The notes below the pieces were generated by a model. That model was not told where the DNA came from, ran no database searches, and worked only from the letters and a program-made list of their open reading frames with translations. A program made the translations under genes and the position numbers. This document shows positions 1-64,000 of a stretch of 64,000 nt of DNA, piece by piece. Position 1 is the first letter of the stretch, and the number at the start of each line of letters is the position of its first letter. The stretch is taken from NCBI GenBank assembly GCA_020160875.1, contig JAIUPE010000002.1, forward strand, positions 84 to 64,083, in the 5' to 3' direction. The DNA comes from Pseudomonadota bacterium (GTDB taxonomy: Bacteria > Pseudomonadota > Alphaproteobacteria > Rhodospirillales > Rhodospirillaceae).

Positions 1-2
1 TT

Positions 3-1835
3 TCATACGGTGTCCCGCCACGACCGCGAGAGGCGCATCGCTCCGTTGATGATCCCGACCAGCGAGTAGGTCTGCGGGTAGTTTCCCCACAGTTCACCCG
101 TACTCGGGTCGATATCTTCCGACAAAAGACCGACATGATTGCGGTGATCGAGCATGCTCATGAACACCTCGCGCGCGTCGTCGTCGCGTCCGCTGCGTTT
201 CAGCGCGTCGATGTACCAGAAGGTGCAAATGTTGAAGGCCGTTGTCGGCACGCCGAAATCGTCTTGACCGACGTAACGGAAAACATGGTTTCCGCGGCGC
301 AGTTTCTCGCCGACACTGTCCAAGGTCATCTGGAAACGCGGATCTTCGGCGGTGATGAGGCCGACCTCAGCCATTTGCATGAGGCTGGCGTCGAGCTCTT
401 TGCCCCCGAAGCTGGCGGCGAAAGCGCGGGTCTCATTGCTCCACGCCTTGGAAAGGATATTCTCCTTCAGCGCGCGCGCGCGGTCGTTCCAGAATGCCGC
501 GCGGTCGGCTTGGTTTAAATGCGCGGCGATGCCCGCCAGCCGGTGACACCCGGCCCAACACATCAGGCTGGAGTAGGTGTGTACGTTGGCGATGGTGCGC
601 AGCTCCCACAGGCCGGCATCCGGGACTTCAGCCAAGCGGTAGGCGCGGTCACCGATGATCTCCAGCGCGCGGAAGTCCTGTAGTGTCATGGGCCGCAAGA
701 GGCGTCGATCAAAGAAAGCTTGCGTCGACGACAGTATGACCTGCCCATACACATCGTGCTGCTTGTGCTCAAAGGCTTGGTTGCCCACGCGTACCGGACC
801 CATCCCGCGATAGCCGGGCAGCGAGGTGATCTCGGTTTCAGTCAGGTCCTGCTCCAGGCCGAGGCCGTACACCGGCTGCATATCCCGATCTTCGGTCAGT
901 TCCGGCAAATTACGGAGGTAAGTGAGGTAGCTTTCCATAATGTCGACCGCGCCGAGGCGGTTCAGCGCGCGCACCACGTAATAAGCGTCCCGCAGCCAGC
1001 AGTACCTATAGTCCCAGCAGCGCCCGGTATTCGCCGCTTCGGGAATCGAGGTCGTCATGGCGGCGAGGATGCCGCCGGTCTCCTCGTGCCAGCACATCTT
1101 CAAGGTGATCGCGGCGCGGATCACCGCATCCTGCCATTCGACCGGCACCGCCAGCGTACGCACCCAGTCGCGCCAATAGCTGTCGGTGGCCGTCAGGAAT
1201 TCCTCGCACATGGTGGCGACGGATCCAGTGACTGTCTCATCGGGTCCAAGGAACAGGTACATGGGCCGCTCCAGACGGAACCATGTTTCATGCATGACGT
1301 AGGTAACCGGCGCGTCTGTGGTCAGGCGCAGAGTCAGCTGATCGCCGACAAAACGTACGTGGTTGGAGCCGCGTGTGATCGTCGGTTCCGCCGCGCCGTA
1401 GTTATAGGTGGGACGCAAGCGGATGCGGATGCGCGGGCGGCCTGTGACGGGCCGAATGATCCGAAGGATCGCCACCGGGCGGTGGCGGCGTCCGAAGCGA
1501 TTGAAACGCGGCGCGAAATCGATGACATCCACGGCTTGACCCGCGGCGTCATGCAGGCGCGTCACAAGGACCGGCGTATTGGTGAAATATTGCTGATGCG
1601 ATGATGTGAAGTTCTCGATGTCGACGGCGTAAACGCCGCGGGCGCGGTCATCCTGCGGGCTGATGCCGCCAAGAAGCGCATTGAAGATAGGATCGCCGTC
1701 CGGGCGCGGCATGCAGCTCCACACCACACACGCTCTTTGATCGATAAGCGCGTTGAAAGAGCAATTGCCGATGACGCCGAGGTTCAGGTCGGACTGAGGC
1801 AGGGCATGATTGGGGTTAGATTGCGCGGCGGCCAT
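3..1835 (-). CDS. Glycoside hydrolase family 15 protein (glucoamylase/trehalase-like)
   Basis: Complete 610-aa ORF. Motifs 'CWDYRYCWLRDA', 'LWELR' and 'GNYPQTYS' are typical of bacterial GH15 enzymes. The ORF overlaps the otsB stop by 20 nt, a common GH15-otsB pairing. Confidence 0.85.
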   Translation of the reverse strand: MAAAQSNPNHALPQSDLNLGVIGNCSFNALIDQRACVVWSCMPRPDGDPIFNALLGGISPQDDRARGVYAVDIENFTSSHQQYFTNTPVLVTRLHDAAGQAVDVIDFAPRFNRFGRRHRPVAILRIIRPVTGRPRIRIRLRPTYNYGAAEPTITRGSNHVRFVGDQLTLRLTTDAPVTYVMHETWFRLERPMYLFLGPDETVTGSVATMCEEFLTATDSYWRDWVRTLAVPVEWQDAVIRAAITLKMCWHEETGGILAAMTTSIPEAANTGRCWDYRYCWLRDAYYVVRALNRLGAVDIMESYLTYLRNLPELTEDRDMQPVYGLGLEQDLTETEITSLPGYRGMGPVRVGNQAFEHKQHDVYGQVILSSTQAFFDRRLLRPMTLQDFRALEIIGDRAYRLAEVPDAGLWELRTIANVHTYSSLMCWAGCHRLAGIAAHLNQADRAAFWNDRARALKENILSKAWSNETRAFAASFGGKELDASLMQMAEVGLITAEDPRFQMTLDSVGEKLRRGNHVFRYVGQDDFGVPTTAFNICTFWYIDALKRSGRDDDAREVFMSMLDHRNHVGLLSEDIDPSTGELWGNYPQTYSLVGIINGAMRLSRSWRDTV

Positions 1836-2574
1836 CGTTCTGTTCGTTCAAGGTCATGAGCCAGGCGTGGAGAGCGGCGACCGAGGCGAGCCGGCTGCTC
1901 GCGGCGGTGGGTGTGCGGGGGCCAACGATGACGCCGTAGCCGTTCGTCTGTGAAACGGCGATGAAGGCGGATTCGTCGGTCAAATCGTCGCCCACGAACA
2001 CCGGACGGCGGCCAGCGAAGGGCGGCTCGTTCATATAGGCCGACATGGCGACGGCCTTGCGCACGGCGGCGGGCTTCAACTCCACGACCATGTTGCCGTC
2101 CAGACGTTCGAGCAGGCTGTGCGAAGCGGCGGCACATTCGTCGATGATGGCGCGGGACTTGGCGCCCAGAGACGGCGCGTTGCGGTAGTGCAGCGCGATG
2201 CTGATGCCTTTGTCTTCGGCCATGACACCAGGGTGCGTGCGGCAGAACTCCGATAAGGCTTCGCGCGCAGGGTCGAGCATCTGCGCGGGGATCTCGGTTT
2301 GGATAATGTGACCTAAGGCGGTGCGCCGCTCGGCGCCGTGAATCCCGGCGACGGCGCGCACGCTTCCATTCAGATGTTTGTCGATGGCCTCGATCGGCCG
2401 GCCGGTGATCACGGCCAGCGCGCCGTTCAGGCGCCATGCGACCTGCGAAAGCAGTTCATTCAACCCCGACGCGACTTTCACCGTGTTGGGCGACGACGCG
2501 ATTTCGACGAGTGTGCCGTCGAAATCGAGGAATAGCGCTACGTCGGGCGTGAGCGGAGGCGGCTGAACGTCCAT
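1816..2574 (-). CDS. otsB: Trehalose-6-phosphate phosphatase
   Basis: HAD motif I 'FLDFDGTLVEI', then 'AVITGRP' and 'FVGDDLTDE'. I place the start at the internal Met ('MDVQPPPL', cat at 2572-2574). The upstream 64 codons of the tracked ORF run into a tandem repeat and do not look coding. Confidence 0.85.
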   Translation of the reverse strand: MDVQPPPLTPDVALFLDFDGTLVEIASSPNTVKVASGLNELLSQVAWRLNGALAVITGRPIEAIDKHLNGSVRAVAGIHGAERRTALGHIIQTEIPAQMLDPAREALSEFCRTHPGVMAEDKGISIALHYRNAPSLGAKSRAIIDECAAASHSLLERLDGNMVVELKPAAVRKAVAMSAYMNEPPFAGRRPVFVGDDLTDESAFIAVSQTNGYGVIVGPRTPTAASSRLASVAALHAWLMTLNEQNDGRRAI

Positions 2575-2712
2575 GCGACTCGTATGTTGATGAAGGTGTG
2601 TTGGGGGATAACGCACCACAGGGGCGAATAGGTTCGCCCGTACCCGCAAGAAAGAGCCAGTAGGGATTCCCGTATTAGGGCGTGCGGGGTGTGTTCCGGA
2701 CCGGCGCCACGC

Positions 2713-2790
2713 GCGAAGGCGCGTAGTCCTAAGATCACAAGCGAAGGCGCGTAGTCCTAAGATCACAAGCGAAGGCGCGTCTTCTTAAGA
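2713..2790. repeat. 28-bp tandem repeat, about 2.8 copies (unit GCGAAGGCGCGTAGTCCTAAGATCACAA)
   Basis: Two perfect copies at 2713-2740 and 2741-2768, plus a degenerate third copy. The repeat is intergenic, between the ubiH-like stop and the otsB start. Confidence 0.9.
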
Positions 2791-2828
2791 ATGCCAGCCC
2801 TCGCCAGCGGATAAGAACACGCCGAAAT

Positions 2829-4064
2829 TTACGGAGATGCGCGCATCAGGCGCGGCAGATCGCCGGTGGTGCCCATCGCGTGACGCATGAACGCGCGTTT
2901 CAGGGGCGGGACGCGGTTGACCAGCGCGAGCCCTACATCGCGCGCCGCCTTGATCGGGGCGACGTCGTTGGAGAACAGGCGATTCAAGACGTCCGTTACG
3001 CCGGCCATCATGAGGTTGTCGGCGCGCCGCCAGCGCTCGTAACGCCCCAGGGCGTCCGGATTGGCGATATCGAGCCCTAACTTGCGCGCATCCACGATCA
3101 CTTCGGTCAGCGCCGCCACGTCGCGATATCCCAAATTCAGGCCCTGCCCCGCGATCGGATGAATGCCGTGCGCGGCGTCGCCCACGAGCACAAGGCGACC
3201 CTTGGTGTAGGTTTGGGCGAATTGTAAACCGAGAGGGTAGCTGAAGCGCGGGCCGATCAGCGACAGCCGACCCAGGAATCCGCCCACACGCTCGTCGATT
3301 TCGGACAGGAATTGCGCGTCGTTCAGCGCAAGGTACGCTGCTGCGGCATCGGCGCGTTCGGTCCACACGAGCGAGGCGCGGTGGACGCCCGCGTCGTCGG
3401 GCAGCGGCAGGATCGCGAAGGGACCCGCCGGCAGGAAGCATTCATGCGCGATGCCGTTATGCGGCTTTTCGTGGCCGATGGTCGCGACGATGGCGATTTG
3501 CGGATAACGCCAGCCCGTCACGGGGATTTTAGCGGCGGCGCGCAGCTTAGACACGCGGCCCTCGGCGGTGACGATGAGCGATGCCTTGATCGCGCGGCCG
3601 CCGTCCAAATGCAGTGTTGCCGCGTCCGCGGTCTCGCTCATGTGTGAGACGGTTGCTGGCGCGATCAGCCGCAGGTTGCCTTCCAGCTCCTTCATGCGCG
3701 TGAAGGTGGCTTCGTGCAGGTGACGGTTCTCGGCCATGTTGCCCAGGAACTCATCGCCGACGTCGGAATAGGCGTAGTGCAGAAACAGGGGTGCGTTGTC
3801 GTCCGAGACGCGGATTTCGCGGATCGGTTCACTCCGTCCCGCCACATGCGGCCAGATCCCGATCGCGGACAACAGTCGCTGGCCGCTGGCCGCGACCGCC
3901 GAGGCGCGGCCGTCGAATCGGCGGTGGGTCATGGTGCCGGGATCGAGCTGGTCGACAACGGCGGTTTTCACCCCATGGGCTGCCAGGGCGACCGCGAGCG
4001 TTCCGCCTACAAGGCCGGCTCCCACGATCGCAACGTCAACGCGCTCCCCGCCGGACTCGGTCAT
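2829..4064 (-). CDS. UbiH/UbiF/VisC/COQ6-family FAD-dependent ubiquinone biosynthesis hydroxylase
   Basis: N-terminal dinucleotide fold 'VAIVGAGLVGGTLAVALA', 'LVLVGDAAHGIHPIAGQGLNLG' and a 411-aa length. Confidence 0.85.
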   Translation of the reverse strand: MTESGGERVDVAIVGAGLVGGTLAVALAAHGVKTAVVDQLDPGTMTHRRFDGRASAVAASGQRLLSAIGIWPHVAGRSEPIREIRVSDDNAPLFLHYAYSDVGDEFLGNMAENRHLHEATFTRMKELEGNLRLIAPATVSHMSETADAATLHLDGGRAIKASLIVTAEGRVSKLRAAAKIPVTGWRYPQIAIVATIGHEKPHNGIAHECFLPAGPFAILPLPDDAGVHRASLVWTERADAAAAYLALNDAQFLSEIDERVGGFLGRLSLIGPRFSYPLGLQFAQTYTKGRLVLVGDAAHGIHPIAGQGLNLGYRDVAALTEVIVDARKLGLDIANPDALGRYERWRRADNLMMAGVTDVLNRLFSNDVAPIKAARDVGLALVNRVPPLKRAFMRHAMGTTGDLPRLMRASP

Positions 4065-4306
4065 CGGAACCCTTGGGTTTCTACCAATATGTCCTGTTCA
4101 TACGCCTTTAACGGGACCGCGCGCAGCAAAAAGTAGACCCCGGTTTTTGGGCCTGCGCGCGAGTTATTAAAAAAGGCCTGATTCGAGCAAGTTGCTCGAA
4201 TCAGATGGGTTTTCAAAGCGTTCACCTGTGTTTGGAACGCTTGCGTCCGGGGGGCGAAACACATATTGTCCCGCCGCCCTGACCGGGTGGCTTCATCCGG
4301 TCCCGT

Positions 4307-4381
4307 GCCGACGTAGCTCAGGGGTAGAGCAACTGATTCGTAATCAGTAGGCCCGCGGTTCAATTCCGCGCGTCGGCACCA
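4307..4381 (+). tRNA. tRNA-Thr (anticodon CGU)
   Basis: Acceptor stem GCCGACG/CGTCGGC. Anticodon stem ACTGA/TCAGT with loop TTCGTAA (anticodon CGT). T-arm 'GGTTCAATTCC'. Encoded CCA at 4379-4381. Confidence 0.9.
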
Positions 4382-4546
4382 TTTTCCGCTCCGCGGAAAA
4401 TGCCCCGGAGGAGGAGAGGGGAAGGCCCAAATCATTTTGCCAAGTCATTTGGTGGACCTAACGAAGCGACTCCTTCCGAGACATTCTCCCGACCTTAAAG
4501 CGAACGGCTTTCACTGAGCCGCGTTGCGTTTTCAAGAACAGGTACC

Positions 4547-5098
4547 ATGGACATTTCAAAGATATCGGCAGGGCCGAATCCTCCCGACGACATCCACGTT
4601 CTTATCGAGATCCCGCAGGGCGGTTATCCGGTGAAGTACGAACTGGATAAGGATTCGGGCGCGCTCTTCGTTGACCGTTTCCTGCACACGGCCATGCAAT
4701 ATCCGGCCAACTACGGTTTCATCCCGCACACATTGTCCGGCGACGGCGATCCGTGCGACGTGCTCGTCGTCAGCCACACGCCCGTGGTCCCCGGCGCGGT
4801 CATCCGCTGCCGTCCTATCGGCGCGCTGCTCATGAAGGACGAAGCGGGCCCCGACGAGAAGCTCATCGCGGTCCCGGTCGACCGCCTGCATCCGTTCTAC
4901 ACCGGCGTGGAAACCTACGCCGACTTGCCGCCGATCCTCACGGAACAGATCGCACACTTCTTCCAGCACTATAAGGATCTGGAAAAAGGGAAGTGGGTGA
5001 CCATCGTTGAATGGGTTGGCCCAGATGCTGCGCGCAAGCTTATCCGCGACGGCCTCGCCCTTGCGCAGGAAAAGAAAAAGCAGGCCGCCGCAAAGTAA
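4547..5098 (+). CDS. ppa: Inorganic pyrophosphatase
   Basis: 183 aa. Family I PPase signature '[23 protein letters not shown]'. Confidence 0.95.
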
Positions 5099-5121
5099 GC
5101 GGCGACGAAGATAGATATCAT

Positions 5122-5160
5122 GAGCCCGCCAGGCTTCGGGGCTTGGCGGGCTCATTGCGT
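5122..5160 (+). terminator. Stem-loop downstream of ppa
   Basis: 10-bp stem GAGCCCGCCA/TGGCGGGCTC with a 12-nt loop, 24 nt after the ppa stop. The T tract is weak. Confidence 0.5.
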
Positions 5161-5361
5161 TTCATGCGCCAGCTTCTCCCAAGGGAATTACGTTCTCATA
5201 GCTGCGCGAAGCCCCCTGAGGACGGTCTGTGCTTGTTTCGCGCGGCGGGACGGGAACGCACATGGACAATGGTATTTAGCGAGTGAAAGAGCGTATCGAG
5301 ACCATGGCGAATTATCCGCGCGAGTTGGACGGGGGCCGGGTCGGCCTGTGTCGTCACACAC

Positions 5362-5390
5362 AAAAAAGCCCGGGTTTTCACCCGGGCTTT
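5362..5390 (-). terminator. Rho-independent terminator of the BI-1 family gene
   Basis: The minus strand reads AAAGCCCGGGTGAAAACCCGGGCTTTTTTG: a GC-rich stem followed by a T6 run, about 25 nt after the stop. Confidence 0.75.
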
Positions 5391-5412
5391 CTGCGTTGGA
5401 TCGAAGATCCTA

Positions 5413-6165
5413 TTAGTCTCTGCGCTGTCCAAGGAACTGCAGCAGGAACTGGAACAGGTTCACGAAGTCCAGGTACAGCGTCACGGCGCCCATGATGGCC
5501 GACTTCTGCGCCAGCTCGTAACTGCCGAAGCCCTGAAGATACATGCTCTTGATCTTCTGCGTGTCGAAGGCGGTCATGCCCGCGAACACCAGCACGCCGA
5601 CAGCCGAGATGATGAAGTGCATCATCGTGCTCTGCATGAAGATGTTCACGATGCTCGCGATCATCAGGCCGACAAGGCCCATGATCAGGAACGTGCCGAA
5701 CGCCGACAGGTCGCGCTTGGTGGTGTAGCCGTACAGTGACAGGCTGGCGAACGCGATGGCGGTGATGAAGAACACGCGCAGCACGGACACGCCGGTGTAC
5801 AGCATCAGCGCCGACGAGAGGCCGACGCCCATTGTGCCGACGAAGGCCCAGTAAAGAACCTGCAGCGTGCCGGCGCTCATGCGGTTCGCGCCGAAGCTCA
5901 TGGCGAGAATCAGACCGATCGGCGTGAACGCCGCGATCAATCCCAAGCCCGTGTAGCCCATGCGGCCGGCTTCATTGACCTGGAAGAACAGCTGGCCGAG
6001 GCTCGAGTTCGCTACGAGCGCCGCGACGATGCCCGACAGCAAAAGGCCGGAGGCCATGTAGTTGTAGACGCGCAGCATGTACTGGCGCAGACCGACGTCG
6101 ATCTGGGCGGCTTCCGCCGTCCCGATGCCGGCGCCATAAACCCTGCGATCAGCTTCAGTAGCCAT
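5413..6165 (-). CDS. Bax inhibitor-1/YccA (YbhL-like) family membrane protein
   Basis: 250 aa with about 7 predicted TM helices. N-terminal 'GLRQYMLRVYNYM' and C-terminal 'LYLDFVNLFQFLLQFLG' are typical of the BI-1 family. Confidence 0.85.
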   Translation of the reverse strand: MATEADRRVYGAGIGTAEAAQIDVGLRQYMLRVYNYMASGLLLSGIVAALVANSSLGQLFFQVNEAGRMGYTGLGLIAAFTPIGLILAMSFGANRMSAGTLQVLYWAFVGTMGVGLSSALMLYTGVSVLRVFFITAIAFASLSLYGYTTKRDLSAFGTFLIMGLVGLMIASIVNIFMQSTMMHFIISAVGVLVFAGMTAFDTQKIKSMYLQGFGSYELAQKSAIMGAVTLYLDFVNLFQFLLQFLGQRRD

Positions 6166-6319
6166 TTTTCGTCCTCACGAATAAATCCTTGCCCCCACAA
6201 CGGCTGGGAGCCGGCTCTATATTGGGGGAGATAGGCCCCCCTGCAACTGAAATCGGTCGATGCCGACGAAACTTTAATGCTGGAAAGGACCGAAAAAGCC
6301 CTTTTGTTACAGTACGTTA

Positions 6320-8866
6320 CTATTCATTACGTAACAGGGGCGCGGCTTTGATGCCCATCGCCCGCCAGGTGCCGGTGAAACCGGCAAAAAGCGTGACCGC
6401 AATACAGGCGGCGATCACACTCACGATGACCGTCAGATCAAGCGACCATGGGATCTCCATGAGTTCGCTAACCACGCCAAAGGCGGCCAGCCCACCAACC
6501 ACCGCCGCGATCAAGCCGGTGGCCAGACCCAGCAAGAGATATTCGAACACGAAGGCCTTCAGGACGTCGGCCCGCGTGGCGCCAAGCACCTTCAGCACCA
6601 CCGACTCATAGATGCGCCGGGAATGCCCCGCAGCGATCGCGCCCGCGAGCACCAGTGCGCCGGCCACCAGCGCAACGCCGGCCGTGAGACGCACCGCGAT
6701 ACTCAGGGTTCCGAGCACACTCTTCAGGGTCTCGAGCGCCGAACGCACCTGGACGACAGTGACATTGGGGATCGCGTTGAGCACCGCCGTCTCGATCTTC
6801 TCCTCCACGCCCGCCTCGGTGTTGGCCGTCGCAAGGAACATCGCCGGCGCGCCGCGCAGGGCATTCGGAGAAAAGATGATGCCGAAATTCATGGCGCCCG
6901 ATTGCCAGCGTACGTCGCGGAAGCTCGCGATCTTGCCGGTGACGTCGCGCCCCAGCACCTGCACGGTGATGGAATCGCCCAGCTTCAAATCCGCGGCGGC
7001 CGCGCCGGCGGACTCCAGCGACACCAGGAATTCACCCTCGTAATCGGCGGGCCACCATTCTCCGGCGGACAGCCGCGCGTTCTCCGGCATCGCGGCGGCA
7101 TAGGTGATGCCGCGGTCGCCGCGCAGAAGCCAGCTTTCGCCGTGCGTCTTCATATGCTCTTCGGAAGGGATGCCGTTCACCTGCGTCACGCGCGCGCGGA
7201 TCATCGCGGCCGTCTGGACCTTGTTGACGCCGGGCATGCCGGTGACGATCTTGCGGAACTCTTCTTCCTGATGCGGCTGGATGTCGACGAAGAACATGCT
7301 TGGCGCATCGCTTGGCAAGCCATCGGCGAGCTGTTTGTTGAGATTGGATTCCAGAAGCGCGATGGCCACCAGCACCGATAGGCCGAGCCCGAGCGACAGC
7401 ACGACGGACATCGTCGGCGAACCGGGCCGATAGAGGTTGGCGAAGGCGAGGCGCAAGGACGGGCGTCCGGCGGTAGGGCTGTTGCGCCCCTGCGTCATAC
7501 GCGCCGCGAAGCGCATCACGCCACGCGCGGCGAAGCTGAACAGCACCATGGCGGCGGCGGAGCCGCCGACAAAGGCTGCCGCGTACATCTTGCGTTCGGC
7601 GGTGGCGATGGTGAAGGCCGCGAGCGCGAGCCCCACCAGCACGATGGCCGCCATGTACTTACCGCGCGGCCAGCGGCCTTCGTCCGCCAGCACGTTGCGG
7701 AATAAGGCGACGGGCGGAATGTCGCGCGCGCGCGCGAGCGGCCACAGGGCGAACAGCGCGGCGGTCAGGATGCCGAACACGCCAGCTTGCAGCAGCGCCG
7801 TCGGATAAAGGCCGAACTTCGCCGCGACAGGTAGCGTGTCGCCCAGGGCCTGCGCCGCGCCAAATGGAATGGCCGCGCCGATCGCAAGGCCGATGACGAT
7901 TCCGACGGCGGCGAGGAAGGAGAGCTGGATCAGATAGATGGCGAAGATCGTATCGGCCGGCGCACCCAGGCATTTCAAGGTGGCGATGGTGTTGAGGCGG
8001 CCCAGCAGATGCGCGCGCACGGCGTTCGCGACGCCGATGCCGCCCGTCAAAAGCGCGGTCAGGCCCACCAGCGTCAGGAACAAGGTCACGTTATCAAGAA
8101 AGCGGTCGAGGCCCGCCGCGGCGCGGTCCAAACCTCGGATACGCCAGCCCGCGTTGGGGAATTGCGCTTCCAGGCTTGCGCGCACAGCGTCCGCCGTTTC
8201 GCCGCCGGTGATGCGGATATTGTACTCGTGCTCGATCAGGCTGCCCGGCTGGACAAGTTGCGTGGCCGCGAGCGCCTCGTGGGAGATCAAGACGCGGGGG
8301 CCGATGGTGGTGAAGCTGATCGACCGGTCCGGTTCGTGGGTGATGGTGGCGCGCACTTGGAAGGTGGCTTCGCCGATCTTGATCCGGTCGCCGGCCGCCA
8401 CGTTCAGACGCGGCATCAGGGCCGGTTCGATGGCCGCGCCGAACACGCCGTCCTTTTCCGCCAGCGCGTCTTCGAGCGGCAGGGCCGGAGATAACGTAAG
8501 CTCGCCGTACAGCGGATAAAGATTGTCGACCGCTTTCAGTTCGATCAAGCCGCGGCTGCCGACTTCGCCGGCTTCGTTTTCCACACGCGCCATGGAGCGC
8601 ATCTGCACCAGATGCGTGACGTCGCCGCCCGCGCGCAACGCCGCGAGTTGTTCGTCGGTCGCGACCGTCGTGTCGTTGTCGATTTGAAGATCGCCGCCCA
8701 ACAAGGGGCGCGCGTCCGCTTGGATGCCCGCCTTCACCGACTGATTGAGCGACGCCGCGCCCGCGATCGCCGCGACGCCGATGATGATGCAGGCCAGGAA
8801 GATGCGGAAACCGCGCATACCGCCGCGCAGTTCCCGAAGGGCGAAGCGAAACGCGATCGACGACAT
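6320..8866 (-). CDS. ABC transporter permease, FtsX-like double-domain (YbbP-like)
   Basis: 848 aa with two FtsX-type TM bundles and large periplasmic loops. It follows the ATPase gene by 6 nt. Confidence 0.8.
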   Translation of the reverse strand: MSSIAFRFALRELRGGMRGFRIFLACIIIGVAAIAGAASLNQSVKAGIQADARPLLGGDLQIDNDTTVATDEQLAALRAGGDVTHLVQMRSMARVENEAGEVGSRGLIELKAVDNLYPLYGELTLSPALPLEDALAEKDGVFGAAIEPALMPRLNVAAGDRIKIGEATFQVRATITHEPDRSISFTTIGPRVLISHEALAATQLVQPGSLIEHEYNIRITGGETADAVRASLEAQFPNAGWRIRGLDRAAAGLDRFLDNVTLFLTLVGLTALLTGGIGVANAVRAHLLGRLNTIATLKCLGAPADTIFAIYLIQLSFLAAVGIVIGLAIGAAIPFGAAQALGDTLPVAAKFGLYPTALLQAGVFGILTAALFALWPLARARDIPPVALFRNVLADEGRWPRGKYMAAIVLVGLALAAFTIATAERKMYAAAFVGGSAAAMVLFSFAARGVMRFAARMTQGRNSPTAGRPSLRLAFANLYRPGSPTMSVVLSLGLGLSVLVAIALLESNLNKQLADGLPSDAPSMFFVDIQPHQEEEFRKIVTGMPGVNKVQTAAMIRARVTQVNGIPSEEHMKTHGESWLLRGDRGITYAAAMPENARLSAGEWWPADYEGEFLVSLESAGAAAADLKLGDSITVQVLGRDVTGKIASFRDVRWQSGAMNFGIIFSPNALRGAPAMFLATANTEAGVEEKIETAVLNAIPNVTVVQVRSALETLKSVLGTLSIAVRLTAGVALVAGALVLAGAIAAGHSRRIYESVVLKVLGATRADVLKAFVFEYLLLGLATGLIAAVVGGLAAFGVVSELMEIPWSLDLTVIVSVIAACIAVTLFAGFTGTWRAMGIKAAPLLRNE

Positions 8867-8872
8867 ATGAGC

Positions 8873-9634
8873 TTACTCCGAAAGCGCGGCGCGTGTGGCC
8901 GGCAATCCTTCGCCGGTGATCAGGCCGTCGGCGATGCGCACGATACGGTCGCATTTCTGGGCAAGGCCCATGTCGTGCGTGATCAGCACCAAGGTCGTGC
9001 CGGTCTTGTCGTGCAGATCGAACAGAAGATCGATGATGTGATGACCCGTCGCGCCGTCCAGGTTCCCCGTCGGCTCGTCGGCCAAAAGGATCTTGGGCTT
9101 CACGGCGAAGGCGCGCGCGAGCGCGACGCGTTGTTGCTCGCCGCCCGAAAGCTGGCCCGGGTAGTGGTCGAGGCGGTGACCCAGGCCGACATTGCGCAAG
9201 TGTTCCTCGGCGATGTCGAACGCGTCTTTGCGGCCCGCGAACTCCAGCGGTACCGCCACGTTCTCCAGCGCGTTCATGGTCGGGATCAGATGAAATGATT
9301 GAAAGACGATGCCGATGTTGTCGCGCCGGAACAGCGCGAGCTTATCTTCATCCATGGCCGCATAGTCGGTGCCGGCGATCTTCACCGATCCCGACGAGAT
9401 GCGCTCGAGCCCGGCGATGATCATCAGCATGGTGGTCTTGCCCGAGCCCGAAGGCCCGACGACACCAAGAGCCGTGCCGTGCGTGACGTTGAGATCGATG
9501 CCTCGCAGAATATTGACCGGCCCCGCAGGGCCCGCCAAAGTGAGACGCACGTTGTTCAGTGTGATCGCCGGAACGTCCGAGGACGCGCGCTCCAGACTCG
9601 TTTTCATATTGGCGGTGGGAATGGATTGGGTCAT
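8873..9634 (-). CDS. ABC transporter ATP-binding protein (YbbA/LolD-like)
   Basis: Walker A 'GPSGSGKTT', signature '[14 protein letters not shown]' and Walker B '[11 protein letters not shown]'. Confidence 0.9.
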
Positions 9635-9667
9635 GTAAACCGGGTGTTTGTGTGCGCTTTCATTATC

Positions 9668-10402
9668 ATGCGCATGCGCGCATTGTCAGCCTCGGGAACG
9701 GTGACCGCACTAGTGTTGTTACACAAAGGATACCTTCGCGTGAGAAAGACCCTCTGTTTCCTTTTCGTGATGCTCGCCTTCGGCGCCGCCCCTCGGAGCG
9801 GTACTTGGGCGGCGGCCTCCACCTCTGCAAGTGGGTCCATCCGCATTCTTGCGCTCGGCGACAGTCTTACCGCCGGCTACGGATTAGCCAATCTTAAGGA
9901 TTCTTTTCCGCAGCAGCTGGAAGCGGCCCTGAAGGCCAAAGGGCACAACGTCACCATTATCCAGGGCGGTGTCTCGGGCGACACCACTACGGGCGGGCGC
10001 TCGCGGCTCGATTGGGTGCTCGGCGAAAAGCCGGACGCGGTGATTGTCGCACTCGGCGGCAACGACGCGCTGCGCGCCGTCGATCCCGCCGTCACGCTGC
10101 AAAGCATGGACGCGATTCTAAAGCGCATCAAAAAGGACAATCTACCGGTCCTCGTCGCCGGCATGATGGCGCCGCCGAATCTCGGCAAGGACTACGGCGA
10201 CCGGTTCAACGCCGTGTTTCCGAAAGTCGCGAAAGATAATGAGGCGCTGCTCTATCCATTTTTCCTCGAAGGTGTCGCGGGTATCCCAAATCTCAATCAA
10301 CCGGACCGCATCCATCCAACACCCGACGGTGTGAAAATCATGGTGAAGGGCATTCTGCCGTCCGTCGAAAAACTTATCGCGCAAGTTCCCGCCAAGAAGT
10401 GA
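9668..10402 (+). CDS. SGNH/GDSL arylesterase / acyl-CoA thioesterase I-like (TesA-like), secreted
   Basis: Block I 'ILALGDSLTAGYGL', 'GGVSGDTT', 'ALGGNDALR' and 'DRIHP'. It is divergent from ybbA/ybbP-like genes, as in E. coli tesA. The start is uncertain: ATG at 9668 or in-frame GTG at 9740 preceding signal peptide 'RKTLCFLFVMLAFGAAP'. Confidence 0.8.
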   Translation: MRMRALSASGTVTALVLLHKGYLRVRKTLCFLFVMLAFGAAPRSGTWAAASTSASGSIRILALGDSLTAGYGLANLKDSFPQQLEAALKAKGHNVTIIQGGVSGDTTTGGRSRLDWVLGEKPDAVIVALGGNDALRAVDPAVTLQSMDAILKRIKKDNLPVLVAGMMAPPNLGKDYGDRFNAVFPKVAKDNEALLYPFFLEGVAGIPNLNQPDRIHPTPDGVKIMVKGILPSVEKLIAQVPAKK

Positions 10403-10410
10403 TTTGAAAG

Positions 10411-10944
10411 TTGCGCCTGTTTGCCGCCCTCACGCTTCCCGACGGCATTGTCGCGCGCATCAATATGATGTGCAGCGGCATTCCCGGCGCGCGCTGGGTC
10501 GATCCTGAAAATCTGCACATCACATTGCGGTTCATCGGCGAAGTGGATGAATCCACCGCCGAAGAGATCAATTTCAATCTCTCTCATATCGAAGCGCCTG
10601 CCTTTGATCTTGAGCTCCAGGGCCTCAACACCTTCGGCCAGGGCCACAAAGCACACGCCCTCTGGATCGGCGTGTCGCCGACGCCCGAACTCGCGCATCT
10701 TCAACATAAAGTGGATACGGCTATCATGCGTGCGGGCCAACCGCCCGAAGGCCGCAAGTTCACGCCCCATGTCACCCTCGCGCGCCTGATCAAGCCCGAG
10801 GCCGGACGTCTTCAGTCCTTCATTGAAGGCAATAACCTGTTTAAAGCGGGACCGTTCACGGTCGATCAGTTCACCCTGTTCGAAAGCCAGACCGGTAAGG
10901 GCGGGTCTGTGTACACGGCGCTTGAAGACTACGCGCTGACGTAA
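10411..10944 (+). CDS. thpR: RNA 2',3'-cyclic phosphodiesterase (2H phosphoesterase, ThpR/LigT)
   Basis: Two HxT/Sx motifs ('HITLRF' and 'HVTLARL'), 177 aa, TTG start. Confidence 0.8.
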   Translation: MRLFAALTLPDGIVARINMMCSGIPGARWVDPENLHITLRFIGEVDESTAEEINFNLSHIEAPAFDLELQGLNTFGQGHKAHALWIGVSPTPELAHLQHKVDTAIMRAGQPPEGRKFTPHVTLARLIKPEAGRLQSFIEGNNLFKAGPFTVDQFTLFESQTGKGGSVYTALEDYALT

Positions 10945-10984
10945 CTTTTGCTGTCGCCGCGGCCTTCGACGGGACGACAGTCAT

Positions 10985-11821
10985 CTAAACCCCAAACCGC
11001 CTCAAGATTATCTCCACATCCCCCACATAGTGCGCGCCAAACAGCCGCACATGCACGAGCAACGGATAAAGGTTGTAGAGATCTTTGCGCTCCTCGAATC
11101 CCGGGCGTAAAGGATGATGTTCCGCATAGCGTTTGAAGAACGCTTCGCTAAATGTCCCGAATAGCGTTGAAAAGGCGAGTTCGATTTCCGGATCGGCATA
11201 GTAGATCGCCGGATCCACGAACCCTGCGATGCGATCGCCATTCACCAGCACATTGCCGGTCCACATATCGCCGTGGATCAGCGTCGGCTTCGCGCTCTCA
11301 TCGATCCAGCGGTCCAGGCGCTCGGCCAACTTCGCGATCCGCAGCGCCACTTCCGGCGGCAGCTTCTTCATGTGTACCGCCGCTTCGGTCATATACATCA
11401 GGCGTTGTTCGCGGAAGAACTCCAGCCAAGAAGGGGCCTGATCGTTCGGTTGCTTCAACCCACCGATCACGGTCGTGCGCGCGAACCCGAACGCGGGGCC
11501 TGTCACGCCACGCAGCGCCGCCAGATGATCGGCGGCGTCTTCCTGTGACGCGTCCGAAAGCGATCCCGATGTCGGCAGATAGTCCATCAGCAGAAGGTCC
11601 TCGGCGCTGAAGAACACCTCCGGCACCGGCAGGCGTGAATGTTCCGCGAGGTAGGACAGCATGAAGCCTTCGAGGGCGAGGCCCTGTCCGACTTTCGCGA
11701 CCACATCGCGGCCGTCGGCAAGCGTGAGCCGCCTTACATCGGCGATGCAGCCGCCGGCCAGGTCCTGCTCGCGGACGACTGCGGAGCCAAGCGCTTCGCG
11801 CGCCCGTGTGTGCAGACTCAT
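10985..11821 (-). CDS. Fructosamine/ketosamine kinase family protein
   Basis: 278 aa. Kinase-like 'LIHGDMWTGNVL' and 'FVDPAIYYADPEIELA'. Confidence 0.8.
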   Translation of the reverse strand: MSLHTRAREALGSAVVREQDLAGGCIADVRRLTLADGRDVVAKVGQGLALEGFMLSYLAEHSRLPVPEVFFSAEDLLLMDYLPTSGSLSDASQEDAADHLAALRGVTGPAFGFARTTVIGGLKQPNDQAPSWLEFFREQRLMYMTEAAVHMKKLPPEVALRIAKLAERLDRWIDESAKPTLIHGDMWTGNVLVNGDRIAGFVDPAIYYADPEIELAFSTLFGTFSEAFFKRYAEHHPLRPGFEERKDLYNLYPLLVHVRLFGAHYVGDVEIILRRFGV

Positions 11822-12297
11822 TTCTGTCTGAAACCGGCGGCGATCTGGTTCAAAAGCACTTTGCTCGCGTGTTCGATCATGTCGAGCACGTTCTCGAAGC
11901 CGTCCGCACCACCGTAATAGGGATCGGGGACGTCCTTGAGAGTGCCTTCCGGGTGGTAGTCCAGGAACAGCCGCACCTCGGCCTTGGCGCTATTGGGACG
12001 CAAGGCTTCAAGATGAGCGAGATGACCGCGGTCCATGGCCAAGATCAGATCGTAAATCTGGAAATCCTCGGCGCGCACCTTCTGCGCGCGCTGCGCCGAC
12101 AGATCGAAGCCGCGCCGCTTGGCCGCCGCGACCGTGCGCGGGTCCGGCGCTTCGCCGACGTGATAGCCGTGGGTGCCGGCCGAGGCGCTCACGATCACCG
12201 CGCCGAGCCCGGCTTCCTGTGCGAGATGACGGAACACGCCTTCCGCGGTTGGGGAACGGCAGATGTTTCCGGTGCAGACGAAAAGAACGCGCTTCAT
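11818..12297 (-). CDS. Low-molecular-weight protein-tyrosine phosphatase
   Basis: P-loop 'VLFVCTGNICRSPTAE' and 'DVPDPYYG'. Overlaps the downstream kinase gene by 4 nt. Confidence 0.9.
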   Translation of the reverse strand: MKRVLFVCTGNICRSPTAEGVFRHLAQEAGLGAVIVSASAGTHGYHVGEAPDPRTVAAAKRRGFDLSAQRAQKVRAEDFQIYDLILAMDRGHLAHLEALRPNSAKAEVRLFLDYHPEGTLKDVPDPYYGGADGFENVLDMIEHASKVLLNQIAAGFRQK

Positions 12298-12339
12298 ATC
12301 CTGGCTCCCGATTTGAGGGCATGGTAAGGCGGTGAGGTC

Positions 12340-13134
12340 ATGACGGAAAGCACTCTTCCCGGCGCGTTTGCACTCGACGTTCTTCCGCCGCGGGACGGAC
12401 GGATCGTGATTCTCACCGGCGCCGGGATTTCAAAGGAATCCGGGCTCGATACCTTCCGCGACGCCGATGGCATCTGGTCCAAGGTGCGTCTTGAAGATGT
12501 GGCGACACCGCAGGCCTTCGCGCGCGATCCGGAAAAAGTGCACGCCTTTTACAACATGCGCCGCGCGCTGAACCGCACTCGCAAGATCAGTCCGAACCCC
12601 GCGCATCTCGCGCTGGCCGAGTTGGAGGCGAAATGGCCGGGTGAGGTCCTGATCGTGACCCAGAATGTCGATACGCTCCACGAACAGGCGGGATCGACAA
12701 GCCTCCTGCATATGCACGGCGTTCATTCCAAGGCCCGCTGCAATTTCTGTGAGAATGTCGTCGACTGGACCGGCGACATGTCCGTGCGCGATGTGTGCGA
12801 CGCCTGCGGCAAAGCGAGTGGCATGCGTCCGCATGTCGTCTGGTTCGGCGAGATGCCCCTCGAAATGGACCGTATCGGCTGGGCGCTTGCCAACTGCGAT
12901 TTGTTCGTCTCCATCGGCACATCGGGCAACGTCTATCCCGCCGCCGGCTTCGTCGCCGCCATCCGGCGTAACGGCAGCGCGCACACAGTCGAGCTGAATC
13001 TGGAACCTTCAGCCGGCGCCTCGATGTTCGAGGAAAGTCACTATGGCCCGGCGAGCCAGATCGTGCCGGCTTACGTGAAGGCGTTACTCGCGTCCCAATT
13101 CCAAAGTTCGACTGACGTCACAGCAAACGAATAG
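12340..13134 (+). CDS. cobB: NAD-dependent protein deacylase (Sir2 family)
   Basis: 'LTGAGISKESGLDTFRD', 'TQNVDTLH', a Zn-ribbon CxxC...CxxC and 'IGTSGNVYPAA'. Confidence 0.9.
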   Translation: MTESTLPGAFALDVLPPRDGRIVILTGAGISKESGLDTFRDADGIWSKVRLEDVATPQAFARDPEKVHAFYNMRRALNRTRKISPNPAHLALAELEAKWPGEVLIVTQNVDTLHEQAGSTSLLHMHGVHSKARCNFCENVVDWTGDMSVRDVCDACGKASGMRPHVVWFGEMPLEMDRIGWALANCDLFVSIGTSGNVYPAAGFVAAIRRNGSAHTVELNLEPSAGASMFEESHYGPASQIVPAYVKALLASQFQSSTDVTANE

Positions 13135-13173
13135 GCGAACTTTGGAATTTTTAGCGACGTGATATTTCATGAA

Positions 13174-13251
13174 GCTAGCGTGGCTTAAGGATTTGAAAGT
13201 CCTCCGGTGCTCGTCACAAACGCGTAGGAACTTCAAATCCGCCACGCTAGC
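13174..13251. repeat. Bulged long hairpin element (family copy 1)
   Basis: Outer arms GCTAGCGTGGC/GCCACGCTAGC (11 bp), a 4-nt bulge TTAA, inner arms GGATTTGAAAGTCC/GGAACTTCAAATCC (12 of 14 bp) and a 24-nt loop. It lies between the convergent cobB and metallopeptidase genes and overlaps the latter's stop codon. Confidence 0.8.
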
Positions 13252-13675
13252 CGGCGCGTGAAGCGTCTTCGGCTTCTGCGATGGTCTCCAGCGTTTCCAT
13301 CTCCTCGTCGGAGAAACCGAAGTGGTGTCCGATCTCGTGAATCAGGACGTGACGCACCACATGTTTCAGGTCCTCGCCGGTCTCGCACCAGTAGTCGAGG
13401 ATCGGGCGGCGGTAGAGGAATACCATGTCCGGCATCCCGCCTGACGCCTCGACGCGCTTCTCCGTCAGGGAGACGCCTGAATAGAGCCCCAGGATATCGA
13501 AGGGGCTCTCCAGCTCCATCTCCGCCATCACCGCGTCGTCGGGGAATTCCTGCACCAGGATGACCACGCCCTCGGTGAACTCCCGCAGCTCCTCGGGCAG
13601 GACGGTGAGCGCTTCGCGCGCTAAGCTGTCGATATTCGCGAGGCTTGGCGGTGTGACTTCAGGTGTCTTGCTCAT
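13247..13675 (-). CDS. Small zinc metallopeptidase-family protein (HExxH, DUF1025-like)
   Basis: '[18 protein letters not shown]' near the C-terminus. Start placed at internal Met 'MSKTPEV' (cat at 13673-13675). Confidence 0.7.
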
Positions 13676-13687
13676 AAGGATCAAACC

Positions 13688-14011
13688 ATGATGCGGGGGG
13701 TAAGGGTGCAGAAACTGACGGGTGAACGGCGCGTCGCCGCGCTTCAATCGCTTCCGGATTGGAGCGAGGTTTCCGGCCGTGACGCCATTTCACGCGTGCT
13801 CAAGTTCAAGGATTTCAACGTGGCTTTCGCGTTCATGACGCGCGTGGCCATGAAGGCCGAGAGGATGGACCATCATCCCGAGTGGTTCAATGTCTACAAC
13901 CGGGTCGATATCACGCTTGCGACCCATGAGTGCGGTGGCCTGTCGGAACGCGATGTGGAACTCGCTGCATTTATTGACGCCAATGCAAAGGTACTCGGCG
14001 CTACTCTTTAA
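13688..14011 (+). CDS. 4a-hydroxytetrahydrobiopterin dehydratase (PCD/PhhB)
   Basis: 107 aa. '[34 protein letters not shown]' is the PCD signature. Confidence 0.85.
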
Positions 14012-14894
14012 TGGCCGGGGTTGCTTCCGGATGTGTCTTGAGCCGCGCTTCGCGGAAGAGGATGTACAGCGTCGCCAATACGATCACCCCGGTCCCCACG
14101 CCGGTCCAGATCGTGGGCTTCTCGCCGAACAGATAAAAGCCGGCGATCGCGGCAATGATGATCTGCGAATAATCGATGGGCGAGACCACGGTGGCCTCGG
14201 CGATCATCAGCGAGCGGATCAGACAGTATTGGCCGGTGCTGGCCACGACGCCGATGTAGACCAGATAGGCCCATTGGATGCCGTGCGGCGTTTCCCAAAA
14301 ATAGATGGCAAACGGTGCCAGGAGCACGATCGAGCCGACGAAGAACCACGACATGAAAGCCATGCCTTCCGTGCCCGCGTGTTTGCGGATCACCGCCAAG
14401 GCCACCGAGACGGAGGCGGCCGCCGCCAAGGCCGACAAGGCGGGCAGACTGAATCCGACGTCTGTGGGTCCCAGCATGATGATCACGCCGGCAAAGCCCG
14501 CCAGGGTCGCAAGGCCGCGGCGCCAGCGCACGACCTCTCCCAGGAAGATGACCGCGATCAGGATGATGAACAACGGGCGGGTGAAGGAGAGAGAGACCGC
14601 CGTCGCGTAGGGCAGGTGGGTAACGGCGTAGAAGCCGAACAGGATGCTTCCCGTGGAGCCCAGCAGGCGAATGAAGTGCCAGCCCGGCTGCTTGGTGTAG
14701 AAAATCGACGGGCCTCGCTGGATCAGCATCGGCAGAACGAAAAACACCCCGAAAACCACGCGGAAGAAGCCGACCACGGCCACGGGCAGGTCTGCGCCCA
14801 CTGTTTTCACCGCGAGACCGCTGGTCGCGAAACATAGCGAACTCGCCAGCATCCATAGCGCGCCGCGCAGGTTGTCGGTGGGGGCATGAGACAA
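14001..14894 (-). CDS. DMT superfamily (EamA) transporter
   Basis: 297 aa with about 10 TM helices and a two-EamA repeat architecture. The alternative-frame ORF 14008-14976 is Arg/Gly-rich and not membrane-like. Confidence 0.8.
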
Positions 14895-15089
14895 GGGAAG
14901 GTGCTCGCAAGGTGTAGGCCAGGGAACGCCCAGTCCTAGCGCAAGAAAGGCCTTTCAAGCCATACGTTTGGTGCATGGCAGGCAGAACCGGGCCTTTCGC
15001 GCATCACATGAAAAGATGCGTACCGTCCTTTTTGAAAGACGGGTATTAGATAACCACCGGGACCCCCAATAAGGACCAGGAGATCACAG

Positions 15090-15806
15090 GTGGCCGTCAA
15101 CAAGCTCTATTCGGATGCGAAATCCGCCCTTGCGGGCCTGCTCCGCGACGACATGACCATTATGTCCGGTGGATTTGGATTGTGCGGGATCCCCGAAGTC
15201 CTCATCGCAGCCATCCGCGAGTCCGGCGTGAAGGGTCTCACGGTCATCTCGAACAATGCGGGCATCGACGACGTGGGCCTCGGCATGCTGCTGACCACGC
15301 GCCAGATCAAGAAAATGATCAGCTCCTACGTGGGCGAGAACGCGACTTTCGCGAAGCAATTCCTCGCCGGTGAGCTGGAGATCGAATTCAACCCGCAAGG
15401 CACGCTCGCTGAACGTATTCGCGCGGGCGGCGCCGGCATCCCCGCCTTCTTCACGGCCACGGGTTACGGCACCAAGGTCGCCGAAGGCAAGGAAACCCGC
15501 GAATTCGGCGGACGTCACTACGTCATGGAGCGCGGCTTGTTCGCCGATCTCGCGCTCGTGCACGCCTGGAAGGCCGATCCGGAAGGCAACCTCGTCTACC
15601 GGATGACGGCGCGGAACTTCAACCCGATGATGGCCACGGCCGCGAAAGTCACCGTCGCGGAGGTCGAGGAAATGGTGCCGCAAGGCTCCCTCGATCCCGA
15701 CCACATCCATACGCCGGGCATCTTCGTTCAGCGCATGATCAACGTGAAGAACTCCGAGAAACGCATCGAGCAACGAACCGTGCGCAAGCGCGCGGCGGCT
15801 GAGTAG
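15090..15806 (+). CDS. scoA: 3-oxoacid CoA-transferase subunit A
   Basis: '[12 protein letters not shown]', 'SNNAG' and '[26 protein letters not shown]'. GTG start. Confidence 0.9.
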   Translation: [238 protein letters not shown]

Positions 15807-15920
15807 GGAGCGCGGACATGGCATGGGATCGTGACCAGATGGCCGCTGTCGGCGAAGGCCGACAAATTAAAAAATCGCGCGGCCACCTAGCTGCGCGCGT
15901 TGAAGGTTAGGAGGCGTCAA

Positions 15921-16571
15921 ATGGCATGGGATCGTGATCAGATGGCCGCGCGGGCGGCTCGTGAACTCAAAGACGGTTTCTATGTGAACCTTGGCATCGG
16001 CATCCCGACGCTTGTGGCGAATCATGTGCCCGCAGGCATGTCGATCCAGCTGCAAAGTGAAAACGGCATGCTCGGCATGGGCCCGTTCCCGTTCGAGGGC
16101 GAGGAAGACGCCGACCTCATCAACGCCGGCAAGCAGACCATCACCAAGCTGCCGACCACCAGCTTCTTCGATAGCGCCACCTCCTTCGCGATGATCCGCG
16201 GTGGCCACATCAACCTCTCCATCCTTGGCGCGCTCCAGGTCACCGACGACGGCGATCTCGCCAACTGGATGATCCCGGGCAAGATGGTGAAGGGCATGGG
16301 CGGGGCCATGGATCTCGTCGCCGGCGTGCCGCGCGTGATCGTGCTCATGGAACATGTGGCCAAGGGCGACGAGAAGAAAATCCTGAAGGAATGCACCTTG
16401 CCGCTCACCGGCAAGCGCGTCGTGCACATGATCGTCACGGACCTCTGCGTGTTCGAAGTGGGCCGTCCCGGCCTCACGCTCGTGGACATCGCGCCGGGTG
16501 TCACGGTCGACGAGATCCGCGCCAAGACAGGTCCGGACTTCAAGATCGCTCCCGGCGTGAAGGCTGCTTAA
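15921..16571 (+). CDS. scoB: 3-oxoacid CoA-transferase subunit B
   Basis: '[16 protein letters not shown]', '[12 protein letters not shown]' and 'GMGGAMDLV'. ATG at 15921 preceded by AGGAGG. Confidence 0.9.
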
Positions 16572-16576
16572 GAACG

Positions 16577-17128
16577 ATGCGAGGCTATTTCGGCATCGGC
16601 GTTGAAGGGATCAACAAGCCCTTCAACGTCGGCAACCTGTTCCGCTCGGCGCACGCCTTCGACGCCAGCTTCGTGTTCACCGTGGCGGCGACCTACAAAC
16701 GGTCCGAAGGCACGCTGGCCGATACCTCCGACACCCTGGCGAACCTGCCGTTCTACACATTCCCAAGTGTCGACCAGCTTCTTTTGCCGAAGGGCTGCGC
16801 GCTCGTGGGTGTTGAATTGATGGACGACGCGGTGGAATTGCCGAGCTTCACGCACCCGCGTTGCGCGGCCTACATCATGGGCGCGGAGAAAAGCTCGCTT
16901 TCGCCCGCGCTCGTCGCGCGCTGCGATCACATCATCAAAATCCCCACCAAGTTCTGCCTCAACGTCGGCATCGCGGGCGTGGTGGTGATGTACGACCGCG
17001 TCCTCAATATGCGCCGTTTCCCCGACCGGCCCGTCATGCCGGGCGGCCCGCCGCTGCCGGAGCGCTTCCGCACGGCGCCGCCCTTGGCCGAAGTCGCGCT
17101 CGCCGACCGGGACGGCGACGAGGACTAG
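16577..17128 (+). CDS. SpoU/TrmH-family RNA methyltransferase
   Basis: 'YFGIGVEGINKPFNVGNLFRSAHAF' and C-terminal knot motif 'IPTKFCLNVGIAGVVVMYD'. ATG at 16577. Confidence 0.75.
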   Translation: MRGYFGIGVEGINKPFNVGNLFRSAHAFDASFVFTVAATYKRSEGTLADTSDTLANLPFYTFPSVDQLLLPKGCALVGVELMDDAVELPSFTHPRCAAYIMGAEKSSLSPALVARCDHIIKIPTKFCLNVGIAGVVVMYDRVLNMRRFPDRPVMPGGPPLPERFRTAPPLAEVALADRDGDED

Positions 17129-17178
17129 TTTTTTTGATATACTCGAAAGAACACACCGTTCTTGAAGAGGTATATCTG

Positions 17179-17700
17179 ATGCGGCTTGCGGTCCTTGCTT
17201 TCGGCTTTTGCGCTTTCACGGTTTCGGCTTTGGGCCCAGCTTTTGCCCAGGACGTCACGGTGATCGGCACACATGGGAAATGGACCGCCTATACCTATAC
17301 CGAGAACAAGCAGCCTGTTTGTTACATGGCCGCGAAGCCGGATAAATCCGACGGCAATTATAAAAGCCGCGACGAAGTTCTGATACTCATCACACACCGT
17401 CCGGCCGAAAAGGCCTTCGATGTGGTCAGCGTGGTTGCCGGCTACCAGTACAAACCCGACACCGATGCGCAGGTGACCGTGGGTGCGCAGAAGTTCGATC
17501 TGTTCACCACCGGTAGCGACCGTGCCTGGGCGCGCGATTCCAAGACCGACCGTTCCATCGCCCAAGCCATGATCAAAGGAAATAGCGCTGTTGTGCGCGG
17601 CACTTCCAGCCGTGGCACCGTCACCACGGATACCTTCTCACTCAGCGGTTTCACCGCGGCCTATAAGGCCATCAGCGACACCTGCAAGAAGCCGAACTAG
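17179..17700 (+). CDS. Invasion-associated locus B (IalB) family periplasmic protein
   Basis: Signal peptide 'MRLAVLAFGFCAFTVSALGPAFA'. 'WTAYTY...CYMAAKP' is typical of IalB. Confidence 0.75.
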   Translation: MRLAVLAFGFCAFTVSALGPAFAQDVTVIGTHGKWTAYTYTENKQPVCYMAAKPDKSDGNYKSRDEVLILITHRPAEKAFDVVSVVAGYQYKPDTDAQVTVGAQKFDLFTTGSDRAWARDSKTDRSIAQAMIKGNSAVVRGTSSRGTVTTDTFSLSGFTAAYKAISDTCKKPN

Positions 17701-18494
17701 CTAGAGTCTCACCGCCAGCAGTTGCGTGATCAGGCCCGGCGCGCCGTCGCCGACCTCCTGGCCGTTCATATGCAGCACCGGGCGGATTCCGAGGGCGTTG
17801 CTGACAAAGATCTCGCTCGCATGGGCAAGTTCACCAACCTCGATGGGCCGCTCCTCGGCCCGTGCGAGGCGGATCACCTCAGCCCGCATGACGCCGGGCA
17901 GGGCGCCCTCGCACACGGGTGGTGTCACGAGCCCGCCGCCGATCAGGCAGAAAATGTTGGCGATGGTGGTTTCGGCGACGCGTCCTTGCGTGTTGAGCAG
18001 CACGGCATCGTCCGCGCCCGCCGCCACAGCTTCGCGGCGTGCGATGATATTGTCGAGATAGCCAAGGTTCTTCACGCGGGCGAGCGGCGATTGCTCGTTG
18101 CGCCGCGTGCCCTGTGCGACGATCAAGCGCAAAGGATCGTCCGGCGGCAGTGCGCCGCTCGTGATCATAAAGGTCGGCGTCGGCGCTTCGGGTGGCGCAA
18201 TGCCGCGCGCGCCGGGCCCGCGTGTCAGTGTGATGCGCAGCGCGCCTGCGGTCAGTTCATTCGCGCCGATAAGCCCCGCAGCCAGTTCCGCGATTTTCTG
18301 GTCGGTATAGGGGACCGGGATCCCAAGCACAGCGGCGCCGTCGCGCAGTCTGGCCAGATGCGCGGCCAGGCGTTTGGGCGCGGCGTTCTTGATGGCGATG
18401 GTTTCGAACAGGCCGTCGCCCAACGTAAAGCCGCGGTCGTCCGGCGCGATACGCGCCTCCGCGGCCTCCGTCAGTTCCCCGTTCAGGCTCAGCT

Positions 18495-18498
<4 letters not shown>
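17701..18498 (-). CDS. pabC: Class IV aminotransferase / aminodeoxychorismate lyase
   Basis: Fold-type IV PLP motifs ('GDGLFET', 'ETTIANIF'). Overlaps pabB by 4 nt. Confidence 0.75.
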
Positions 18499-19847
<1,349 letters not shown>

Positions 19848-19866
19848 CGCTAACCGCCGGACACGG

Positions 19867-20853
19867 CTAACCTGATGTCGGCAGCACGCGATCGGGCGGC
19901 GTGTGTCCGTCGCAGAAGGCCCGGATATTGATGATGACTTTCTCGCCCATGTTGATGCGGCCCTCGATGGTGGCCGACCCCATGTGCGGTAACAGGATCA
20001 CGTTTTTCATTGCCAGCAGTTTCGGGTTCACCGCCGGCTCGTGTTCGAACACATCCAGGCCCGCGCCCGCGAGCCGCCCAGCTTCCAGCATGCGGATCAG
20101 CGCCGCTTCGTCGACGATTTCGCCCCGCGCGGTGTTGATGAGATAGGCCGTCGGCTTCAGAAGCTTGAGACGGCGGTCCGACAGAAGATGGAATGTCGCC
20201 GGCGTATGCGGGCAGTGGATCGAGATGACATCCATTCGCGCCAGCATCTGGTCTAGGCTCTCCCAGTATGTGGCTTCCACTTCCGCCTCCAACTCGGGGC
20301 GCAGCCGGCGGCGGTTGTGATAGTGCACCGCCATGCCGAAGCCCTTGGCGCGGCGCGCGACCGCCGTGCCGATCCGGCCCATGCCGATAATGCCGAGGCG
20401 CTTACCGTAAATGCGGTGGCCTAGAAGGTGTGTGGGGCTCCAGCCTTTGAACGCGCCGTTCTGAATCATGAGCGCGCCTTCGACCAGGCGGCGCGGGGCC
20501 GCGACCATCAGCGCCATGGCCATATCGGCCGTGTCTTCGGTGAGGACGCCGGGGGTGTTTGTCACCACGATGCCCTTGGCGCGGGCGGCGGCCACGTCAA
20601 TGTGATCGATACCATTGCCGAAGTTGGCGATTAGCTTCAGGCGTGGCCCGGCCTTGGCGATCAGGGCGGCGTTTACGTGGTCGGTGAGATTCGGCACGAA
20701 AACATCGCAGGCCTGCACGGCCGCGATCAGTTCGTCTTCCGAGAAAGGATGATCATCCATATTCAGCCGGACGTCGAATAACTCCATCATCCGCGTCTCG
20801 ACGACGTCGGGAAGTTTTCGCGTGACGACGACTGTAGGTTTGGTCCGCGTCAT
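19867..20853 (-). CDS. D-isomer-specific 2-hydroxyacid dehydrogenase (glyoxylate/hydroxypyruvate reductase-like)
   Basis: NAD fold 'LGIIGMGRIGTAVARRA', 'NTARGEIVDE' and 'LPHMGSAT'. Confidence 0.85.
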   Translation of the reverse strand: MTRTKPTVVVTRKLPDVVETRMMELFDVRLNMDDHPFSEDELIAAVQACDVFVPNLTDHVNAALIAKAGPRLKLIANFGNGIDHIDVAAARAKGIVVTNTPGVLTEDTADMAMALMVAAPRRLVEGALMIQNGAFKGWSPTHLLGHRIYGKRLGIIGMGRIGTAVARRAKGFGMAVHYHNRRRLRPELEAEVEATYWESLDQMLARMDVISIHCPHTPATFHLLSDRRLKLLKPTAYLINTARGEIVDEAALIRMLEAGRLAGAGLDVFEHEPAVNPKLLAMKNVILLPHMGSATIEGRINMGEKVIINIRAFCDGHTPPDRVLPTSG

Positions 20854-21009
20854 CTCTGGGCCAGAAGGTGAGCTTGTGAAGTAGGCGTACCAGCCGCGTT
20901 TCGCCTTGTCCAGGCAGCCTCAAGTGTCCGCGAAGTAACGTCGTGTGCCGTTGCCAAAAGCCGAAAATACAGGCACAAACCAAAACGTTCGGCAGATGAG
21001 GCATCTTAC

Positions 21010-21540
21010 GTGACGCGCTGGCTTTTGGTTGTTCTGGCAATGACGTGGTGCGGCGCGGCCGTGGCCGCTGAAGGCCCTGCTGAAGCGGCCCCGAACGAGC
21101 AGGCGTCAGGCAAGCCGGACGGCCTCCCGCTCCCGCGGTTCGTCTCGCTGCGCCCCGATTCCGTGAATATGCGTGTGGGCCCCAGTGCCCGTTATCCCAT
21201 CGAATGGATTTACGTGCGGCGTGGTCTCCCGGTCGAGATCATCGCCGAGTTCGATACATGGCGGCGCATCAAGGATCCGGCGGGTACCGAAGGCTGGGTG
21301 CACTCCAGCATGATCTCGGGCAAACGCACCGCCATGGTGACCGGAGAGGCGGTGCGCCCGCTGCTGCGTACTATGGACGGCAAGCCCGACACGGTCGCGA
21401 GCGTCGAGCCGGGCGTGATCGTGGCGGTGGAAAAATGTCCGCAAGGCGCGGCGCTGTGCCGCGTCGACGCCGGCGGCGCCGTCGGCTGGATCTCACGCGA
21501 CGCTCTGTGGGGCGTCTATCCCGCCGAAGTTATCAATTAG
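21010..21540 (+). CDS. Bacterial SH3-like domain protein (DUF1058 type), secreted
   Basis: Signal peptide, then 'LPLPRFVSLRPDSVNMRVGPSARYPIEWIY...GWVH'. Confidence 0.7.
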   Translation: MTRWLLVVLAMTWCGAAVAAEGPAEAAPNEQASGKPDGLPLPRFVSLRPDSVNMRVGPSARYPIEWIYVRRGLPVEIIAEFDTWRRIKDPAGTEGWVHSSMISGKRTAMVTGEAVRPLLRTMDGKPDTVASVEPGVIVAVEKCPQGAALCRVDAGGAVGWISRDALWGVYPAEVIN

Positions 21541-21594
21541 GAACCCTTTCCGCCGAAGAGGAAGCCGGGGCGGCGCGGAAAATGCGATCCTAAT

Positions 21595-22188
21595 TTAAGC
21601 GAAATCGGCCGCCAACGAGGCACGGCTGTCTTCCGATAGAATGGCGAGGTGTCCGTACTTGGGATGCGTGATCCCAAGGGTGACGTGTGTCTTTGGCGCG
21701 CGGAACGCCGCGACTTGTTCCGGCGTGAAGGTGAAATGCAGGAAGTGCACGGAGGATGTCTTGCCTTCCGGCGTCGTGCGGTCCATGTCGTCCTCGGGGA
21801 CGGCGATCACCGTGTGACCGGCGAAGCTCAGACTCACCATCGTTTCAATATGGCCGAGCCCCGCAAGGGTGCGGCGGCGCACGCCTTCGTCCTCGATCTC
21901 GATCATCATGGTGGCGACCAGCTCATTGCCTTGCGGAATAAGCGGATTATACGCCGTGAGTTCGCCTTCGATCTGCTCGTCGCCGCCGCGTTCGATGTAC
22001 AGCATCTCCTGCACCTGCGCCCACATGGTGTCGTAGTTCTCGAAGTAGAGCGTCACATGGGGGCCTACATGCAGGCGGCGCGGACGCTTCACATCCACCA
22101 GCTTGCGGCGGTGCTCGGCGCGGATCTTGGTGTATTGGGACATCGGCATGATGTCCGCGGGGGTAATGACTCGATTAGCTTTCGACAT
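21595..22188 (-). CDS. DUF3501 family protein
   Basis: 197 aa from the internal Met (cat at 22186-22188). It sits in the conserved position downstream of a CCG-domain Fe-S protein and rubrerythrin. Confidence 0.65.
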   Translation of the reverse strand: MSKANRVITPADIMPMSQYTKIRAEHRRKLVDVKRPRRLHVGPHVTLYFENYDTMWAQVQEMLYIERGGDEQIEGELTAYNPLIPQGNELVATMMIEIEDEGVRRRTLAGLGHIETMVSLSFAGHTVIAVPEDDMDRTTPEGKTSSVHFLHFTFTPEQVAAFRAPKTHVTLGITHPKYGHLAILSEDSRASLAADFA

Positions 22189-22296
22189 TGTCTCGGCGCC
22201 TCCGCGCGCGCCCCGGAAAAGTGGAAACGGTCGCCGGCGTAGGCCGGCATCAATTAAATCGCACACGTACGCGCGCGTGCCGGAAGGGCGGGTGTC

Positions 22297-23640
22297 TCAA
22301 GTAAGTCCGTAGGCCTTTGCGAGGATCTCGATGGGATGAAAGGCCCGCTGCCCTTCATGTGAAGCGTTATCCAACTTCTCGAAACCCTGCGCGATATGTT
22401 TCCCGGCGAGCGGGCATTCTGACGCCACGAACGCTTTGTTTGCGTCCGCCGTGCGGCGCACGGTCTGGCGCGCGAACTTGGTGGCGATATCGAAATTCCC
22501 CTTGCGTATGCCCCACGATCCGCCATGGCCGGAGCAGCGTTCGATCACGCTGACATCCGTATCGGGGATTGTGCGCAGCATCTCGGCGCCCATGGCGCCC
22601 ATATTCTGCGCGCGCGCATGACACGCAAGATGCAGCGCGACGCCGCCTGTCACGGTCGTGAGGCCGGGCGCCATGCCTTCCTTGTCCGCGATATCCACCA
22701 CATACTCCGAGATGTCGTAGGTCGCGTGCGCCAACGCCTTCACGTCCGGGTCGTCGGGCACGATCAGCGGCCATTCGAATTTCATCATCAGCGCGCAGCT
22801 TGGGATCAGCGCGATCACATCCTTGCCTGCTTCGATATGCGGCTTGAAGGCGCGTGCGATGTCCTTCGCTTTTTCCGCGACGCGCGCGAGATCACCCTGC
22901 TCCAACTGCGGCATGCCGCAGCACCCAGGATAGATCACCTCGGTCTCGACTCCATTCTTGGCCAGCACTTTGAGCGCGGCCTCGCCGATGTGCGGATTGT
23001 TGTAGTTGGCGAAACAGGTCGCGAAGATCACGGCCTTGCGTCCGAACGCGGGCGCGTCTTTGTTCACCGCCGGCGGCGCATCCTTGGCGCGCGCGACAAA
23101 CGTCCGGCCATGAAACTTCGGAAGCTCCACGTTGCGGTCGACACCGGCGACCTTTTCCATCAGTCCGCGCGTCATCGTATTGGAACGATCAGATGCCCAG
23201 TTGGCCAGCTTCGGCGCGATCGCCGCTAACCTCCCGTTCCGGTCGGTTTCGGTGAGCTGTTTCTCGTAGAATGGCGTTCCGCCGCGCTTTTTGCGCTCGG
23301 CCGCGCGGTAGCGCAGCATCAGGTGCGGGAAGTCGATGTTGAATTCATGCGGCGGCACGTAGGGGCACTTCGTCATGAAGCACATGTCGCACAGCGTGCA
23401 GGCGTCCACGACCTTGCCGAAGTCCTCGCTCTTGAGGCCATGCACCTCGGCGTCGCCCGCTTCATCGACCATGTCGAACAGGCGTGGGAACGAGTCGCAC
23501 AGATTGAAACAGCGGCGGCAGCCGTGACAGATGTCGAATTGGCGGCGCATCTCTGCGTCGAGTTTGTCGGCGTCGAAGTAATCCGGGTTCTGCCAATCGA
23601 TGACGTGACGCGTCGGCGATTCAAGGCTGCCTTCTCTCAT
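22297..23640 (-). CDS. (Fe-S)-binding protein, heterodisulfide-reductase D / GlcF-like with CCG domains
   Basis: Two ferredoxin-type clusters ('CHGCRRCFNLCDSFP' and 'CTLCDMCFMTKCPY') and two Cys-rich CCG-like segments ('PGCCGMP' and 'SECPLAG'). Confidence 0.8.
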   Translation of the reverse strand: MREGSLESPTRHVIDWQNPDYFDADKLDAEMRRQFDICHGCRRCFNLCDSFPRLFDMVDEAGDAEVHGLKSEDFGKVVDACTLCDMCFMTKCPYVPPHEFNIDFPHLMLRYRAAERKKRGGTPFYEKQLTETDRNGRLAAIAPKLANWASDRSNTMTRGLMEKVAGVDRNVELPKFHGRTFVARAKDAPPAVNKDAPAFGRKAVIFATCFANYNNPHIGEAALKVLAKNGVETEVIYPGCCGMPQLEQGDLARVAEKAKDIARAFKPHIEAGKDVIALIPSCALMMKFEWPLIVPDDPDVKALAHATYDISEYVVDIADKEGMAPGLTTVTGGVALHLACHARAQNMGAMGAEMLRTIPDTDVSVIERCSGHGGSWGIRKGNFDIATKFARQTVRRTADANKAFVASECPLAGKHIAQGFEKLDNASHEGQRAFHPIEILAKAYGLT

Positions 23641-23682
23641 GCGTCGGGACTCCTGGTCGCTTAGGCCAAAAAGTGGACATGT

Positions 23683-23728
23683 CGGGAAAATAAAAACGCC
23701 GGCAGGAGCATTGCGCCCCGCCGGCGTT
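23683..23728 (-). terminator. Rho-independent terminator after rubrerythrin
   Basis: The minus strand reads AACGCCGGC-loop-GCCGGCGTTTTTATTTTCCC. Confidence 0.7.
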
Positions 23729-23750
23729 CGTAGCTTTGATCAACCGAACG

Positions 23751-24170
23751 TTAGGCGAGGTTGTCGAGCGCCTTCTGGAAACGGCCGGCGTGCGACTTCT
23801 CGGCCTTCGCCAGGGTTTCGAACCAGTCGGCGATTTCGTCGAAGCCTTCGTCGCGCGCGGTCTTGGCCATGCCCGGATACATGTCGGTGTATTCGTGCGT
23901 TTCGCCGGCGACGGACGCCTTCAGATTCGCTTTGGTTTCACCGATCGGGAAACCCGTGGCCGGGTCGCCGACCGCTTCGAGATACTCAAGGTGGCCGAAC
24001 GCGTGGCCGGTTTCGCCTTCCGCGGTCGAGCGGAACAGCGCCGAGACTTCGTTCTGACCTTCGACGTCGGCCTTCTGCGCGAAGTAGAGGTAACGACGGT
24101 TCGCCTGGCTTTCGCCGGCGAAAGCGGCCTTCAGGTTTCCTTCGGTCTTGGAACCTTTCAACTGAGCCAT
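23751..24170 (-). CDS. Rubrerythrin-family (erythrin-like, diiron) protein
   Basis: '[23 protein letters not shown]' and '[13 protein letters not shown]...[14 protein letters not shown]...AEKSHAGRF'. Start at internal Met (cat at 24168-24170). There is no C-terminal rubredoxin domain. Confidence 0.85.
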
Positions 24171-24293
24171 GGAAGTCTCCTTTCTCGTTGTATGTGACGT
24201 AAACCGCAATGAGAGGCGCCTGGCGCCGCCGCGGCGGAACGCCGCGAAATGTGACGACCCGTTGTAAGAAGACGGGTCTAAGTAGTCAAGTTG

Positions 24294-24310
24294 ATTAGAA
24301 TTTTTCTAAA
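24294..24310. promoter_or_regulatory. Iron control element (ICE, Irr-binding box) candidate
   Basis: ATTAGAATTTTTCTAAA matches TTTAGAA-N3-TTCTAAA at 16 of 17 positions. The core TTAGAA-N3-TTCTAA is a perfect inverted repeat. It lies about 125 nt upstream of the rubrerythrin start. Confidence 0.65.
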
Positions 24311-24341
24311 CTGCGAAAGATTCTTAATTGGCGGGCAGGGC

Positions 24342-24770
24342 TCAATCGCGCACGCGGATGATGACATCCACGCGCGAGATCGCGGAACCGCCAGGTGCCT
24401 CGGGCAGCGCCGCGATGCGCACGGAATCAGGCGGGATGTCTTGCAGCTCGCCGGTGCCCTCAAAAAAGAAGTGATGATGATCGTCCGTGTTGGTGTCGAA
24501 ATACGAGCTCGACGAGTCCACCGAGATTTCGCGCAGGAGGCCTTTCGCGGTGAAATCATGCAGCGCGTTGTAAACGGTGGCGAGAGATACGTTGACGTGC
24601 GTCTGCTTCGCTTCGTTGAACAGGCCTTCCGCCGTCACATGGCAGTGGCCGCGTCCGAACAAAAGCTTCGCGAGCGCGAGGCGCTGGCGCGTCGGCCGCA
24701 GGCCGCTGGCGCGCAACTTCTCGAGTACGGTCGTATCGGGCGCTGACGTCTTTTTCTGCTGTAAGTTCAT
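24342..24770 (-). CDS. irr: Fur-family iron response regulator Irr
   Basis: 'GLRPTRQRLALAKLLFG', 'VSLATVYNALHDF' and 'YFDTNTDDHHHFF'. The HHH motif and overall sequence closely resemble Bradyrhizobium Irr. Confidence 0.85.
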   Translation of the reverse strand: MNLQQKKTSAPDTTVLEKLRASGLRPTRQRLALAKLLFGRGHCHVTAEGLFNEAKQTHVNVSLATVYNALHDFTAKGLLREISVDSSSSYFDTNTDDHHHFFFEGTGELQDIPPDSVRIAALPEAPGGSAISRVDVIIRVRD

Positions 24771-25287
24771 TGTGGTTGTCCCCCCACTTGGAAATAGAAT
24801 AGGGCCAATTCACTGTCTTTAGAAGCGGTATAACAATATTTCTTTAGGTAGGGACGGTATCCACTCGAGGCATCTACAAGGGTCATCTAAGTGCCCTTGG
24901 CTCCCTAGGCAATCGGCTTCCTAGGTATCGCTAAAAATGTGTCCTGATGAAGATGCACGAAAAAGGTGGTGGACCGGCAAGGCCATTGGGGATGAGGGGG
25001 AGGGGGAAACAGCCTCACCGATCCACCTTCGGATCCCGTTGGGGATCACAAGCAAAACGGGTTTTCTACTTTTTCTCGGACAGCTTCCGGATCGTGCGAA
25101 AGCCGTCTGCCCATGTTTGCGAAGATGCCGGCTAAATGTGGTTCAACTACGGCTGCGATCTTACAATTCTGTTATCCCTATCATCATGCGCACGGCAAAA
25201 TTTTCGCGCGCGTAAGACGCGCAACGCGTCTTCACGCGCGATCGGCGCGTGAAGGCCTCAGCTCACCAAGTTGCGAAGTAAAGCTCG

Positions 25288-25812
25288 CTAGCGCTGGTCG
25301 TTCATATGCGCGAGAGACATGCCGAGCAGTTCGATACGTACGGCCATCGGGCCTTTCTTGCCCGAACGAACGTACATCCGCACATGCTGGCCTGACTCCA
25401 GGCGATCGAGATTGGAGCGCTGCAGCGCGCCGATGCCGATGAAAACATCGGCGCCGCCGCCCGCGGGCATTCCAAAGCCGTAGCCTTTGTCGACGGCGAA
25501 GAACTTGATCTCGCCTTCGAGCACGCTCTCCTCGCCCTCGCCCATGGACTCGTCGTCTGCGACGGTCGAGTCGTCGACGCGGCCGATGATCGCGACTTGC
25601 GGCCCGCGCGGGCCGTCCGTCAGATCGCAGATGATTGTTGCGCCTTGGCGAAGCGTGCGCAGGCCTGCGCGTTGAACGACCGACACATGCAAGAACGCGT
25701 CTGCCGAACCATCCATCGGTGCAACGAAACCGAAACCCTTCGCCGGATTGAACCACTTAACTTTCGCGGTTACGCCTGATTTGGCAGATACCGCCACTGA
25801 AGACGTCTGCAT
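25288..25812 (-). CDS. Cold-shock protein with two tandem cold-shock domains
   Basis: Two CSDs ('KVKWFNPAKGFGFV' and 'EIKFFAVDKGYGFG'), as in alphaproteobacterial two-domain Csp proteins. Confidence 0.85.
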   Translation of the reverse strand: MQTSSVAVSAKSGVTAKVKWFNPAKGFGFVAPMDGSADAFLHVSVVQRAGLRTLRQGATIICDLTDGPRGPQVAIIGRVDDSTVADDESMGEGEESVLEGEIKFFAVDKGYGFGMPAGGGADVFIGIGALQRSNLDRLESGQHVRMYVRSGKKGPMAVRIELLGMSLAHMNDQR

Positions 25813-26026
25813 TGGAAATTACTAACCCCCACCCCAAGGCCTAAAAACACTACACCAAGTTCCGGTTGCGCATCAAAGGACTCACGCGCGCATTCGTGAC
25901 TTGCGGCCTTTCAGGGAATGATGAAGCAGAGGCGGCAAGGCCCTCCCGGCCCGGGGCGGCGGATGGATGTCTCCATATATGGTGTGTCGGCGTCCCGAGG
26001 TATGGAGGACGAACTTTCGCCAGCCC

Positions 26027-27526
26027 TCAACCGCGCGGCGGTGTCAGCACCCGGCCGACCGCTTCGCGCCATCCCGCCAGCATCGCGTCGCGCCGCTCCG
26101 TGGTGAGCCGCGGATGTGCCGAAAAATCCAGCTTCCACGCGGTTTTTATCTCCTCCGGCGAGGCGAAGATCCCCGCGCCCAGGCCGGCCAGGAATGCGGC
26201 GCCCAGCACCGTCGTCTCCCCGTAAACCGGCCGTTCCACCGTGAGGCCGGTGACATCGGCCAGCATCCGCATCAGCCATTTGTTGGTGACCATGCCGCCG
26301 TCCACCCGCAAGGCCGGCGGCGGGTTGATCCCGTCCTGCTGCAGCGCGGAAAGCAGGTCGTTCGTCTGGAAACAGACCGATTCCAGAGCCGCCCGGACGA
26401 TCTGCGCGCGCCCCGAGTCGCGCGTCAGACCCAAAATTGCCCCGCGCGCATTCGGATCCCAATAAGGCGCGCCGAGCCCCGTGAACGCCGGCACGAAGTA
26501 CACATTGCTCGGCGCTGCATCGTCGAGGCTGGCGGCAAGCGCTTCACTCTCGGCTGAACTCTCGATCATGTGCGCGCCGTCGCGCAGCCATTGGATCACG
26601 GTGCCCGCATTGAAGATGCTGCCTTCCAGCGCGTACGTCGTCGCGTCCTTGAGGCGATAGGCGACGGTGGTCAGCAGACGGTGCTTCGATGTCAGCGCCC
26701 GCGCGCCTGTGTTGACCAGCACGAAGCATCCGGTCCCGTACGTGCTTTTCACGCTGCCCGGTTCGAAACAAGCCTGGCCCACCAGCGCGCCCTGCTGATC
26801 GCCGACAACGGCGGTGATCGGGATCGCCCGGCCGAACAACGCGGGGTCGGTTTCGCCATAAGAAGCGGCGGTGTCGCGTACGTCGGGCAGCATTTTCCGC
26901 GGTACGTTGAACAGCGCCAGCAATTCCTCGTCCCACGCGCCGCGATGGATGTCGTACAGCATCGTGCGTGAGGCGTTGGTGGCGTCGCTCGCATGTGTGC
27001 GCCCGCCCGTCAGGCGCCAGAGCAAAAAGGTATCTATGGTGCCGAACGCGAGATGGCCCGCTTCGGCGGCGAGCCGCACCTCGGCGCTTTGATTGAGGAT
27101 CCACTCGAGCTTCGTCGCCGAGAAATAGGAATCGATGAGAAGCCCGGTCTTCTTCTGGATCAGTGGCGTCTTACCTGCGCCGCGCAATTCCTCGCAGCGC
27201 GCCGCGCCGCGCCGGTCTTGCCAGACAATCGCATTGCCCACGGTTCTATGCGTGCGCTTGTCCCATACAACCGTCGTCTCGCGTTGATTGGTGATGCCGA
27301 TGGTGGCGATGCCGGCCGCACCACCCGCGGCCTCGATCGCGGCGCGGCATACGTCGACCGTGGTTTGCCAAATATCTTCCGGGTCGTGTTCGACCCAGCC
27401 GTCTCTTGGGAAAATTTGGCGAAATGGCTTCTGCGCCGTCGCCAGCGCTGCGCCTTTGACGTCGAACACGACCGCGCGCGTTGACGTCGTGCCTTGGTCG
27501 ATCGAAAGGATATGCGGCCCAGCCAT
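26027..27526 (-). CDS. glpK: Glycerol kinase
   Basis: 'ILSIDQGTTSTR', 'GITNQRETTVVWD' and 'GDQQGALVGQ'. 499 aa. Confidence 0.95.
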   Translation of the reverse strand: MAGPHILSIDQGTTSTRAVVFDVKGAALATAQKPFRQIFPRDGWVEHDPEDIWQTTVDVCRAAIEAAGGAAGIATIGITNQRETTVVWDKRTHRTVGNAIVWQDRRGAARCEELRGAGKTPLIQKKTGLLIDSYFSATKLEWILNQSAEVRLAAEAGHLAFGTIDTFLLWRLTGGRTHASDATNASRTMLYDIHRGAWDEELLALFNVPRKMLPDVRDTAASYGETDPALFGRAIPITAVVGDQQGALVGQACFEPGSVKSTYGTGCFVLVNTGARALTSKHRLLTTVAYRLKDATTYALEGSIFNAGTVIQWLRDGAHMIESSAESEALAASLDDAAPSNVYFVPAFTGLGAPYWDPNARGAILGLTRDSGRAQIVRAALESVCFQTNDLLSALQQDGINPPPALRVDGGMVTNKWLMRMLADVTGLTVERPVYGETTVLGAAFLAGLGAGIFASPEEIKTAWKLDFSAHPRLTTERRDAMLAGWREAVGRVLTPPRG

Positions 27527-27586
27527 GGGCGGTAGTCTAAACCGAGGATGCGGTTCTACGCGACGCCCTTGAGCGTGACCCTCAGA

Positions 27587-29545
27587 TCACGCGACTTCAT
27601 TGATGCCGGAATCGTCGTTGCCGCCCAGGATCGAGCTCCAGTCATAGGGCTCTTCTGCTACGTTGAAGTTCTGCGCCCATACCGGATCGGCGGCGCGTCG
27701 GTCGCTGGTGTTCTGGATCTGCTTTTCGGCGCGCTGAAGATTGCGCTCGGTGACGATCGCCATCCGTCCCGCGCCATGCTCTTTGTAAACCGCGAGCGCC
27801 AAACGGAACGCTTCGCCCGAGGCGCGCATGTATTCCCACTCGCCGGTATGTTTGGCGAGCAGGAACAGAGCCGAACCCAATGTGTTCTGGATCGAAGCCC
27901 ACTGCAGCGGCGCGGTGTCGGGCGTGCGCACCTGCAACGCTGAAACGCAGGATTTCACGGCGTATTCGAGGATCGGAACGCTGCGGATATTGTCGCCGTA
28001 GACCTGAAGGATCTGGGCAAGCGCGTTCGAGATTTCAGAAAACCGAATCGGATGCGTGTACTTGTTGAACACCTGGCGGGCGGCCTGGCAGGCGTGGATG
28101 GCTTCACGCAGCGCGTTGTCGTCGCCCATGACCATGTCGAGCTTATAGAGCACGCAGCCCAGGCGGTACTTCACCAGGCCCCAGTCGATGATCTGGCGGC
28201 GGCGCGAGATGTGCATCAGCGCGCGGCGGTAAGCGTCGGCGGCTTGCTCGAGCGAATCCGAATCGCCACTGCGTTCGGCGATGATCTGCAGCGCGAGACC
28301 CAGTTGCTGGAACAATTGTCCAAGCATCGGGCTCTGGTCGCTGCCCAGCAAATCGATGGCCATGCGCCAAGCTTCGACGGCGCCGTGGTACCAGCTGCGG
28401 TCGCCTTCAAGCTGCGCGCACACGGCGCAGACGTTGCCGTAGCAGAACAGGATCGCGGCGCGTTCGGACGGTTCCATGCCCGCCGACGGCTCGGCGCCCA
28501 TGGCGCGCGCGGCAACGGCAATGGCGGGGAGCGCGGAGCGCAGGATGCGCCCTTGCGAGAAGCTGCGCGGGTCGATGGCGGCCAGGGTCACGGCGCGGAT
28601 CAATGGCACCCAGTCGGTATAGAAGTCGACCGGCACATTGAGCAGGTTCAACGCCGTGAAGCGGCCCGGGCGTTCGCCGGGACTCGATGCCGTGGCGGTG
28701 AAATGCAGCTCGATATTGCGGCCCGTCGGGTCGATATTGCCCCAGATGAGGAGATCGGCGTTCTGATCGGCCATCCACGCGCGCGCATCGCGTGTCGCGC
28801 GTTTCATCAGCTCGTCGTTGGCGGCCGCGCCCGGTTCGGTGATGCCGGGCACGAAACGGGTCAGGTCGCGGTCGATGGCCACCGTGCGCACGCCGGGGAT
28901 GCCATCAAGCGCCTGGATCAGGTTCTTGTGCTGCACGTCCTCGAAATCGTCGCGCAACTTCGCAACCATGACGAGGATGTCGCCCGGCGTCGGCGCCTTG
29001 GCGCGCTTGCCCGGGCGGCGCGTCGGATCTTTCACGACCGCGTCGAAGATCTTTTCAATGAACGTCGGCTTGCGGTCGCCGATCAGGTTCTGCGGCAGCG
29101 GGCGGCCGACCCTCAGAGGAGGAGGCGCCTGCAAGGGTTCCGGCTCGGTGACGGGGACCGGCAGATTGGCGGCGGCGGACCGGTAAGCGGCGGCGCGGAT
29201 CGGATCGACCTGGTCTGGGCCCTTCATGCGGCGCGCCAGTTTGGTCATCACCTTCAGCGCCGTATCCGGATCGGTCTCCATTTGACGCAGGAATTCGTCG
29301 CGTGGGATCGCCCGCACGGTCACGGCGCCGCGCGCGCGCGCGGTGGCGGTGCGTGGCGCATTGTCGAGGATACCGAGTTCGCCGAACAGCTCGCCGGCTT
29401 TCAGGCGCGCCATCACGGTCAGCCCGTCCGGGCCGTCCTTGATGAGTTCCACGGAGCCTTCAAGGACCTCAAAGGCCCAGGAGCTCGCGTCGCCCTGCTG
29501 GTAAATCGATTCGCCGTCGCGAAAAGCTTTGGTGATTGTTCTCAA
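27587..29545 (-). CDS. Cyclic-nucleotide-binding (CAP_ED) domain protein with uncharacterised central region and TPR-like helical C-terminal half
   Basis: The N-terminal ~115 aa carries 'GELFGELGILDNAPRTATARA'. The C-terminal ~300 aa is made of repeated helical hairpins. Confidence 0.75.
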   Translation of the reverse strand: MRTITKAFRDGESIYQQGDASSWAFEVLEGSVELIKDGPDGLTVMARLKAGELFGELGILDNAPRTATARARGAVTVRAIPRDEFLRQMETDPDTALKVMTKLARRMKGPDQVDPIRAAAYRSAAANLPVPVTEPEPLQAPPPLRVGRPLPQNLIGDRKPTFIEKIFDAVVKDPTRRPGKRAKAPTPGDILVMVAKLRDDFEDVQHKNLIQALDGIPGVRTVAIDRDLTRFVPGITEPGAAANDELMKRATRDARAWMADQNADLLIWGNIDPTGRNIELHFTATASSPGERPGRFTALNLLNVPVDFYTDWVPLIRAVTLAAIDPRSFSQGRILRSALPAIAVAARAMGAEPSAGMEPSERAAILFCYGNVCAVCAQLEGDRSWYHGAVEAWRMAIDLLGSDQSPMLGQLFQQLGLALQIIAERSGDSDSLEQAADAYRRALMHISRRRQIIDWGLVKYRLGCVLYKLDMVMGDDNALREAIHACQAARQVFNKYTHPIRFSEISNALAQILQVYGDNIRSVPILEYAVKSCVSALQVRTPDTAPLQWASIQNTLGSALFLLAKHTGEWEYMRASGEAFRLALAVYKEHGAGRMAIVTERNLQRAEKQIQNTSDRRAADPVWAQNFNVAEEPYDWSSILGGNDDSGINEVA

Positions 29546-29679
29546 AGCGCTTGTCCCACTCGCTAGGCCGGTCCTTCTGGACGGGCCTGTGATGACGCAC
29601 TTTGCCGGGGGGACCTTTAATAAACGTTAAGTCGCGGACGATGCGGGCGGCGGTAAGGTCGGGCCTTACCTACAAATAT

Positions 29680-29695
29680 TGATGTATATACATCA
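29680..29695. promoter_or_regulatory. 16-bp palindrome TGATGTATATACATCA (candidate MarR operator)
   Basis: Perfect palindrome sharing the 14-bp core GATGTATATACATC with the palindrome at the marR start. It lies upstream of the cNMP-binding gene. Confidence 0.6.
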
Positions 29696-30169
29696 TTAAT
29701 CGTGAAGGGCCGTCACGGCGCCGTTCAAAATGCTCAAAAGCTGTCCCGTTCGGCCTGCGCCTAGGCGTTGCGAGGCGTCGACTTGGATCGCCCGCCACGC
29801 CGGGCTGGCGGCGCGGAAAGCCGCCGCGCCCTCCGCCGTCAGTATAACCTGCCCCGGCCGCCGTCCCGCGCCCGGCGAAATCTCGATCAAACCCTGCTGT
29901 TCCAATGGCTTAAGAGTGCGGTTCAAACTGGTGCGGTCCATCGCCAGAATCTCACGAAGCGCGGGGATCGGCAGGGATGAAAAGGCGCTTGCAGCGGCCA
30001 GGATCGCGAATTGGCCGCTGGTAAGGCCGGTGTCGGCAAGGGCGCTGTCGTACCGGCGTGCGATCACCCGGGCGGCCCGGCGCACGTTATGGCATAAGCA
30101 GACCTCCAAGACCGCTTTCGGGTCGAGGTTTTCTGCGGAAGCGCTACTAGATAAAGGCTTGAGGTTCAT
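29696..30169 (-). CDS. MarR-family transcriptional regulator
   Basis: 157 aa. Winged-helix region 'GLTSGQFAILAA...LREILAMDRTSLNRTLKPLEQQGLI'. Confidence 0.85.
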   Translation of the reverse strand: MNLKPLSSSASAENLDPKAVLEVCLCHNVRRAARVIARRYDSALADTGLTSGQFAILAAASAFSSLPIPALREILAMDRTSLNRTLKPLEQQGLIEISPGAGRRPGQVILTAEGAAAFRAASPAWRAIQVDASQRLGAGRTGQLLSILNGAVTALHD

Positions 30170-30192
30170 AACGATGTATATACATCGTTATG
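30167..30192. promoter_or_regulatory. 26-bp perfect palindrome CATAACGATGTATATACATCGTTATG (candidate MarR auto-operator)
   Basis: Perfect dyad that overlaps the marR ATG (cat at 30167-30169). Confidence 0.65.
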
Positions 30193-30209
30193 GCGCGGCG
30201 GCCTAGCTT

Positions 30210-30485
30210 TTAGGACGTTTTGTCCCCGGCGGATCCAGCCTGTTCCGGTTCCTGTTTGATGGCGCCTTGATAGAGACGGGCGGTCTTGCCTTCGAAGGTC
30301 GCCAGCACGAAGCGATTGCCGTTTTCGTCGCGGCCGAAATCCACCGCGATGGCATTCTTCTCAAGCGCGGCGATGACCTCGCTCTCGGGCCGGCCAAACG
30401 CCTTGCCGATCGACGCCACCAGGGCGGCGATCTCGTTATACATCTCGCGATTCTCTGGCGGCTTCGGCGGCGTATCGTGTGGCAT
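30210..30485 (-). CDS. Small hypothetical protein (91 aa)
   Basis: This is the 3' part of the tracked ORF 30210-31124. It has strong GC3 codon bias from Met 'MPHDTPPKPP', but the SD is weak. The upstream part of the tracked ORF is antisense to the fasciclin gene. Confidence 0.5.
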   Translation of the reverse strand: MPHDTPPKPPENREMYNEIAALVASIGKAFGRPESEVIAALEKNAIAVDFGRDENGNRFVLATFEGKTARLYQGAIKQEPEQAGSAGDKTS

Positions 30486-30626
30486 GGCGAGGCTTCTATC
30501 CCTGTTCTCGAAACGGAGGAAGATGTCTCCTCCTTTTTTTATGCCCCCTTTTTTTATCAGCCGTGTCGTTTGCGTCGCCGCGACTCCGCGTGGCAAGCTC
30601 ATCCTCTCAGGTGGTGGGGTCCTTGG

Positions 30627-31109
30627 ATGATAAAGCGGTTTGTTCTCGTTCTCGTTCTTTTCGGCGCGCCGTCTTTCGCGCCCCCGCCGGCCGCTGCAAA
30701 GGACATCACCGGCACGGCGCTCGACGCGGGCACCTTCACTATTTTTCTGGCTGCGGTGAAGGCGGCGAACCTCGGCGATCTCCTCGCGAGCGAAGGGCCG
30801 CTTACGCTGTTCGCGCCCACCGACGATGCCTTCGCCAAACTCCCGCGCGGCGCCATTCAAGACATGCTGCGCCCCGAGAACCGCGAAAAAACGCGCGCGC
30901 TGCTCATGCACCATATTGTCGCGGGCCGTGTGGTGGCGCGCGATTTCCTCGGTAAGCGCATGGAAGCCGCGATGGCGGACGGCACCCTGGTGCTGATCGA
31001 CGCGACCAAGATTGTGATGGTCGGAGACGCGCGTCTCGTTAAGGCCGACATCCCCGCCGACAATGGCATCATTCATGTCATCGACACCATCCTCATGCCG
31101 AAGAAGTGA
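30627..31109 (+). CDS. Fasciclin (FAS1) domain protein, secreted
   Basis: Signal peptide 'MIKRFVLVLVLFGAPSFA', 'LTLFAPTDDAF' and 'ADNGIIHVIDTIL'. Confidence 0.85.
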   Translation: MIKRFVLVLVLFGAPSFAPPPAAAKDITGTALDAGTFTIFLAAVKAANLGDLLASEGPLTLFAPTDDAFAKLPRGAIQDMLRPENREKTRALLMHHIVAGRVVARDFLGKRMEAAMADGTLVLIDATKIVMVGDARLVKADIPADNGIIHVIDTILMPKK

Positions 31110-31969
31110 ATCCTTTGGCCGCACCCTCGATCAAGTTCGTTTCCTATGAGTACAACCACGGGCCCAGCTTCGGGGCCGTGGTCGGGAACGACATTGTCGA
31201 TCTTAGTGACGCCGGCCCATCGCTGCGCGCTGTGCTCGCCGGCGGCCCCGTCATGAATCTCGAAGCGGTGGCGGCGCGCCGGAAGCCGACGGTCGCCCTC
31301 GATCACGTCGTGTTGCTGCAAGTCGTGCCCGATGCCGGGCGCGTTATCTGCGTTGGCAATAACTATCCGAAAGGCAACAATCCGGCCGGCACCGACGCAA
31401 GCACCCCGCCCGTCCTATTCATGCGCACACCGCAGTCGCTTGTGGGACATCGCCAATCCATCGTTTGCCCAAGCGCCTCCGGTGAATACGATTTCGAAGG
31501 CGAACTTGCTGTGATCATCGGCAAGGGCGGCCGGCGCATCCCGCCCGAACGCTCCCTCAGTCACGTCGCCGGATACACCTGTTTCCTCGACGGCTGTGTG
31601 CGCGACTATCAGAAACACTCCCTGACCGCCGGAAAGAACTTCGATTCCTCCGGCGCCTGTGGCCCGTGGCTGGTGCCCGCCGGCGCGATCGCCGATCCGC
31701 AGGACCTTATGCTGACCACACGTCTCAACGGCGAGATCATGCAGCAATCCTCGACGGGCGCCATGTTGCGCTCCGTCGCCGCGATCATCTCCTATATTTC
31801 CATCTTCACCCACCTCGAAGCGGGCGACGTCATCGCCACCGGTTCGCCGGCCGGCGCGGGCATCAACCGCACGCCGCCGCGCTGGCTGCGTCCCGGGGAT
31901 CGCATCGAAGTGGAGATCGAGGAGATCGGCGTGCTCGCCAATACCGTCATCTCAGAGCCGAACGTATAG
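31106..31969 (+). CDS. Fumarylacetoacetate hydrolase (FAH) family protein
   Basis: 'FEGELAVIIGKGG', 'GYTCFLD...R' and 'GDVIATGSPAG'. GTG start overlapping the fasciclin stop. Confidence 0.8.
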   Translation: MNPLAAPSIKFVSYEYNHGPSFGAVVGNDIVDLSDAGPSLRAVLAGGPVMNLEAVAARRKPTVALDHVVLLQVVPDAGRVICVGNNYPKGNNPAGTDASTPPVLFMRTPQSLVGHRQSIVCPSASGEYDFEGELAVIIGKGGRRIPPERSLSHVAGYTCFLDGCVRDYQKHSLTAGKNFDSSGACGPWLVPAGAIADPQDLMLTTRLNGEIMQQSSTGAMLRSVAAIISYISIFTHLEAGDVIATGSPAGAGINRTPPRWLRPGDRIEVEIEEIGVLANTVISEPNV

Positions 31970-31980
31970 GGACAAAGCCG

Positions 31981-32916
31981 ATGTGGTCTTACTTCGCCAG
32001 GCGGCTCCTCATCGGCATCCCGACACTTCTTGCCGTCGTGCTCTTCTGCTTCTTCCTCATGCGTCTCGCGCCGGGCGGACCTTTTGATGGAGAAGCGCCG
32101 GTGCCGCCCGAAGTGCTCGCGAACCTACGTGCCCGTTATCACCTCGACGATCCGCTCTGGCAGCAGTTTTTCAGTTATCTCGGCAATTTGCTGCGGGGCG
32201 ATTTCGGCCCGTCGTTCAAATACAAGGACTTCACGGTCACCGAGTTGATCGCGCAAGGATTGCCGGTGAGCATCGAAAACGGTCTTTCGGCCATCATTCT
32301 CGCCATTCTCATCGGCCTGCCGCTCGGTATCACTGCGACCCTGTCGCAGAATTCGGCGCGCGACTACGCCGTTTCGGGCCTGGCGATGATCGGCATCGTC
32401 ATTCCCACGTTCGTCACCGGCCAGCTTCTGATCCTCGCCTTCGGCGTCTGGCTCAAGGGCACGCCCTTTCAGCTTCCGGCCGGCGGCTGGAACGACGGCG
32501 CGTTCCTCAACCGCATCCTGCCCGTCACCGTGCTCGCGCTTCCTTTCGTCGCCTATATCGCGCGTATTTCGCGCGCCAGTATGATCGAGGCACTGCGTAC
32601 GAACTTCGTGCGCACGGCGCGCGCGAAGGGTCTGCCTTATCGCACCGTTGTCCTGCGCCACGCGCTGAAGTCGGCGTTGACGCCCGTCGTCACGTTCCTC
32701 GGCCCCGCCACCGCCTTCCTGCTCACGGGCTCCATGGTCATCGAGACGATTTTTCAGATTCCCGGCATTGGCCGTTACTTCGTGCAAGGCGCGCTGAACC
32801 GCGACTATACGTTGGTCATGGGTGTCACCATCGTCGGCGCCGCCTTCGTCATCGTCGCCAATCTGATTGTCGACATGCTCTACGCCGTGCTCGATCCAAA
32901 GGTGCGTTATGAGTAG
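31981..32916 (+). CDS. ABC transporter permease (peptide/glutathione PepT family, DppB/OppB-like)
   Basis: 'MWSYFARRLL', 'FLMRLAPGGPF' and EAA loop 'YIARISRASMIEALRTNFVRTARAKG'. Confidence 0.9.
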   Translation: MWSYFARRLLIGIPTLLAVVLFCFFLMRLAPGGPFDGEAPVPPEVLANLRARYHLDDPLWQQFFSYLGNLLRGDFGPSFKYKDFTVTELIAQGLPVSIENGLSAIILAILIGLPLGITATLSQNSARDYAVSGLAMIGIVIPTFVTGQLLILAFGVWLKGTPFQLPAGGWNDGAFLNRILPVTVLALPFVAYIARISRASMIEALRTNFVRTARAKGLPYRTVVLRHALKSALTPVVTFLGPATAFLLTGSMVIETIFQIPGIGRYFVQGALNRDYTLVMGVTIVGAAFVIVANLIVDMLYAVLDPKVRYE

Positions 32917-33820
32917 CGTCAACATGACATCGGCGCACGGCGCTGCGCTCACGTCCGCTGGTGAGGTCGATGGCCGCAGTCTTTGGCAAGATGCATGGCG
33001 TCGTCTCAAGCGCAATCGTGCCGCGCTCGCCAGCATGATCGTTCTCGGGGTTATCGCCGCCGTTTGCCTCATCGGCCCCTACACGCTGCCGTGGCCTTAT
33101 GATGCGATTGATTGGGACCATGTGGAAGCCATGCCGCCCAACATGGAGCTTGGTCACTATCTCGGTACCGATTCCGTAGGCCGCGATCTTCTCGCGCGCA
33201 CCCTCGTCGGCGGGCGCGTCTCGCTCATGGTCGGCGTGCTCGCGACTCTGGTTGCGTTGTTCATCGGCGTCACCGTGGGCGCCATCGCGGGCTTCATCGG
33301 CGGGCGCGTCGATCAACTGCTCATGCGTCTGGTCGATCTTCTCTACTCTGTCCCGCTGACCTTCTTCGTGATCATCCTCATGGTGATGTTCGGGCGCAAC
33401 TTCATCCTCATGTTCCTGGCGATCGGCGCCGTGGAATGGCTCACTATGGCGCGCATCGTGCGCGGCCAGACGCTGTCCTTAAAATCCAAGGAGTTCATCG
33501 AAGCCGCGCGCGCTTCGGGCGGATCGACGGCCGGCATTATCCTGCGCCACATCGTGCCCAACGTGCTTGGTGTGGTGATCGTCTATGTCACCCTGACCAT
33601 TCCGCAAGTCATTCTCTTGGAAAGCTTCCTCTCCTTCCTCGGTCTTGGCGTGCAGGAGCCGCTCACCAGTTGGGGCGTGCTCCTGAACGAAGGCGCGGCC
33701 GAATTGGAAGTGAACCCGCAAACGCTGATCGTGCCCGCGGTATTCATGACCGCGACGTTGTTCTGCTTCAACTTCCTCGGCGACGGTTTGCGCGACGCCC
33801 TTGATCCCAAAGATCGTTAG
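32909..33820 (+). CDS. ABC transporter permease (DppC/OppC-like)
   Basis: 'LGTDSVGRDLLAR' and 'EFIEAARASG'. Overlaps the upstream permease gene. Confidence 0.9.
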   Translation: MSSVNMTSAHGAALTSAGEVDGRSLWQDAWRRLKRNRAALASMIVLGVIAAVCLIGPYTLPWPYDAIDWDHVEAMPPNMELGHYLGTDSVGRDLLARTLVGGRVSLMVGVLATLVALFIGVTVGAIAGFIGGRVDQLLMRLVDLLYSVPLTFFVIILMVMFGRNFILMFLAIGAVEWLTMARIVRGQTLSLKSKEFIEAARASGGSTAGIILRHIVPNVLGVVIVYVTLTIPQVILLESFLSFLGLGVQEPLTSWGVLLNEGAAELEVNPQTLIVPAVFMTATLFCFNFLGDGLRDALDPKDR

Positions 33821-33833
33821 GAGCACCGCTGAG

Positions 33834-34817
33834 ATGACCCAGCGTATCCTCGACATCAGCGATCTCAACGTGCGCTTCGCCACCGAAGATGGTGAAGTCG
33901 CGGCCGTCAGCGACGTCTCGCTTCATGTGAACAAGGGCGAGTGTCTGGGCATCGTAGGCGAGTCCGGTTCTGGCAAAAGCCAAACCTTCATGGCCGTCAT
34001 GGGCCTGCTTGCGGCCAACGGCAAAGCGACGGGGTCGGCGCGCTTCGGCGAGATCGATCTTCTCAAGGCCAATGAACACACCCTCAACACCGTACGCGGC
34101 AATCGCCTCGCCATGGTATTCCAGGACCCGATGACGGCGCTCACGCCGCACATGAGAGTCGGGCGCCAGCTTACCGAAGTGCTCGAGCGTCACCGCGGAA
34201 TGGACACGAAAGCCGCGCGCGCCGAAGCTGTCGCCATGATGGCGCGCGTGCAAATTACTGAACCCGAGCGCCGCTTCGCCATGTACCCGCATGAACTGTC
34301 CGGCGGCTTGAGACAACGAATCGTGCTCGCCATGGCGCTGCTCTGTGGACCTGAACTCGTCATCGCCGACGAGCCCACCACCGCGCTCGACGTGACGGTG
34401 CAGGCGCTCATCCTCGATCTCATGCGCGAGCTGAAGGAAAAGCACGGCACCGGCTTCGTGCTCATCACCCACGATCTCGGCGTTGTCGCCGGCCTCGCGG
34501 ACCGGGTCGCGGTGATGTACGCGGGCCGCGTCGTGGAGAATGCAAGCGTCGCGGAGATTTTCGCCGCGCCGCGTCATCCTTACACGAAAGGGCTTCTCGC
34601 CTGCACGCCGCGCCTCACCGACGCCCCCACCGCCGTGCTGCCCACCATTCCCGGCCAACCGCCGAATTTGCAGAAACTGCCCTCTGGCTGCAGTTTCCAT
34701 CCACGCTGCGCCGCCGTCTTCGACCGCTGCCGCGCCGAGCGCCCCGCGCTCGCCGAGGGCGGCACGCTCAATGCTTGCTTCCTCAATCACAGCGTCGCGG
34801 CAGGGGGGGCGGCATGA
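33834..34817 (+). CDS. ABC transporter ATP-binding protein (DppD/OppD-like)
   Basis: 'GESGSGKS', 'LSGGLRQR', 'IADEPTTALD' and the oligopeptide C-terminal Cys motif 'CSFHPRC'. Confidence 0.9.
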   Translation: MTQRILDISDLNVRFATEDGEVAAVSDVSLHVNKGECLGIVGESGSGKSQTFMAVMGLLAANGKATGSARFGEIDLLKANEHTLNTVRGNRLAMVFQDPMTALTPHMRVGRQLTEVLERHRGMDTKAARAEAVAMMARVQITEPERRFAMYPHELSGGLRQRIVLAMALLCGPELVIADEPTTALDVTVQALILDLMRELKEKHGTGFVLITHDLGVVAGLADRVAVMYAGRVVENASVAEIFAAPRHPYTKGLLACTPRLTDAPTAVLPTIPGQPPNLQKLPSGCSFHPRCAAVFDRCRAERPALAEGGTLNACFLNHSVAAGGAA

Positions 34818-35812
34818 GCGAGACCGTGCTCGAAGTGAAGGACCTCAAGGTCCACTACCCGGTGCGCACCGGCGGCCTCATCGTCGGCCGCTATACGCCA
34901 CTGAAGGCCCTCGACGGCGTCAGTTTCGAACTCAAGGCCGGTGAGACTTTGGGCGTCGTCGGCGAATCCGGTTGCGGCAAATCCACCTTGGGGCGGGCCG
35001 TGCTTCAGCTTCTAACCGCCACGGGCGGCGCCGTCGCTTGGCTCGGACGTACGCTCACCGCTTTGGATGCGAAGGAACTGAAGGCCGAGCGCGAACACAT
35101 GCAGATCGTGTTCCAGGATCCCCTCGCGAGCCTGGACCCGCGCATGACCGCCGGCGACATCATCGCCGAACCCTTGCGTAACTATCGTCCCGCCATGTCC
35201 AAGGCCGAAATGAAGTCCAAGGTGAAGGACATGATGGTGCGCGTTGGCCTGCATCCGGCCATGATCAACCGCTACCCGCACGAATTCTCCGGCGGCCAGT
35301 GCCAGCGCATCGGCATCGCGCGGGCGATGATTTTGGATCCGAAGCTCGTGGTCTGTGACGAGCCCGTGAGCGCTTTGGACGTGTCGATCCGCGCGCAGGT
35401 CGTGAATCTGCTCATGGAACTGCAACGCGCCATGAACCTGACGATGATCTTCATCAGTCATGATCTCTCCATCGTGCGTCACATCTCGCATCGGGTCATG
35501 GTGCTCTATCTCGGCAAGACGATGGAAATCGCGCCGCGTGATGCGCTCTACGCGGACCCGCGCCATCCCTACACCCAGGCGCTGCTGTCGGCGGTGCCGG
35601 TGCCCGATCCGTCGGTCGCGCGGGCGCGTCCGCGTATTCCTCTCGCCGGAGAGCTTCCGTCACCGCTAAACCCTCCCTCGGGCTGCGTTTTTCGCACCCG
35701 CTGCCCGCGCGCGACCGCCGTCTGCGCCGCGCTTGTTCCGCCACAGGAGCAGCCCGGCGCAGGCCATGACGTCTGGTGTCATCACTGGCGGGAAACTAAA
35801 GTAGCCCCATGA
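34814..35812 (+). CDS. ABC transporter ATP-binding protein (DppF/OppF-like)
   Basis: 'GESGCGKST', '[14 protein letters not shown]', '[10 protein letters not shown]' and 'GCVFRTRCP'. Confidence 0.9.
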
Positions 35813-37554
35813 AAACACTCCTCCGCACCGTTTCCGCTTTTGTCATCCTCGCGATGACCGGCTCGGCTTTCGCGCAGATCCCGAAACCCGAGGCGTCCGA
35901 TCCGGAAGCCTTCACGGGACGCTCGGAACCTAAAAGCGGGACCGGCAAGGAATGGATGGTCGCAGCGGCGAATCCGCTCGCGGTTCAGGCGGGCGCGGAT
36001 ATCCTTGCCGCCGGCGGCTCGGCGCTGGACGCCGCGATCGCGGTGAACCTCGTCCTCAATCTGGTCGAACCGCAGTCGTCGGGCATCGGCGGCGGCGCGT
36101 TCATCGTGCATTGGGACGCCAAGGCGTCTTCACTGCGCACCTATGACGGCCGTGAAGAGGCGCCCAAGGCCGCCGAAGAGAATCGCTTCCTGACCAAGGA
36201 CGGGAAGCCCATGGGTCGCATGCAGGCGATTGTGGGCGGAAAATCGGTGGGCGTTCCCGGTCTTGTGCGCGTCATGGAACTCGCGCACAAAAATCACGGC
36301 AAGCTCCCGTGGGCGCGGCTGTTCCAGCCTGCCATCGCTCTTGCGGAAAATGGTTTCGCGATTTCGCCGCGCCTCAACGCGCTGCTCGCGAGTGATCGCA
36401 ATCTTGCGCAGATCGAACCGGCGCGTTCGTTCTATTACGACGGCAATGGCCAGGCGAAAGCCGCGGGCACCATTCTCAAGAGTCCCGCCTTCGCCGCCAC
36501 CTTGCGCGAAATCGCAACCAAGGGCGCGGACGCTTTCTATACCGGCGCCATCGCCGCGGACATTGTGCAGACCGTCGATTCAGCGGCGCAGAATCCCGGC
36601 GACATGACCCTTGACGACTTGAAAGCCTACAAGGCCGTCGAACGTCCGCCCGTCTGCGGCAGCTATCGCACCTATAAGGTCTGCGGCATGGGCCCGCCGT
36701 CGTCGGGCGGGATCGGCGTGATCCAAAGCCTTGCGATCCTGGAGCCGCATAACCTGCGGGCCCTCGGCCCCAAATCGCCGATCTCCTATCATCTGATGGC
36801 CGAAGCGGGCCGCCTCTCCTTTGCCGATCGCGCCGTCTACATGGCCGATCCGGATTCCGTGCCCGTGCCCACCGAAGCGCTCATCGCGCCCGACTATCTC
36901 AAGGCGCGCGCCGCGCTGGTGAAGGAAGACCAGCGCCTTCCGGTGGCTGAAGCCGGTAAGGTCCCGGCCAAACACGCCTTCGTGACGGCCGACAGTCCAG
37001 AGCTTCCCTCCACCACGCATTTCTCCATCGTCGACCGCGACGGCAACGCCGTCGCGATGACCAGCACCATCGAAAGCGGCTTCGGCTCGCGTTTGATGAC
37101 CAAGGGCGGGTTCATCCTCAACAATCAGCTCACGGACTTCTCCTATGAAGACGTGGCCGAGAAGCGCACGGTTGCCAACCGCGTCGCCGGCGACAAGCGC
37201 CCGCGCAGCTCCATGACGCCGACCATCGTCTTCAACAAGGACGGCAAGCTCGAAATGGTGCTCGGCTCGCCGGGCGGTCCGGCCATCGTCGGTTTCGTGG
37301 TGAAAACCCTCGTCGCCATGATCGATTGGGACATGTCGCCCGCCAACGCCGCCGCGTCGCCCTTCGTGCTCGGCATGGGCAACAACGTCACGCTTGAAGA
37401 AGGCCTCGCGCCGATGAAGGCCGATCTTGAGAAGCTTGGTCACACCGTGCGCGTCAACAATTCCGCCAGCGGTATCCACGCGATTCGCGTCACCAAAGAC
37501 GGCCTCGTCGGTGGCGCCGACCCGCGCCGCGAAGGTGTTGTGATCGGTCACTAG
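35809..37554 (+). CDS. ggt: Gamma-glutamyltransferase
   Basis: Signal peptide. 'GGNAVDAA'-like 'GGSALDAAIAVNLVLNLVEPQSSGIGGG'. Autoprocessing site 'STTHFSIVD'. Overlaps the oppF-like stop. Confidence 0.9.
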   Translation: MKTLLRTVSAFVILAMTGSAFAQIPKPEASDPEAFTGRSEPKSGTGKEWMVAAANPLAVQAGADILAAGGSALDAAIAVNLVLNLVEPQSSGIGGGAFIVHWDAKASSLRTYDGREEAPKAAEENRFLTKDGKPMGRMQAIVGGKSVGVPGLVRVMELAHKNHGKLPWARLFQPAIALAENGFAISPRLNALLASDRNLAQIEPARSFYYDGNGQAKAAGTILKSPAFAATLREIATKGADAFYTGAIAADIVQTVDSAAQNPGDMTLDDLKAYKAVERPPVCGSYRTYKVCGMGPPSSGGIGVIQSLAILEPHNLRALGPKSPISYHLMAEAGRLSFADRAVYMADPDSVPVPTEALIAPDYLKARAALVKEDQRLPVAEAGKVPAKHAFVTADSPELPSTTHFSIVDRDGNAVAMTSTIESGFGSRLMTKGGFILNNQLTDFSYEDVAEKRTVANRVAGDKRPRSSMTPTIVFNKDGKLEMVLGSPGGPAIVGFVVKTLVAMIDWDMSPANAAASPFVLGMGNNVTLEEGLAPMKADLEKLGHTVRVNNSASGIHAIRVTKDGLVGGADPRREGVVIGH

Positions 37555-37718
37555 CTCCCATGTGTCATCCTGGCGAAGAGCACGGCCTTAGCCGTTTTCG
37601 CCTGCCATTAGAGCGCAAGAGACAGTGAGTGCTTTCTCGAACGGACGCTGTCGGCGGCGTTCACGCGTGAGCACGGTCCCGTAATGCGAATCAACGCCTC
37701 GCTTCGCGTGTCTCGTGT

Positions 37719-37824
37719 CCTAGAGCGCGTTCCGGCGAAGTGGAAGCCGGTTCGCCGTAGAACGCGCGACCAAATAAGAATCTAGGGTGTGTTGGCGATT
37801 CGACATTACTTCAACACGCCCTAG
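37719..37824. repeat. Intergenic repeat element with terminal CTAG-bounded hairpin
   Basis: CCTAGAGCGCG...GAAGTGGAAGCCGGTTCGCC...CAAATAAGAATCTAGGGTGTGTTG-loop-CAACACGCCCTAG, with inverted repeats at 37782-37794 and 37812-37824. A related sequence occurs at 40693-40766. Confidence 0.55.
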
Positions 37825-37864
37825 CGGCGCGTTCCATGCGCGCGGCGCATAAGGCTGTGGCCCA

Positions 37865-38440
37865 CTATCTCCCAGCCTGCGTCAGCTCGACCATATGGCC
37901 GTCGGGATCGTAGGCGTAAAGCCGCAGGCCCAGCGGCGCGGCGGTGAAGGCGTTGGGGCCTTTCTCGATGCGCGCGCCGATGCGGTCCAGCGCCGCGTAA
38001 GCGGTCTGCAGGTCGGGCACAACCACGCCGATGATGACGTCCCCCGTGCCGAGGCCCATCAGGTTGCTACGTGCGCTGGCCAGGGGTGGGCGGTCGTACC
38101 ACAGAAGCGCAATCTCGGAAGTTTGGCCTTCGCCTTTCATGACGACGATCCGGCTGCGCGTCGCGTCGGCTGTCAGCGGCAGATCGTCCGCGCCATGGAT
38201 CTGCTGGGCGCCGGTCCGGGCTTCGTCGGAGCTCTTCGAAAGGCCTAGACGCTCATAGAAGGTGATGGACTTCTCGATGTCGGACACCACGAGGGTGACC
38301 CTCGGGATCGTCGCCGCCCGTGCCGCGCCTGCCGAAAGATCGGCGATAAGGCTAAAGAAGAGAGCAAAGAAAAGGAAAGGTGTGCGCACGTAAGGAACTC
38401 GCTGGTTGATCGCGAGGCGAGTGTGGTCCGCGCGCGCCAT
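37865..38440 (-). CDS. VOC/glyoxalase-family protein, probably exported
   Basis: 'VTLVVSDIEKSITFYERLGL' and 'YAYDPDGHMVEL'. Preceded by hydrophobic 'RTPFLFFALFFSLIADLSAGAARA'. The start is either ATG at 38440 or GTG at 38389. The tracked ORF extends to 38761, but that part does not look coding. Confidence 0.7.
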   Translation of the reverse strand: MARADHTRLAINQRVPYVRTPFLFFALFFSLIADLSAGAARAATIPRVTLVVSDIEKSITFYERLGLSKSSDEARTGAQQIHGADDLPLTADATRSRIVVMKGEGQTSEIALLWYDRPPLASARSNLMGLGTGDVIIGVVVPDLQTAYAALDRIGARIEKGPNAFTAAPLGLRLYAYDPDGHMVELTQAGR

Positions 38441-38995
38441 CCTGGCAACAGACTTGAGTGGCTTGAAGTCTTCCTTCGGTGTCGAGGGGTGCGTGCTCCT
38501 GGAACACCGGGCGGCACATGACATATCCCGGCCGTCCGGGACGGCGTTATCAAACCCGGTCGATCGATCCGGCTCATCCGGCGTACCGTCGCTCTGCCGG
38601 TGGCGCTGGTGGGATGGCGCGGAACGTTGTGGGTGGCCGCTGTTCCGCAACACATGACGGAGTGTATCTGGCGCGAGCCGCTCAGCCATAAGCCGGTGCG
38701 GCGTGCCGCCATAGATTTCCATGACGTCGAAAGATCGACGGACGGGATACCGGCGCCCCATGCGCGCCTCTCGTCGGTCGGAGCCTCGGTGATAGGGTGG
38801 GTTAGCTGGGCTATGACCGCGATGTTCAGGCCCCGTAACGGGGGAGCTGGCAGCTCTGTGCTATCCGGCCCCTTATGTGCCGCCAGACCGCCACCGGGGG
38901 GCGAAATCCTCCCCTGGCGCTTCACGCGACGGGTAGGCATGGCGGACTATTATTGCTAAGAACCTCAAAGACATCCCTTTGACTCGATAGTACCC

Positions 38996-40630
38996 ATGAA
39001 CACCGCGCGCGACCGTTTTGTCGCCTTCGCCTTTTGTTGGGCCGACATCCTGATCGAGCTGGATCCGCAGCAGCGGATTTCTTTTGCCGTGGGCGCGACC
39101 AAGGCTCTCCTGGGCCTCGGCCCGGAAGGCCTGATCGGCCGCAATTTCATGGACATCGTCTCGCCGAAGGACCGCGTCCTCGTCGACCAGCTCCTGCACA
39201 TGACGGCCAAGAAGGGCCGCATCGACAACGTCAAAGTGAAGCTTCAGGGCGCGAAGGGTCTGACGGCGCCTTTGGGGTTCGCCGGCTATGTCATGCCGGA
39301 CCTGAAAGACCATTTCTTCCTAGCCTTCCGCACTCAGGCGCACCTCACCGAGAAGGGCGAGGCCGAACAGGGCGTTGCGCGTGACAAGGGCACCGGCCTT
39401 CTGACCGGCGATTCCTTCTCCCAGCTCGCGGTCGAGAAACTGAAAGCCGCCGGCCCCAACGCCGAGCTGACTCTCGTCAATCTGCCGGGCTTCGAAGCCC
39501 TCGCCGATAGCCTCGACGAGGAAGAGCGCGAACACCTGCTCACCACCGTCGGCACCACGCTGCGCGCCAACTCGCTCGGCGGGGATTCCGCCGGTGAAGT
39601 CGGTGAAGGCAAGTTCGGGATCGTCGCCGAAAAGGGCATGGACGTCGCCGCCCTCGAAGCCAAGCTGACCGAAGCCACCAAGGCCTTTGATCCGACCGGC
39701 AAGGGCGTGGTCGCGCAGGCCGGCACGGTTGAGGTCGATATCGCGGGCGTCGACGAAGCCGACCTTGCGAAAGGCCTCGTCTACACCATCAATCATTTCA
39801 AGGAACAGGTCGGCGACGCCTTCAATGTGAAGGACATTGCCGCCAACATGAACAAGCTGGTTCAGGAGACCGTCGAGTCCCTGAACAAGTTCCGTAATCT
39901 CGTCGGCGGCAACGACTTCCAGGTCGCGTTCCATCCGATCTTCGACGCGCGCACCGGCGCCGTCCATCACTATGAAGCGCTCGTGCGCTTCAACGGGAAT
40001 TTCGAGGAAAGCCCCTACAAGTACATCACCTTCGCCGAAGAGACCGGCCTGATCACCGAGTTCGACATCGCCATGGCGCGCAAGTGCGTCGATTGGCTGC
40101 GCAAGAACCGCGCCGACAAGGTCTCCATCGCCGTGAACATCTCAGGGATGTCCGTCGGCAACGATCAGTACTCCAAACAGCTCCACGCGATGCTCGACGC
40201 CGATACCTGGCTCAGCAATTTCCTGGTGTTCGAGATCACTGAATCCGCGCGCGTCGCCGACCTCGCGCAGGCCAATAATTTCGTGCAAGCCTTGCGTAAG
40301 AAAGGTTTCCATGTGTGCCTGGACGATTTCGGCGCCGGCGCCGCCAGCTTCCAATATCTCTCGGTGTTGGAGGTCGACGTTGTGAAGCTTGATGGCAGCG
40401 CCGTGAAAAACGCGCAAGCCGCGCCCAAAGGCCGCGCCTTCCTGAAAGCGCTCACCACGCTCTGCAAGACCATGGACGTCGAAACCATCGCTGAGATGGT
40501 CGACACGAAGGAAGGCCTCGAATTCGTACGCGATTGCGGCGTCGAATACGTGCAGGGCTTCCTGTTCGGCAAACCCGATCCGGATCCGTGGAGCTTCATC
40601 AAGAAGCTCGACCGCAGACTGTTCGCTTAG
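38996..40630 (+). CDS. PAS-like / degenerate GGDEF / EAL domain protein (putative c-di-GMP phosphodiesterase)
   Basis: EAL domain 'YEALVRF', 'EITESA' and 'LDDFGAGAASFQYL'. The central GGDEF-like region has 'GEGKFG' in place of GGDEF. Confidence 0.8.
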   Translation: MNTARDRFVAFAFCWADILIELDPQQRISFAVGATKALLGLGPEGLIGRNFMDIVSPKDRVLVDQLLHMTAKKGRIDNVKVKLQGAKGLTAPLGFAGYVMPDLKDHFFLAFRTQAHLTEKGEAEQGVARDKGTGLLTGDSFSQLAVEKLKAAGPNAELTLVNLPGFEALADSLDEEEREHLLTTVGTTLRANSLGGDSAGEVGEGKFGIVAEKGMDVAALEAKLTEATKAFDPTGKGVVAQAGTVEVDIAGVDEADLAKGLVYTINHFKEQVGDAFNVKDIAANMNKLVQETVESLNKFRNLVGGNDFQVAFHPIFDARTGAVHHYEALVRFNGNFEESPYKYITFAEETGLITEFDIAMARKCVDWLRKNRADKVSIAVNISGMSVGNDQYSKQLHAMLDADTWLSNFLVFEITESARVADLAQANNFVQALRKKGFHVCLDDFGAGAASFQYLSVLEVDVVKLDGSAVKNAQAAPKGRAFLKALTTLCKTMDVETIAEMVDTKEGLEFVRDCGVEYVQGFLFGKPDPDPWSFIKKLDRRLFA

Positions 40631-40636
40631 TTCCTC

Positions 40637-40817
40637 AGAACCAAACCAGCTTTCCCGTCAGATCGCGATGATCGAAGCTCGCGATGCACGACCGCGGGCG
40701 GTCCGAAAAAGTGTGAAGCGGTTTTTCGATAAGGCCGCGCGCAAATAAAGAAACGCTGTCTAGAACCAGACGAGCTTTCCCGTCAGATCGCGATGATCGA
40801 AGCTCGCGATGCACGAC
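40637..40817. repeat. 56-bp direct duplication (40637-40692 and 40762-40817, 2 mismatches) flanking a 69-bp insert
   Basis: Both copies contain the last 17 codons plus the stop of the small membrane-protein gene. The insert resembles the 37.7-kb repeat. Confidence 0.85.
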
Positions 40818-40996
40818 AGCGCGCCCAGTGTGCCGGCCGCCAGCGCCATCGCCCCGATGCCCCACGACGGCAGGACCATGCCGCGTGACACGACATCCGC
40901 GCCGATCACAGCGATGAACGGCATGGCGGCGAAGGAATAGGCGCGGCATTTCCACCGCAGAACGGCGGCTTTCAGCGTCGCGATCGAATCGGTCAT
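40760..40996 (-). CDS. Small hypothetical membrane protein (78 aa)
   Basis: Two hydrophobic segments. Start at 'MTDSIATLK' (cat at 40994-40996). The 3' end is duplicated downstream. Confidence 0.55.
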   Translation of the reverse strand: MTDSIATLKAAVLRWKCRAYSFAAMPFIAVIGADVVSRGMVLPSWGIGAMALAAGTLGALSCIASFDHRDLTGKLVWF

Positions 40997-41083
40997 TGGG
41001 AATCCCCACAAGGTTAGTCGCCCCAAGGCCTGTGATAGAGCCGCGTGGGGCGGGGGCCAAGTGACAAACCTACGTAAGGGTTT

Positions 41084-41536
41084 TCACGCTTTTTGCGCGT
41101 AAGTCTTGATCTTCTCCACCATCGACACCAACCCATTGCGGCGGCTGGGGCTCAGATGCTGATCGAGGCCAAGCGCGTGAAAAGCGGTTTCCGTATCGGT
41201 TGAACCGATCTCCATCGGCGTCTTTCCCGAGAACAGGATGCCGAGCACCGCGATCAGTCCTTTGACGATATGGGCGTCGCTGTCGGCGGCGAAGGCGAAT
41301 CGGCTTGGATCGCCGTTCGGATGGCCCGGCACCATCCACACCTGGCTCATGCAGCCGCGCACCTTGTTTGCTTCGGTCTTCAACGCGTCCGGAAAGGCCG
41401 GCAGCTTGCGGCCCAGGTCGATCAGGTAGCGGTAACGGTCTTCCCAGTCGTCAAATAAGGCAAAGTTCTCGGTGAGCTCGGTAAAGCTCATGTCCGGGAC
41501 GATCATGGGGGCGGATGTAGTGACGGGGTCGTTCAT
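41084..41536 (-). CDS. sufE: SufE-family cysteine desulfuration protein
   Basis: 'DWEDRYRYLIDLG' and 'NKVRGCMSQVW' (active-site Cys). Confidence 0.85.
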   Translation of the reverse strand: MNDPVTTSAPMIVPDMSFTELTENFALFDDWEDRYRYLIDLGRKLPAFPDALKTEANKVRGCMSQVWMVPGHPNGDPSRFAFAADSDAHIVKGLIAVLGILFSGKTPMEIGSTDTETAFHALGLDQHLSPSRRNGLVSMVEKIKTYAQKA

Positions 41537-41627
41537 GGAAATCGCAAATTCATCAAGGCTACGCTTTTGATCGAACGCCGTTATAGTACAAGTATAACTT
41601 GTCCGGGGCGGTGGTCATTCGCTCCGG

Positions 41628-43304
41628 GTGCAGAGGGGAGCGGTAATGCCTGACGGCCAGAGCGGCGTTGTGGAGAGTTTAGCGGAGGGCGTCAATGTTG
41701 AACGCGCGCCGTTGGTGGCTCCAATCTTCTCCACACCTCAGTACGAACGGCCCTCCTACGTCCTCGAAGATTTTAAGTGGGGCAGCGGCCCGCGCGGCAC
41801 CACGGGCGGCACCATCACTTGGGCGATCGTGACCACCGGCCAGACCTATCCGGCCAATGCCGAATACACCAGCCAGGCCACACCCATCTCGTCGGTCTTC
41901 ATGCCGACCATCCGCGCGGCCTTTTCGCGCTGGGACGCGGTCGGCAACTTCACCTTCGTCGAAACGACTTCGCCGATGACCGCCGACATGGTGGTCATCT
42001 TCGACGAGTTGCAGGCTCAAAGCTCGGACACCGTGGGCCTTGCCAATACGTGGTCTCAAGGCAGTGAGGTCACCAACTCATACATCTCGTTCGATATCGG
42101 GCGTCGTTACCGGCTGATGGACGGTTCTGTCCAAACCGTCGGCACCAGTTCGTCCGACGGTTCGGTCGATTTTTACACGCTCGTTCTTCACGAGGTCGGG
42201 CATGCGCTGGGCCTCGACCACGAGGATAACCAACAGTCGGTGATGAGCGCATCGCAGAGAACCGACATTACCGATCTTACGGCTGATGATATCAGCGCGA
42301 TCCACGCCATATACGGCACGCCGAGCGGGGACGATTTTTCGGCAACCACCGCGACGACGGGCGTCGCCGTCGTGGGCTCCACGGTCACGGGCAGCATCGA
42401 AACCGCGGGCGATACCGATTGGATCCGCGTGACCCTCACAGCGGGGACTCTGTACCGCTTCGACGGACGTGGCAGCGCGTCCAGCGGCGGCACGCTCGCC
42501 GATCCCGCGCTGCAGCTCCTGAATGCGGCGGGGACCGTTCTTATCGCCGACAACGATAGTGGTCCGGGCGCGGACGCGCGAATCATGTTCAAGGCCGTCA
42601 CGTCGGGGACTTATTACCTCGCCATGCGGGCCAACACATCCACGGCCACCGGCACCTACACCATCGCCGCGACGGCAAACCCGGACGACTACGCGGCCTC
42701 AACGGCGACGGCCGGCACTGTCGCCGTGGGCGGTACGGCCACCGGCATCGTCGAAACCGCCGGCGATCGCGACTGGTTCCGAGTCACGCTCACCGCGGGC
42801 ACCGCATACAACATCCAAGTCTCCGGCACGGCCACGGGCAGCGCGCTACGTTGGACGGACTCGAACGTGGTGCTGCGCAATGCCGACGGTACGCAGGTGG
42901 GCGCGAATACGCGCAGCAGCCTGGGCGCCTCCGCGCTCCTCACCTATACACCGACTAGCACCGGCACCTATTACATCGATGCCTTAGCCTACAGTTCGGG
43001 TATTGGCAGCTATTCGGTTTCCGTTGCGCCCGCCAGCGCGGCGCAAGCAAGCGCACTGACGGCCGGCGATCTCGCCGTCGTGACGGCGCCGCCCGCGATC
43101 TCTCTCGATGAACTGCCCACGCAAGTCGCGCGCTCGACGACGGTTTTTGTGGAAGGTCCTTTGAGCGCCATTCTCACGCCACCGCCCGCAGATTTGTTCT
43201 CGCTGCCCGCAGAACAGCAGAATACATTCATGGCTGGCCACACGCCGTTCGAGCAACTCCTTCAGCAGCAGCCGAGCACGGGTTACAATCTCCTGCCGTT
43301 CTAG
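41628..43304 (+). CDS. M10 (matrixin/serralysin-like) zinc metalloprotease with 2 PPC-like repeats and conserved C-terminal tail
   Basis: 'HEVGHALGLDHE' at 42189-42224, with 'SVMS' downstream. Two ~117-aa repeats carry 'GDxDWxRVTLTAG...DSG...GTYY'. The likely true start is ATG at 41646 ('MPDGQSGV'), which is shared with the paralog. Confidence 0.8.
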   Translation: MQRGAVMPDGQSGVVESLAEGVNVERAPLVAPIFSTPQYERPSYVLEDFKWGSGPRGTTGGTITWAIVTTGQTYPANAEYTSQATPISSVFMPTIRAAFSRWDAVGNFTFVETTSPMTADMVVIFDELQAQSSDTVGLANTWSQGSEVTNSYISFDIGRRYRLMDGSVQTVGTSSSDGSVDFYTLVLHEVGHALGLDHEDNQQSVMSASQRTDITDLTADDISAIHAIYGTPSGDDFSATTATTGVAVVGSTVTGSIETAGDTDWIRVTLTAGTLYRFDGRGSASSGGTLADPALQLLNAAGTVLIADNDSGPGADARIMFKAVTSGTYYLAMRANTSTATGTYTIAATANPDDYAASTATAGTVAVGGTATGIVETAGDRDWFRVTLTAGTAYNIQVSGTATGSALRWTDSNVVLRNADGTQVGANTRSSLGASALLTYTPTSTGTYYIDALAYSSGIGSYSVSVAPASAAQASALTAGDLAVVTAPPAISLDELPTQVARSTTVFVEGPLSAILTPPPADLFSLPAEQQNTFMAGHTPFEQLLQQQPSTGYNLLPF

Positions 43305-43397
43305 CGGCGCCCGTCGCCGGCATTCGTAATTTCTTCCCAACGGTTGTTTCCGGGAATAGATTTGCTGCCGTTCTAAAGTAGGGGCTCGCTATCGCGG

Positions 43398-46300
43398 GTG
43401 GCGGAGCGGGGGAGCAGGATGCCTGACGGTCAGAGCGGCGTTCCGGAAACCTTCGATTACGACGTCAATGTCGTAAGTTTTCCGCTTGTCGCGCCCATCG
43501 CGGTCACGCCTCAATATGAGCGCCCGGCCTACGTGCCCGAAAACTACAAATGGGGCAGCGCCGCTGTCGGCACCTCCGGCGGAACAATCACATGGGCGGT
43601 TGTCTCCGCGGGCCAGACTTATCCTTCCAGCGAGTATACGTCGGCGGCGACGGCGATCGGCTCGGTGTTCATGCCGACCATCCGCGCGGCATTCTCGCGC
43701 TGGGACGAAGTCGGCAATTTCACCTTTGTTGAATCCTCGAACCCCATGACGGCCGATATCGTCGTCATGTTCGACGAGCTGTCGGGCGAGGGATCCAGCA
43801 CTATCGGTCTTGCGCATACCTATTACAGCGCCGGCGTGGTGCGCGATTCCTATATCTCCTTCGACATCGGGCGGCGCTATCGCCTCACTGACGGCACGGT
43901 GCAGATCGTCGGATCGCCCACCTCTTCGAGCACATCGGACTTTTATACGCTAGTTCTGCACGAGGTCGGTCACGCCCTCGGCCTCGACCACGAGGACGAT
44001 TTCCCCACCGTGATGGGGTCCTTCCAGAACTCCAGCATCACGGATCTCACCAGCGACGAGATCAACGGCATCCGCTATCTCTACGGAACGCCGGGCGGCG
44101 CCGGCACCGACGACTGGGGCGGGACGACGGCCACGACCGGCGCGATCATTGTCGGCGCATCGGTGATCGGGAATATCGAAACCGCCGGCGATAGCGACTG
44201 GTTTCGTGTCACGCTGACCGCCGGGGTCACGTATCAATTCGACATGCTGGGCGGCAGTTCGCTCACCGACCCCTTCCTGAACCTGCGCAATTCAAGCGGC
44301 GTCGTCGTGGGCAGCGACGATGATTCCGGCGACGGTCTCAATGCCAGACTGGTTTATACGCCGACGAGCAGTGGTGTCTACTTTGTGGACGCGCGCTCGG
44401 CGTCGGCCTCGGGCACCGGCTTCTACGGTGTGCTCGTCACGCAATCGAGCACCAGCAATCCCAACCCCAGCGACGATTACGCCGGAAGCACATCAACGAC
44501 CGGCACGATTGCCGTGGGTGGAACGGTCAACGGCAATATTGAAGTCGGCGATGATCGCGACTGGTTCCGCGTCACGTTGGCCGCTGGCACCACGTATCGC
44601 GTCGATCTCAACGGCGGCACGCTCGCCGACCCGCTCCTCTATATCCGTAACTCCAGCGGCACGAGCGTCGCTAGCGACGACGATTCCGGCACGGGCCTCA
44701 ACGCGTCTCTCAGTTACACACCGACCACGACGGGCACCTATTACATCGACGCTCAGGGTGCGACGTTGTCGGGCACGGGCACTTACACCTTGAGTCTTAC
44801 GCAAACCAGTGCGGCGGACGACTACACGGCTTCAACAAGTACCACCGGCAGTGTCACCGTTGGTGGCACCGCGACTGGCCGCATCGAAACTGGTGGAGAC
44901 CGCGATTGGTTCCGCGTCAGTTTGACGGCCGGAGCCACGTACCGCTTCGATGTGCGTGGAATCGATACGTCCGGCGGTACGCTGTCGGATCCCTACCTTA
45001 CCTTGCGGGATTCGAACGGCACGCTGCTGGGCAGCGACGACGATTCCGGAACAATTCTGGATGCGCAGCTCTCCTACACAGCGACAACGAGCGGCACGTA
45101 CTATGTCGAAGCGCGCGCTTCGGGCTCGACCGGCACTGGCACTTACACAGTCGGCGTGACGCAGACGGGTACCGGTACAGGCGGCCCTGACGATTTCGGC
45201 CAGACAGCGAGCACCGCCGGCATCCTTTCTGTCGGGCAAATCCGTACGGGCACCTTCGAGAACAATCAGGATCAGGATTGGTTCGCCGCGACCTTGACCG
45301 CGGGGACCCCTTACCACATCCAGGTTCGTGGACGCGACACGGGCGGCGGCACGATGGTCAATCCGTCGTTGTCGATCTACACCTCCACGGGCCTTATTCG
45401 CTTTGATTCGGATTCCGGATTCGGCGCCGACGCGTTTCTCAGTTTCACCCCAACCTCTACGGGCATCTACTATATCGCTCCCGAAGCGCTCTTCGCGGGA
45501 ACGGGCACCTATACCGTTCAGCTTGTCGAAGCTATTGGTGGCGATGACGCTTGGAACTCCGCCCTTTCATCCGTGGTGCTGCCGGTCGGTCTGACGTTCG
45601 CCGGAAATATCGGCAACAGCTTCGATACGGACTACATCCACGTCGATATGGTCGCGGGCACGACGTATCAGATCGACGTGCGGGGTGCGGCATCTGGGGT
45701 CGGGACGCTTTCCGATCCCTATTTGTCCATTTTGAAGCCCAACACGTTCTCCGCCGATAAAGTCGACAACGACAGCGGTACGGGCGCCGATGCTCAGCTT
45801 ATCTATACGGCGACGGTAACAGGGCGGCATGACCTGGCCGTGGAGGCCATTGGCGGGGCTTTGGGCTCCTACGTCGTATCTGTCGTGCCGACAACAGCGC
45901 CGCCGGCACAAGATTATCCAGCTACCGTTGCAACGACCGGCGTCGTGAATGTAGGGGGCACGCTCAGCAGCACCATTGACCAAGCCGCCGACGTCGATTG
46001 GATCCGCGTGAACCTCACCGCCGGAACGCTCTACCGGTTCGACGCGCGCGGCAGCGCCTCCGGCGGCGGGACTTTGGCCGACCCGGCGCTGCAGCTTCTC
46101 AATTCCAGCGGCACGGTGCTTGCCAGTGACAGCGATAGCGGGACAGGTGTGGACTCGCGCATCATGTTCCAGGCTACCACGTCCGGAAGCTATTACCTCG
46201 CGGCGCGCTCCAATTCATCGACGGCCACAGGGACCTACACCATCGCCGCGACCGCGAGTCCCGACGACTACGCCGCCAACACGGGCACGACGGGCACGCT

Positions 46301-46907
46301 GACGGTCGGCGGTACGGCCCATGGACTTTTGGAGACGTCGGGAGATCGCGATTGGTTCCGTGTCTCGCTGACGGCGAACACGACCTACACCATCAGCCTT
46401 TCCGGAACAGCGCTCGGAAACGCCCTGCGCTGGACGGAATCGTCGTTCTACGTACGCAATGGCAGCGGCTTCCAGCTCGCCACGGCGTCGAGCAGTGGTC
46501 TCGGCGCGTCCGCGGTTCTGACCTACACCGCTTCGACGACGGGCACCTATATCATCGACACGCAGGCTTACAGCAGCGGCGTTGGCAGCTATACCGTATC
46601 GATCGCGACGGGCCGCGCGCAGCAAGCCGATATGCAGCCCGCGATCGGCGAAGAGACAGACCTGTCGGCGGCCGATCTCGCCGCGATCATGGCGCCGCCT
46701 GCGATCATGCTCGACGAGCCGCCCGTGCAAATGGCGCGGTCCATCACGGTGTTGGCGGAAGACCCCTTGAGCGTGATACTTACGCCGCCGCCGGCGAACC
46801 TGTTTCAGCCGCCCACGGCGCCGCAGAATCCGTTCATGGCGAACACACCGCTCGATCAATTATTCCAGCAGCAGCTTAGCAACTCTTACAACCTGCTGCC
46901 GTTTTAA
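43398..46907 (+). CDS. M10 (matrixin/serralysin-like) zinc metalloprotease with 7 PPC-like repeats and conserved C-terminal tail
   Basis: 'HEVGHALGLDHE' at 43959-43994. Seven ~119-aa repeats. The likely start is ATG at 43419. The N-terminal and catalytic regions are closely similar to the upstream paralog. Confidence 0.8.
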   Translation: MAERGSRMPDGQSGVPETFDYDVNVVSFPLVAPIAVTPQYERPAYVPENYKWGSAAVGTSGGTITWAVVSAGQTYPSSEYTSAATAIGSVFMPTIRAAFSRWDEVGNFTFVESSNPMTADIVVMFDELSGEGSSTIGLAHTYYSAGVVRDSYISFDIGRRYRLTDGTVQIVGSPTSSSTSDFYTLVLHEVGHALGLDHEDDFPTVMGSFQNSSITDLTSDEINGIRYLYGTPGGAGTDDWGGTTATTGAIIVGASVIGNIETAGDSDWFRVTLTAGVTYQFDMLGGSSLTDPFLNLRNSSGVVVGSDDDSGDGLNARLVYTPTSSGVYFVDARSASASGTGFYGVLVTQSSTSNPNPSDDYAGSTSTTGTIAVGGTVNGNIEVGDDRDWFRVTLAAGTTYRVDLNGGTLADPLLYIRNSSGTSVASDDDSGTGLNASLSYTPTTTGTYYIDAQGATLSGTGTYTLSLTQTSAADDYTASTSTTGSVTVGGTATGRIETGGDRDWFRVSLTAGATYRFDVRGIDTSGGTLSDPYLTLRDSNGTLLGSDDDSGTILDAQLSYTATTSGTYYVEARASGSTGTGTYTVGVTQTGTGTGGPDDFGQTASTAGILSVGQIRTGTFENNQDQDWFAATLTAGTPYHIQVRGRDTGGGTMVNPSLSIYTSTGLIRFDSDSGFGADAFLSFTPTSTGIYYIAPEALFAGTGTYTVQLVEAIGGDDAWNSALSSVVLPVGLTFAGNIGNSFDTDYIHVDMVAGTTYQIDVRGAASGVGTLSDPYLSILKPNTFSADKVDNDSGTGADAQLIYTATVTGRHDLAVEAIGGALGSYVVSVVPTTAPPAQDYPATVATTGVVNVGGTLSSTIDQAADVDWIRVNLTAGTLYRFDARGSASGGGTLADPALQLLNSSGTVLASDSDSGTGVDSRIMFQATTSGSYYLAARSNSSTATGTYTIAATASPDDYAANTGTTGTLTVGGTAHGLLETSGDRDWFRVSLTANTTYTISLSGTALGNALRWTESSFYVRNGSGFQLATASSSGLGASAVLTYTASTTGTYIIDTQAYSSGVGSYTVSIATGRAQQADMQPAIGEETDLSAADLAAIMAPPAIMLDEPPVQMARSITVLAEDPLSVILTPPPANLFQPPTAPQNPFMANTPLDQLFQQQLSNSYNLLPF
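44109..46610 (+). repeat. Seven tandem in-frame ~357-nt coding repeats (PPC / pre-peptidase C-terminal-like domains)
   Basis: Each unit reads 'DDY(A/G)xST(S/A)TTGx(I/V)xVGGTxxGxIExxGDRDWFRV(T/S)LTAG(T/A)TY...DDDSG(T/D)G...YT(P/A)T(T/S)(T/S)GTYY...GTGTYT'. Confidence 0.85.
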
Positions 46908-46912
46908 ACCTC

Positions 46913-47338
46913 ATGATCCCAGTCACGCCGACTCTCTCCCTCGACGACAGCGAGATCGAACTCTCCTTCATCCGCTCCAGCGGCCCCGGCGGCCAGAACG
47001 TCAACAAGGTCGCGACGGCCGTGCAGCTGCGCTTCGATGCGCGCCGCTCGCCTTCGCTTCCCAATGACGTCGCGATCAGGTTGATGGCGCTGGCAGGAAA
47101 ACGTGCGACTACGGATGGGGTGATCGTCATCACCGCCAATCGCCACCGCACCCAGGAAATGAACCGCAAAGACGCCATCGACCGGCTTGTGGAAATGATC
47201 GTCAAGGCGACGCATGCCCCTAAGCGCCGCGTTGCGACCAAGGTCAGCAAAGGCCAGAAGAAGCAGCGTCTCGAAGGCAAGAAGAAGCGCAGCGGCGTGA
47301 AGGCGGGCCGGCGCGTCGGTGCGGGCGACTGGGATTAG
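46913..47338 (+). CDS. arfB: Alternative ribosome-rescue factor ArfB (YaeJ peptidyl-tRNA hydrolase)
   Basis: GGQ motif 'SSGPGGQNVNKV' and a basic C-terminal tail 'KGQKKQRLEGKKKRSGVK'. Confidence 0.9.
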   Translation: MIPVTPTLSLDDSEIELSFIRSSGPGGQNVNKVATAVQLRFDARRSPSLPNDVAIRLMALAGKRATTDGVIVITANRHRTQEMNRKDAIDRLVEMIVKATHAPKRRVATKVSKGQKKQRLEGKKKRSGVKAGRRVGAGDWD

Positions 47339-47377
47339 GCCTTCGGATTGGCATAGGCTGCTGCGATGCTCGCCTAG

Positions 47378-47506
47378 CTAGTCGAAGCCATATGTCATGA
47401 ATACATATAAGGCGATGACCATCACGACACAGATAACGGCGCCTATAAAGGTTCCTTTGAGGAGCGGCCCTCGAACCTTCGTTGCGTATTCCTCGTCAGC
47501 TCTCAT
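47378..47506 (-). CDS. 42-codon hydrophobic small ORF (candidate)
   Basis: Not in the ORF track because it is under 60 aa. Sequence: MRADEEYATKVRGPLLKGTFIGAVICVVMVIALYVFMTYGFD. GGGGAG lies 4 nt upstream of the ATG. It is 29 nt downstream of, and co-directional with, the 131-aa ORF. Confidence 0.35.
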   Translation of the reverse strand: MRADEEYATKVRGPLLKGTFIGAVICVVMVIALYVFMTYGFD

Positions 47507-47535
47507 TTTGCTCCCCGAGGTTCGTCACTTGCGGG

Positions 47536-47931
47536 CTAAAGCCAAGGCAATCGTCGTTCCCGACAAGCTATCTGCTTGTCCGGTTGGATGGTGAGCGCGA
47601 CAACGTCAATGCTTATGAAAGTTTCGTAACCGCAACGTTGTTCGATCGGCGAACCATTATTCTGTAAGCGGGCGAAAGCCCACCCCTCCGGACGAACGAA
47701 ACCAATAAACCACTTCGAGCGTCCACCATCGAGAGCGCCCTCCCATCTGAGGTCCTGCTCAAACCCGATCTCCACTCCGTCGAGCTTTTCATACCCGTCG
47801 TTCTTTACGATCGCGAAAAGCAGGCCGTCAAAGCAGATGTAGATTGTTGCCAGCAGCAGGGCCGTGACAACGGCATGTCGAAACCCGCGACTCCCAATGA
47901 GTGGCGGTTTACCCGTGTCGTTGACGCTCAT
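47536..47931 (-). CDS. Hypothetical single-pass membrane protein (131 aa)
   Basis: One TM helix 'AVVTALLLATIYICFDGLLFAIV'. The gene is AT-rich and starts 5 nt after the upstream gene's stop. Confidence 0.6.
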   Translation of the reverse strand: MSVNDTGKPPLIGSRGFRHAVVTALLLATIYICFDGLLFAIVKNDGYEKLDGVEIGFEQDLRWEGALDGGRSKWFIGFVRPEGWAFARLQNNGSPIEQRCGYETFISIDVVALTIQPDKQIACRERRLPWL

Positions 47932-47936
47932 ATTGC

Positions 47937-48923
47937 TCAGCCTCTGTCATTTCCCAAACGGAGTTTTACTTTCTTCATGGCGTCTTCGATCTGCGCTTCG
48001 CCGCCGCCCGGCAACGCGCGGCCAATGCGATTATTGTACAAATCCATTTTTTGTTCGCCCGGGGCATTTGGGACTGAAACTTCGTGTGCGTCGGCCATCG
48101 CTTTAGCTCGTTCGGCCCCCATTGTGCGCGCCATTAAATAGTTCCAGGTGGTATGCTTGTACGCGTCGGCTTCATTGTCGCGCGCGATGACACCGGGGTA
48201 TCGGCGCCCGGTAGCATCCCAAGCCGCAAGAGTCGCAGCGCCTGCCATGAGCGCACCCAATGGATCGCGCCACGCCGCACCTAAATGGCCGGGTGAATTC
48301 GGATCAAATCCCAGCGCTGCTGGGCTAGGTCCCGCCACACTTGGCGCATTGACGTCGGGAATAAAAAGGCCTGGCTTGTCTATACTCTCCGTGTGTGTGG
48401 CCTGTGTGGCAGGATCTTTCTTAAACAGTCCGCCGATCCAATCCATCACCCCAAACTCAGGCGCGCCGGTTTCGGGATTAATATGATTCAATGCGTTGCC
48501 CACGATCAGAACTTCTAGCGGGATGCCGTATGGTTCTGCGGCGCGGCGTAATGCGGCGAGTACCTCTTCGCTTTGAAGCGCTACTGGAACTACGATCTCC
48601 TGGCGCGCGACGTGCGCTACTTCCGTGTCGCTCCCGCGGCCTTGTAAAGCGACAACTCGCGTTTTGAATTGCTGCACTAATTCCGGATTGGATCGGTGTT
48701 CAAGTATCTGAAGTGCATCTTGCACTTGGGCTAAGTAGCGGGTGCGATCCCGGTCCCCGCTGGCCGTTGCCGCGTTCTTAAGTGCGAGTAACGCACGTAG
48801 AGCGGCTGGTCCCGCAGCAATGACGGCATCGCGATCAATGCCTAGCCCAGGCGCATGATCCGCAAGTTCGGTCAGCTTGATGCGAGTTTGATGGGACATT
48901 GGTAAGCGTGAGAAGTCAGTCAT
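47937..48923 (-). CDS. Hypothetical protein with C-terminal 'HxxWN...AHE...MDLYNNRIGR' domain
   Basis: About 328 aa from 'MTDFSRLP' (AGGAAG SD), or 336 aa from the upstream ATG at 48947. No signal peptide. AT-rich relative to the flanks. Confidence 0.6.
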   Translation of the reverse strand: MTDFSRLPMSHQTRIKLTELADHAPGLGIDRDAVIAAGPAALRALLALKNAATASGDRDRTRYLAQVQDALQILEHRSNPELVQQFKTRVVALQGRGSDTEVAHVARQEIVVPVALQSEEVLAALRRAAEPYGIPLEVLIVGNALNHINPETGAPEFGVMDWIGGLFKKDPATQATHTESIDKPGLFIPDVNAPSVAGPSPAALGFDPNSPGHLGAAWRDPLGALMAGAATLAAWDATGRRYPGVIARDNEADAYKHTTWNYLMARTMGAERAKAMADAHEVSVPNAPGEQKMDLYNNRIGRALPGGGEAQIEDAMKKVKLRLGNDRG

Positions 48924-49221
48924 GAGTCTTCCTTTCAAGAATGGCAATCTCTTGAGCGATCTGCAGGCGCGCTGCTGCGCGCACGTATCGTGCGTTGTTA
49001 ACCGGGGTCGATAAGGGAAAGTCCGCGGCGGCGGTTGCGCAGCGGGACATTTATCAATTTGCGCCTAGCGCCAAGTGTCGCACAACTGTTGCCACCGCGA
49101 ATTTTGCTGAAGCCTTCACGAGACAACAGAATCTGGAAAGTGTCGCCTGTCGCCAGGTGTCGCCAACATTCATGCTGTAGCGCTTGGCGAAATCGAAAAG
49201 CCTCGCCGTTTCGGCATAGCT

Positions 49222-51030
49222 TTAGGTGCCGCCGCCATCGGCCGTGAACTGCAAAGCCGCCACACGGGCGTACAACGGATTGCTCGTGATGAGCTGCTCA
49301 TGCCGGCCCGTGGCGACGAGACGTCCATCATCGATGACTGCGATGCGGTCAGCATTCACGACGGTCGCCAGACGGTGCGCGATCACCATGGTGGTGCGTC
49401 CCACCATCAAGCGTTCAAGCGCCGTTTGCACCAGACGTTCGTTCTCCGCATCGAGCGCGCTGGTGGCTTCATCGAGCAGCAGCAGCGCCGGGTCGCGCAG
49501 GATGGCGCGGGCGATGGCGATCCGCTGCTTCTGCCCGCCCGACAGGCGCACGCCGCGCTCGCCCAGGAAACTCTTCATGCCGTCGGGCAGCTTCTTGATG
49601 AATTCCATCGCCGCCGCCGCTTCCGCCGCCGCGTGGACTTCCTCGTCCGTTGCATCGGGGCGGCCGTAGCGAATGTTCTCCATGGCGTCGGCGGCGAAGA
49701 TCACCGGATCCTGGGCGACCATGCCGATGCGCGAGCGCACCACCTGCGGATCGGCTTCCTTGAGGTCGATGCCGTCGATACGCACGCTGCCCGCCTGCGG
49801 ATCGTAGAAGCGCAAAAGGAGCTGGAAGACGGTGGTTTTGCCGGCGCCCGACGGGCCGACGAGGGCGACATGTTCGCCTGGGGCCACATTCAGCGTAAGG
49901 CCTTTCAAGGCCGCCGTTTGCGGACGCGACGGATAGTGGAAGGTCACATTCTCGAAATCGACAGCGCCGCGCGCGGGCAGCGGCAGCGCTTTCGGCTGTG
50001 CGGGCGCGGTGATTTCCGGCTCGGTTTCCAAAAGCTCGATCAGGCGTTCGGTTGCACCCGCCGCGCGCTGTAAATCCCCCATCACTTCCGTCATGGCGCC
50101 GGTCGAGGCGGCGACGGTCACCGAGTAGAAAATGAAGGCCGTCAAATCGCCGGGCGTCACCGTGCCGGCGATGACGCCGTGTCCGCCCGCCCACACCACG
50201 ATGGCGATGGCGGCGAAGACCAGAAGGATGACGATGGCGCCCAGCATCGCGCGCGCCTTGATACGGCGCATGGCGGTGATGAAAGCGCCCTCCACATTGC
50301 GTGCGAAGAAGGCGCGATCGCGGTCTTCATGTACAAAGGCCTGTACGGTGCGGATGGCGTTGATGTTCTCCTCCGCATAGGACCCCACATCGGCTACGCG
50401 GTCCTGGCTCTCACGCGAGAGTTTGCGCACTTTGCGGCCGTACCAGATGATCGGTACGATCACCGCCGGCAATACCAGGGCGACAAGCCCTGTAAGCTTG
50501 GCGTTGGTGACGATTAGCATCGTCACCCCACCCACCAGCGCGACGGAATTACGCAGCGCGATGGACAGGGACGAACCCACCACTTGTTGTAGAAGCGATG
50601 TGTCGGTGGTAATGCGCGAAAGGATTTCGCCGGTCTTGGTGGTCTCGAAGAAGCCCGGCGAAAGTCTGAGGATATGGTTGAATACGGCCGTGCGGATATC
50701 GGCCACGACTCGCTCGCCGATCCACGAGATGTAATAAAATCGTGTGAAGGTGCCGACGGCGATGACGACGATCACCCCGATGAGCGTCAAAAGGCCCTGA
50801 TCGAGCATTTCGCGGCTTCCGGCGGAAAGTCCGCGGTCGATCACGAACTTTAGCCCCAGGCCAATGCTTAAGGTCGCGGCCGAGGTGATGGCCAACGCGA
50901 TACAGAAAATGAGCAGTTGGCCCTTGTACGGACGCATGAATTCATAGGTCCGCCGCAGGTGGGCGTAATTCTTGCTCCGGGGCCGGTCGGGCATGTTCCA
51001 GCGGGAGGGGCCGGAAGACCGTTCGCTCAT
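49222..51030 (-). CDS. ABC transporter, fused permease/ATP-binding half-transporter (ABCB/MsbA/Atm1-like exporter)
   Basis: Six-TM domain followed by an NBD: 'GPSGAGKTT', 'LSGGQKQRIAIARA' and 'LLLDEATSALD'. Start at 'MSERSSGP' (cat at 51028-51030). Confidence 0.85.
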   Translation of the reverse strand: MSERSSGPSRWNMPDRPRSKNYAHLRRTYEFMRPYKGQLLIFCIALAITSAATLSIGLGLKFVIDRGLSAGSREMLDQGLLTLIGVIVVIAVGTFTRFYYISWIGERVVADIRTAVFNHILRLSPGFFETTKTGEILSRITTDTSLLQQVVGSSLSIALRNSVALVGGVTMLIVTNAKLTGLVALVLPAVIVPIIWYGRKVRKLSRESQDRVADVGSYAEENINAIRTVQAFVHEDRDRAFFARNVEGAFITAMRRIKARAMLGAIVILLVFAAIAIVVWAGGHGVIAGTVTPGDLTAFIFYSVTVAASTGAMTEVMGDLQRAAGATERLIELLETEPEITAPAQPKALPLPARGAVDFENVTFHYPSRPQTAALKGLTLNVAPGEHVALVGPSGAGKTTVFQLLLRFYDPQAGSVRIDGIDLKEADPQVVRSRIGMVAQDPVIFAADAMENIRYGRPDATDEEVHAAAEAAAAMEFIKKLPDGMKSFLGERGVRLSGGQKQRIAIARAILRDPALLLLDEATSALDAENERLVQTALERLMVGRTTMVIAHRLATVVNADRIAVIDDGRLVATGRHEQLITSNPLYARVAALQFTADGGGT

Positions 51031-51060
51031 AGGAAATCCTTTGGAATGTGGGGCTTCACT

Positions 51061-51135
51061 AGCGCCGCCGATTTGAAGTTCCCGCACTGGGTGGTGTAAG
51101 ACCACGCCGGGAACTTCAAATCGAAAAGCGGCGCT
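51061..51135. repeat. Bulged long hairpin element (family copy 2)
   Basis: Outer arms AGCGCCGC/GCGGCGCT, inner arms CGATTTGAAGTTCCCG/CGGGAACTTCAAATCG (perfect 16 bp), a 4-nt bulge AAAA and a 23-nt loop. It shares the 13-nt core GATTTGAAGTTCC with copy 1. Confidence 0.8.
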
Positions 51136-51147
51136 AAAAATTTATAT

Positions 51148-51227
51148 CCAAGTGTCCGGTATGTTTCCGAAGTTCGCAACGCGGAAGGCCCAGCCGAGTA
51201 GGCGAACTTCGGAAACCGGACACTTGG
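51148..51227. repeat. Bulged long hairpin element (second type)
   Basis: Outer arms CCAAGTGTCCGG/CCGGACACTTGG, a 4-nt bulge TATG, inner arms TTTCCGAAGTTCGC/GCGAACTTCGGAAA and a 24-nt loop. A half-copy TAGGCGAACTTTGGAAT is present at 13134-13150. Confidence 0.8.
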
Positions 51228-51268
51228 GGCTTTCTTTCTCCTAAGTCAACGCGCAGCATTGTGAGCCC

Positions 51269-52561
51269 ATGCCCGCCTTGGACCGTATCACTTCCCTCTG
51301 CCGCGATTGCCTCGCCGAATATGAATCGGAGGAATGGTCGTGCGCGCGCTGTGGGTCGGACCGGTTGATCCGCCACGCGGAATTGGGCCGTCTTTCCATC
51401 GCCCATATCGACTGTGATGCCTTCTATGCCACCATCGAGAAGCGCGACGATCCGAGCCTTGCCGATAAGCCCGTGCTGGTCGGCGGCGAAAAGCGCGGCG
51501 TGGTCTCAACCGCCTGTTATATCGCCCGCAAGTACGGCCCACGCTCGGCCATGCCGATGTTCAAGGCGCTGCAGATGTGCCCGCATGCCGTGGTCATCAA
51601 GCCGAACATGGCCAAGTACAAAGAGGTCAGCCGGCAGGTGCATAAGGTCTTCGAAACCGCCACGCCGATGATCGAAGCACTCTCGTTGGATGAAGCCTTC
51701 CTGGATCTTTCCGGCACCGAGAAACTCTTCAATCGCTCGGCGGCCGCATCGCTCGCCCATGTCGCCCGCGAGATCGAGCGCGAGATCCGGATCACCGTCT
51801 CCATCGGCCTCAGCTACAACAAATTTCTCGCCAAACTCGCGTCCGATCTCGATAAGCCTCGCGGCTTCGCGGTCATCGGCCGCGGCGATGCGGTGTCGGT
51901 GCTGCATGACCTTCCGATCACGCGTTTGCCCGGGGTCGGTCCGGCCCTTGGTGACCGCCTCAAGATCGGCGGCCTGTTCACCGTCGGCGATGTGCAGCGC
52001 CGTTCGCATGAGGAAATGGCGCTGTTGTATGGCGAAACCGGCGCCTATATCGCGCGCCTCGCGCAAGGCATCGATGAGCGGCATGTGAACATCGACCGCG
52101 AAGCCAAAAGCGTATCGGCGGAAACCACCTTCAACGAAGACATCCGCGATCCCACTCGGTTGCGCCGCATTCTCTGGACTCTCACCGAACGCGTATCGGA
52201 ACGCCTCAAAGCCAAGAATATTGCCGGACGTACGGTGGTGCTCAAACTGAAGACGTCTCGCTTGAAGACGGTGACGCGCAATCACAAGCTGTCCGCGCCC
52301 ACGCAATTGGCCGAGACGATCTTTCGCGAGGCCGAAGCTATGCTATTGAAGGAAGCCACGGGCCCGTTGTTCCGTCTGATCGGCGTTGGCGTGGATCAGT
52401 TGGGCGAGCCGACCGGCGCCGATCCGCAGGATTTGTTCTCGCGCGTTGACAAACCGGCGGGCAAGGCCGACACGCGTAGCGCTGAAGTCGAAAAGGCCAT
52501 GGATACGGTGCGGGCCAAGTTCGGCCGTGCCGCGATCCGCAAGGGCCGCGCCGATCTGTAA
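51269..52561 (+). CDS. dinB: DNA polymerase IV
   Basis: 'IAHIDCDAFYATIEKRDDP', 'SLDEAFLD' and 'SIGLSYNKFLAKLASD'. It has an N-terminal CxxC-x10-CxxC extension. Confidence 0.9.
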   Translation: MPALDRITSLCRDCLAEYESEEWSCARCGSDRLIRHAELGRLSIAHIDCDAFYATIEKRDDPSLADKPVLVGGEKRGVVSTACYIARKYGPRSAMPMFKALQMCPHAVVIKPNMAKYKEVSRQVHKVFETATPMIEALSLDEAFLDLSGTEKLFNRSAAASLAHVAREIEREIRITVSIGLSYNKFLAKLASDLDKPRGFAVIGRGDAVSVLHDLPITRLPGVGPALGDRLKIGGLFTVGDVQRRSHEEMALLYGETGAYIARLAQGIDERHVNIDREAKSVSAETTFNEDIRDPTRLRRILWTLTERVSERLKAKNIAGRTVVLKLKTSRLKTVTRNHKLSAPTQLAETIFREAEAMLLKEATGPLFRLIGVGVDQLGEPTGADPQDLFSRVDKPAGKADTRSAEVEKAMDTVRAKFGRAAIRKGRADL

Positions 52562-52575
52562 GAGGTTTAAGTAAG

Positions 52576-53034
52576 ATGGATATGACCGGCGATTATCTTA
52601 TTCCCGCGCCTCGTCAGGCGGTGTGGGATGCTCTCAATGACCTTGCTGTGTTGAAGGAAGCCATTCCCGGCTGCGAGGCCATTGAATGGACCTCGCCCAC
52701 CGAAATCGATGCCGTCGTGACCGCGAAGATCGGTCCGGTGAAAGCCTCGTTCAAAGGCGCAATCACGCTGTCCGATCTCGATCCGCCGAAGTCCTATCAT
52801 ATTCGCGGTGAGGGTAGGGGCGGCGCGGCCGGCTTCGCCAAGGGCGGCGCCAAGGTGCGACTCGAGGAAGAAGCCGAAGGCACACGCCTTATTTACACCG
52901 TCGATGCCTCCGTCGGCGGTAAGATCGCTCAGGTCGGGGGGCGGCTCATCACCGCCGCGGCCAAGAAACTCGCCGACGAATTTTTTGCACGCCTCGGCGA
53001 AATTGCCGCCGCGCGCGCAGCGGGGACCGCATGA
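52576..53034 (+). CDS. SRPBCC-family CoxG-like protein
   Basis: 'IPGCE', 'GPVKASFKG' and '[12 protein letters not shown]'. 152 aa. Confidence 0.8.
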
Positions 53035-53498
53035 AGATTTCACTGATCGTCAACGGAACGGCGCACACGATCGAAATCGAACCGCGTACCTTGTTGGTCG
53101 ATGTCCTGCGCGAACAGCTTCGTCTCACCGGCACGCATGTCGGCTGCGATACCAGTCAGTGCGGGACCTGCACGGTGCATATCGCGGGCAAGCCGGTGAA
53201 GGCCTGCGCCATGCTCGCGGCGCAGGCGGACGGGCAGGCGGTCACGACGATTGAAGGAGTCGCGAAGGGCGATGTGCTTCACCCGATGCAGGCGGCTTTT
53301 CGCGAGCACCATGCTCTCCAGTGCGGTTTCTGCACGCCCGGGATGATTATGACCGCTCTCGCCATGGTCGAGAGTCACAAGGGCGAGCCGCTCACGGAAG
53401 GTGTCGTGCGCAAGGAACTTGAGGGGAATTTCTGCCGCTGCACCGGCTATCAACCCATCGTCACGGCGATCCTCGCGGGCGCAAAGGCTATGGCCTGA
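53031..53498 (+). CDS. (2Fe-2S)-binding small subunit of a molybdenum hydroxylase (CoxS-like)
   Basis: '[12 protein letters not shown]', 'QCGFCTPGM' and 'NFCRCTGY'. Confidence 0.9.
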
Positions 53499-54292
53499 TG
53501 CACAACTTCAATTATCATCGCCCCAAGACGCTGTCCGAAGCGCGTGCGATTTTCTCCGGCGCCGAGGATGCTGTGTATCTCGCCGGCGGACAGACGCTGA
53601 TCCCGACCTTGAAGCAGCGCCTTCGCCAGCCGTCCGACGTCATCGACCTATCTCAGCTTGCGGAGTTGCGGGGTATCGCGGTGGAGAAAGACGCCGTCGT
53701 CATCGGCGCGATGACCCGTCACGCGGATGTCGCCGCGTCGACCGACGTGCGCCGCCTGATCCCCGCGCTCGCGCATCTGGCCGGTGAAGTCGGCGATCCG
53801 CAGGTGCGCAGTCTCGGTACACTGGGCGGTTCTGTGGCGAACAGCGATCCGGCCGCGGATTATCCGGCCGCGGTGCTCGCCCTTGGCGCGGCGATTCACA
53901 CGCCGGAGCGGATCATCGCCGCCGATGATTTTTTTACCGGCCTTTTTGAAACCGCGCTCGAACCGGGTGAGATGATCGTCAAAATATCGTTTCCGGTTCC
54001 CAAGCGTGCGGCCTACATGAAGTTCCGCAATCCGGCGTCGCGTTATGCCGTCGCTGGCGTCTGCGTGGCGGACACCGCCAAAGGTATCCGCGTCGCGGTC
54101 ACCGGCGCTGGGCCCAATGCGTTCCGTCAGACAGAAATGGAAACGGCCCTATCCAAATCTTTCACGCCCGAAGCGCTTGCCGGGGTCATCGTCTCCAGTG
54201 AAGATTTAAACACTGATCTCCACGCCACCGCGGCCTACCGGGCGCATCTTGTCGCCGTCATGGCGCGTCGCGCCGTGGAGGCTTTGATTTAG
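53498..54292 (+). CDS. FAD-binding medium subunit of a molybdenum hydroxylase (CoxM-like)
   Basis: 'YLAGGQTLIPTLK' and 'LGTLGGSVAN'. 264 aa. Confidence 0.85.
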   Translation: MHNFNYHRPKTLSEARAIFSGAEDAVYLAGGQTLIPTLKQRLRQPSDVIDLSQLAELRGIAVEKDAVVIGAMTRHADVAASTDVRRLIPALAHLAGEVGDPQVRSLGTLGGSVANSDPAADYPAAVLALGAAIHTPERIIAADDFFTGLFETALEPGEMIVKISFPVPKRAAYMKFRNPASRYAVAGVCVADTAKGIRVAVTGAGPNAFRQTEMETALSKSFTPEALAGVIVSSEDLNTDLHATAAYRAHLVAVMARRAVEALI

Positions 54293-54315
54293 AGAAATGT
54301 TCTAGCGAGGGGACA

Positions 54316-54915
54316 ATGTCCGCACCAATTCGCTTCTACTTCGATCTGGTCTCGACCTATTCCTATCTCGCCATCGGTCGTATCGATGACCTCGCGGCCC
54401 GCTATGGGCGCAAGGTCGATTGGATCGCCGTCTCGCTCGGACATATCTTCCAGTCGCTGGAGATCAAGCCCCCGCCGTTCATTCCGGCGCGTCTCAAGTA
54501 CAACACCATTGATCTCCTGCGCAGCGCGGAGTTCGCGGGGGTGCCTTTCAAGATCCCTGATCCATTCCCGTTCGATGCGAAGGTCTCACGGTATGCATTC
54601 TGGAGCTTGAAGGCGCGCGATCCGAGGCTCGCCCGTGACTTCGCCATCGCTGTCATGACGCGGGCGTTTGGCGAGGGGCGCAATATCACCACCGCGGCAG
54701 AAGTCGCCGACGCCTGTGGACATCTTGGACTTTCGCTGGCCGATATCGAGACCGCCGCGGCCAATCCTGCCGCGAAACGCGCGGTTGTCGAAGCGATGGA
54801 CAGCGCGAAAGCGGACGGTATGATCGGCGCCCCGTTCATGGTCCTGGACGGAGAACCGTTTTGGGGCGCGGACCGGCTTGAACATCTTGAGCGCCGCCTC
54901 AAAGAGAAGAGTTGA
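54316..54915 (+). CDS. DsbA-family 2-hydroxychromene-2-carboxylate isomerase-like protein
   Basis: 'FYFDLVSTYSYLA' and 'GAPFMVLDGEPFWGADRLEHLE'. Confidence 0.8.
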   Translation: MSAPIRFYFDLVSTYSYLAIGRIDDLAARYGRKVDWIAVSLGHIFQSLEIKPPPFIPARLKYNTIDLLRSAEFAGVPFKIPDPFPFDAKVSRYAFWSLKARDPRLARDFAIAVMTRAFGEGRNITTAAEVADACGHLGLSLADIETAAANPAAKRAVVEAMDSAKADGMIGAPFMVLDGEPFWGADRLEHLERRLKEKS

Positions 54916-54930
54916 GATCTGGAGTCCAGT

Positions 54931-55716
54931 TTGAAAATCGCACTTGTCGGCAATGGCGCAATCGCCCGCCTTGTCAGTTCGTTCTGCGCGGAGCGCCCCC
55001 AAATCTTCTCCATCGTCGGCGCGCTTGGCCTTCCCGCCGATACCGTGTCCGTCGGCGCCCACGCGATCGTCTATTCTGTGGACGAGCTTATTGCCCTGAA
55101 GCCAGACCTTGTCGTCGAGTGTGCGGGCCACAGTGCGGTGCGGGCGGTTTGCGGGCCTGTCCTCGGTGCGGGCATCGATCTCGTCATCGTGTCCACCGGC
55201 AGCCTCGCCGATTCCGCGCTCTGGAAAGACCTCACGACCGCCGCCGCGCGTTCCACAGCCCAGGTCAAGCTCGTCGCGGGCGCGTTGCCAGGCGTCGATG
55301 CGTTGGCCTCGGCGAAGATCGCCGGTCTCGATGGCGTGACCCTGACCTCGAGCAAGCCCCCGCTGGCGTGGAAAGGTACGCCCGCCGAACAGTCTCATGA
55401 TCTCGGCAAGATCACCGCGCGCACGGTCATTTATTCGGGTAATGCCCGAGACGCCGCGCTGACCTTCCCGAAGAACGCCAATGTCGCCGCCACGGCCGCG
55501 CTGGCGGGCGTCGGATTCGAGAAGACGCAAGTCATGCTGGTCGCCGATCCGGCGGTTACACAGAATGTCCACCGTTTGGAGGCGTCGGGTAAATTTGGGC
55601 GCATGGCGCTCGAAATTCATGCGAACCCGTCGCCGGATAATCCAAAAACCTCGCATATGGCGGCGCTTTCCATCATGCGCGTTCTTGAAAACGAAGCCGC
55701 GGCAATCGTAATTTAA
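54931..55716 (+). CDS. nadX: L-aspartate dehydrogenase
   Basis: 'KIALVGNGAIA', 'ECAGHSAV', 'SKPP..W' and 'NPKTSHMAALS'. TTG start. Confidence 0.75.
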   Translation: MKIALVGNGAIARLVSSFCAERPQIFSIVGALGLPADTVSVGAHAIVYSVDELIALKPDLVVECAGHSAVRAVCGPVLGAGIDLVIVSTGSLADSALWKDLTTAAARSTAQVKLVAGALPGVDALASAKIAGLDGVTLTSSKPPLAWKGTPAEQSHDLGKITARTVIYSGNARDAALTFPKNANVAATAALAGVGFEKTQVMLVADPAVTQNVHRLEASGKFGRMALEIHANPSPDNPKTSHMAALSIMRVLENEAAAIVI

Positions 55717-55794
55717 AGGCAACTCAGCCCGGGGGTGGGGCGTAACTGCCCGAAAGGCGCTGATTTCGTGGGATTGCTGAGCTAGTTTCCAGAT

Positions 55795-56256
55795 ATGGCG
55801 GCGGACGAACATAATTCCTCGGTCCAGATGTTGAAGTCGGCATCGGTTCTGATCGTCGAGGATCAGAACTTCGTGCGGGACCTTCTGGGCCGTTTATTGA
55901 CAAGTCTGTTTATTCCGAAGGTCGTGAGCGCCCGCTCAGCCGAGGAAGCCCTGACTACGCTCGAAAACGAGCCTGATCTGGTCAACGTGCTCATCGTGGA
56001 TTTCGAGCTGCCCGGCATGAACGGGGTGACATTCATCGAAAGGCTGCGTGCCTCCTCACACCGTCAGCTCAAGGAAATGCCGGTCGTCATGCTGACCGGC
56101 CACAACGATATGGGGCTCTATCGCGACGCCGCTTGCCTTGGCATCTCGGCATTTCTCGTGAAGCCCGCCGGCCCAGCCACGCTCAAGGCCGCGTTGGAAG
56201 AAGCGCTCACGGGCCGGCGTATCGCCGTGCCGCGCCTCGCCACCGAAACCGAGTAG
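55795..56256 (+). CDS. Stand-alone response regulator receiver (REC) protein
   Basis: 'VLIVEDQNFVRDLL', 'LIVDFELPGMNG' and 'FLVKP'. There is no output domain and no adjacent histidine kinase. Confidence 0.8.
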   Translation: MAADEHNSSVQMLKSASVLIVEDQNFVRDLLGRLLTSLFIPKVVSARSAEEALTTLENEPDLVNVLIVDFELPGMNGVTFIERLRASSHRQLKEMPVVMLTGHNDMGLYRDAACLGISAFLVKPAGPATLKAALEEALTGRRIAVPRLATETE

Positions 56257-56258
56257 CT

Positions 56259-56990
56259 CTACTTCTTCAGGCAGTCGGCGAGTTCGCCCAGGCGGGCCGC
56301 GCGCCCCTGCAAGGTCTCCGCCCGTCGTTGCACGTAAGGACCGGGGTGCGAGGCGGACCAGCGCAAGGGGCTCGGCAACACCGCCGCCAGCCGTGCCGCT
56401 TCGGCGTTATTCAAGGTGGCCGCGGTCTTTCCGAAGTGATGATGCGCGGCGGCCTCCGCGCCGTACACGCCGCGGCCCCACTCCACGACGTTCAAATAGA
56501 CCTCCATGATACGCTGCTTGGGCCACAGGGCTTCGATGTAGATGGTGAGCCACGCTTCCAGGCCTTTACGTACCCAGTCGCGGCCCGGCCACAGGAGTAG
56601 GTTCTTCGCGGTCTGCTGGCTGATGGTCGATCCCCCGCGCAAGGTTCCGCCGTCGTCCTCGAGATAGTCTTCCCAGGCTTTCTGCAAAGCCTTGGTGTCG
56701 AAGCCGTGATGGGTGCAGAAGGATTCGTCTTCGGCCGTCAGGGCCGACCTTGCGAGCGACGGCGCGATGCGATCCATCGGCCGCCACGTATAATTCCATC
56801 CCGCACCCTGCGCGGCACGCAACACCATCAGGGGCGTGCCGGGCACGGGGACGAAACGATAGAGAAGAATAAGCGCGGCCGGCGCGAGAAGGGCGATCAG
56901 GAATGTAAGAGACATGGCGCGGCCAATGCGAAAGCCGCGTGAGCGTTGTGGCATCTCCATTGCGTCCGCTCGAGGTGTCTCTTCCGTCAC
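56259..56990 (-). CDS. mtgA: Monofunctional biosynthetic peptidoglycan transglycosylase
   Basis: GT51 motifs 'AEDESFCTHHGFD', 'RGGSTISQQTAKN' and 'RIMEVYLNVVEWG'. Confidence 0.9.
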   Translation of the reverse strand: MTEETPRADAMEMPQRSRGFRIGRAMSLTFLIALLAPAALILLYRFVPVPGTPLMVLRAAQGAGWNYTWRPMDRIAPSLARSALTAEDESFCTHHGFDTKALQKAWEDYLEDDGGTLRGGSTISQQTAKNLLLWPGRDWVRKGLEAWLTIYIEALWPKQRIMEVYLNVVEWGRGVYGAEAAAHHHFGKTAATLNNAEAARLAAVLPSPLRWSASHPGPYVQRRAETLQGRAARLGELADCLKK

Positions 56991-57007
56991 GCCCGCTCCG
57001 GCTCTCC

Positions 57008-58978
<1,971 letters not shown>

Positions 58979-59011
58979 TGGGTCGGAGTATTAAACCCTG
59001 TATCGGCGGGG

Positions 59012-60472
59012 TCAACCGGCCTTGATGGGCAGCGCCCCGACCTGGCGGTACTCCAATGGCGCTGCGTTCGAAACGTCCACCGGCGCCTGGGACCAGGCGG
59101 CGGCGAACAAGGGCGGCAGGTCGGTATAGATGTCGGATAGCGAAATCGGCTGGAATTCAATGATATCCGTGGCGTCGTCCTTGGCGGCTTCCGTGCAGCA
59201 GATGCAATTGGCCGACGCAATGGTTGCAAGGGTCACGGTGCGCGGGAGGGCCGCGGATACATAGTTGTGACCCACGATCGCGCCGATATCGGTATCCACG
59301 CCGATTCTCGGCGCCACGATCAGGGTTGGGTTCGCGCGCGCGAACTTGTCCAGGGATTCCATGATCTGCGTGGCGGCGCGAATTGCCCGGGTCGCATCGT
59401 CGAACACGATGATGCGCCCGTTGCCAAGATTATGGATCTCGCGACCCTGGAACCGGTGCAGGACTTCGGTCATCACTGTCGTATGTGTGCGCAGGACGCG
59501 CTGCTGATCCTCGGGCTGGATGGCGATGCCCGGCGGCGGCACGCCGACCGAGGTCGTCACGAAGGTCATCACTTCCGGCGCATGAACGATACCGTCCTGG
59601 ATCCCCCATTGCACCAGCATCTCGGATAGCGCGGACGCATCGGCCATGCCGCTCTGCGCGAATTCCGCCATGGCGCGGAACCCGGCGTCGATGGGAGCAC
59701 GGAAGTGTGGGACCTGCGCGAACGTGCTCGCGTTCGCGGCAAAGGCGCTCGCGCTGCGTTTGGACATACCGGTCTCCAGCAGCATGGATTCAAGGACATG
59801 CTTGCCATTGGCCGGCGTGAGCCGCGCGCGGTTCGCGATTTCACCGGCCGCACCGGCCACGAACAGATTCACACCGAAAGACACGAAGAGAGTCGGCGTT
59901 TCCTCGCGCGCGGCAATGGCCGCTGTCACGGCCTGTGCGAACAAGATCGCGGTAAGATCTTTGACCGGCGCGGTTGTGGTCGCGGCCGCAACGGGCGCGG
60001 AGGATGGCGCGGCTTTCCCACCGGCGGGCGTGGCTTGTTTCGCGGGCTGCGATGCGGGCGGCCCCTCGTTCTCGGCAAATAACGGATCAAATTCCTTCAA
60101 GCGCGCTTCGAGGATGGCGCCCCAGTCATCGTCGCGGATTTTCTCCGAGCTTTTCAGTGTGGGCCTGTTCGCCGCACGCTTACGCTTCGCCTCTTCGTCC
60201 TTCCGGCTCTGGATATAGTCGAACACCAGATAGGCGCACAGCGTGACAAGGACGAGGATGAAAAGCAGCACGCCGCCGTATTGGCTTTTTTCCAGACGGA
60301 TGCCGGAGCTTTTTTGCAGCCAGAGAAGGGCGATGGCGAAAAACGCCGTCGCGATTAGGCCGGTGATGAGGGCGTTCAGTCCAACCGCGAGGGCGCGTGT
60401 GAAGGCATAGTTCGCCGCGGCGCTGCGTTCATGCGGGTCGTGTTCGTTGTCCGACACTGAAGCGGCTTCCAC
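59012..60472 (-). CDS. Membrane protein with C-terminal degenerate class III nucleotidyl-cyclase-like domain
   Basis: Two or three N-terminal TM helices and a low-complexity linker. The C-terminal ~180 aa follows the cyclase-homology pattern ('VMTFVTTSVGV', 'LGNGRIIVFDD', 'PRIGVDTDIGAIVG'), but the metal-binding Asp positions are replaced. Confidence 0.55.
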   Translation of the reverse strand: MEAASVSDNEHDPHERSAAANYAFTRALAVGLNALITGLIATAFFAIALLWLQKSSGIRLEKSQYGGVLLFILVLVTLCAYLVFDYIQSRKDEEAKRKRAANRPTLKSSEKIRDDDWGAILEARLKEFDPLFAENEGPPASQPAKQATPAGGKAAPSSAPVAAATTTAPVKDLTAILFAQAVTAAIAAREETPTLFVSFGVNLFVAGAAGEIANRARLTPANGKHVLESMLLETGMSKRSASAFAANASTFAQVPHFRAPIDAGFRAMAEFAQSGMADASALSEMLVQWGIQDGIVHAPEVMTFVTTSVGVPPPGIAIQPEDQQRVLRTHTTVMTEVLHRFQGREIHNLGNGRIIVFDDATRAIRAATQIMESLDKFARANPTLIVAPRIGVDTDIGAIVGHNYVSAALPRTVTLATIASANCICCTEAAKDDATDIIEFQPISLSDIYTDLPPLFAAAWSQAPVDVSNAAPLEYRQVGALPIKAG

Positions 60473-60669
60473 GTTAAGAATGCGGCGCCGCTTCCTCGCC
60501 CTGGCGCGCCGGAGAGGACAAGGTAATCTCTCGAAAATACCTATTTCAATTGTGTGCTAGTTTAGGTTTTCTCACGAGCTTACGACGTCGCAACTGGCGA
60601 TTTCTTTGTGGCAAGAAAGCAAACGTTTCGGGATAACCTATACAGGGCGTTCTTCGGCGGGGAAATTTC

Positions 60670-61944
60670 ATGACGTCGTCACAACTTTGGCTCGCGGCCG
60701 GTTTGCGCACGCCCTTCGCAAAAGTGGATGGGCCGCTGTCGAAACGCGATGCGATCTCGCTGTCGGTGCCGGTTGTGCAGGCCATGTGTGGCCAGCTGCA
60801 AGGCGCGGACCGCCCCGACCTCGTTGTCTGGGGGACGGTCGCGCCCAGCCTGAGGTGGAGTAACATCGCGCGCGAGATCACCCTCGATGCCGGGGTCGGC
60901 ACGCATATCCCGGCCTTCACCACCATTATGGCCTGCGCAACAAGTATGGTGGGTGTGTTCGCCGCCGCCGATCGTCTGCGCATGGGCGTATCCTCGCTCG
61001 CGCTTGTCGGCGGTTCTGAAAGCATGAGCGGCGTGCAGATCGGCGTCAATCAAGGGTTCTCCACCTGGTTACGGCGGTTCTTTCAGGCCAAATCCGTCGG
61101 CCGGCGCGCCGAGATGTTGAGCGCCCTGCCGCTCAAGGACGTGCGCCTGCACATCCCCAGCGTCACCAACCGCACCACCGGCCTTTCCATGGGCGATGGC
61201 TGTGAACTCATGGCGAAGACATGGAATATCCCGCGCGCCCGGCAGGACGAACTCGCCCTCGAGAGTCATCAGCGGTCCATCGCGGGGTGGGAGAAAGGCT
61301 TCTTCGACGATCTCGTGATCCCGATCGAGGGGCTCACGAAAGACGTTCTGCCGCGCGCAGACACGTCGCTCGCGAAACTCGCGAAGCTGAAACCCTCTTT
61401 CGATACGGAAAGCGGAAAGGGCACGCTGACGGCGGGCAACTCGTCTCCCCTCACTGATGGCGCGGCTGGTATATGGCTCGCGAACGACGAAGGCCTCGCG
61501 CGCTTGCCGGCGAAGACGCCGCGTGTGCGTCTTTTGGATTGGGAGCTCGCCGCCGTCGATATGTTGCGCGATGGCTTGCTCATGGCGCCGGCGATTGCGA
61601 TTCCGCGTCTGTTGGCCCGTCACGGGCTTACGTATGACGGCGTTGCATTGTGGGAAATCCACGAGGCTTTTTCAGCGCAAGTGCTGTGCCATATCGCGGC
61701 GATGGAAGATAAGACCTGGCTGACCGAGCGCGCGGGCGTGACGGTGGATCTCGGATCCTTCCCGTGGGGCCGCATGAATCCCAACGGGGGCAGCGTCGCG
61801 CTGGGTCATCCTTTCGGAGCCACGGGCGCGCGTATTCTCAGTCAGGCCGTGAAGGAACTTTCAACTTACCCGGCCGGGAGCCTCGCCATCGTCAGTATCT
61901 GTACCGACGGCGGCCTTGGCGGTGTGGCTTTGTTGTCCTCATGA
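60670..61944 (+). CDS. Acetyl-CoA C-acyltransferase (thiolase)
   Basis: Active-site Cys region 'TIMACATS', 'NSSPLTDGAA' and C-terminal 'NPNGGSVALGHPFGATG...CTDGGLG'. Confidence 0.85.
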   Translation: MTSSQLWLAAGLRTPFAKVDGPLSKRDAISLSVPVVQAMCGQLQGADRPDLVVWGTVAPSLRWSNIAREITLDAGVGTHIPAFTTIMACATSMVGVFAAADRLRMGVSSLALVGGSESMSGVQIGVNQGFSTWLRRFFQAKSVGRRAEMLSALPLKDVRLHIPSVTNRTTGLSMGDGCELMAKTWNIPRARQDELALESHQRSIAGWEKGFFDDLVIPIEGLTKDVLPRADTSLAKLAKLKPSFDTESGKGTLTAGNSSPLTDGAAGIWLANDEGLARLPAKTPRVRLLDWELAAVDMLRDGLLMAPAIAIPRLLARHGLTYDGVALWEIHEAFSAQVLCHIAAMEDKTWLTERAGVTVDLGSFPWGRMNPNGGSVALGHPFGATGARILSQAVKELSTYPAGSLAIVSICTDGGLGGVALLSS

Positions 61945-62537
61945 CCGAGAGCATGACCAACGACCTGCGCGCCACCGTCAAGCGTGTCGCGGTGTTCAAC
62001 TTCGGTTACTTCTGGGTCGAGTTCGCCGTCGCGATCGCCATTGGGTCCGTGGCGTTGTTCGCCGACAGCGTCGATTTCCTCGAGGACGCGTCGGTCAACT
62101 TTCTGATTGCGGCGGCCCTGGGGTGGCCGGCGCGTAAGCGGGCGCGTGTCGGCATGGTCCTCGCCCTGCTTATTCTTGTGCCCGCGCTCTTCGCGTTATG
62201 GACCGCGTGGGAGAAGTTCAATGTACCCACGCCGCCTGAGCCCTTGCCGCTGACGATCACGGGGCTCGGCGCGCTCGCGGTGAATTTCGCCTGCGCTTAC
62301 ATGCTCGTGCGTTTTCGCAACATGGCCGGTAGCCTGACCAAGGCCGCCTTCCTGTCCGCGCGCAACGATGCTTACGGCAACGTCGCGATCATCCTCGCCG
62401 GCCTCGCCACCCTATGGACGACGTCGGCCTGGCCCGACCTTGCGGTCGGGCTCGGCATTGCATTGATGAACGCGGGCGCGGCCTTCGAAGTTTGGGAGGC
62501 CGCGCGCAAGGAAAGCCTGGAGCAGGACGGCGATTAA
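61941..62537 (+). CDS. Cation diffusion facilitator-like membrane protein (TM domain only)
   Basis: 'ALFADSVDFLEDA' and 'RNDAYGNVAII'. About 198 aa with 5-6 TM helices. The ATG overlaps the thiolase stop. Confidence 0.7.
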   Translation: MTESMTNDLRATVKRVAVFNFGYFWVEFAVAIAIGSVALFADSVDFLEDASVNFLIAAALGWPARKRARVGMVLALLILVPALFALWTAWEKFNVPTPPEPLPLTITGLGALAVNFACAYMLVRFRNMAGSLTKAAFLSARNDAYGNVAIILAGLATLWTTSAWPDLAVGLGIALMNAGAAFEVWEAARKESLEQDGD

Positions 62538-63862
62538 GCCGCCTGCGGGCGGTTCTCCCACGGGCGGCCACCGCCGCCACCGCCACGACGGCGGCGATTG
62601 CGTCCACCGCCCGGCTTCTTCGGGCCGCCATTATGATTGGGGCCGCCGTGCTTGCGCTGGCCACGGCCCTGTTCCGAACGCCCTTCACGCGGGCCATCCT
62701 GGTGCTGACCGCGCGCCGGCGGGGCGTTGTGATAGGCGTGGGTCTCATCCACCGGCACCGGCTGGCGGATGGAACGCTCGATGGCGCGCAGGGCGCCCAT
62801 TTCTTCACGGTCGCAGAAAGAGATCGCGATGCCGTCCAGACCGGCGCGCGCGGTGCGGCCGATGCGGTGCACGTAGCTCTCTGGTTCGGCAGGCATCTCG
62901 AAGTTGATGACGTGCGAAACGCCGTCCACGTCGATGCCGCGCGCGGCGATATCGGTCGCCACGAGGATGCGCAGGTCGCCCGACTTGAACGACGAGAGGC
63001 TGCGCTGACGCGCATTCTGCGATTTATTGCCGTGGATGGCTTCGGCTTTCACGCCGCCTTTCTGCAGTTGTTCCGCCACGCGATTGGCGCAGTGCTTGGT
63101 GCGGGTAAAGACGATGGCGCGGCTGATGGCATTGTCCTTTAGGAGTTCGGCGAGCAGGAGGCGCTTGTTCTCCCGCGCCACGAACATCACCTTCTGCGCG
63201 ATGCGTTCCACGGTCGTGGACGGCGGCGTGACTTCAATGCGTTCGTGCTGGGCCTTGAGAAGGCTTTTGGCGAGATCGGTGACGGCATCGGGCATGGTCG
63301 CCGAGAACAGGAGCGTCTGACGCTCCTTCGGCAGCTGGCGCACGATCTTCTGCACGTCGCGGATGAAGCCCATATCAAGCATGCGATCAGCTTCGTCGAG
63401 CACGAAGAATTCGAGACCGGCGAGTTCGATCTTGCGCTGATTCATGAGGTCGAGAAGGCGGCCCGGGGTTGCGATGAGAACGTCGGTGCCGCTCGCCATC
63501 GCTGCGATCTGCGGCTTTTCGCTGACGCCGCCGTGGATCACGGTGCGCTTCAGGCCGACAAACTTGCCGTAGGTCGCGAAGCCTTCATTGATCTGGAGCG
63601 CGAGTTCACGGGTCGGGGTCAGGATCAGCGCGCGGGTCTGGCGGGACGCGGCGCGGCGATTGTTCTTGGTGAGATGCTGGATCATCGGCAGCGCGAAGGC
63701 GGCCGTCTTGCCGGTACCGGTCTGGGCGATGCCGAGCACATCGCGGCCTTCAAGAAGGCGCGGGATGGCCTTCGCCTGGATCGGGGTGGGGGACGTATAG
63801 CCTTCGGCCGTGAGCGCACGGGTGAGCGGCTCGATCAGGCCGAGGTCGGTAAACAAAGTCAT
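62534..63862 (-). CDS. DEAD-box ATP-dependent RNA helicase (RhlE-like)
   Basis: Q motif 'YTSPTPIQ', 'AQTGTGKT', 'DEADRM', 'SAT' and 'HRIGRTARAG', with an Arg/Gly-rich tail. The start at 'MTLFTDLGL' is derived from the ORF-track frame. My by-eye position count near 63.86-63.90 kb disagreed with the track by 1 nt, so this start is good to about +/-1 nt. Confidence 0.85.
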   Translation of the reverse strand: MTLFTDLGLIEPLTRALTAEGYTSPTPIQAKAIPRLLEGRDVLGIAQTGTGKTAAFALPMIQHLTKNNRRAASRQTRALILTPTRELALQINEGFATYGKFVGLKRTVIHGGVSEKPQIAAMASGTDVLIATPGRLLDLMNQRKIELAGLEFFVLDEADRMLDMGFIRDVQKIVRQLPKERQTLLFSATMPDAVTDLAKSLLKAQHERIEVTPPSTTVERIAQKVMFVARENKRLLLAELLKDNAISRAIVFTRTKHCANRVAEQLQKGGVKAEAIHGNKSQNARQRSLSSFKSGDLRILVATDIAARGIDVDGVSHVINFEMPAEPESYVHRIGRTARAGLDGIAISFCDREEMGALRAIERSIRQPVPVDETHAYHNAPPARGQHQDGPREGRSEQGRGQRKHGGPNHNGGPKKPGGGRNRRRRGGGGGGRPWENRPQAA

Positions 63863-64000
63863 AGAATCACTTTCAAATAGGCAAAGGTCGTGCAGCCGCA
63901 AAGGCGGCGCAAAACGGTTTTGCGTTGACCCGGTGGGCACGCAACCGACGGGAGGGAATTCAAAAACGTCTCAGGAGACGGTGCGGGATCACCAATTTTT

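What the first reader, a model, noticed from the sequence alone, without database searches (positions are those of the whole stretch)
41628..46907. Tandem M10 zinc-metalloprotease paralogs: PPC-repeat expansion (2 versus 7), no signal peptide, shared ~80-aa C-terminal tail ending YNLLPF
Seen directly:
- Two adjacent same-strand genes share a near-identical N-terminus ('MPDGQSGV...', 'PQYERP.YV.E.(F/Y)KWGS').
- Both have a matrixin-type HEVGHALGLDHE catalytic site.
- Both end with a conserved tail: '...PPAI(S/M)LDE.P.Q(V/M)ARS.TV..E.PLS.ILTPPPA(D/N)LF..P...QN.FMA...P.(E/D)QL(L/F)QQQ.S..YNLLPF'.
- Between protease and tail, gene 1 has 2 and gene 2 has 7 ~117-119-aa repeats with 'GD.DW(F/I)RV.LTAG..Y...' and 'DSG.G....(I/L).(F/Y).(A/P)(T/V)(T/S)SG(T/S)YY'.
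- The last two repeats of gene 2 are most similar to the two repeats of gene 1. Gene 2 therefore looks like gene 1 plus five inserted units.

Established knowledge:
- The repeat pattern fits the bacterial pre-peptidase C-terminal (PPC) domain.
- Serralysin-type M10 proteases are exported by type I secretion via C-terminal signals.

Inference:
- There is no N-terminal signal peptide and there are no RTX GGxGxD nonapeptides.
- The conserved tail may therefore be a non-canonical C-terminal secretion or sorting module, and the PPC array a variable-length spacer or binding stalk.
- No HlyD-type adaptor or outer-membrane factor gene is in the window.
Basis: partly seen in the sequence, partly recalled or inferred. 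Interest (0 to 1): 0.65.

Follow-up and report, generated by a model that had tools for sequence, protein, structure and literature searches.

The report
Tandem signal-less M10 proteases with PPC arrays
Two neighbouring genes encode acidic, cysteine-free zinc proteases carrying 2 and 7 PPC binding modules plus a conserved disordered head and tail found only in a small group of uncultured Rhodospirillaceae; they are probably exported in one step without a classical signal peptide, a modest variation on a known theme.

Summary
Two same-strand genes (true starts ATG 41646 and 43419) encode 552- and 1162-aa proteins with this layout:
- a 45-aa leader (MPDGQSGV…PQYERP.YV);
- a Peptidase_M10 core with HEVGHALGLDHE;
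- 2 or 7 PPC units;
- a ~85-aa tail ending YNLLPF.

There is no signal peptide and no RTX. The repeat number is not an assembly artefact.

New findings:
- The family is confined to a few uncultured Rhodospirillaceae MAGs, usually at one site (SufE–[1–3 paralogs]–ArfB), with 2–9 PPC units.
- A profile of the tail found only this family among 1.84 billion proteins, so it is not a sorting tag shared between different cargo proteins.
- AlphaFold predicts the tail and the leader to be disordered, yet their motifs are as conserved as the folded domains.
- One paralog keeps leader, PPC units and tail but has lost the protease domain.
- All members are Cys-free, with pI ~4.1.
- Cousins carry either RTX repeats with canonical type I endings, or an RsaA_NTD anchor beside a PrtD/HlyD exporter.

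Best reading: these are extracellular or surface-bound proteases exported by a type I system encoded elsewhere, with the tail as a non-canonical signal or anchor. Export is inferred, not shown. I rate it a new variant of a known kind, of moderate interest.

The parts
41582..41645 (+). 5' region of gene 1. It contains a TATAGT box (41582-41587), a GC-rich inverted repeat CCGGGGCG/CGCTCCGG (41603-41627) and the Shine-Dalgarno sequence GAGGGGAG (41633-41640).
   Evidence: The sequence was read. The TATAGT box and SD are conserved upstream of most first-in-array paralogs in relatives. RNAalifold gave only weak support for the hairpin as a consensus structure. Rfam has no hit here.
41646..43304 (+). 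Gene 1 (552 aa): leader, M10 core, 2 PPC units, tail.
   Evidence: ORF. The public gene call uses this ATG. Pfam M10 and PPC hits. 0 Cys and pI 4.22.
41646..41780 (+). Gene 1 N-terminal leader, aa 1-45: MPDGQSGVVESL, a variable stretch, then PQYERPSYVLEDFKW. It is predicted to be disordered.
   Evidence: pLDDT about 33. Family conservation to g1 is 69% for the first 12 aa and 79% for the PQYERP box, against 66% for the M10 core. No family match at E<=10.
41781..42323 (+). Gene 1 M10 metzincin catalytic domain, with HEVGHALGLDHE at aa 182-193 and Met-turn M200.
   Evidence: PF00413 scores 64.4 bits against a cutoff of 24. Zinc-site residues are invariant. Foldseek matches karilysin (TMt 0.69-0.72), MMP-13 and serralysin.
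42330..43031 (+). Gene 1 PPC units 1 and 2, the two core units shared by the whole family.
   Evidence: PF04151. Modelled as beta-sandwiches. The best fold match is the ColG tandem collagen-binding domain 5iku, E 3.9e-11. The units are orthologous to g2 units 6 and 7.
43032..43301 (+). Gene 1 C-terminal linker and tail, aa 463-552. Motif blocks are DLAVVTAPPAISLD, ILTPPPADLF and PFEQLLQQQ..YNLLPF.
   Evidence: pLDDT below 50 with one short helix. The blocks are 55-67% conserved and the linkers 36-51%. The tail profile finds only this family.
43305..43418 (+). Spacer between gene 1 and gene 2. It holds a possible relic of a tail 3' end (…GIDLLPF*, 43356-43376) and the gene 2 SD GGGGAG.
   Evidence: The relic is only an 11-15 nt match, so this is weak.
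43419..46907 (+). Gene 2 (1162 aa): leader, M10 core, 7 PPC units, tail.
   Evidence: ORF. Pfam. 0 Cys and pI 4.05. Ortholog P0122/L011 has the same units minus unit 3.
43419..43553 (+). Gene 2 N-terminal leader: MPDGQSGVPETF…PQYERPAYVPENYKW.
43554..44108 (+). Gene 2 M10 catalytic domain (HEVGHALGLDHE).
   Evidence: PF00413 scores 61.6 bits.
44109..45908 (+). Gene 2 PPC units 1-5, the variable inserted units: 44109-44471, 44472-44816, 44817-45188, 45189-45542, 45543-45908.
   Evidence: Anchors and unit lengths. The seven g2 units are 31-62% identical to one another. Units 1, 2, 4 and 5 are 88-92% identical to their counterparts in P0122.
45909..46655 (+). Gene 2 PPC units 6 and 7, the core units: 45909-46262 and 46263-46655.
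   Evidence: 72% and 62% identical to g1 units 1 and 2.
46656..46904 (+). Gene 2 C-terminal tail (…DLAAIMAPPAIMLD…ILTPPPANLF…LFQQQLSNSYNLLPF).
46913..47338 (+). arfB, a ribosome-rescue hydrolase. It starts 5 nt after the gene 2 stop. It is probably co-transcribed and marks the downstream edge of the site; it is not functionally part of the proteases.
   Evidence: NF006718 scores 181.6 bits against a cutoff of 100. The last protease gene and arfB overlap by one base or lie at most 5 nt apart in L003, L005 and L012.

Best explanation
The two genes are tandem paralogs encoding extracellular or cell-surface zinc metalloproteases.

Architecture of each protein:
- a divergent M10 metzincin core that cuts protein;
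- a chain of PPC beta-sandwich modules, the same fold as the calcium-dependent collagen-binding domains of clostridial collagenase. These act as substrate- or surface-binding modules and set the reach of the enzyme. Two core units are always present, and 0-7 extra units are inserted before them.

Export: the proteins have no Sec, Tat or lipoprotein signal. I infer that they leave the cytoplasm unfolded in one step through a type I secretion system (ABC transporter, adaptor and TolC-like channel) encoded elsewhere in the genome. The disordered, proline-rich ~85-aa C-terminal tail, with its three conserved linear motifs and conserved extreme C-terminus, would serve as the uncleaved recognition signal, and possibly also as a surface-retention peptide. 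The PPC units would fold outside the cell.

The conserved 45-aa N-terminal leader is a second functional peptide whose role is unknown.

What is shown and what is inferred:
- Shown: the domain identities, the absence of a signal peptide, the conservation and predicted disorder of both termini, the narrow distribution, and the variation in copy number and repeat number.
- Inferred: export itself, the route, and the role of the tail.
For: 1. Domain assignments.
- M10 and PPC both score above the Pfam cutoffs.
- The zinc site is invariant.
- Fold matches are to karilysin, MMP-13 and serralysin for the core, and to the ColG tandem CBD for the PPC pair.

2. No signal peptide is possible.

3. Composition typical of one-step-exported proteins.
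- 0 Cys in the window pair and nine relatives (one, P0009, has a single Cys), where about 17 would be expected in the window pair.
- pI 4.05-4.38.
- 1-5 Lys per protein.
- No TM-grade segment.

4. Family context.
- More distant homologs combine M10 and PPC with RTX repeats and Peptidase_M10_C. They end in the classical protease type I motif, such as DFVFV, DFIL or DLVFG.
- The RTX-less, signal-less cousin P0027 (M10 + 4 PPC + RsaA_NTD) lies 7 kb from a PrtD-type ABC (TIGR01842, 742 bits, cutoff 510) and a HlyD adaptor (TIGR01843, 366 bits, cutoff 209), inside an S-layer island.
- Caulobacter Sap, of the same general design, is reported to be T1SS-secreted despite having no recognisable signal (review PMC3034196).

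5. The tail behaves like a functional disordered signal.
- pLDDT is below 50.
- Its three blocks are 55-67% conserved, against 36-51% for the linkers and 66-71% for the folded domains.
- The extreme C-terminus is conserved as (Y/F)xLLPF or LLP(I/L)G.
- LDAVTSIF residues make up 50-52% of the last 50 aa, within the published range for type I substrates.

6. Missing exporter linkage is not informative. An RTX-bearing cousin also has no T1SS gene within 10 kb.

7. A protease-less paralog keeps leader, PPC units and tail. The termini are therefore maintained independently of catalysis.
Against: - There is no experimental or genomic link to any exporter. No T1SS gene lies in the 64-kb window or within 10 kb of any tail-bearing ortholog.
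- There are no RTX repeats.
- The last 50 aa are 20-22% KHPMWC, mostly Pro, against 7% in RTX cousins. This violates the 'KHPMWC-poor' rule.
- The terminal dipeptide PF does not fit the [FLI][VAI] preference of RTX substrates (PMC8861453), and no conserved acidic residue precedes the hydrophobic end.
- The N-terminal leader is at least as conserved as the tail and could itself be the export determinant.
- I could not establish whether these MAGs encode a T1SS.
Confidence: 0.5

Rival explanations
1. The tail is a surface-retention or anchoring peptide, binding LPS, an S-layer or an outer-membrane protein, rather than the secretion signal. The export determinant lies elsewhere, in the leader or internally.
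For: - In the sister clade the same C-terminal position holds RsaA_NTD, a known LPS/S-layer anchoring domain.
- Sap is reported to be secreted with no recognisable C-terminal type I signal (PMC3034196), and from my own recollection of Ford et al. 2007, which the library does not hold, it is membrane-bound at the cell surface.
- The proline-rich motif blocks (APPAI, TPPPxDLF) look like binding epitopes.
- The tail composition departs from type I signals.
Against: - The tail has no folded domain and no similarity to any known anchor.
- The conserved free C-terminus is more typical of a signal recognised from the end.
- No S-layer genes lie near the locus.
Confidence: 0.2
2. The N-terminal leader directs export by some other signal-peptide-independent route, such as an uncharacterised system. 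The tail is then a C-terminal pro-segment removed on maturation, as PPC-containing extensions are in many 'pre-peptidases'.
For: - The leader's first 12 aa and its PQYERP box are the best-conserved non-catalytic parts, at 69% and 79%.
- The first ~10 codons are conserved even at synonymous sites.
- The leader is retained in the protease-less paralog.
- PPC domains are named for being cleaved off after secretion (Pfam PF04151 description).
Against: - No T3SS, T4SS, T6SS or injection-system genes lie in the window or in syntenic loci.
- The leader matches no known signal.
- The nucleotide-level conservation may reflect translation initiation rather than a peptide signal.
- A pro-segment has no obvious purpose in a paralog without a protease domain.
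Confidence: 0.15
3. The proteins are not exported. They are cytoplasmic, or are released only by lysis, and the termini are regulatory or degradation tags.
For: There is no signal peptide and no linked exporter. The gene is tightly coupled to the cytoplasmic housekeeping gene arfB.
Against: - Metzincin cores joined to PPC arrays are typical of secreted proteases, and the PPC pair matches the calcium-dependent ColG collagen-binding domain.
- The total lack of Cys, the pI of ~4 and the near-absence of Lys fit extracellular proteins.
- Relatives are T1SS-type or lie next to T1SS genes.
Confidence: 0.05
4. The tail is a modular sorting tag of the PEP-CTERM, GlyGly-CTERM or T9SS-CTD kind, shared by many cargo proteins and recognised by a dedicated sorting enzyme or system.
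For: It sits at the C-terminus and is conserved between paralogs.
Against: - The tail profile found only this one protease family in 1.84 billion representatives. The sole other hit was a spurious repeat protein.
- The tail has no TM helix or basic cluster, 0 Lys and 1 Arg.
- No sortase-type gene is nearby.
- The Por_Secre_tail hit is below cutoff (17.9 against 27) and lies inside a PPC unit, not in the tail.
Confidence: 0.03

Closest known systems
Caulobacter crescentus Sap/SapA and the M10 + PPC + RsaA_NTD proteins of Phenylobacterium and relatives (P0027, P0058, P0061, P0078)
   Same: - Alphaproteobacterial M10 metalloprotease with no signal peptide.
- No canonical type I C-terminal motif.
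- A non-catalytic C-terminal module that decides localisation.
- P0027-type proteins also carry tandem PPC units and are 33-38% identical to g1.
- They lie beside a PrtD/HlyD exporter.
- Sap is reported to be exported by a T1SS (PMC3034196).
   Different: - The window proteins have no RsaA_NTD and do not hit NF051884 ProteaseSapA.
- Their C-terminus is an ~85-aa disordered proline-rich tail instead of a ~185-aa folded anchor.
- They carry a conserved 45-aa leader.
- No S-layer or T1SS genes are nearby.
Serralysin-type (M10B) RTX proteases: AprA, PrtSM and PrtA/B/C/G, and the M10+PPC+RTX homologs P0085-P0120
   Same: - Metzincin core with an HExxHxxGxxH zinc site; the model matches serralysin structures 1srp and 5d7w.
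- No signal peptide.
- Acidic and Cys-poor.
- Several homologs also contain PPC units.
   Different: - No RTX beta-roll or Peptidase_M10_C.
- No D-hydrophobic C-terminal motif.
- The residue after the third zinc His is Glu, not Pro, and the Met-turn (SVMSAS) lacks the serralysin Tyr. This is read directly from the sequence; the serralysin consensus is from my own knowledge.
- By sequence the core scores closer to matrixins and karilysin.
Clostridial collagenase ColG/ColH C-terminal collagen-binding domains, and PPC domains of secreted Vibrio and Pseudoalteromonas proteases
   Same: Tandem PPC beta-sandwiches follow a metalloprotease core. The top Foldseek hit is the calcium-bound ColG s3a-s3b tandem CBD (5iku, E 3.9e-11).
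   Different: - Those enzymes are M9, M4 or S8 proteases exported by Sec with N-terminal signal peptides.
- They carry 1-2 PPC units and no conserved tail after the last PPC.
- Here there are up to 9 units, and export is signal-peptide-independent.
Karilysin (Tannerella forsythia) and other bacterial matrixin-like M10A proteases
   Same: This is the best structural match to the catalytic core (TMt 0.69-0.72) and a weak sequence match (E ~4e-5). Both have a short N-terminal peptide preceding the core.
   Different: - Karilysin has a Sec signal and a T9SS C-terminal domain.
- The leader here is predicted to be disordered and is retained in a protease-less paralog, which argues against a pure latency peptide.

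Membership tests
Peptidase_M10 (Pfam PF00413, metzincin clan) | Profile match above the gathering score | tested here: met
   64.4 and 61.6 bits against a cutoff of 24.
Peptidase_M10 (Pfam PF00413, metzincin clan) | HExxHxxGxxH zinc site plus a downstream Met-turn | tested here: met
   Both proteins carry HEVGHALGLDHE. H182, E183, H186, H192 and M200 are invariant in 13 sequences.
Peptidase_M10 (Pfam PF00413, metzincin clan) | Metzincin catalytic fold | tested here: met
   The AF2 core (pLDDT 70-93) matches karilysin at TMt 0.69-0.72, MMP-13 at 0.65, and serralysin.
Serralysin subfamily (M10B, RTX proteases) | C-terminal RTX beta-roll (Peptidase_M10_C PF08548, HemolysinCabind PF00353, GGxGxD nonapeptides) | tested here: not met
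   Neither Pfam family hits at E<=0.1. There are no GGxGxD runs.
Serralysin subfamily (M10B, RTX proteases) | Extreme C-terminal acidic residue followed by hydrophobic residues (DxxX-type signal) | tested here: not met
   The proteins end in YNLLPF, whereas RTX cousins end in DFVFV, DFIL or DLVFG.
Serralysin subfamily (M10B, RTX proteases) | HExxHxxGxxHP and an SxMSY Met-turn with a zinc-ligand Tyr | tested here: not met
   Direct reading gives …LDHE(D/N) and (S/T)VM(S/N/G)(A/S), with no Tyr. The family consensus is from my own knowledge.
PPC, bacterial pre-peptidase C-terminal domain (PF04151) | Profile match above the gathering score; beta-sandwich fold | tested here: met
   46.5 and 155.8 bits against a cutoff of 25.9. 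The units are modelled as beta-sandwiches, and the top fold hit is the ColG tandem CBD.
Type I secretion substrate | No N-terminal Sec, Tat or lipoprotein signal | tested here: met
   The ORFs cannot be extended upstream. The leader is acidic, with no hydrophobic core, no RR motif and no Cys.
Type I secretion substrate | Acidic and Cys-poor | tested here: met
   pI 4.05-4.25 and 0 Cys in the window pair and eight tail-clade relatives.
Type I secretion substrate | RTX calcium-binding repeats upstream of the signal (a feature of most substrates, not all) | tested here: not met
Type I secretion substrate | C-terminal 50 aa enriched in LDAVTSIF and poor in KHPMWC; terminal [FLI][VAI] | tested here: inconclusive
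   LDAVTSIF is 50-52%, within the published range. KHPMWC is 20-22%, too high and driven by Pro. The terminal dipeptide is PF.
Type I secretion substrate | Cognate ABC, adaptor and OMF present (often but not always linked) | tested here: not met
   None is present in the window or in syntenic loci, and the nearby ABC is MsbA-related. A control shows that an RTX cousin is also unlinked. Presence elsewhere in the genome could not be tested.
Type I secretion substrate | Export depends on the ABC transporter and on the C-terminal ~60 aa | not testable with these tools
   This needs genetics or secretome work.
SapA / RsaA_NTD-anchored proteases | RsaA_NTD (PF19198) at the C-terminus; NF051884 ProteaseSapA match | tested here: not met
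   g1 and g2 hit neither model. P0027 scores 253 bits on PF19198.
C-terminal sorting tags (PEP-CTERM, GlyGly-CTERM, LPXTG, T9SS CTD) | The tag is shared by many unrelated cargo proteins; a TM helix plus basic cluster, or a folded CTD | tested here: not met
   The tail profile finds only this family. The tail has no TM segment, 0 Lys and 1 Arg. It is predicted to be disordered. No family hit at E<=10.

The most novel reading that the evidence does not exclude
The conserved set of leader, PPC array and proline-rich tail defines a previously undescribed class of RTX-independent, one-step-exported proteins. In this class the PPC beta-sandwiches (the fold of calcium-dependent collagen-binding domains) would take over the extracellular folding role of RTX repeats, and a tripartite disordered C-terminal signal, together with an N-terminal peptide, directs export and/or surface retention. 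The protease-less paralog would then be a binding-only member of the same export class.
Probability: 0.2. Interest if true: 0.55.

Novelty: new variant of a known kind. Interest (0 to 1): 0.35.

Why it matters
If the tail, or the leader, proves to be the export determinant, it would add a well-delimited, motif-rich example to the poorly understood set of non-RTX type I signals. It would also show that PPC arrays can pass through such a system. That would help in predicting secretomes of uncultured Alphaproteobacteria and in designing secretion tags.

The locus is also a clear natural example of two kinds of variation at one chromosomal site: domain number (2-9 PPC units) and gene copy number (1-3 genes, including one that has lost the protease domain). 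This suggests rapid tuning of extracellular proteolysis or substrate binding.

As it stands, the finding is a narrowly distributed variant of a familiar protease design, in organisms that have not been cultured.

Tried and rejected
- Word-index homolog search with the tail alone found nothing, not even the query itself. I replaced it with the exhaustive profile search.
I repeated it with 4 closer sequences.
- The downstream ABC gene as the exporter: rejected. It is MsbA-related TIGR02204, above that model's cutoff and far below the T1SS cutoffs, and it is part of the conserved backbone.
- A double-glycine (C39/PCAT) leader: considered because some orthologs read VLENLDGG. Rejected because the GG is not conserved (g1 AEG, g2 DYD, P0003 GDD).
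- The N-leader as a karilysin-like aspartate-switch propeptide: no structural support (pLDDT ~33), and the leader is retained without a protease domain. Not excluded.
- An outer-membrane beta-signal or DegS-type YxF terminus: the spacing YNLLPF does not fit. This rests on direct reading and my own knowledge of the motif.
- A colicin-like TolB box (DGSGW against PDGQSGV), an encapsulin or microcompartment targeting peptide, or T6SS/eCIS cargo: no immunity, shell or injection genes lie in any locus.
- Rfam search of 41000-47500 found no hit.
- RNAalifold on the 5'-UTR inverted repeat gave only -0.64 kcal/mol, so I make no claim of a conserved RNA element.
- Ford et al. 2007 (PMC1899406) is not held in the library. 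I relied on the review PMC3034196.
- I left the last large homolog search unused. Finding a T1SS somewhere among Rhodospirillaceae MAGs would not discriminate, because such systems are near-ubiquitous in this class.

Full report
**What is in the sequence**

The window carries two adjacent + strand ORFs, 41628..43304 and 43398..46907.
- Both have a strong Shine-Dalgarno sequence (GAGGGGAG, GGGGAG) 5-8 nt before an internal ATG, at 41646 and 43419.
- The public gene call for the first gene uses that ATG.
- Twelve distinct paralogs (the window pair plus ten in related loci) begin at the same MPD….
- The products are therefore 552 aa (g1) and 1162 aa (g2).

Pfam gives Peptidase_M10 (1.5e-17, 1.1e-16) and PPC (7e-12, 5e-46), all above the gathering cutoffs. 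NCBIfam has no family-level match.

The motif D.DW[FI] marks 2 and 7 PPC units of 115-131 aa. There are no RTX nonapeptide runs.

Both proteins carry HEVGHALGLDHE. The three zinc histidines, the catalytic Glu and a Met-turn Met are invariant in a 13-sequence family alignment.

g1 unit 1 is 72% identical to g2 unit 6 and g1 unit 2 is 62% identical to g2 unit 7, against 33-56% for all other g1/g2 pairs.

**Not an artefact**
- The longest exact direct repeat in 41628-46907 is 23 nt.
- DNA repeats are at most 82% identical, and 63-77% over stretches of about 100 nt or more.
- Two independent SRA assemblies are 100% identical to the window over 5338 nt (into unit 6 of g2) and 2300 nt.
- An ortholog of g2 (P0122/L011) has the same units at 79-92% identity, apart from unit 6 (69%), and lacks unit 3.

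**No signal peptide and no exporter in the window**

The ORFs cannot be extended upstream. The first 45 residues are acidic with no hydrophobic core, and neither protein has a TM-grade segment.

I scanned 26 window ORFs directly (those of 245 aa or more, plus three shorter ones near the locus) and annotated the rest of 31.7-58.9 kb by synteny. None is a HlyD-type adaptor or outer-membrane factor.

The ABC exporter at 49222-51105 is conserved in synteny.
- It is the MsbA-related TIGR02204 type (865 bits, cutoff 780).
- It scores far below the T1SS models (HlyB 364/725, PrtD 214/510).

**Distribution and locus dynamics**

The closest homologs, at 49-66% identity, come from uncultured 'Rhodospirillaceae bacterium' MAGs.
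- They share the leader MPDG(Q/R)xGVLE…PQ(Y/F)ERP.YV and the M10 core.
- They carry a variable number of PPC units: 2, 3, 4, 6, 7 or 9.
- They carry the same tail.

Except for the P0009 loci, every tail-bearing locus with enough flanking DNA to judge has the genes at one chromosomal site, between sufE and arfB.
- L003 and L004 have one copy.
- The window, L005 and an ENA contig have two. In the ENA contig the long gene comes first.
- L016 has three.

The two C-terminal PPC units are orthologous across the family, and the extra units are inserted between the M10 core and these two. 'g2 = g1 + five units' is therefore right as architecture. But both paralog types are old, each has its own orthologs, and the inserted units are mutually divergent.

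One paralog in L016 (P0018, 722 aa) keeps the leader, four PPC units and a tail but has lost the whole M10 domain.

**The tail and the leader**

I built a profile from nine tails and searched it against 1.84 billion cluster representatives.
- It returned seven proteins.
- Six belong to this family.
- One is a spurious repetitive protein.

A local search of the 125 retrieved homologs found a second tail subtype, …PEDxHRL…QPSNPFxLLP(L/I)G, again only in this family.

Neither the tail nor the leader matches anything in Pfam, NCBIfam or PDB at E<=10.

AlphaFold2 with the family alignment gave this picture:
- The M10 core and both PPC sandwiches are modelled with moderate to good confidence.
- Residues 1-42 and 465-552 have pLDDT below 50, apart from the last seven residues (472-478) of a short helix at 473-480.

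Conservation to g1, averaged over nine family members:

| Region | Identity to g1 |
|---|---|
| First 12 aa of the leader | 69% |
| PQYERP box | 79% |
| M10 core | 66% |
| PPC units | 67-71% |
| Three tail blocks | 55-67% |
| Linkers | 36-51% |

Both termini are thus disordered regions carrying constrained linear motifs, not folded modules.

**Evidence on the export route**

All members have pI 4.05-4.38 and only 1-5 lysines. Eleven of the twelve examined have no cysteine (P0009 has one). About 17 cysteines would be expected in the window pair from the window's other proteins. This is the classical profile of proteins exported in one step.

The model's PPC pair is most similar to the calcium-bound ColG tandem collagen-binding domain. 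The core is most similar to karilysin, MMP-13 and serralysin. By sequence, only weak matrixin and karilysin hits appear.

More distant homologs fall into two groups:
- M10+PPC+RTX proteins. These end in the classical protease type I motif, such as DFVFV, DFIL or DLVFG.
- M10+PPC+RsaA_NTD proteins. These are signal-less and RTX-less like ours.

One RsaA_NTD member, P0027, lies 7 kb from a PrtD-type ABC (742 bits, cutoff 510) and a HlyD-type adaptor (366 bits, cutoff 209), in an island of RsaA_NTD proteins.

The review PMC3034196 reports that Caulobacter Sap, which has the same general design, appears to be T1SS-secreted despite having no identifiable signal.

As a control, an RTX-bearing cousin (P0102) has no T1SS gene within 10 kb. 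Missing linkage is therefore uninformative.

Points against a canonical type I signal:
- The last 50 aa are 50-52% LDAVTSIF, which is within the published range. But they are 20-22% KHPMWC, mostly proline, against 7% in RTX cousins.
- The terminal dipeptide PF does not fit the [FLI][VAI] preference reported for RTX substrates.

**Interpretation**

The best-supported account has four parts:
- These are extracellular or surface-associated M10 proteases.
- Their PPC arrays bind substrate or surface, and the length of the array tunes this.
- They are exported through a type I system encoded elsewhere.
- The tail acts as a lineage-specific, non-canonical signal and/or retention peptide.

The protein identities and architecture are secure. 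Export, the route and the tail's role are inferred; I put about 0.5 on the full statement.

The main rivals are two. In the first, the tail is an anchor, occupying the position of RsaA_NTD. In the second, the leader is the real export determinant and the tail is a cleaved pro-segment. A cargo-independent sorting tag of the PEP-CTERM or T9SS kind is essentially excluded by the profile search.

**Comparison and novelty**

The proteins are members of Pfam Peptidase_M10 and contain PPC domains.

They are not serralysins in the strict sense. They lack the RTX and Peptidase_M10_C region and the D-hydrophobic end. They have Glu rather than Pro after the third zinc histidine, and no Tyr in the Met-turn.

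They are not SapA either, having no RsaA_NTD and no NF051884 hit.

They work most like Sap-type or serralysin-type one-step-exported proteases, combined with collagenase-like PPC binding arrays.

The new elements are the conserved disordered leader and tail, the 2-9-unit PPC variation, and the tandem-paralog hot spot with a protease-less member.

I rate this a new variant of a known kind, with interest 0.35. A specialist in secretion would find it worth a note, but it is confined to a handful of uncultured genomes and export has not been demonstrated.

Noticed in passing
L016:776-2944 (P0018), with neighbours L016:3097-6210 and 6268-9432: Three tandem paralogs follow sufE. The first keeps the MPDGRNGVLENL…PQVERP leader, four PPC units and a tail (…QPFNIF), but has lost the entire M10 catalytic domain. 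It still has 0 Cys and 0 Lys. It may be a binding-only protein using the same export or anchoring termini.
   Followed up: partly
window 41582-41675 and 43380-43450; alignment A4 of 11 paralog 5' regions: Most first-in-array genes share a TATAGT box about 60 nt upstream of the ATG and a GC-rich inverted repeat with differing but complementary stems. In all paralogs the first ~10 codons (ATG CCT GAC GGY CRG ARY GGC GTT CTG GAG) are conserved even at synonymous sites, and they use the rare CCT and GTT codons in a genome with GC3 of 0.77. Rfam has no hit, and RNAalifold support for the hairpin is weak (-0.64 kcal/mol).
   Followed up: partly
window 46905-46915, also L003:12382-12388, L005:12418 and L012:2511-2513: arfB (ribosome-rescue peptidyl-tRNA hydrolase; NF006718, 181.6 bits) starts within 5 nt of the stop of the last protease gene, overlapping its last base in L005, in every locus with the sufE-arfB arrangement. 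It is probably co-transcribed with the proteases.
   Followed up: no
window 47536-48947, minus strand: Two ORFs of 131 aa and 336 aa failed the codon-composition (GC3/GC2) filter used for gene calling. They sit between arfB and the ABC gene and are absent from the syntenic loci L003-L005. The 336-aa product has DUF6973 (PF22322, 1.1e-20). This looks like a small insertion.
   Followed up: partly
window 43356-43376: In one frame the g1-g2 spacer reads …GIDLLPF followed by a stop, echoing the YNLLPF end of the genes. It may be a scar of the tandem duplication, but the match is only 11-15 nt.
   Followed up: partly
L014:6401-11332 and L015:3771-8702 (P0009): The more distant family members, with 6 PPC units and a diverged tail ending …DTGGVPV, are not at the sufE-arfB site. 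They lie directly downstream of a TonB-dependent receptor and a FecCD/Peripla_BP_2 ABC importer, which hints at a nutrient-acquisition role.
   Followed up: no
window g1 aa 182-205 (42189-42260) and the g2 equivalent: The zinc site reads HEVGHALGLDHE(D/N), with Glu after the third His as in astacins. The Met-turn (SVMSAS or TVMGSF) lacks the Tyr of serralysins and astacins. The core therefore fits neither the M10A nor the M10B consensus. The consensus comparison is from my own knowledge.
   Followed up: no
one search list, for example P0020, P0021, P0023, P0028, P0060, P0063, P0068: Many homologs consisting only of PPC units start directly at a PPC unit (MADDYA… or MPDDF…) with no signal peptide. 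They end just after the last unit in an acidic-then-hydrophobic terminus (…EDVLL, …VEDSL, …VELLLT, …IMEVI). PPC arrays may be common passengers of signal-peptide-independent export in Alphaproteobacteria.
   Followed up: no

Follow-up and report, generated by a model that had tools for sequence, protein, structure and literature searches.

Three tandem open reading frames on the minus strand, with products of 328, 131 and 42 aa (ORF1, ORF2 and ORF3) and spacers of 5 nt and 29 nt, form a compact islet between arfB and the gene of an MsbA-like ABC exporter in the window, the 64-kb stretch of DNA analysed here. The first-pass annotation had described the genes as stacked in this way, and both the coordinates and the spacing prove exact. 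The features of the islet are collected in Table 1.

Table 1. Features of the three-gene islet; coordinates are those of the window, and domain limits are given in residues of ORF1.
Feature	Coordinates	Strand	Description
ORF1	47937..48923	-	328 aa; carrier domain, disordered linker and putative Min-Wnt/DUF6973 toxin domain
Carrier domain, residues 1-168	48420..48923	-	helical bundle at 11-94, followed by core
Linker, residues 169-210	48294..48419	-	low-confidence, Pro/Ala/Ser-rich
Toxin domain, residues 211-328	47940..48293	-	Min-Wnt (lipocone)/DUF6973/BteO-like
ORF2	47536..47931	-	131 aa; candidate cognate immunity protein
ORF3	47378..47506	-	42 aa; single-pass membrane protein; further candidate for an immunity or accessory role
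Intergenic region upstream of ORF1	48924..49221, 298 nt	-	presumed promoter region of an ORF1-ORF2-ORF3 operon, from gene layout

The start of ORF1 is placed at the ATG at 48923, which is preceded by an AGGAAG Shine-Dalgarno sequence and agrees with the alignment of homolog N-termini; the mechanical ORF call begins at a TTG at 48947. As first described, the product has no signal peptide (the highest 19-residue hydropathy is 1.28) and its N-terminal half is helical in an AF2 model (pLDDT 86). Model confidence falls in the linker region, to about 50-57 at residues ~151-180 and below 50 at 168-177, and reaches 80-90 by 181-200. The linker gives way to a pre-toxin motif, FDPNxPG (residues 206-212), that also occurs in stand-alone cassettes soon after a short N-terminal leader. 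The last ~12 codons of ORF1 are frameshifted relative to its homologs, which could be a sign of decay. No match to the sigma-70 consensus was found in the 298-nt region upstream of the gene.

The islet is moderately GC-poor. Its GC content of 0.558 is the minimum among 1883-nt stretches of the window (mean 0.621, sd 0.018), and a count by 60-nt lines gives a mean of 0.557 for the islet (n=31) and 0.619 for the flanks (n=131). GC3 in the islet is 0.55-0.61, compared with 0.58-0.89, and mostly 0.7-0.85, in the other called genes. The values of 0.43, 0.50 and 0.42 counted by hand in three sampled lines were reproduced, but those lines are extremes and do not stand for the islet as a whole, for which 0.56 replaces the range of 0.42-0.50 given earlier. 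A GGCATAG string near both borders (47350 and 49213) had been pointed out earlier with the remark that it might be chance; the window holds six copies against an expected 4.6±2.2, and 33 of 100 shuffles reach six, so that the string is attributed to chance and rejected as a border repeat. No direct repeats flanking the islet were found. The earlier description of a compositionally foreign islet also needs revision: the module adjoins arfB in two relatives, L011 and L012 (whose arfB genes are 94% and 86% identical to that of the window), and it is therefore not a recent insertion. A metagenome scan with arfB for empty sites at the arfB-to-ABC junction yielded relatives at most 65% identical, none of which had an ABC neighbour.

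Among the matches listed for called genes of at least ~140 aa in the 64 kb (two of the gene-content scans give the best 25 families), there are no secretion-system, phage, integrase or transposase genes, in keeping with the initial observation that none of the secretion or mobility functions is adjacent, and no gene transfer agent (GTA) or T6SS genes were found among them either. T6SS genes are likewise absent from the annotated flanks of three other ORF1-family loci (L001, L004 and L013). NCBIfam gave 0 matches for ORF1-3.

The C-terminal block of ORF1 had been tentatively likened to DUF6973 and to toxin-like proteins; the DUF6973 assignment is correct, and the toxin reading is supported. Residues 218-305 of 328 match PF22322 with an E value of 1.1e-20 and 73.9 bits (gathering threshold 27 bits). 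A profile of 11 toxin-domain sequences matches PDB 9UU0, the structure of BteO, at E 4.5e-9, and its next match is Wnt-7a at E 0.12, over the NNxxGR helix. The BteO segment itself matches PF22322 (E 1.9e-14), and BLASTP aligns ORF1 with a published Min-Wnt member, PXF31500.1 (eLife supplementary file 16), at E 2e-13 and 41% identity in an alignment that covers the H2-H4 region. Judged by these matches, DUF6973 is the "Min-Wnt" lipocone toxin family and the C-terminal domain of ORF1 is a toxin domain of the BteO kind, its toxin-like character following from homology to a proven toxin and to the Min-Wnt toxin-tip family (PMC12541434; PMC12419801). The AF2 model places helices at residues 221-241, 251-268, 270-283, 288-303 and 309-317, with pLDDT >90. 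A Foldseek search of the ORF1 model against the PDB returned no match with E <1 and recovered neither 9UU0 nor any other solved lipocone structure, and the link to BteO is therefore one of sequence profiles only; against BFVD, the matches were confirmed phage DUF6973 proteins exclusively.

BteO is a GA3 T6SS effector of Bacteroides fragilis and a proven toxin (He et al., PNAS 2025, PMC12541434; PDB 9UU0), which is toxic only upon targeting to the periplasm and which sequesters OmpA-type peptidoglycan-binding domains (PMC12541434). Mutations at R143, H144, H167, E168, D187 and D191 abolish its toxicity (PMC12541434), and these positions align with K256/H257, H280/E281, E290 and D294 of ORF1, where each of the six is retained or conservatively substituted. 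Across the alignment of the family, H257, H280, E281 and D294 are invariant, E290 is nearly so, and position 256 is K or R. These residues, together with N297-N298-x-x-G301-R302, make up the conserved set of the toxin domain. The sNxxGR motif of helix H4 reads N297-N298-R-I-G301-R302 in ORF1, and it is invariant in 11 family members along with H257 (H2), E281 (H3) and D294 (H4). For lipocone toxins, an activity on phosphate-linked lipid head groups has been predicted, and animal Wnt proteins are traced to the Min-Wnt/lipocone family (PMC12419801).

The N-terminal 168 residues match no Pfam and no PHROG model. Their core carries the motifs G95-R-G-x-D-T-E-x-A-H-V…P113 and N149-P-x-T-G-x-P-E-F157, and a profile search recovered 1891 protein clusters, in every one of which the domain is N-terminal. 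The recognisable C-termini behind it are mostly peptidoglycan hydrolases, including lysozyme, M23, Hydrolase_2, glucosaminidase, VanY, M15, M74 and 3D/DPBB domains, with Ntox44 also represented; 11 Pfam cargo families occur across 128 carrier proteins. We note that the helical N-terminal half of the first-pass annotation is thus a widespread modular domain, which had passed unremarked. The 33 chromosomal carrier proteins fall into 19 C-terminal clusters, with several copies per MAG. A comparison of two loci, L013 and L004, illustrates the modularity. The two are collinear, with 69% DNA identity over a 2595-nt stretch that runs through the gene upstream and then the carrier domain. Homology stops at residue ~162-168, beyond which the C-termini and the downstream genes differ, one locus having an ORF2-like gene and the other a gene for a 158-aa protein. 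Stand-alone cassettes of DUF6973 and an ORF2-like gene were also found. On these comparisons, the first 168 residues of ORF1 constitute a reusable carrier behind which toxin-immunity cassettes are swapped.

ORF2 and ORF3 both agree with their initial description as small membrane proteins. ORF2, first described as a single-TM protein, has one strongly hydrophobic segment, preceded by positive residues. Its model (from a 3-sequence alignment, pLDDT 57.6) consists of a TM helix and seven β-strands with no helices in the soluble part, and suggests an N-in signal-anchor helix (~15-40) followed by a ~90-aa all-β periplasmic domain. Two cysteines, C100 and C123, are conserved in part of the family. 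An ORF2-family HMM matches only proteins encoded next to DUF6973 genes, and does so in six independent contexts and three gene orientations (the window, L007-10, L011, L013, L001, where the genes are convergent, L041 and L044). ORF2 resembles the remoter of these proteins only weakly (pairwise BLASTP E 0.003, 22% identity), and at L012 and L026 the DUF6973 effector is not accompanied by an ORF2-like gene. ORF3, with a GGGGAG Shine-Dalgarno sequence 5 nt before its ATG and one strongly hydrophobic segment, is kept as a 42-45-codon ORF in three lineages (L007, L011 and L012) with the motifs EEYA… and FM(T/M)Y(G/V)F(D/E), and at L012 no other gene follows that of the toxin. In a comparison of the window with L011, ORF2 is 56% identical, ORF3 50%, the toxin end 88% and arfB 94%. 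We note that the toxin domain and ORF2 have not diversified in step, as the members of a binding pair usually would.

Most of the features that define polymorphic toxins (sensu Zhang et al. 2012) are found in this family. A constant N-terminus is combined with variable C-terminal toxins, cassettes are displaced at an orthologous locus (L013 compared with L004), and the candidate immunity gene ORF2 is tied to the toxin type, except at L012 and L026; a recognised trafficking domain or linked secretion system was not found in Pfam, in PHROG or among the neighbour genes. The effector/immunity-type layout suggested by the first-pass annotation agrees with the cassette displacement and with the occurrence of ORF2-like proteins solely beside DUF6973 genes, and the islet is probably an effector/immunity module of the polymorphic-toxin type. 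ORF1 would be an effector made in the cytoplasm without a signal sequence, and its toxin domain presumably attacks the envelope of a target cell from the periplasmic face. Two modes of action are possible by analogy. The domain may sequester OmpA-type peptidoglycan-binding domains, as BteO does, or it may act on lipid II and other carrier lipids by cleaving or exchanging their phosphate-linked head groups, an activity that has been predicted for lipocone toxins from the example of TelC (PMC12419801); K256/H257, H280/E281, E290, D294 and the NNxxGR motif are invoked by both. ORF2 and ORF3 are found together with the toxin, and an immunity function for them is suggested by this association: the membrane-anchored, periplasm-facing β-domain predicted for ORF2 would neutralise incoming toxin in sibling cells, and ORF3 may be a second immunity or accessory factor.

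How such an effector might be delivered is hinted at by phage relatives of the carrier. At least 505 loci on viral contigs, which are uncultivated viruses of IMG/VR, match the carrier core, which lies at the extreme N-terminus of the viral proteins, and the neighbours of these genes include those for DNA-ejection proteins, virion structural proteins, portal and terminase. Neither the window copy nor the P0020 copy of the carrier domain had a tblastn match in GenBank phages, and Pfam gave no match for the phage relatives. Clustering of neighbour genes across 27 genomic loci revealed no shared apparatus gene and no conserved neighbour; a recurrent 934-aa neighbour is DinG and irrelevant. The carrier may have been derived from the N-terminal module of phage virion or DNA-ejection proteins, and because of that derivation it might serve in packaging or translocation along a route for which the locus itself has no genes. 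We raise as a speculative and rather doubtful proposal that it represents a previously unrecognised polymorphic-toxin delivery class, a domesticated phage ejection or internal virion module that uses no known secretion system. If so, it would bring toxins directed at the cell wall and envelope, a Wnt-ancestor domain among them, into adjacent cells by loading into phage-like particles or by self-translocation across the envelope; its hosts would be free-living Alphaproteobacteria (Rhodospirillaceae-type MAGs), with ~1,900 protein clusters overall.

The phage relationship also lends itself to two other readings, both of which we regard as improbable. The islet could be an anti-phage abortive-infection module, with a Min-Wnt suicide effector whose N-terminal domain senses or mimics a phage component and is restrained by ORF2 and ORF3. 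Some Min-Wnt domains have indeed been placed in predicted antiviral systems (PMC12419801), the carrier core is homologous to phage virion/ejection proteins, and like many defence islets this one lies isolated amid housekeeping genes. PADLOC, however, returned 0 matches for the ORF1, ORF2 and ORF3 proteins, ORF1 lacks both a sensor NTPase domain and a nucleic-acid-binding domain, the peptidoglycan hydrolases among the other cargoes need periplasmic access, the partner proteins are predicted to face the periplasm, and the swapping of cassettes to which small membrane proteins are linked is the signature of polymorphic toxins. Alternatively, the islet could be the decaying remnant of a phage ejection or lysis gene that has no present role and has persisted by chance in the space from arfB to the ABC exporter, as the phage ancestry of the N-terminal domain, the atypical GC3, the frameshifted C-terminal end and the lack of any further phage gene nearby might suggest. 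Decay is difficult to reconcile with three intact ORFs that relatives keep at 50-88% amino-acid identity with lengths and motifs preserved, with a toxin domain that retains all catalytic or binding residues, or with genomes that have several intact paralogues, each followed by its cognate genes.

Two further explanations concern the host cell itself. That ORF1 is an endogenous envelope-remodelling factor, such as a helper of flagellar or trans-envelope assembly with ORF2 and ORF3 as membrane regulators, seems to us very unlikely. Three carrier-domain loci lie 1-4 kb from flhA, the L026 gene is followed directly by a small TM ORF and then by an NtrC-type sigma-54 regulator, and cell-wall enzymes form the cargo, as they do in FlgJ-type proteins; but a flagellar context is absent at the window locus and most others, the extreme C-terminal polymorphism, Ntox44 cargoes and cassette displacement are unlike a housekeeping function, and the closest characterised homolog is a killing effector. 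The adjacency and common orientation of the ABC exporter gene (49222..51105) might suggest that ORF1 is its substrate in a four-gene, type-I-like export unit. This is the least credible of the alternatives and was rejected on the type of the exporter and on the neighbours at other loci: the exporter is TIGR02204 'MsbA_rel' (864.8 bits, over the trusted cut-off) and not of the T1SS HlyB/PrtD type, and no ABC neighbour occurs at other ORF1-family loci (the left flank of L012 is unrelated, and L001, L004 and L013 differ). Nor is there an MFP or TolC partner, or a C-terminal RTX or GG-leader signal in ORF1.

Read as a polymorphic-toxin-type module, the islet ties DUF6973, a domain of unknown function, to two advances of 2025, BteO and the Min-Wnt/lipocone origin of Wnt, and provides a concrete alphaproteobacterial example with candidate immunity genes. 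Published accounts disagree on how DUF6973 domains kill, by OmpA binding or by attack on lipid head groups, and the ORF1 toxin domain offers a convenient second test case, being soluble, small and apparently T6SS-independent with its residues fully conserved. Proteins headed by the carrier make up a large, uncatalogued family of effectors that target the envelope and are related to phage ejection proteins. Should the carrier specify the delivery route, Alphaproteobacteria that abound in fresh water and soil would have a new mode of interbacterial antagonism, and the family would also be a source of modular cell-wall-active proteins.

Among known systems, the MuF phage-associated polymorphic toxins, reportedly described by Jamet in 2017, resemble this family in general plan. 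MuF proteins and Bxa likewise combine a phage-derived N-terminal domain with interchangeable C-terminal toxins and linked immunity genes, and the two immunity proteins of Bxa (Alexei et al., JBC 2024, PMC11699363) recall the candidates ORF2 and ORF3. They differ in lying inside prophages beside head genes, whereas the chromosomal carrier copies lie amid housekeeping genes, and in having cytoplasmic cargoes where those of the carrier are envelope-targeting; the carrier is also unrelated to MuF in sequence, with no Pfam match.

The BteO-BtiO pair shares the toxin domain family, both toxins matching PF22322, as well as an effector without a Sec signal and an adjacent, periplasm-facing immunity gene, for which ORF2 is the candidate. 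BteO begins with a TM helix at its N-terminus and its gene lies inside a T6SS locus, whereas ORF1 has a 168-aa soluble carrier and no T6SS nearby; the present islet, from a different phylum, has in ORF3 a third gene, for a small membrane protein. BtiO carries a signal peptide and has an α/β fold like that of OmpA-C, whereas ORF2 is TM-anchored and, in a low-confidence model, all-β, and the BteO immunity mechanism is therefore not transferable. TelC-TipC, the pair of the Streptococcus intermedius T7SS lipid II phosphatase (PMC12419801), belongs to the same superfamily, acts only outside the cytoplasm and has an immunity protein located at the membrane or periplasm; TelC belongs to the TelC clade rather than the SAA-Wnt lipocone clade, is delivered by LXG/T7SS and gave no direct sequence match to ORF1. 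With the Min-Wnt/lipocone proteins (PMC12419801), ORF1 shares the sNxxGR motif and the conserved His of H2, Glu at the end of H3 and Asp of H4, and in both the linked immunity candidates are membrane proteins. The lipocone fold is a four-helix cone core plus a fifth helix; the toxin domain of ORF1 is modelled as a soluble unit of five helices. The ORF2-like proteins are not obviously Imm-BamE, Imm-4TM or Imm-Jellyroll (PMC12419801), and the N-terminal partners described there (RHS, WXG, DUF6531, open β-barrel, cystatin-like, SPVB and others) include none like the carrier. The module is thus most likely of a known polymorphic-toxin kind, headed by an N-terminal carrier that is absent from Pfam, from PHROGs and from the partner catalogue of PMC12419801.

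The C-terminal block of ORF1 belongs to a toxin family with a studied member. Pfam PF22322 (DUF6973) matches residues 218-305 with an E value of 1e-20, far over the curated cut-off, and the first-pass annotation, which had suggested this family, was right. The name DUF6973 appears in none of the literature searched; the family is nonetheless no longer uncharacterised. In searches of the PDB, 9UU0 was a weak match to the single ORF1 sequence and matched at E 4.5e-9 once a profile of 11 family members was used; PF22322 in turn recognises the aligned stretch of 9UU0 at E 1.9e-14. The entry holds MBP-BteO. In Bacteroides fragilis, BteO serves as a GA3 T6SS effector; its toxicity is confined to the periplasm, is countered by BtiO, a periplasmic mimic of OmpA, and is lost when any of R143, H144, H167, E168, D187 or D191 is replaced by alanine (PMC12541434). 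ORF1 residues K256, H257, H280, E281, E290 and D294 align with these positions in that order; across the family alignment H257, H280, E281 and D294 are invariant and E290 is nearly so, with K or R at position 256.

After 9UU0, the next PDB matches of the profile are Wnt-7a (E 0.12) and Wnt-5a (E 1.1), over the NNxxGR helix. Prokaryotic Min-Wnt domains, whose defining features are an sNxxGR motif together with a conserved His in H2, Glu in H3 and Asp in H4, are described as a toxin tip of polymorphic toxins; their predicted target is the head groups of lipids, by analogy with TelC and lipid II (PMC12419801). A Min-Wnt sequence from the source data of that paper matches the ORF1 domain (BLASTP E 2e-13), and ORF1 carries the motif as N297-N298-R-I-G301-R302, so DUF6973, Min-Wnt and the head domain of BteO form a single family. 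An AF2 model of ORF1 (pLDDT 86) has the expected five helices; Foldseek found no solved relative. The ORF1 C-terminus reads '…KKVKLRLGNDRG' before the stop, versus '…KKGYLRxSPF…' in homologs, and the +1 frame there ends '…KTPFGK'; this frameshift relative to homologs is limited to the last ~12 codons and is the same in the 99%-identical contig L007.

We consider it likely that the islet encodes a polymorphic-toxin-type effector whose toxin domain, of the Min-Wnt/BteO type, acts on the envelope from the periplasm, along with ORF2 as its cognate, membrane-anchored immunity protein and ORF3 as a second small membrane partner. The comparisons establish the family assignment, the conservation of the key residues, the modular and phage-related nature of the carrier, the displacement of cassettes and the specific pairing of ORF2 with DUF6973. 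On this reading ORF1 would be exported, would be toxic in the periplasm through OmpA binding or lipid head-group attack, and would be countered by the putative immunity function.

Coordinates of the islet ORFs and of other features discussed (window positions unless a locus is named)
Feature	Position	Strand	Remarks
ORF1	47937..48923	minus	328 aa, ATG start at 48923
ORF1 frameshifted end	47937..47980	minus	
ORF2	47536..47931	minus	131 aa, 5-nt gap
ORF3	47378..47506	minus	42 aa, 29-nt gap, GGGGAG 5 nt upstream
Matrixin gene	41628..43304	plus	558 aa
Matrixin gene	43398..46907	plus	1169 aa
TonB receptor/OmpA fusion	L013:1-1903		
TonB receptor/OmpA fusion	L004:6514-9849		
Carrier loci near flhA	L026:6250-8442; L030:5682-6173; L040:13060-15111		
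YdjM-like gene	L001:11393-11884; L018:11280-11759		~160 aa, PF04307 weak
Multi-pass membrane protein	L041:2266-2694; L044:8-436	minus	~142 aa
Single-TM ORF	L044:1694-1840		48 aa
Viral core module, example	L045:9884-11095		

The N-terminal carrier domain of ORF1 is modular. A word-indexed search returned only 20 relatives, half of which share residues 1 to ~168 and have unrelated C-termini. Among 1.84 billion cluster representatives, a carrier-region profile matched 1891 clusters with E≤1e-3, 881 of them with E≤1e-10, and invariably at the N-terminus of proteins of 200-490 aa. Pfam analysis of the C-termini of 128 of the best matches identified Phage_lysozyme (7 proteins), Peptidase_M23, DUF6973 and Hydrolase_2 (6 each), Ntox44 (4), Glucosaminidase (2) and 3D, M15_4, DPBB_1, VanY and M74 (1 each), the rest being unknown cargoes; no Pfam or PHROG model matched the carrier itself. 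In species genomes it occurs at 27 loci, nearly all in MAGs that carry a Rhodospirillaceae or Alphaproteobacteria label, with up to five copies per MAG, 19 C-terminal types among 33 proteins, and no conserved neighbouring gene around the 27 loci.

Cassette displacement is seen at two orthologous loci, L013 (DUF6973 cargo) and L004 (another cargo), which align over 2595 nt at 69% DNA identity through an upstream gene and the carrier domain; homology ends at residue ~162-168, beyond which cargo and downstream genes differ, the classical polymorphic-toxin signature. Stand-alone DUF6973 cassettes also exist, starting near an 'FDPNGPG' pre-toxin motif. The gene upstream of the L013 and L004 effectors encodes a TonB-dependent receptor fused at its C-terminus to a peptidoglycan-binding domain of the OmpA/Pal-like kind; BteO is reported to target the OmpA C-domain, and this adjacency may be coincidental. 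Three carrier loci lie 1-4 kb from flhA (flagellar export gate) and have differing C-terminal domains, which suggests a second conserved 'hotspot'; at L026 a small TM ORF comes after the effector, and next to it lies a gene for an NtrC/FlbD-like sigma-54 regulator. A YdjM-like membrane protein gene lies a few hundred bases downstream of carrier effectors with different cargoes at L001 and L018.

A tblastn search of GenBank phages with the carrier gave no match. On IMG/VR viral contigs (L045-L124 among them), at least 505 loci encode relatives of residues ~60-175. These proteins (250-640 aa) have the core at the extreme N-terminus (GRxGDxxIAHVxxGExVxP…NPxTGxPEF), a Gly-rich middle and a C-terminal 'PAMLSDGEFVMTA' motif. 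At that end the phage relatives carry a similar-looking 'DxxPAMLSDGEFVMTA', possibly equivalent to the trafficking domain that Burroughs et al. 2025 call 'broken-hairpin'. Their PHROG matches are tape-measure-type, endolysin and 'DNA ejection', and among their neighbours are genes for DNA-ejection and virion structural proteins, portal, terminase, adaptors and tail fibres. A gene order recurs: a ~620-aa gene, small gene(s), the core-module gene, a ~320-aa gene, then large genes. The carrier core is thus a homolog of the module that opens phage virion/ejection proteins at their N-terminus, which might bear on delivery; only the chromosomal clade has the helical stretch made up of the first ~85 residues. 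A decaying phage remnant or an anti-phage effector is less well supported than a polymorphic toxin. Three Pfam scans covered the called genes of the 64 kb down to a length of ~140 aa (best 25 families in two of the three). All families listed were housekeeping or metabolic, with none from secretion systems, phages, GTAs, integrases or transposases; the first pass had remarked that no secretion-system, integrase or transposase gene is adjacent.

Next to the islet are arfB, a pair of matrixin-PPC proteases, DinB and an ABC exporter related to MsbA. The module adjoins arfB in L007, L011 and L012, and is thus present at this locus across relatives with arfB 86-94% identical; in L012 the other flank is not the ABC gene, and an extra 295-aa gene precedes arfB. 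That ORF1 is a substrate of the ABC exporter, or the module an endogenous envelope factor, is likewise less well supported than the effector reading. The tandem matrixin (Peptidase_M10) genes, directly upstream of arfB, encode metalloproteases that contain several PPC (pre-peptidase C-terminal) repeats as well as galactose-binding segments of the IRG7-like type.

The three stacked ORFs and their gaps are as first described. ORF1 starts at the ATG, with an AGGAAG Shine-Dalgarno sequence ahead of it and in agreement with the N-termini of all homologs; a mechanical ORF listing opens it at TTG 48947 instead. The islet had been called compositionally foreign, with about 42-50% G+C in sampled lines: the values of these lines are borne out (0.43, 0.50, 0.42) yet are extremes, the average being 0.558, the lowest of any 1883-nt stretch in the window (mean 0.621, sd 0.018), and GC3 is 0.55-0.61 versus mostly 0.7-0.85 for other window genes. 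Atypical composition therefore stands, whereas a strain-specific recent insertion does not, given the relatives that share the locus. The GGCATAG string near both borders, for which chance had been raised as an explanation, is indeed chance (6 copies observed versus 4.6 expected); no flanking repeats were found at the islet borders. A metagenome scan for empty sites yielded arfB genes that were all distant (≤65% identity) and lacked synteny.

At word level just two homologs of ORF2 turned up. The same architecture, a signal-anchor helix and a ~90-aa β-rich domain with N44, L50, V53, W63, W74 and Y102 in common, recurs beside DUF6973 genes: immediately downstream in the window, L007-10, L011 and L013, convergent in L001, and downstream of the stand-alone cassettes in L041 and L044. 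An ORF2-family HMM had no other match in any carrier locus with a different cargo. Positive residues ahead of the TM segment fit a domain that faces the periplasm, as do two Cys that some family members share. ORF3 is kept as a 42-45-codon ORF in L007, L011 and L012; in L012 it comes directly after the toxin gene, overlapping it by 4 nt, and ORF2 is absent. Between the window and L011, amino-acid identity is 93.6% for arfB, 88% for the toxin end of ORF1, 56% for ORF2 and 50% for ORF3; ORF2 and ORF3 are the fast-evolving part of the module. Both stand-alone cassettes have a divergently transcribed multi-pass membrane protein, which could be of the 'Imm-4TM' class reported beside Min-Wnt toxins (PMC12419801), and a single-TM ORF in L044 follows the DUF6973/ORF2-like pair in the position of ORF3, with no detectable sequence similarity to it.

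The carrier, ORF2 and ORF3 families are in none of Pfam, PHROGs, NCBIfam, PADLOC or the Min-Wnt partner list of the lipocone survey (PMC12419801); both the family of the toxin and the underlying toxin/immunity logic were known before. BtiO has an OmpA-like fold, unlike the TM helix and seven strands predicted for ORF2 in a low-confidence AF2 model built from 3 sequences only.
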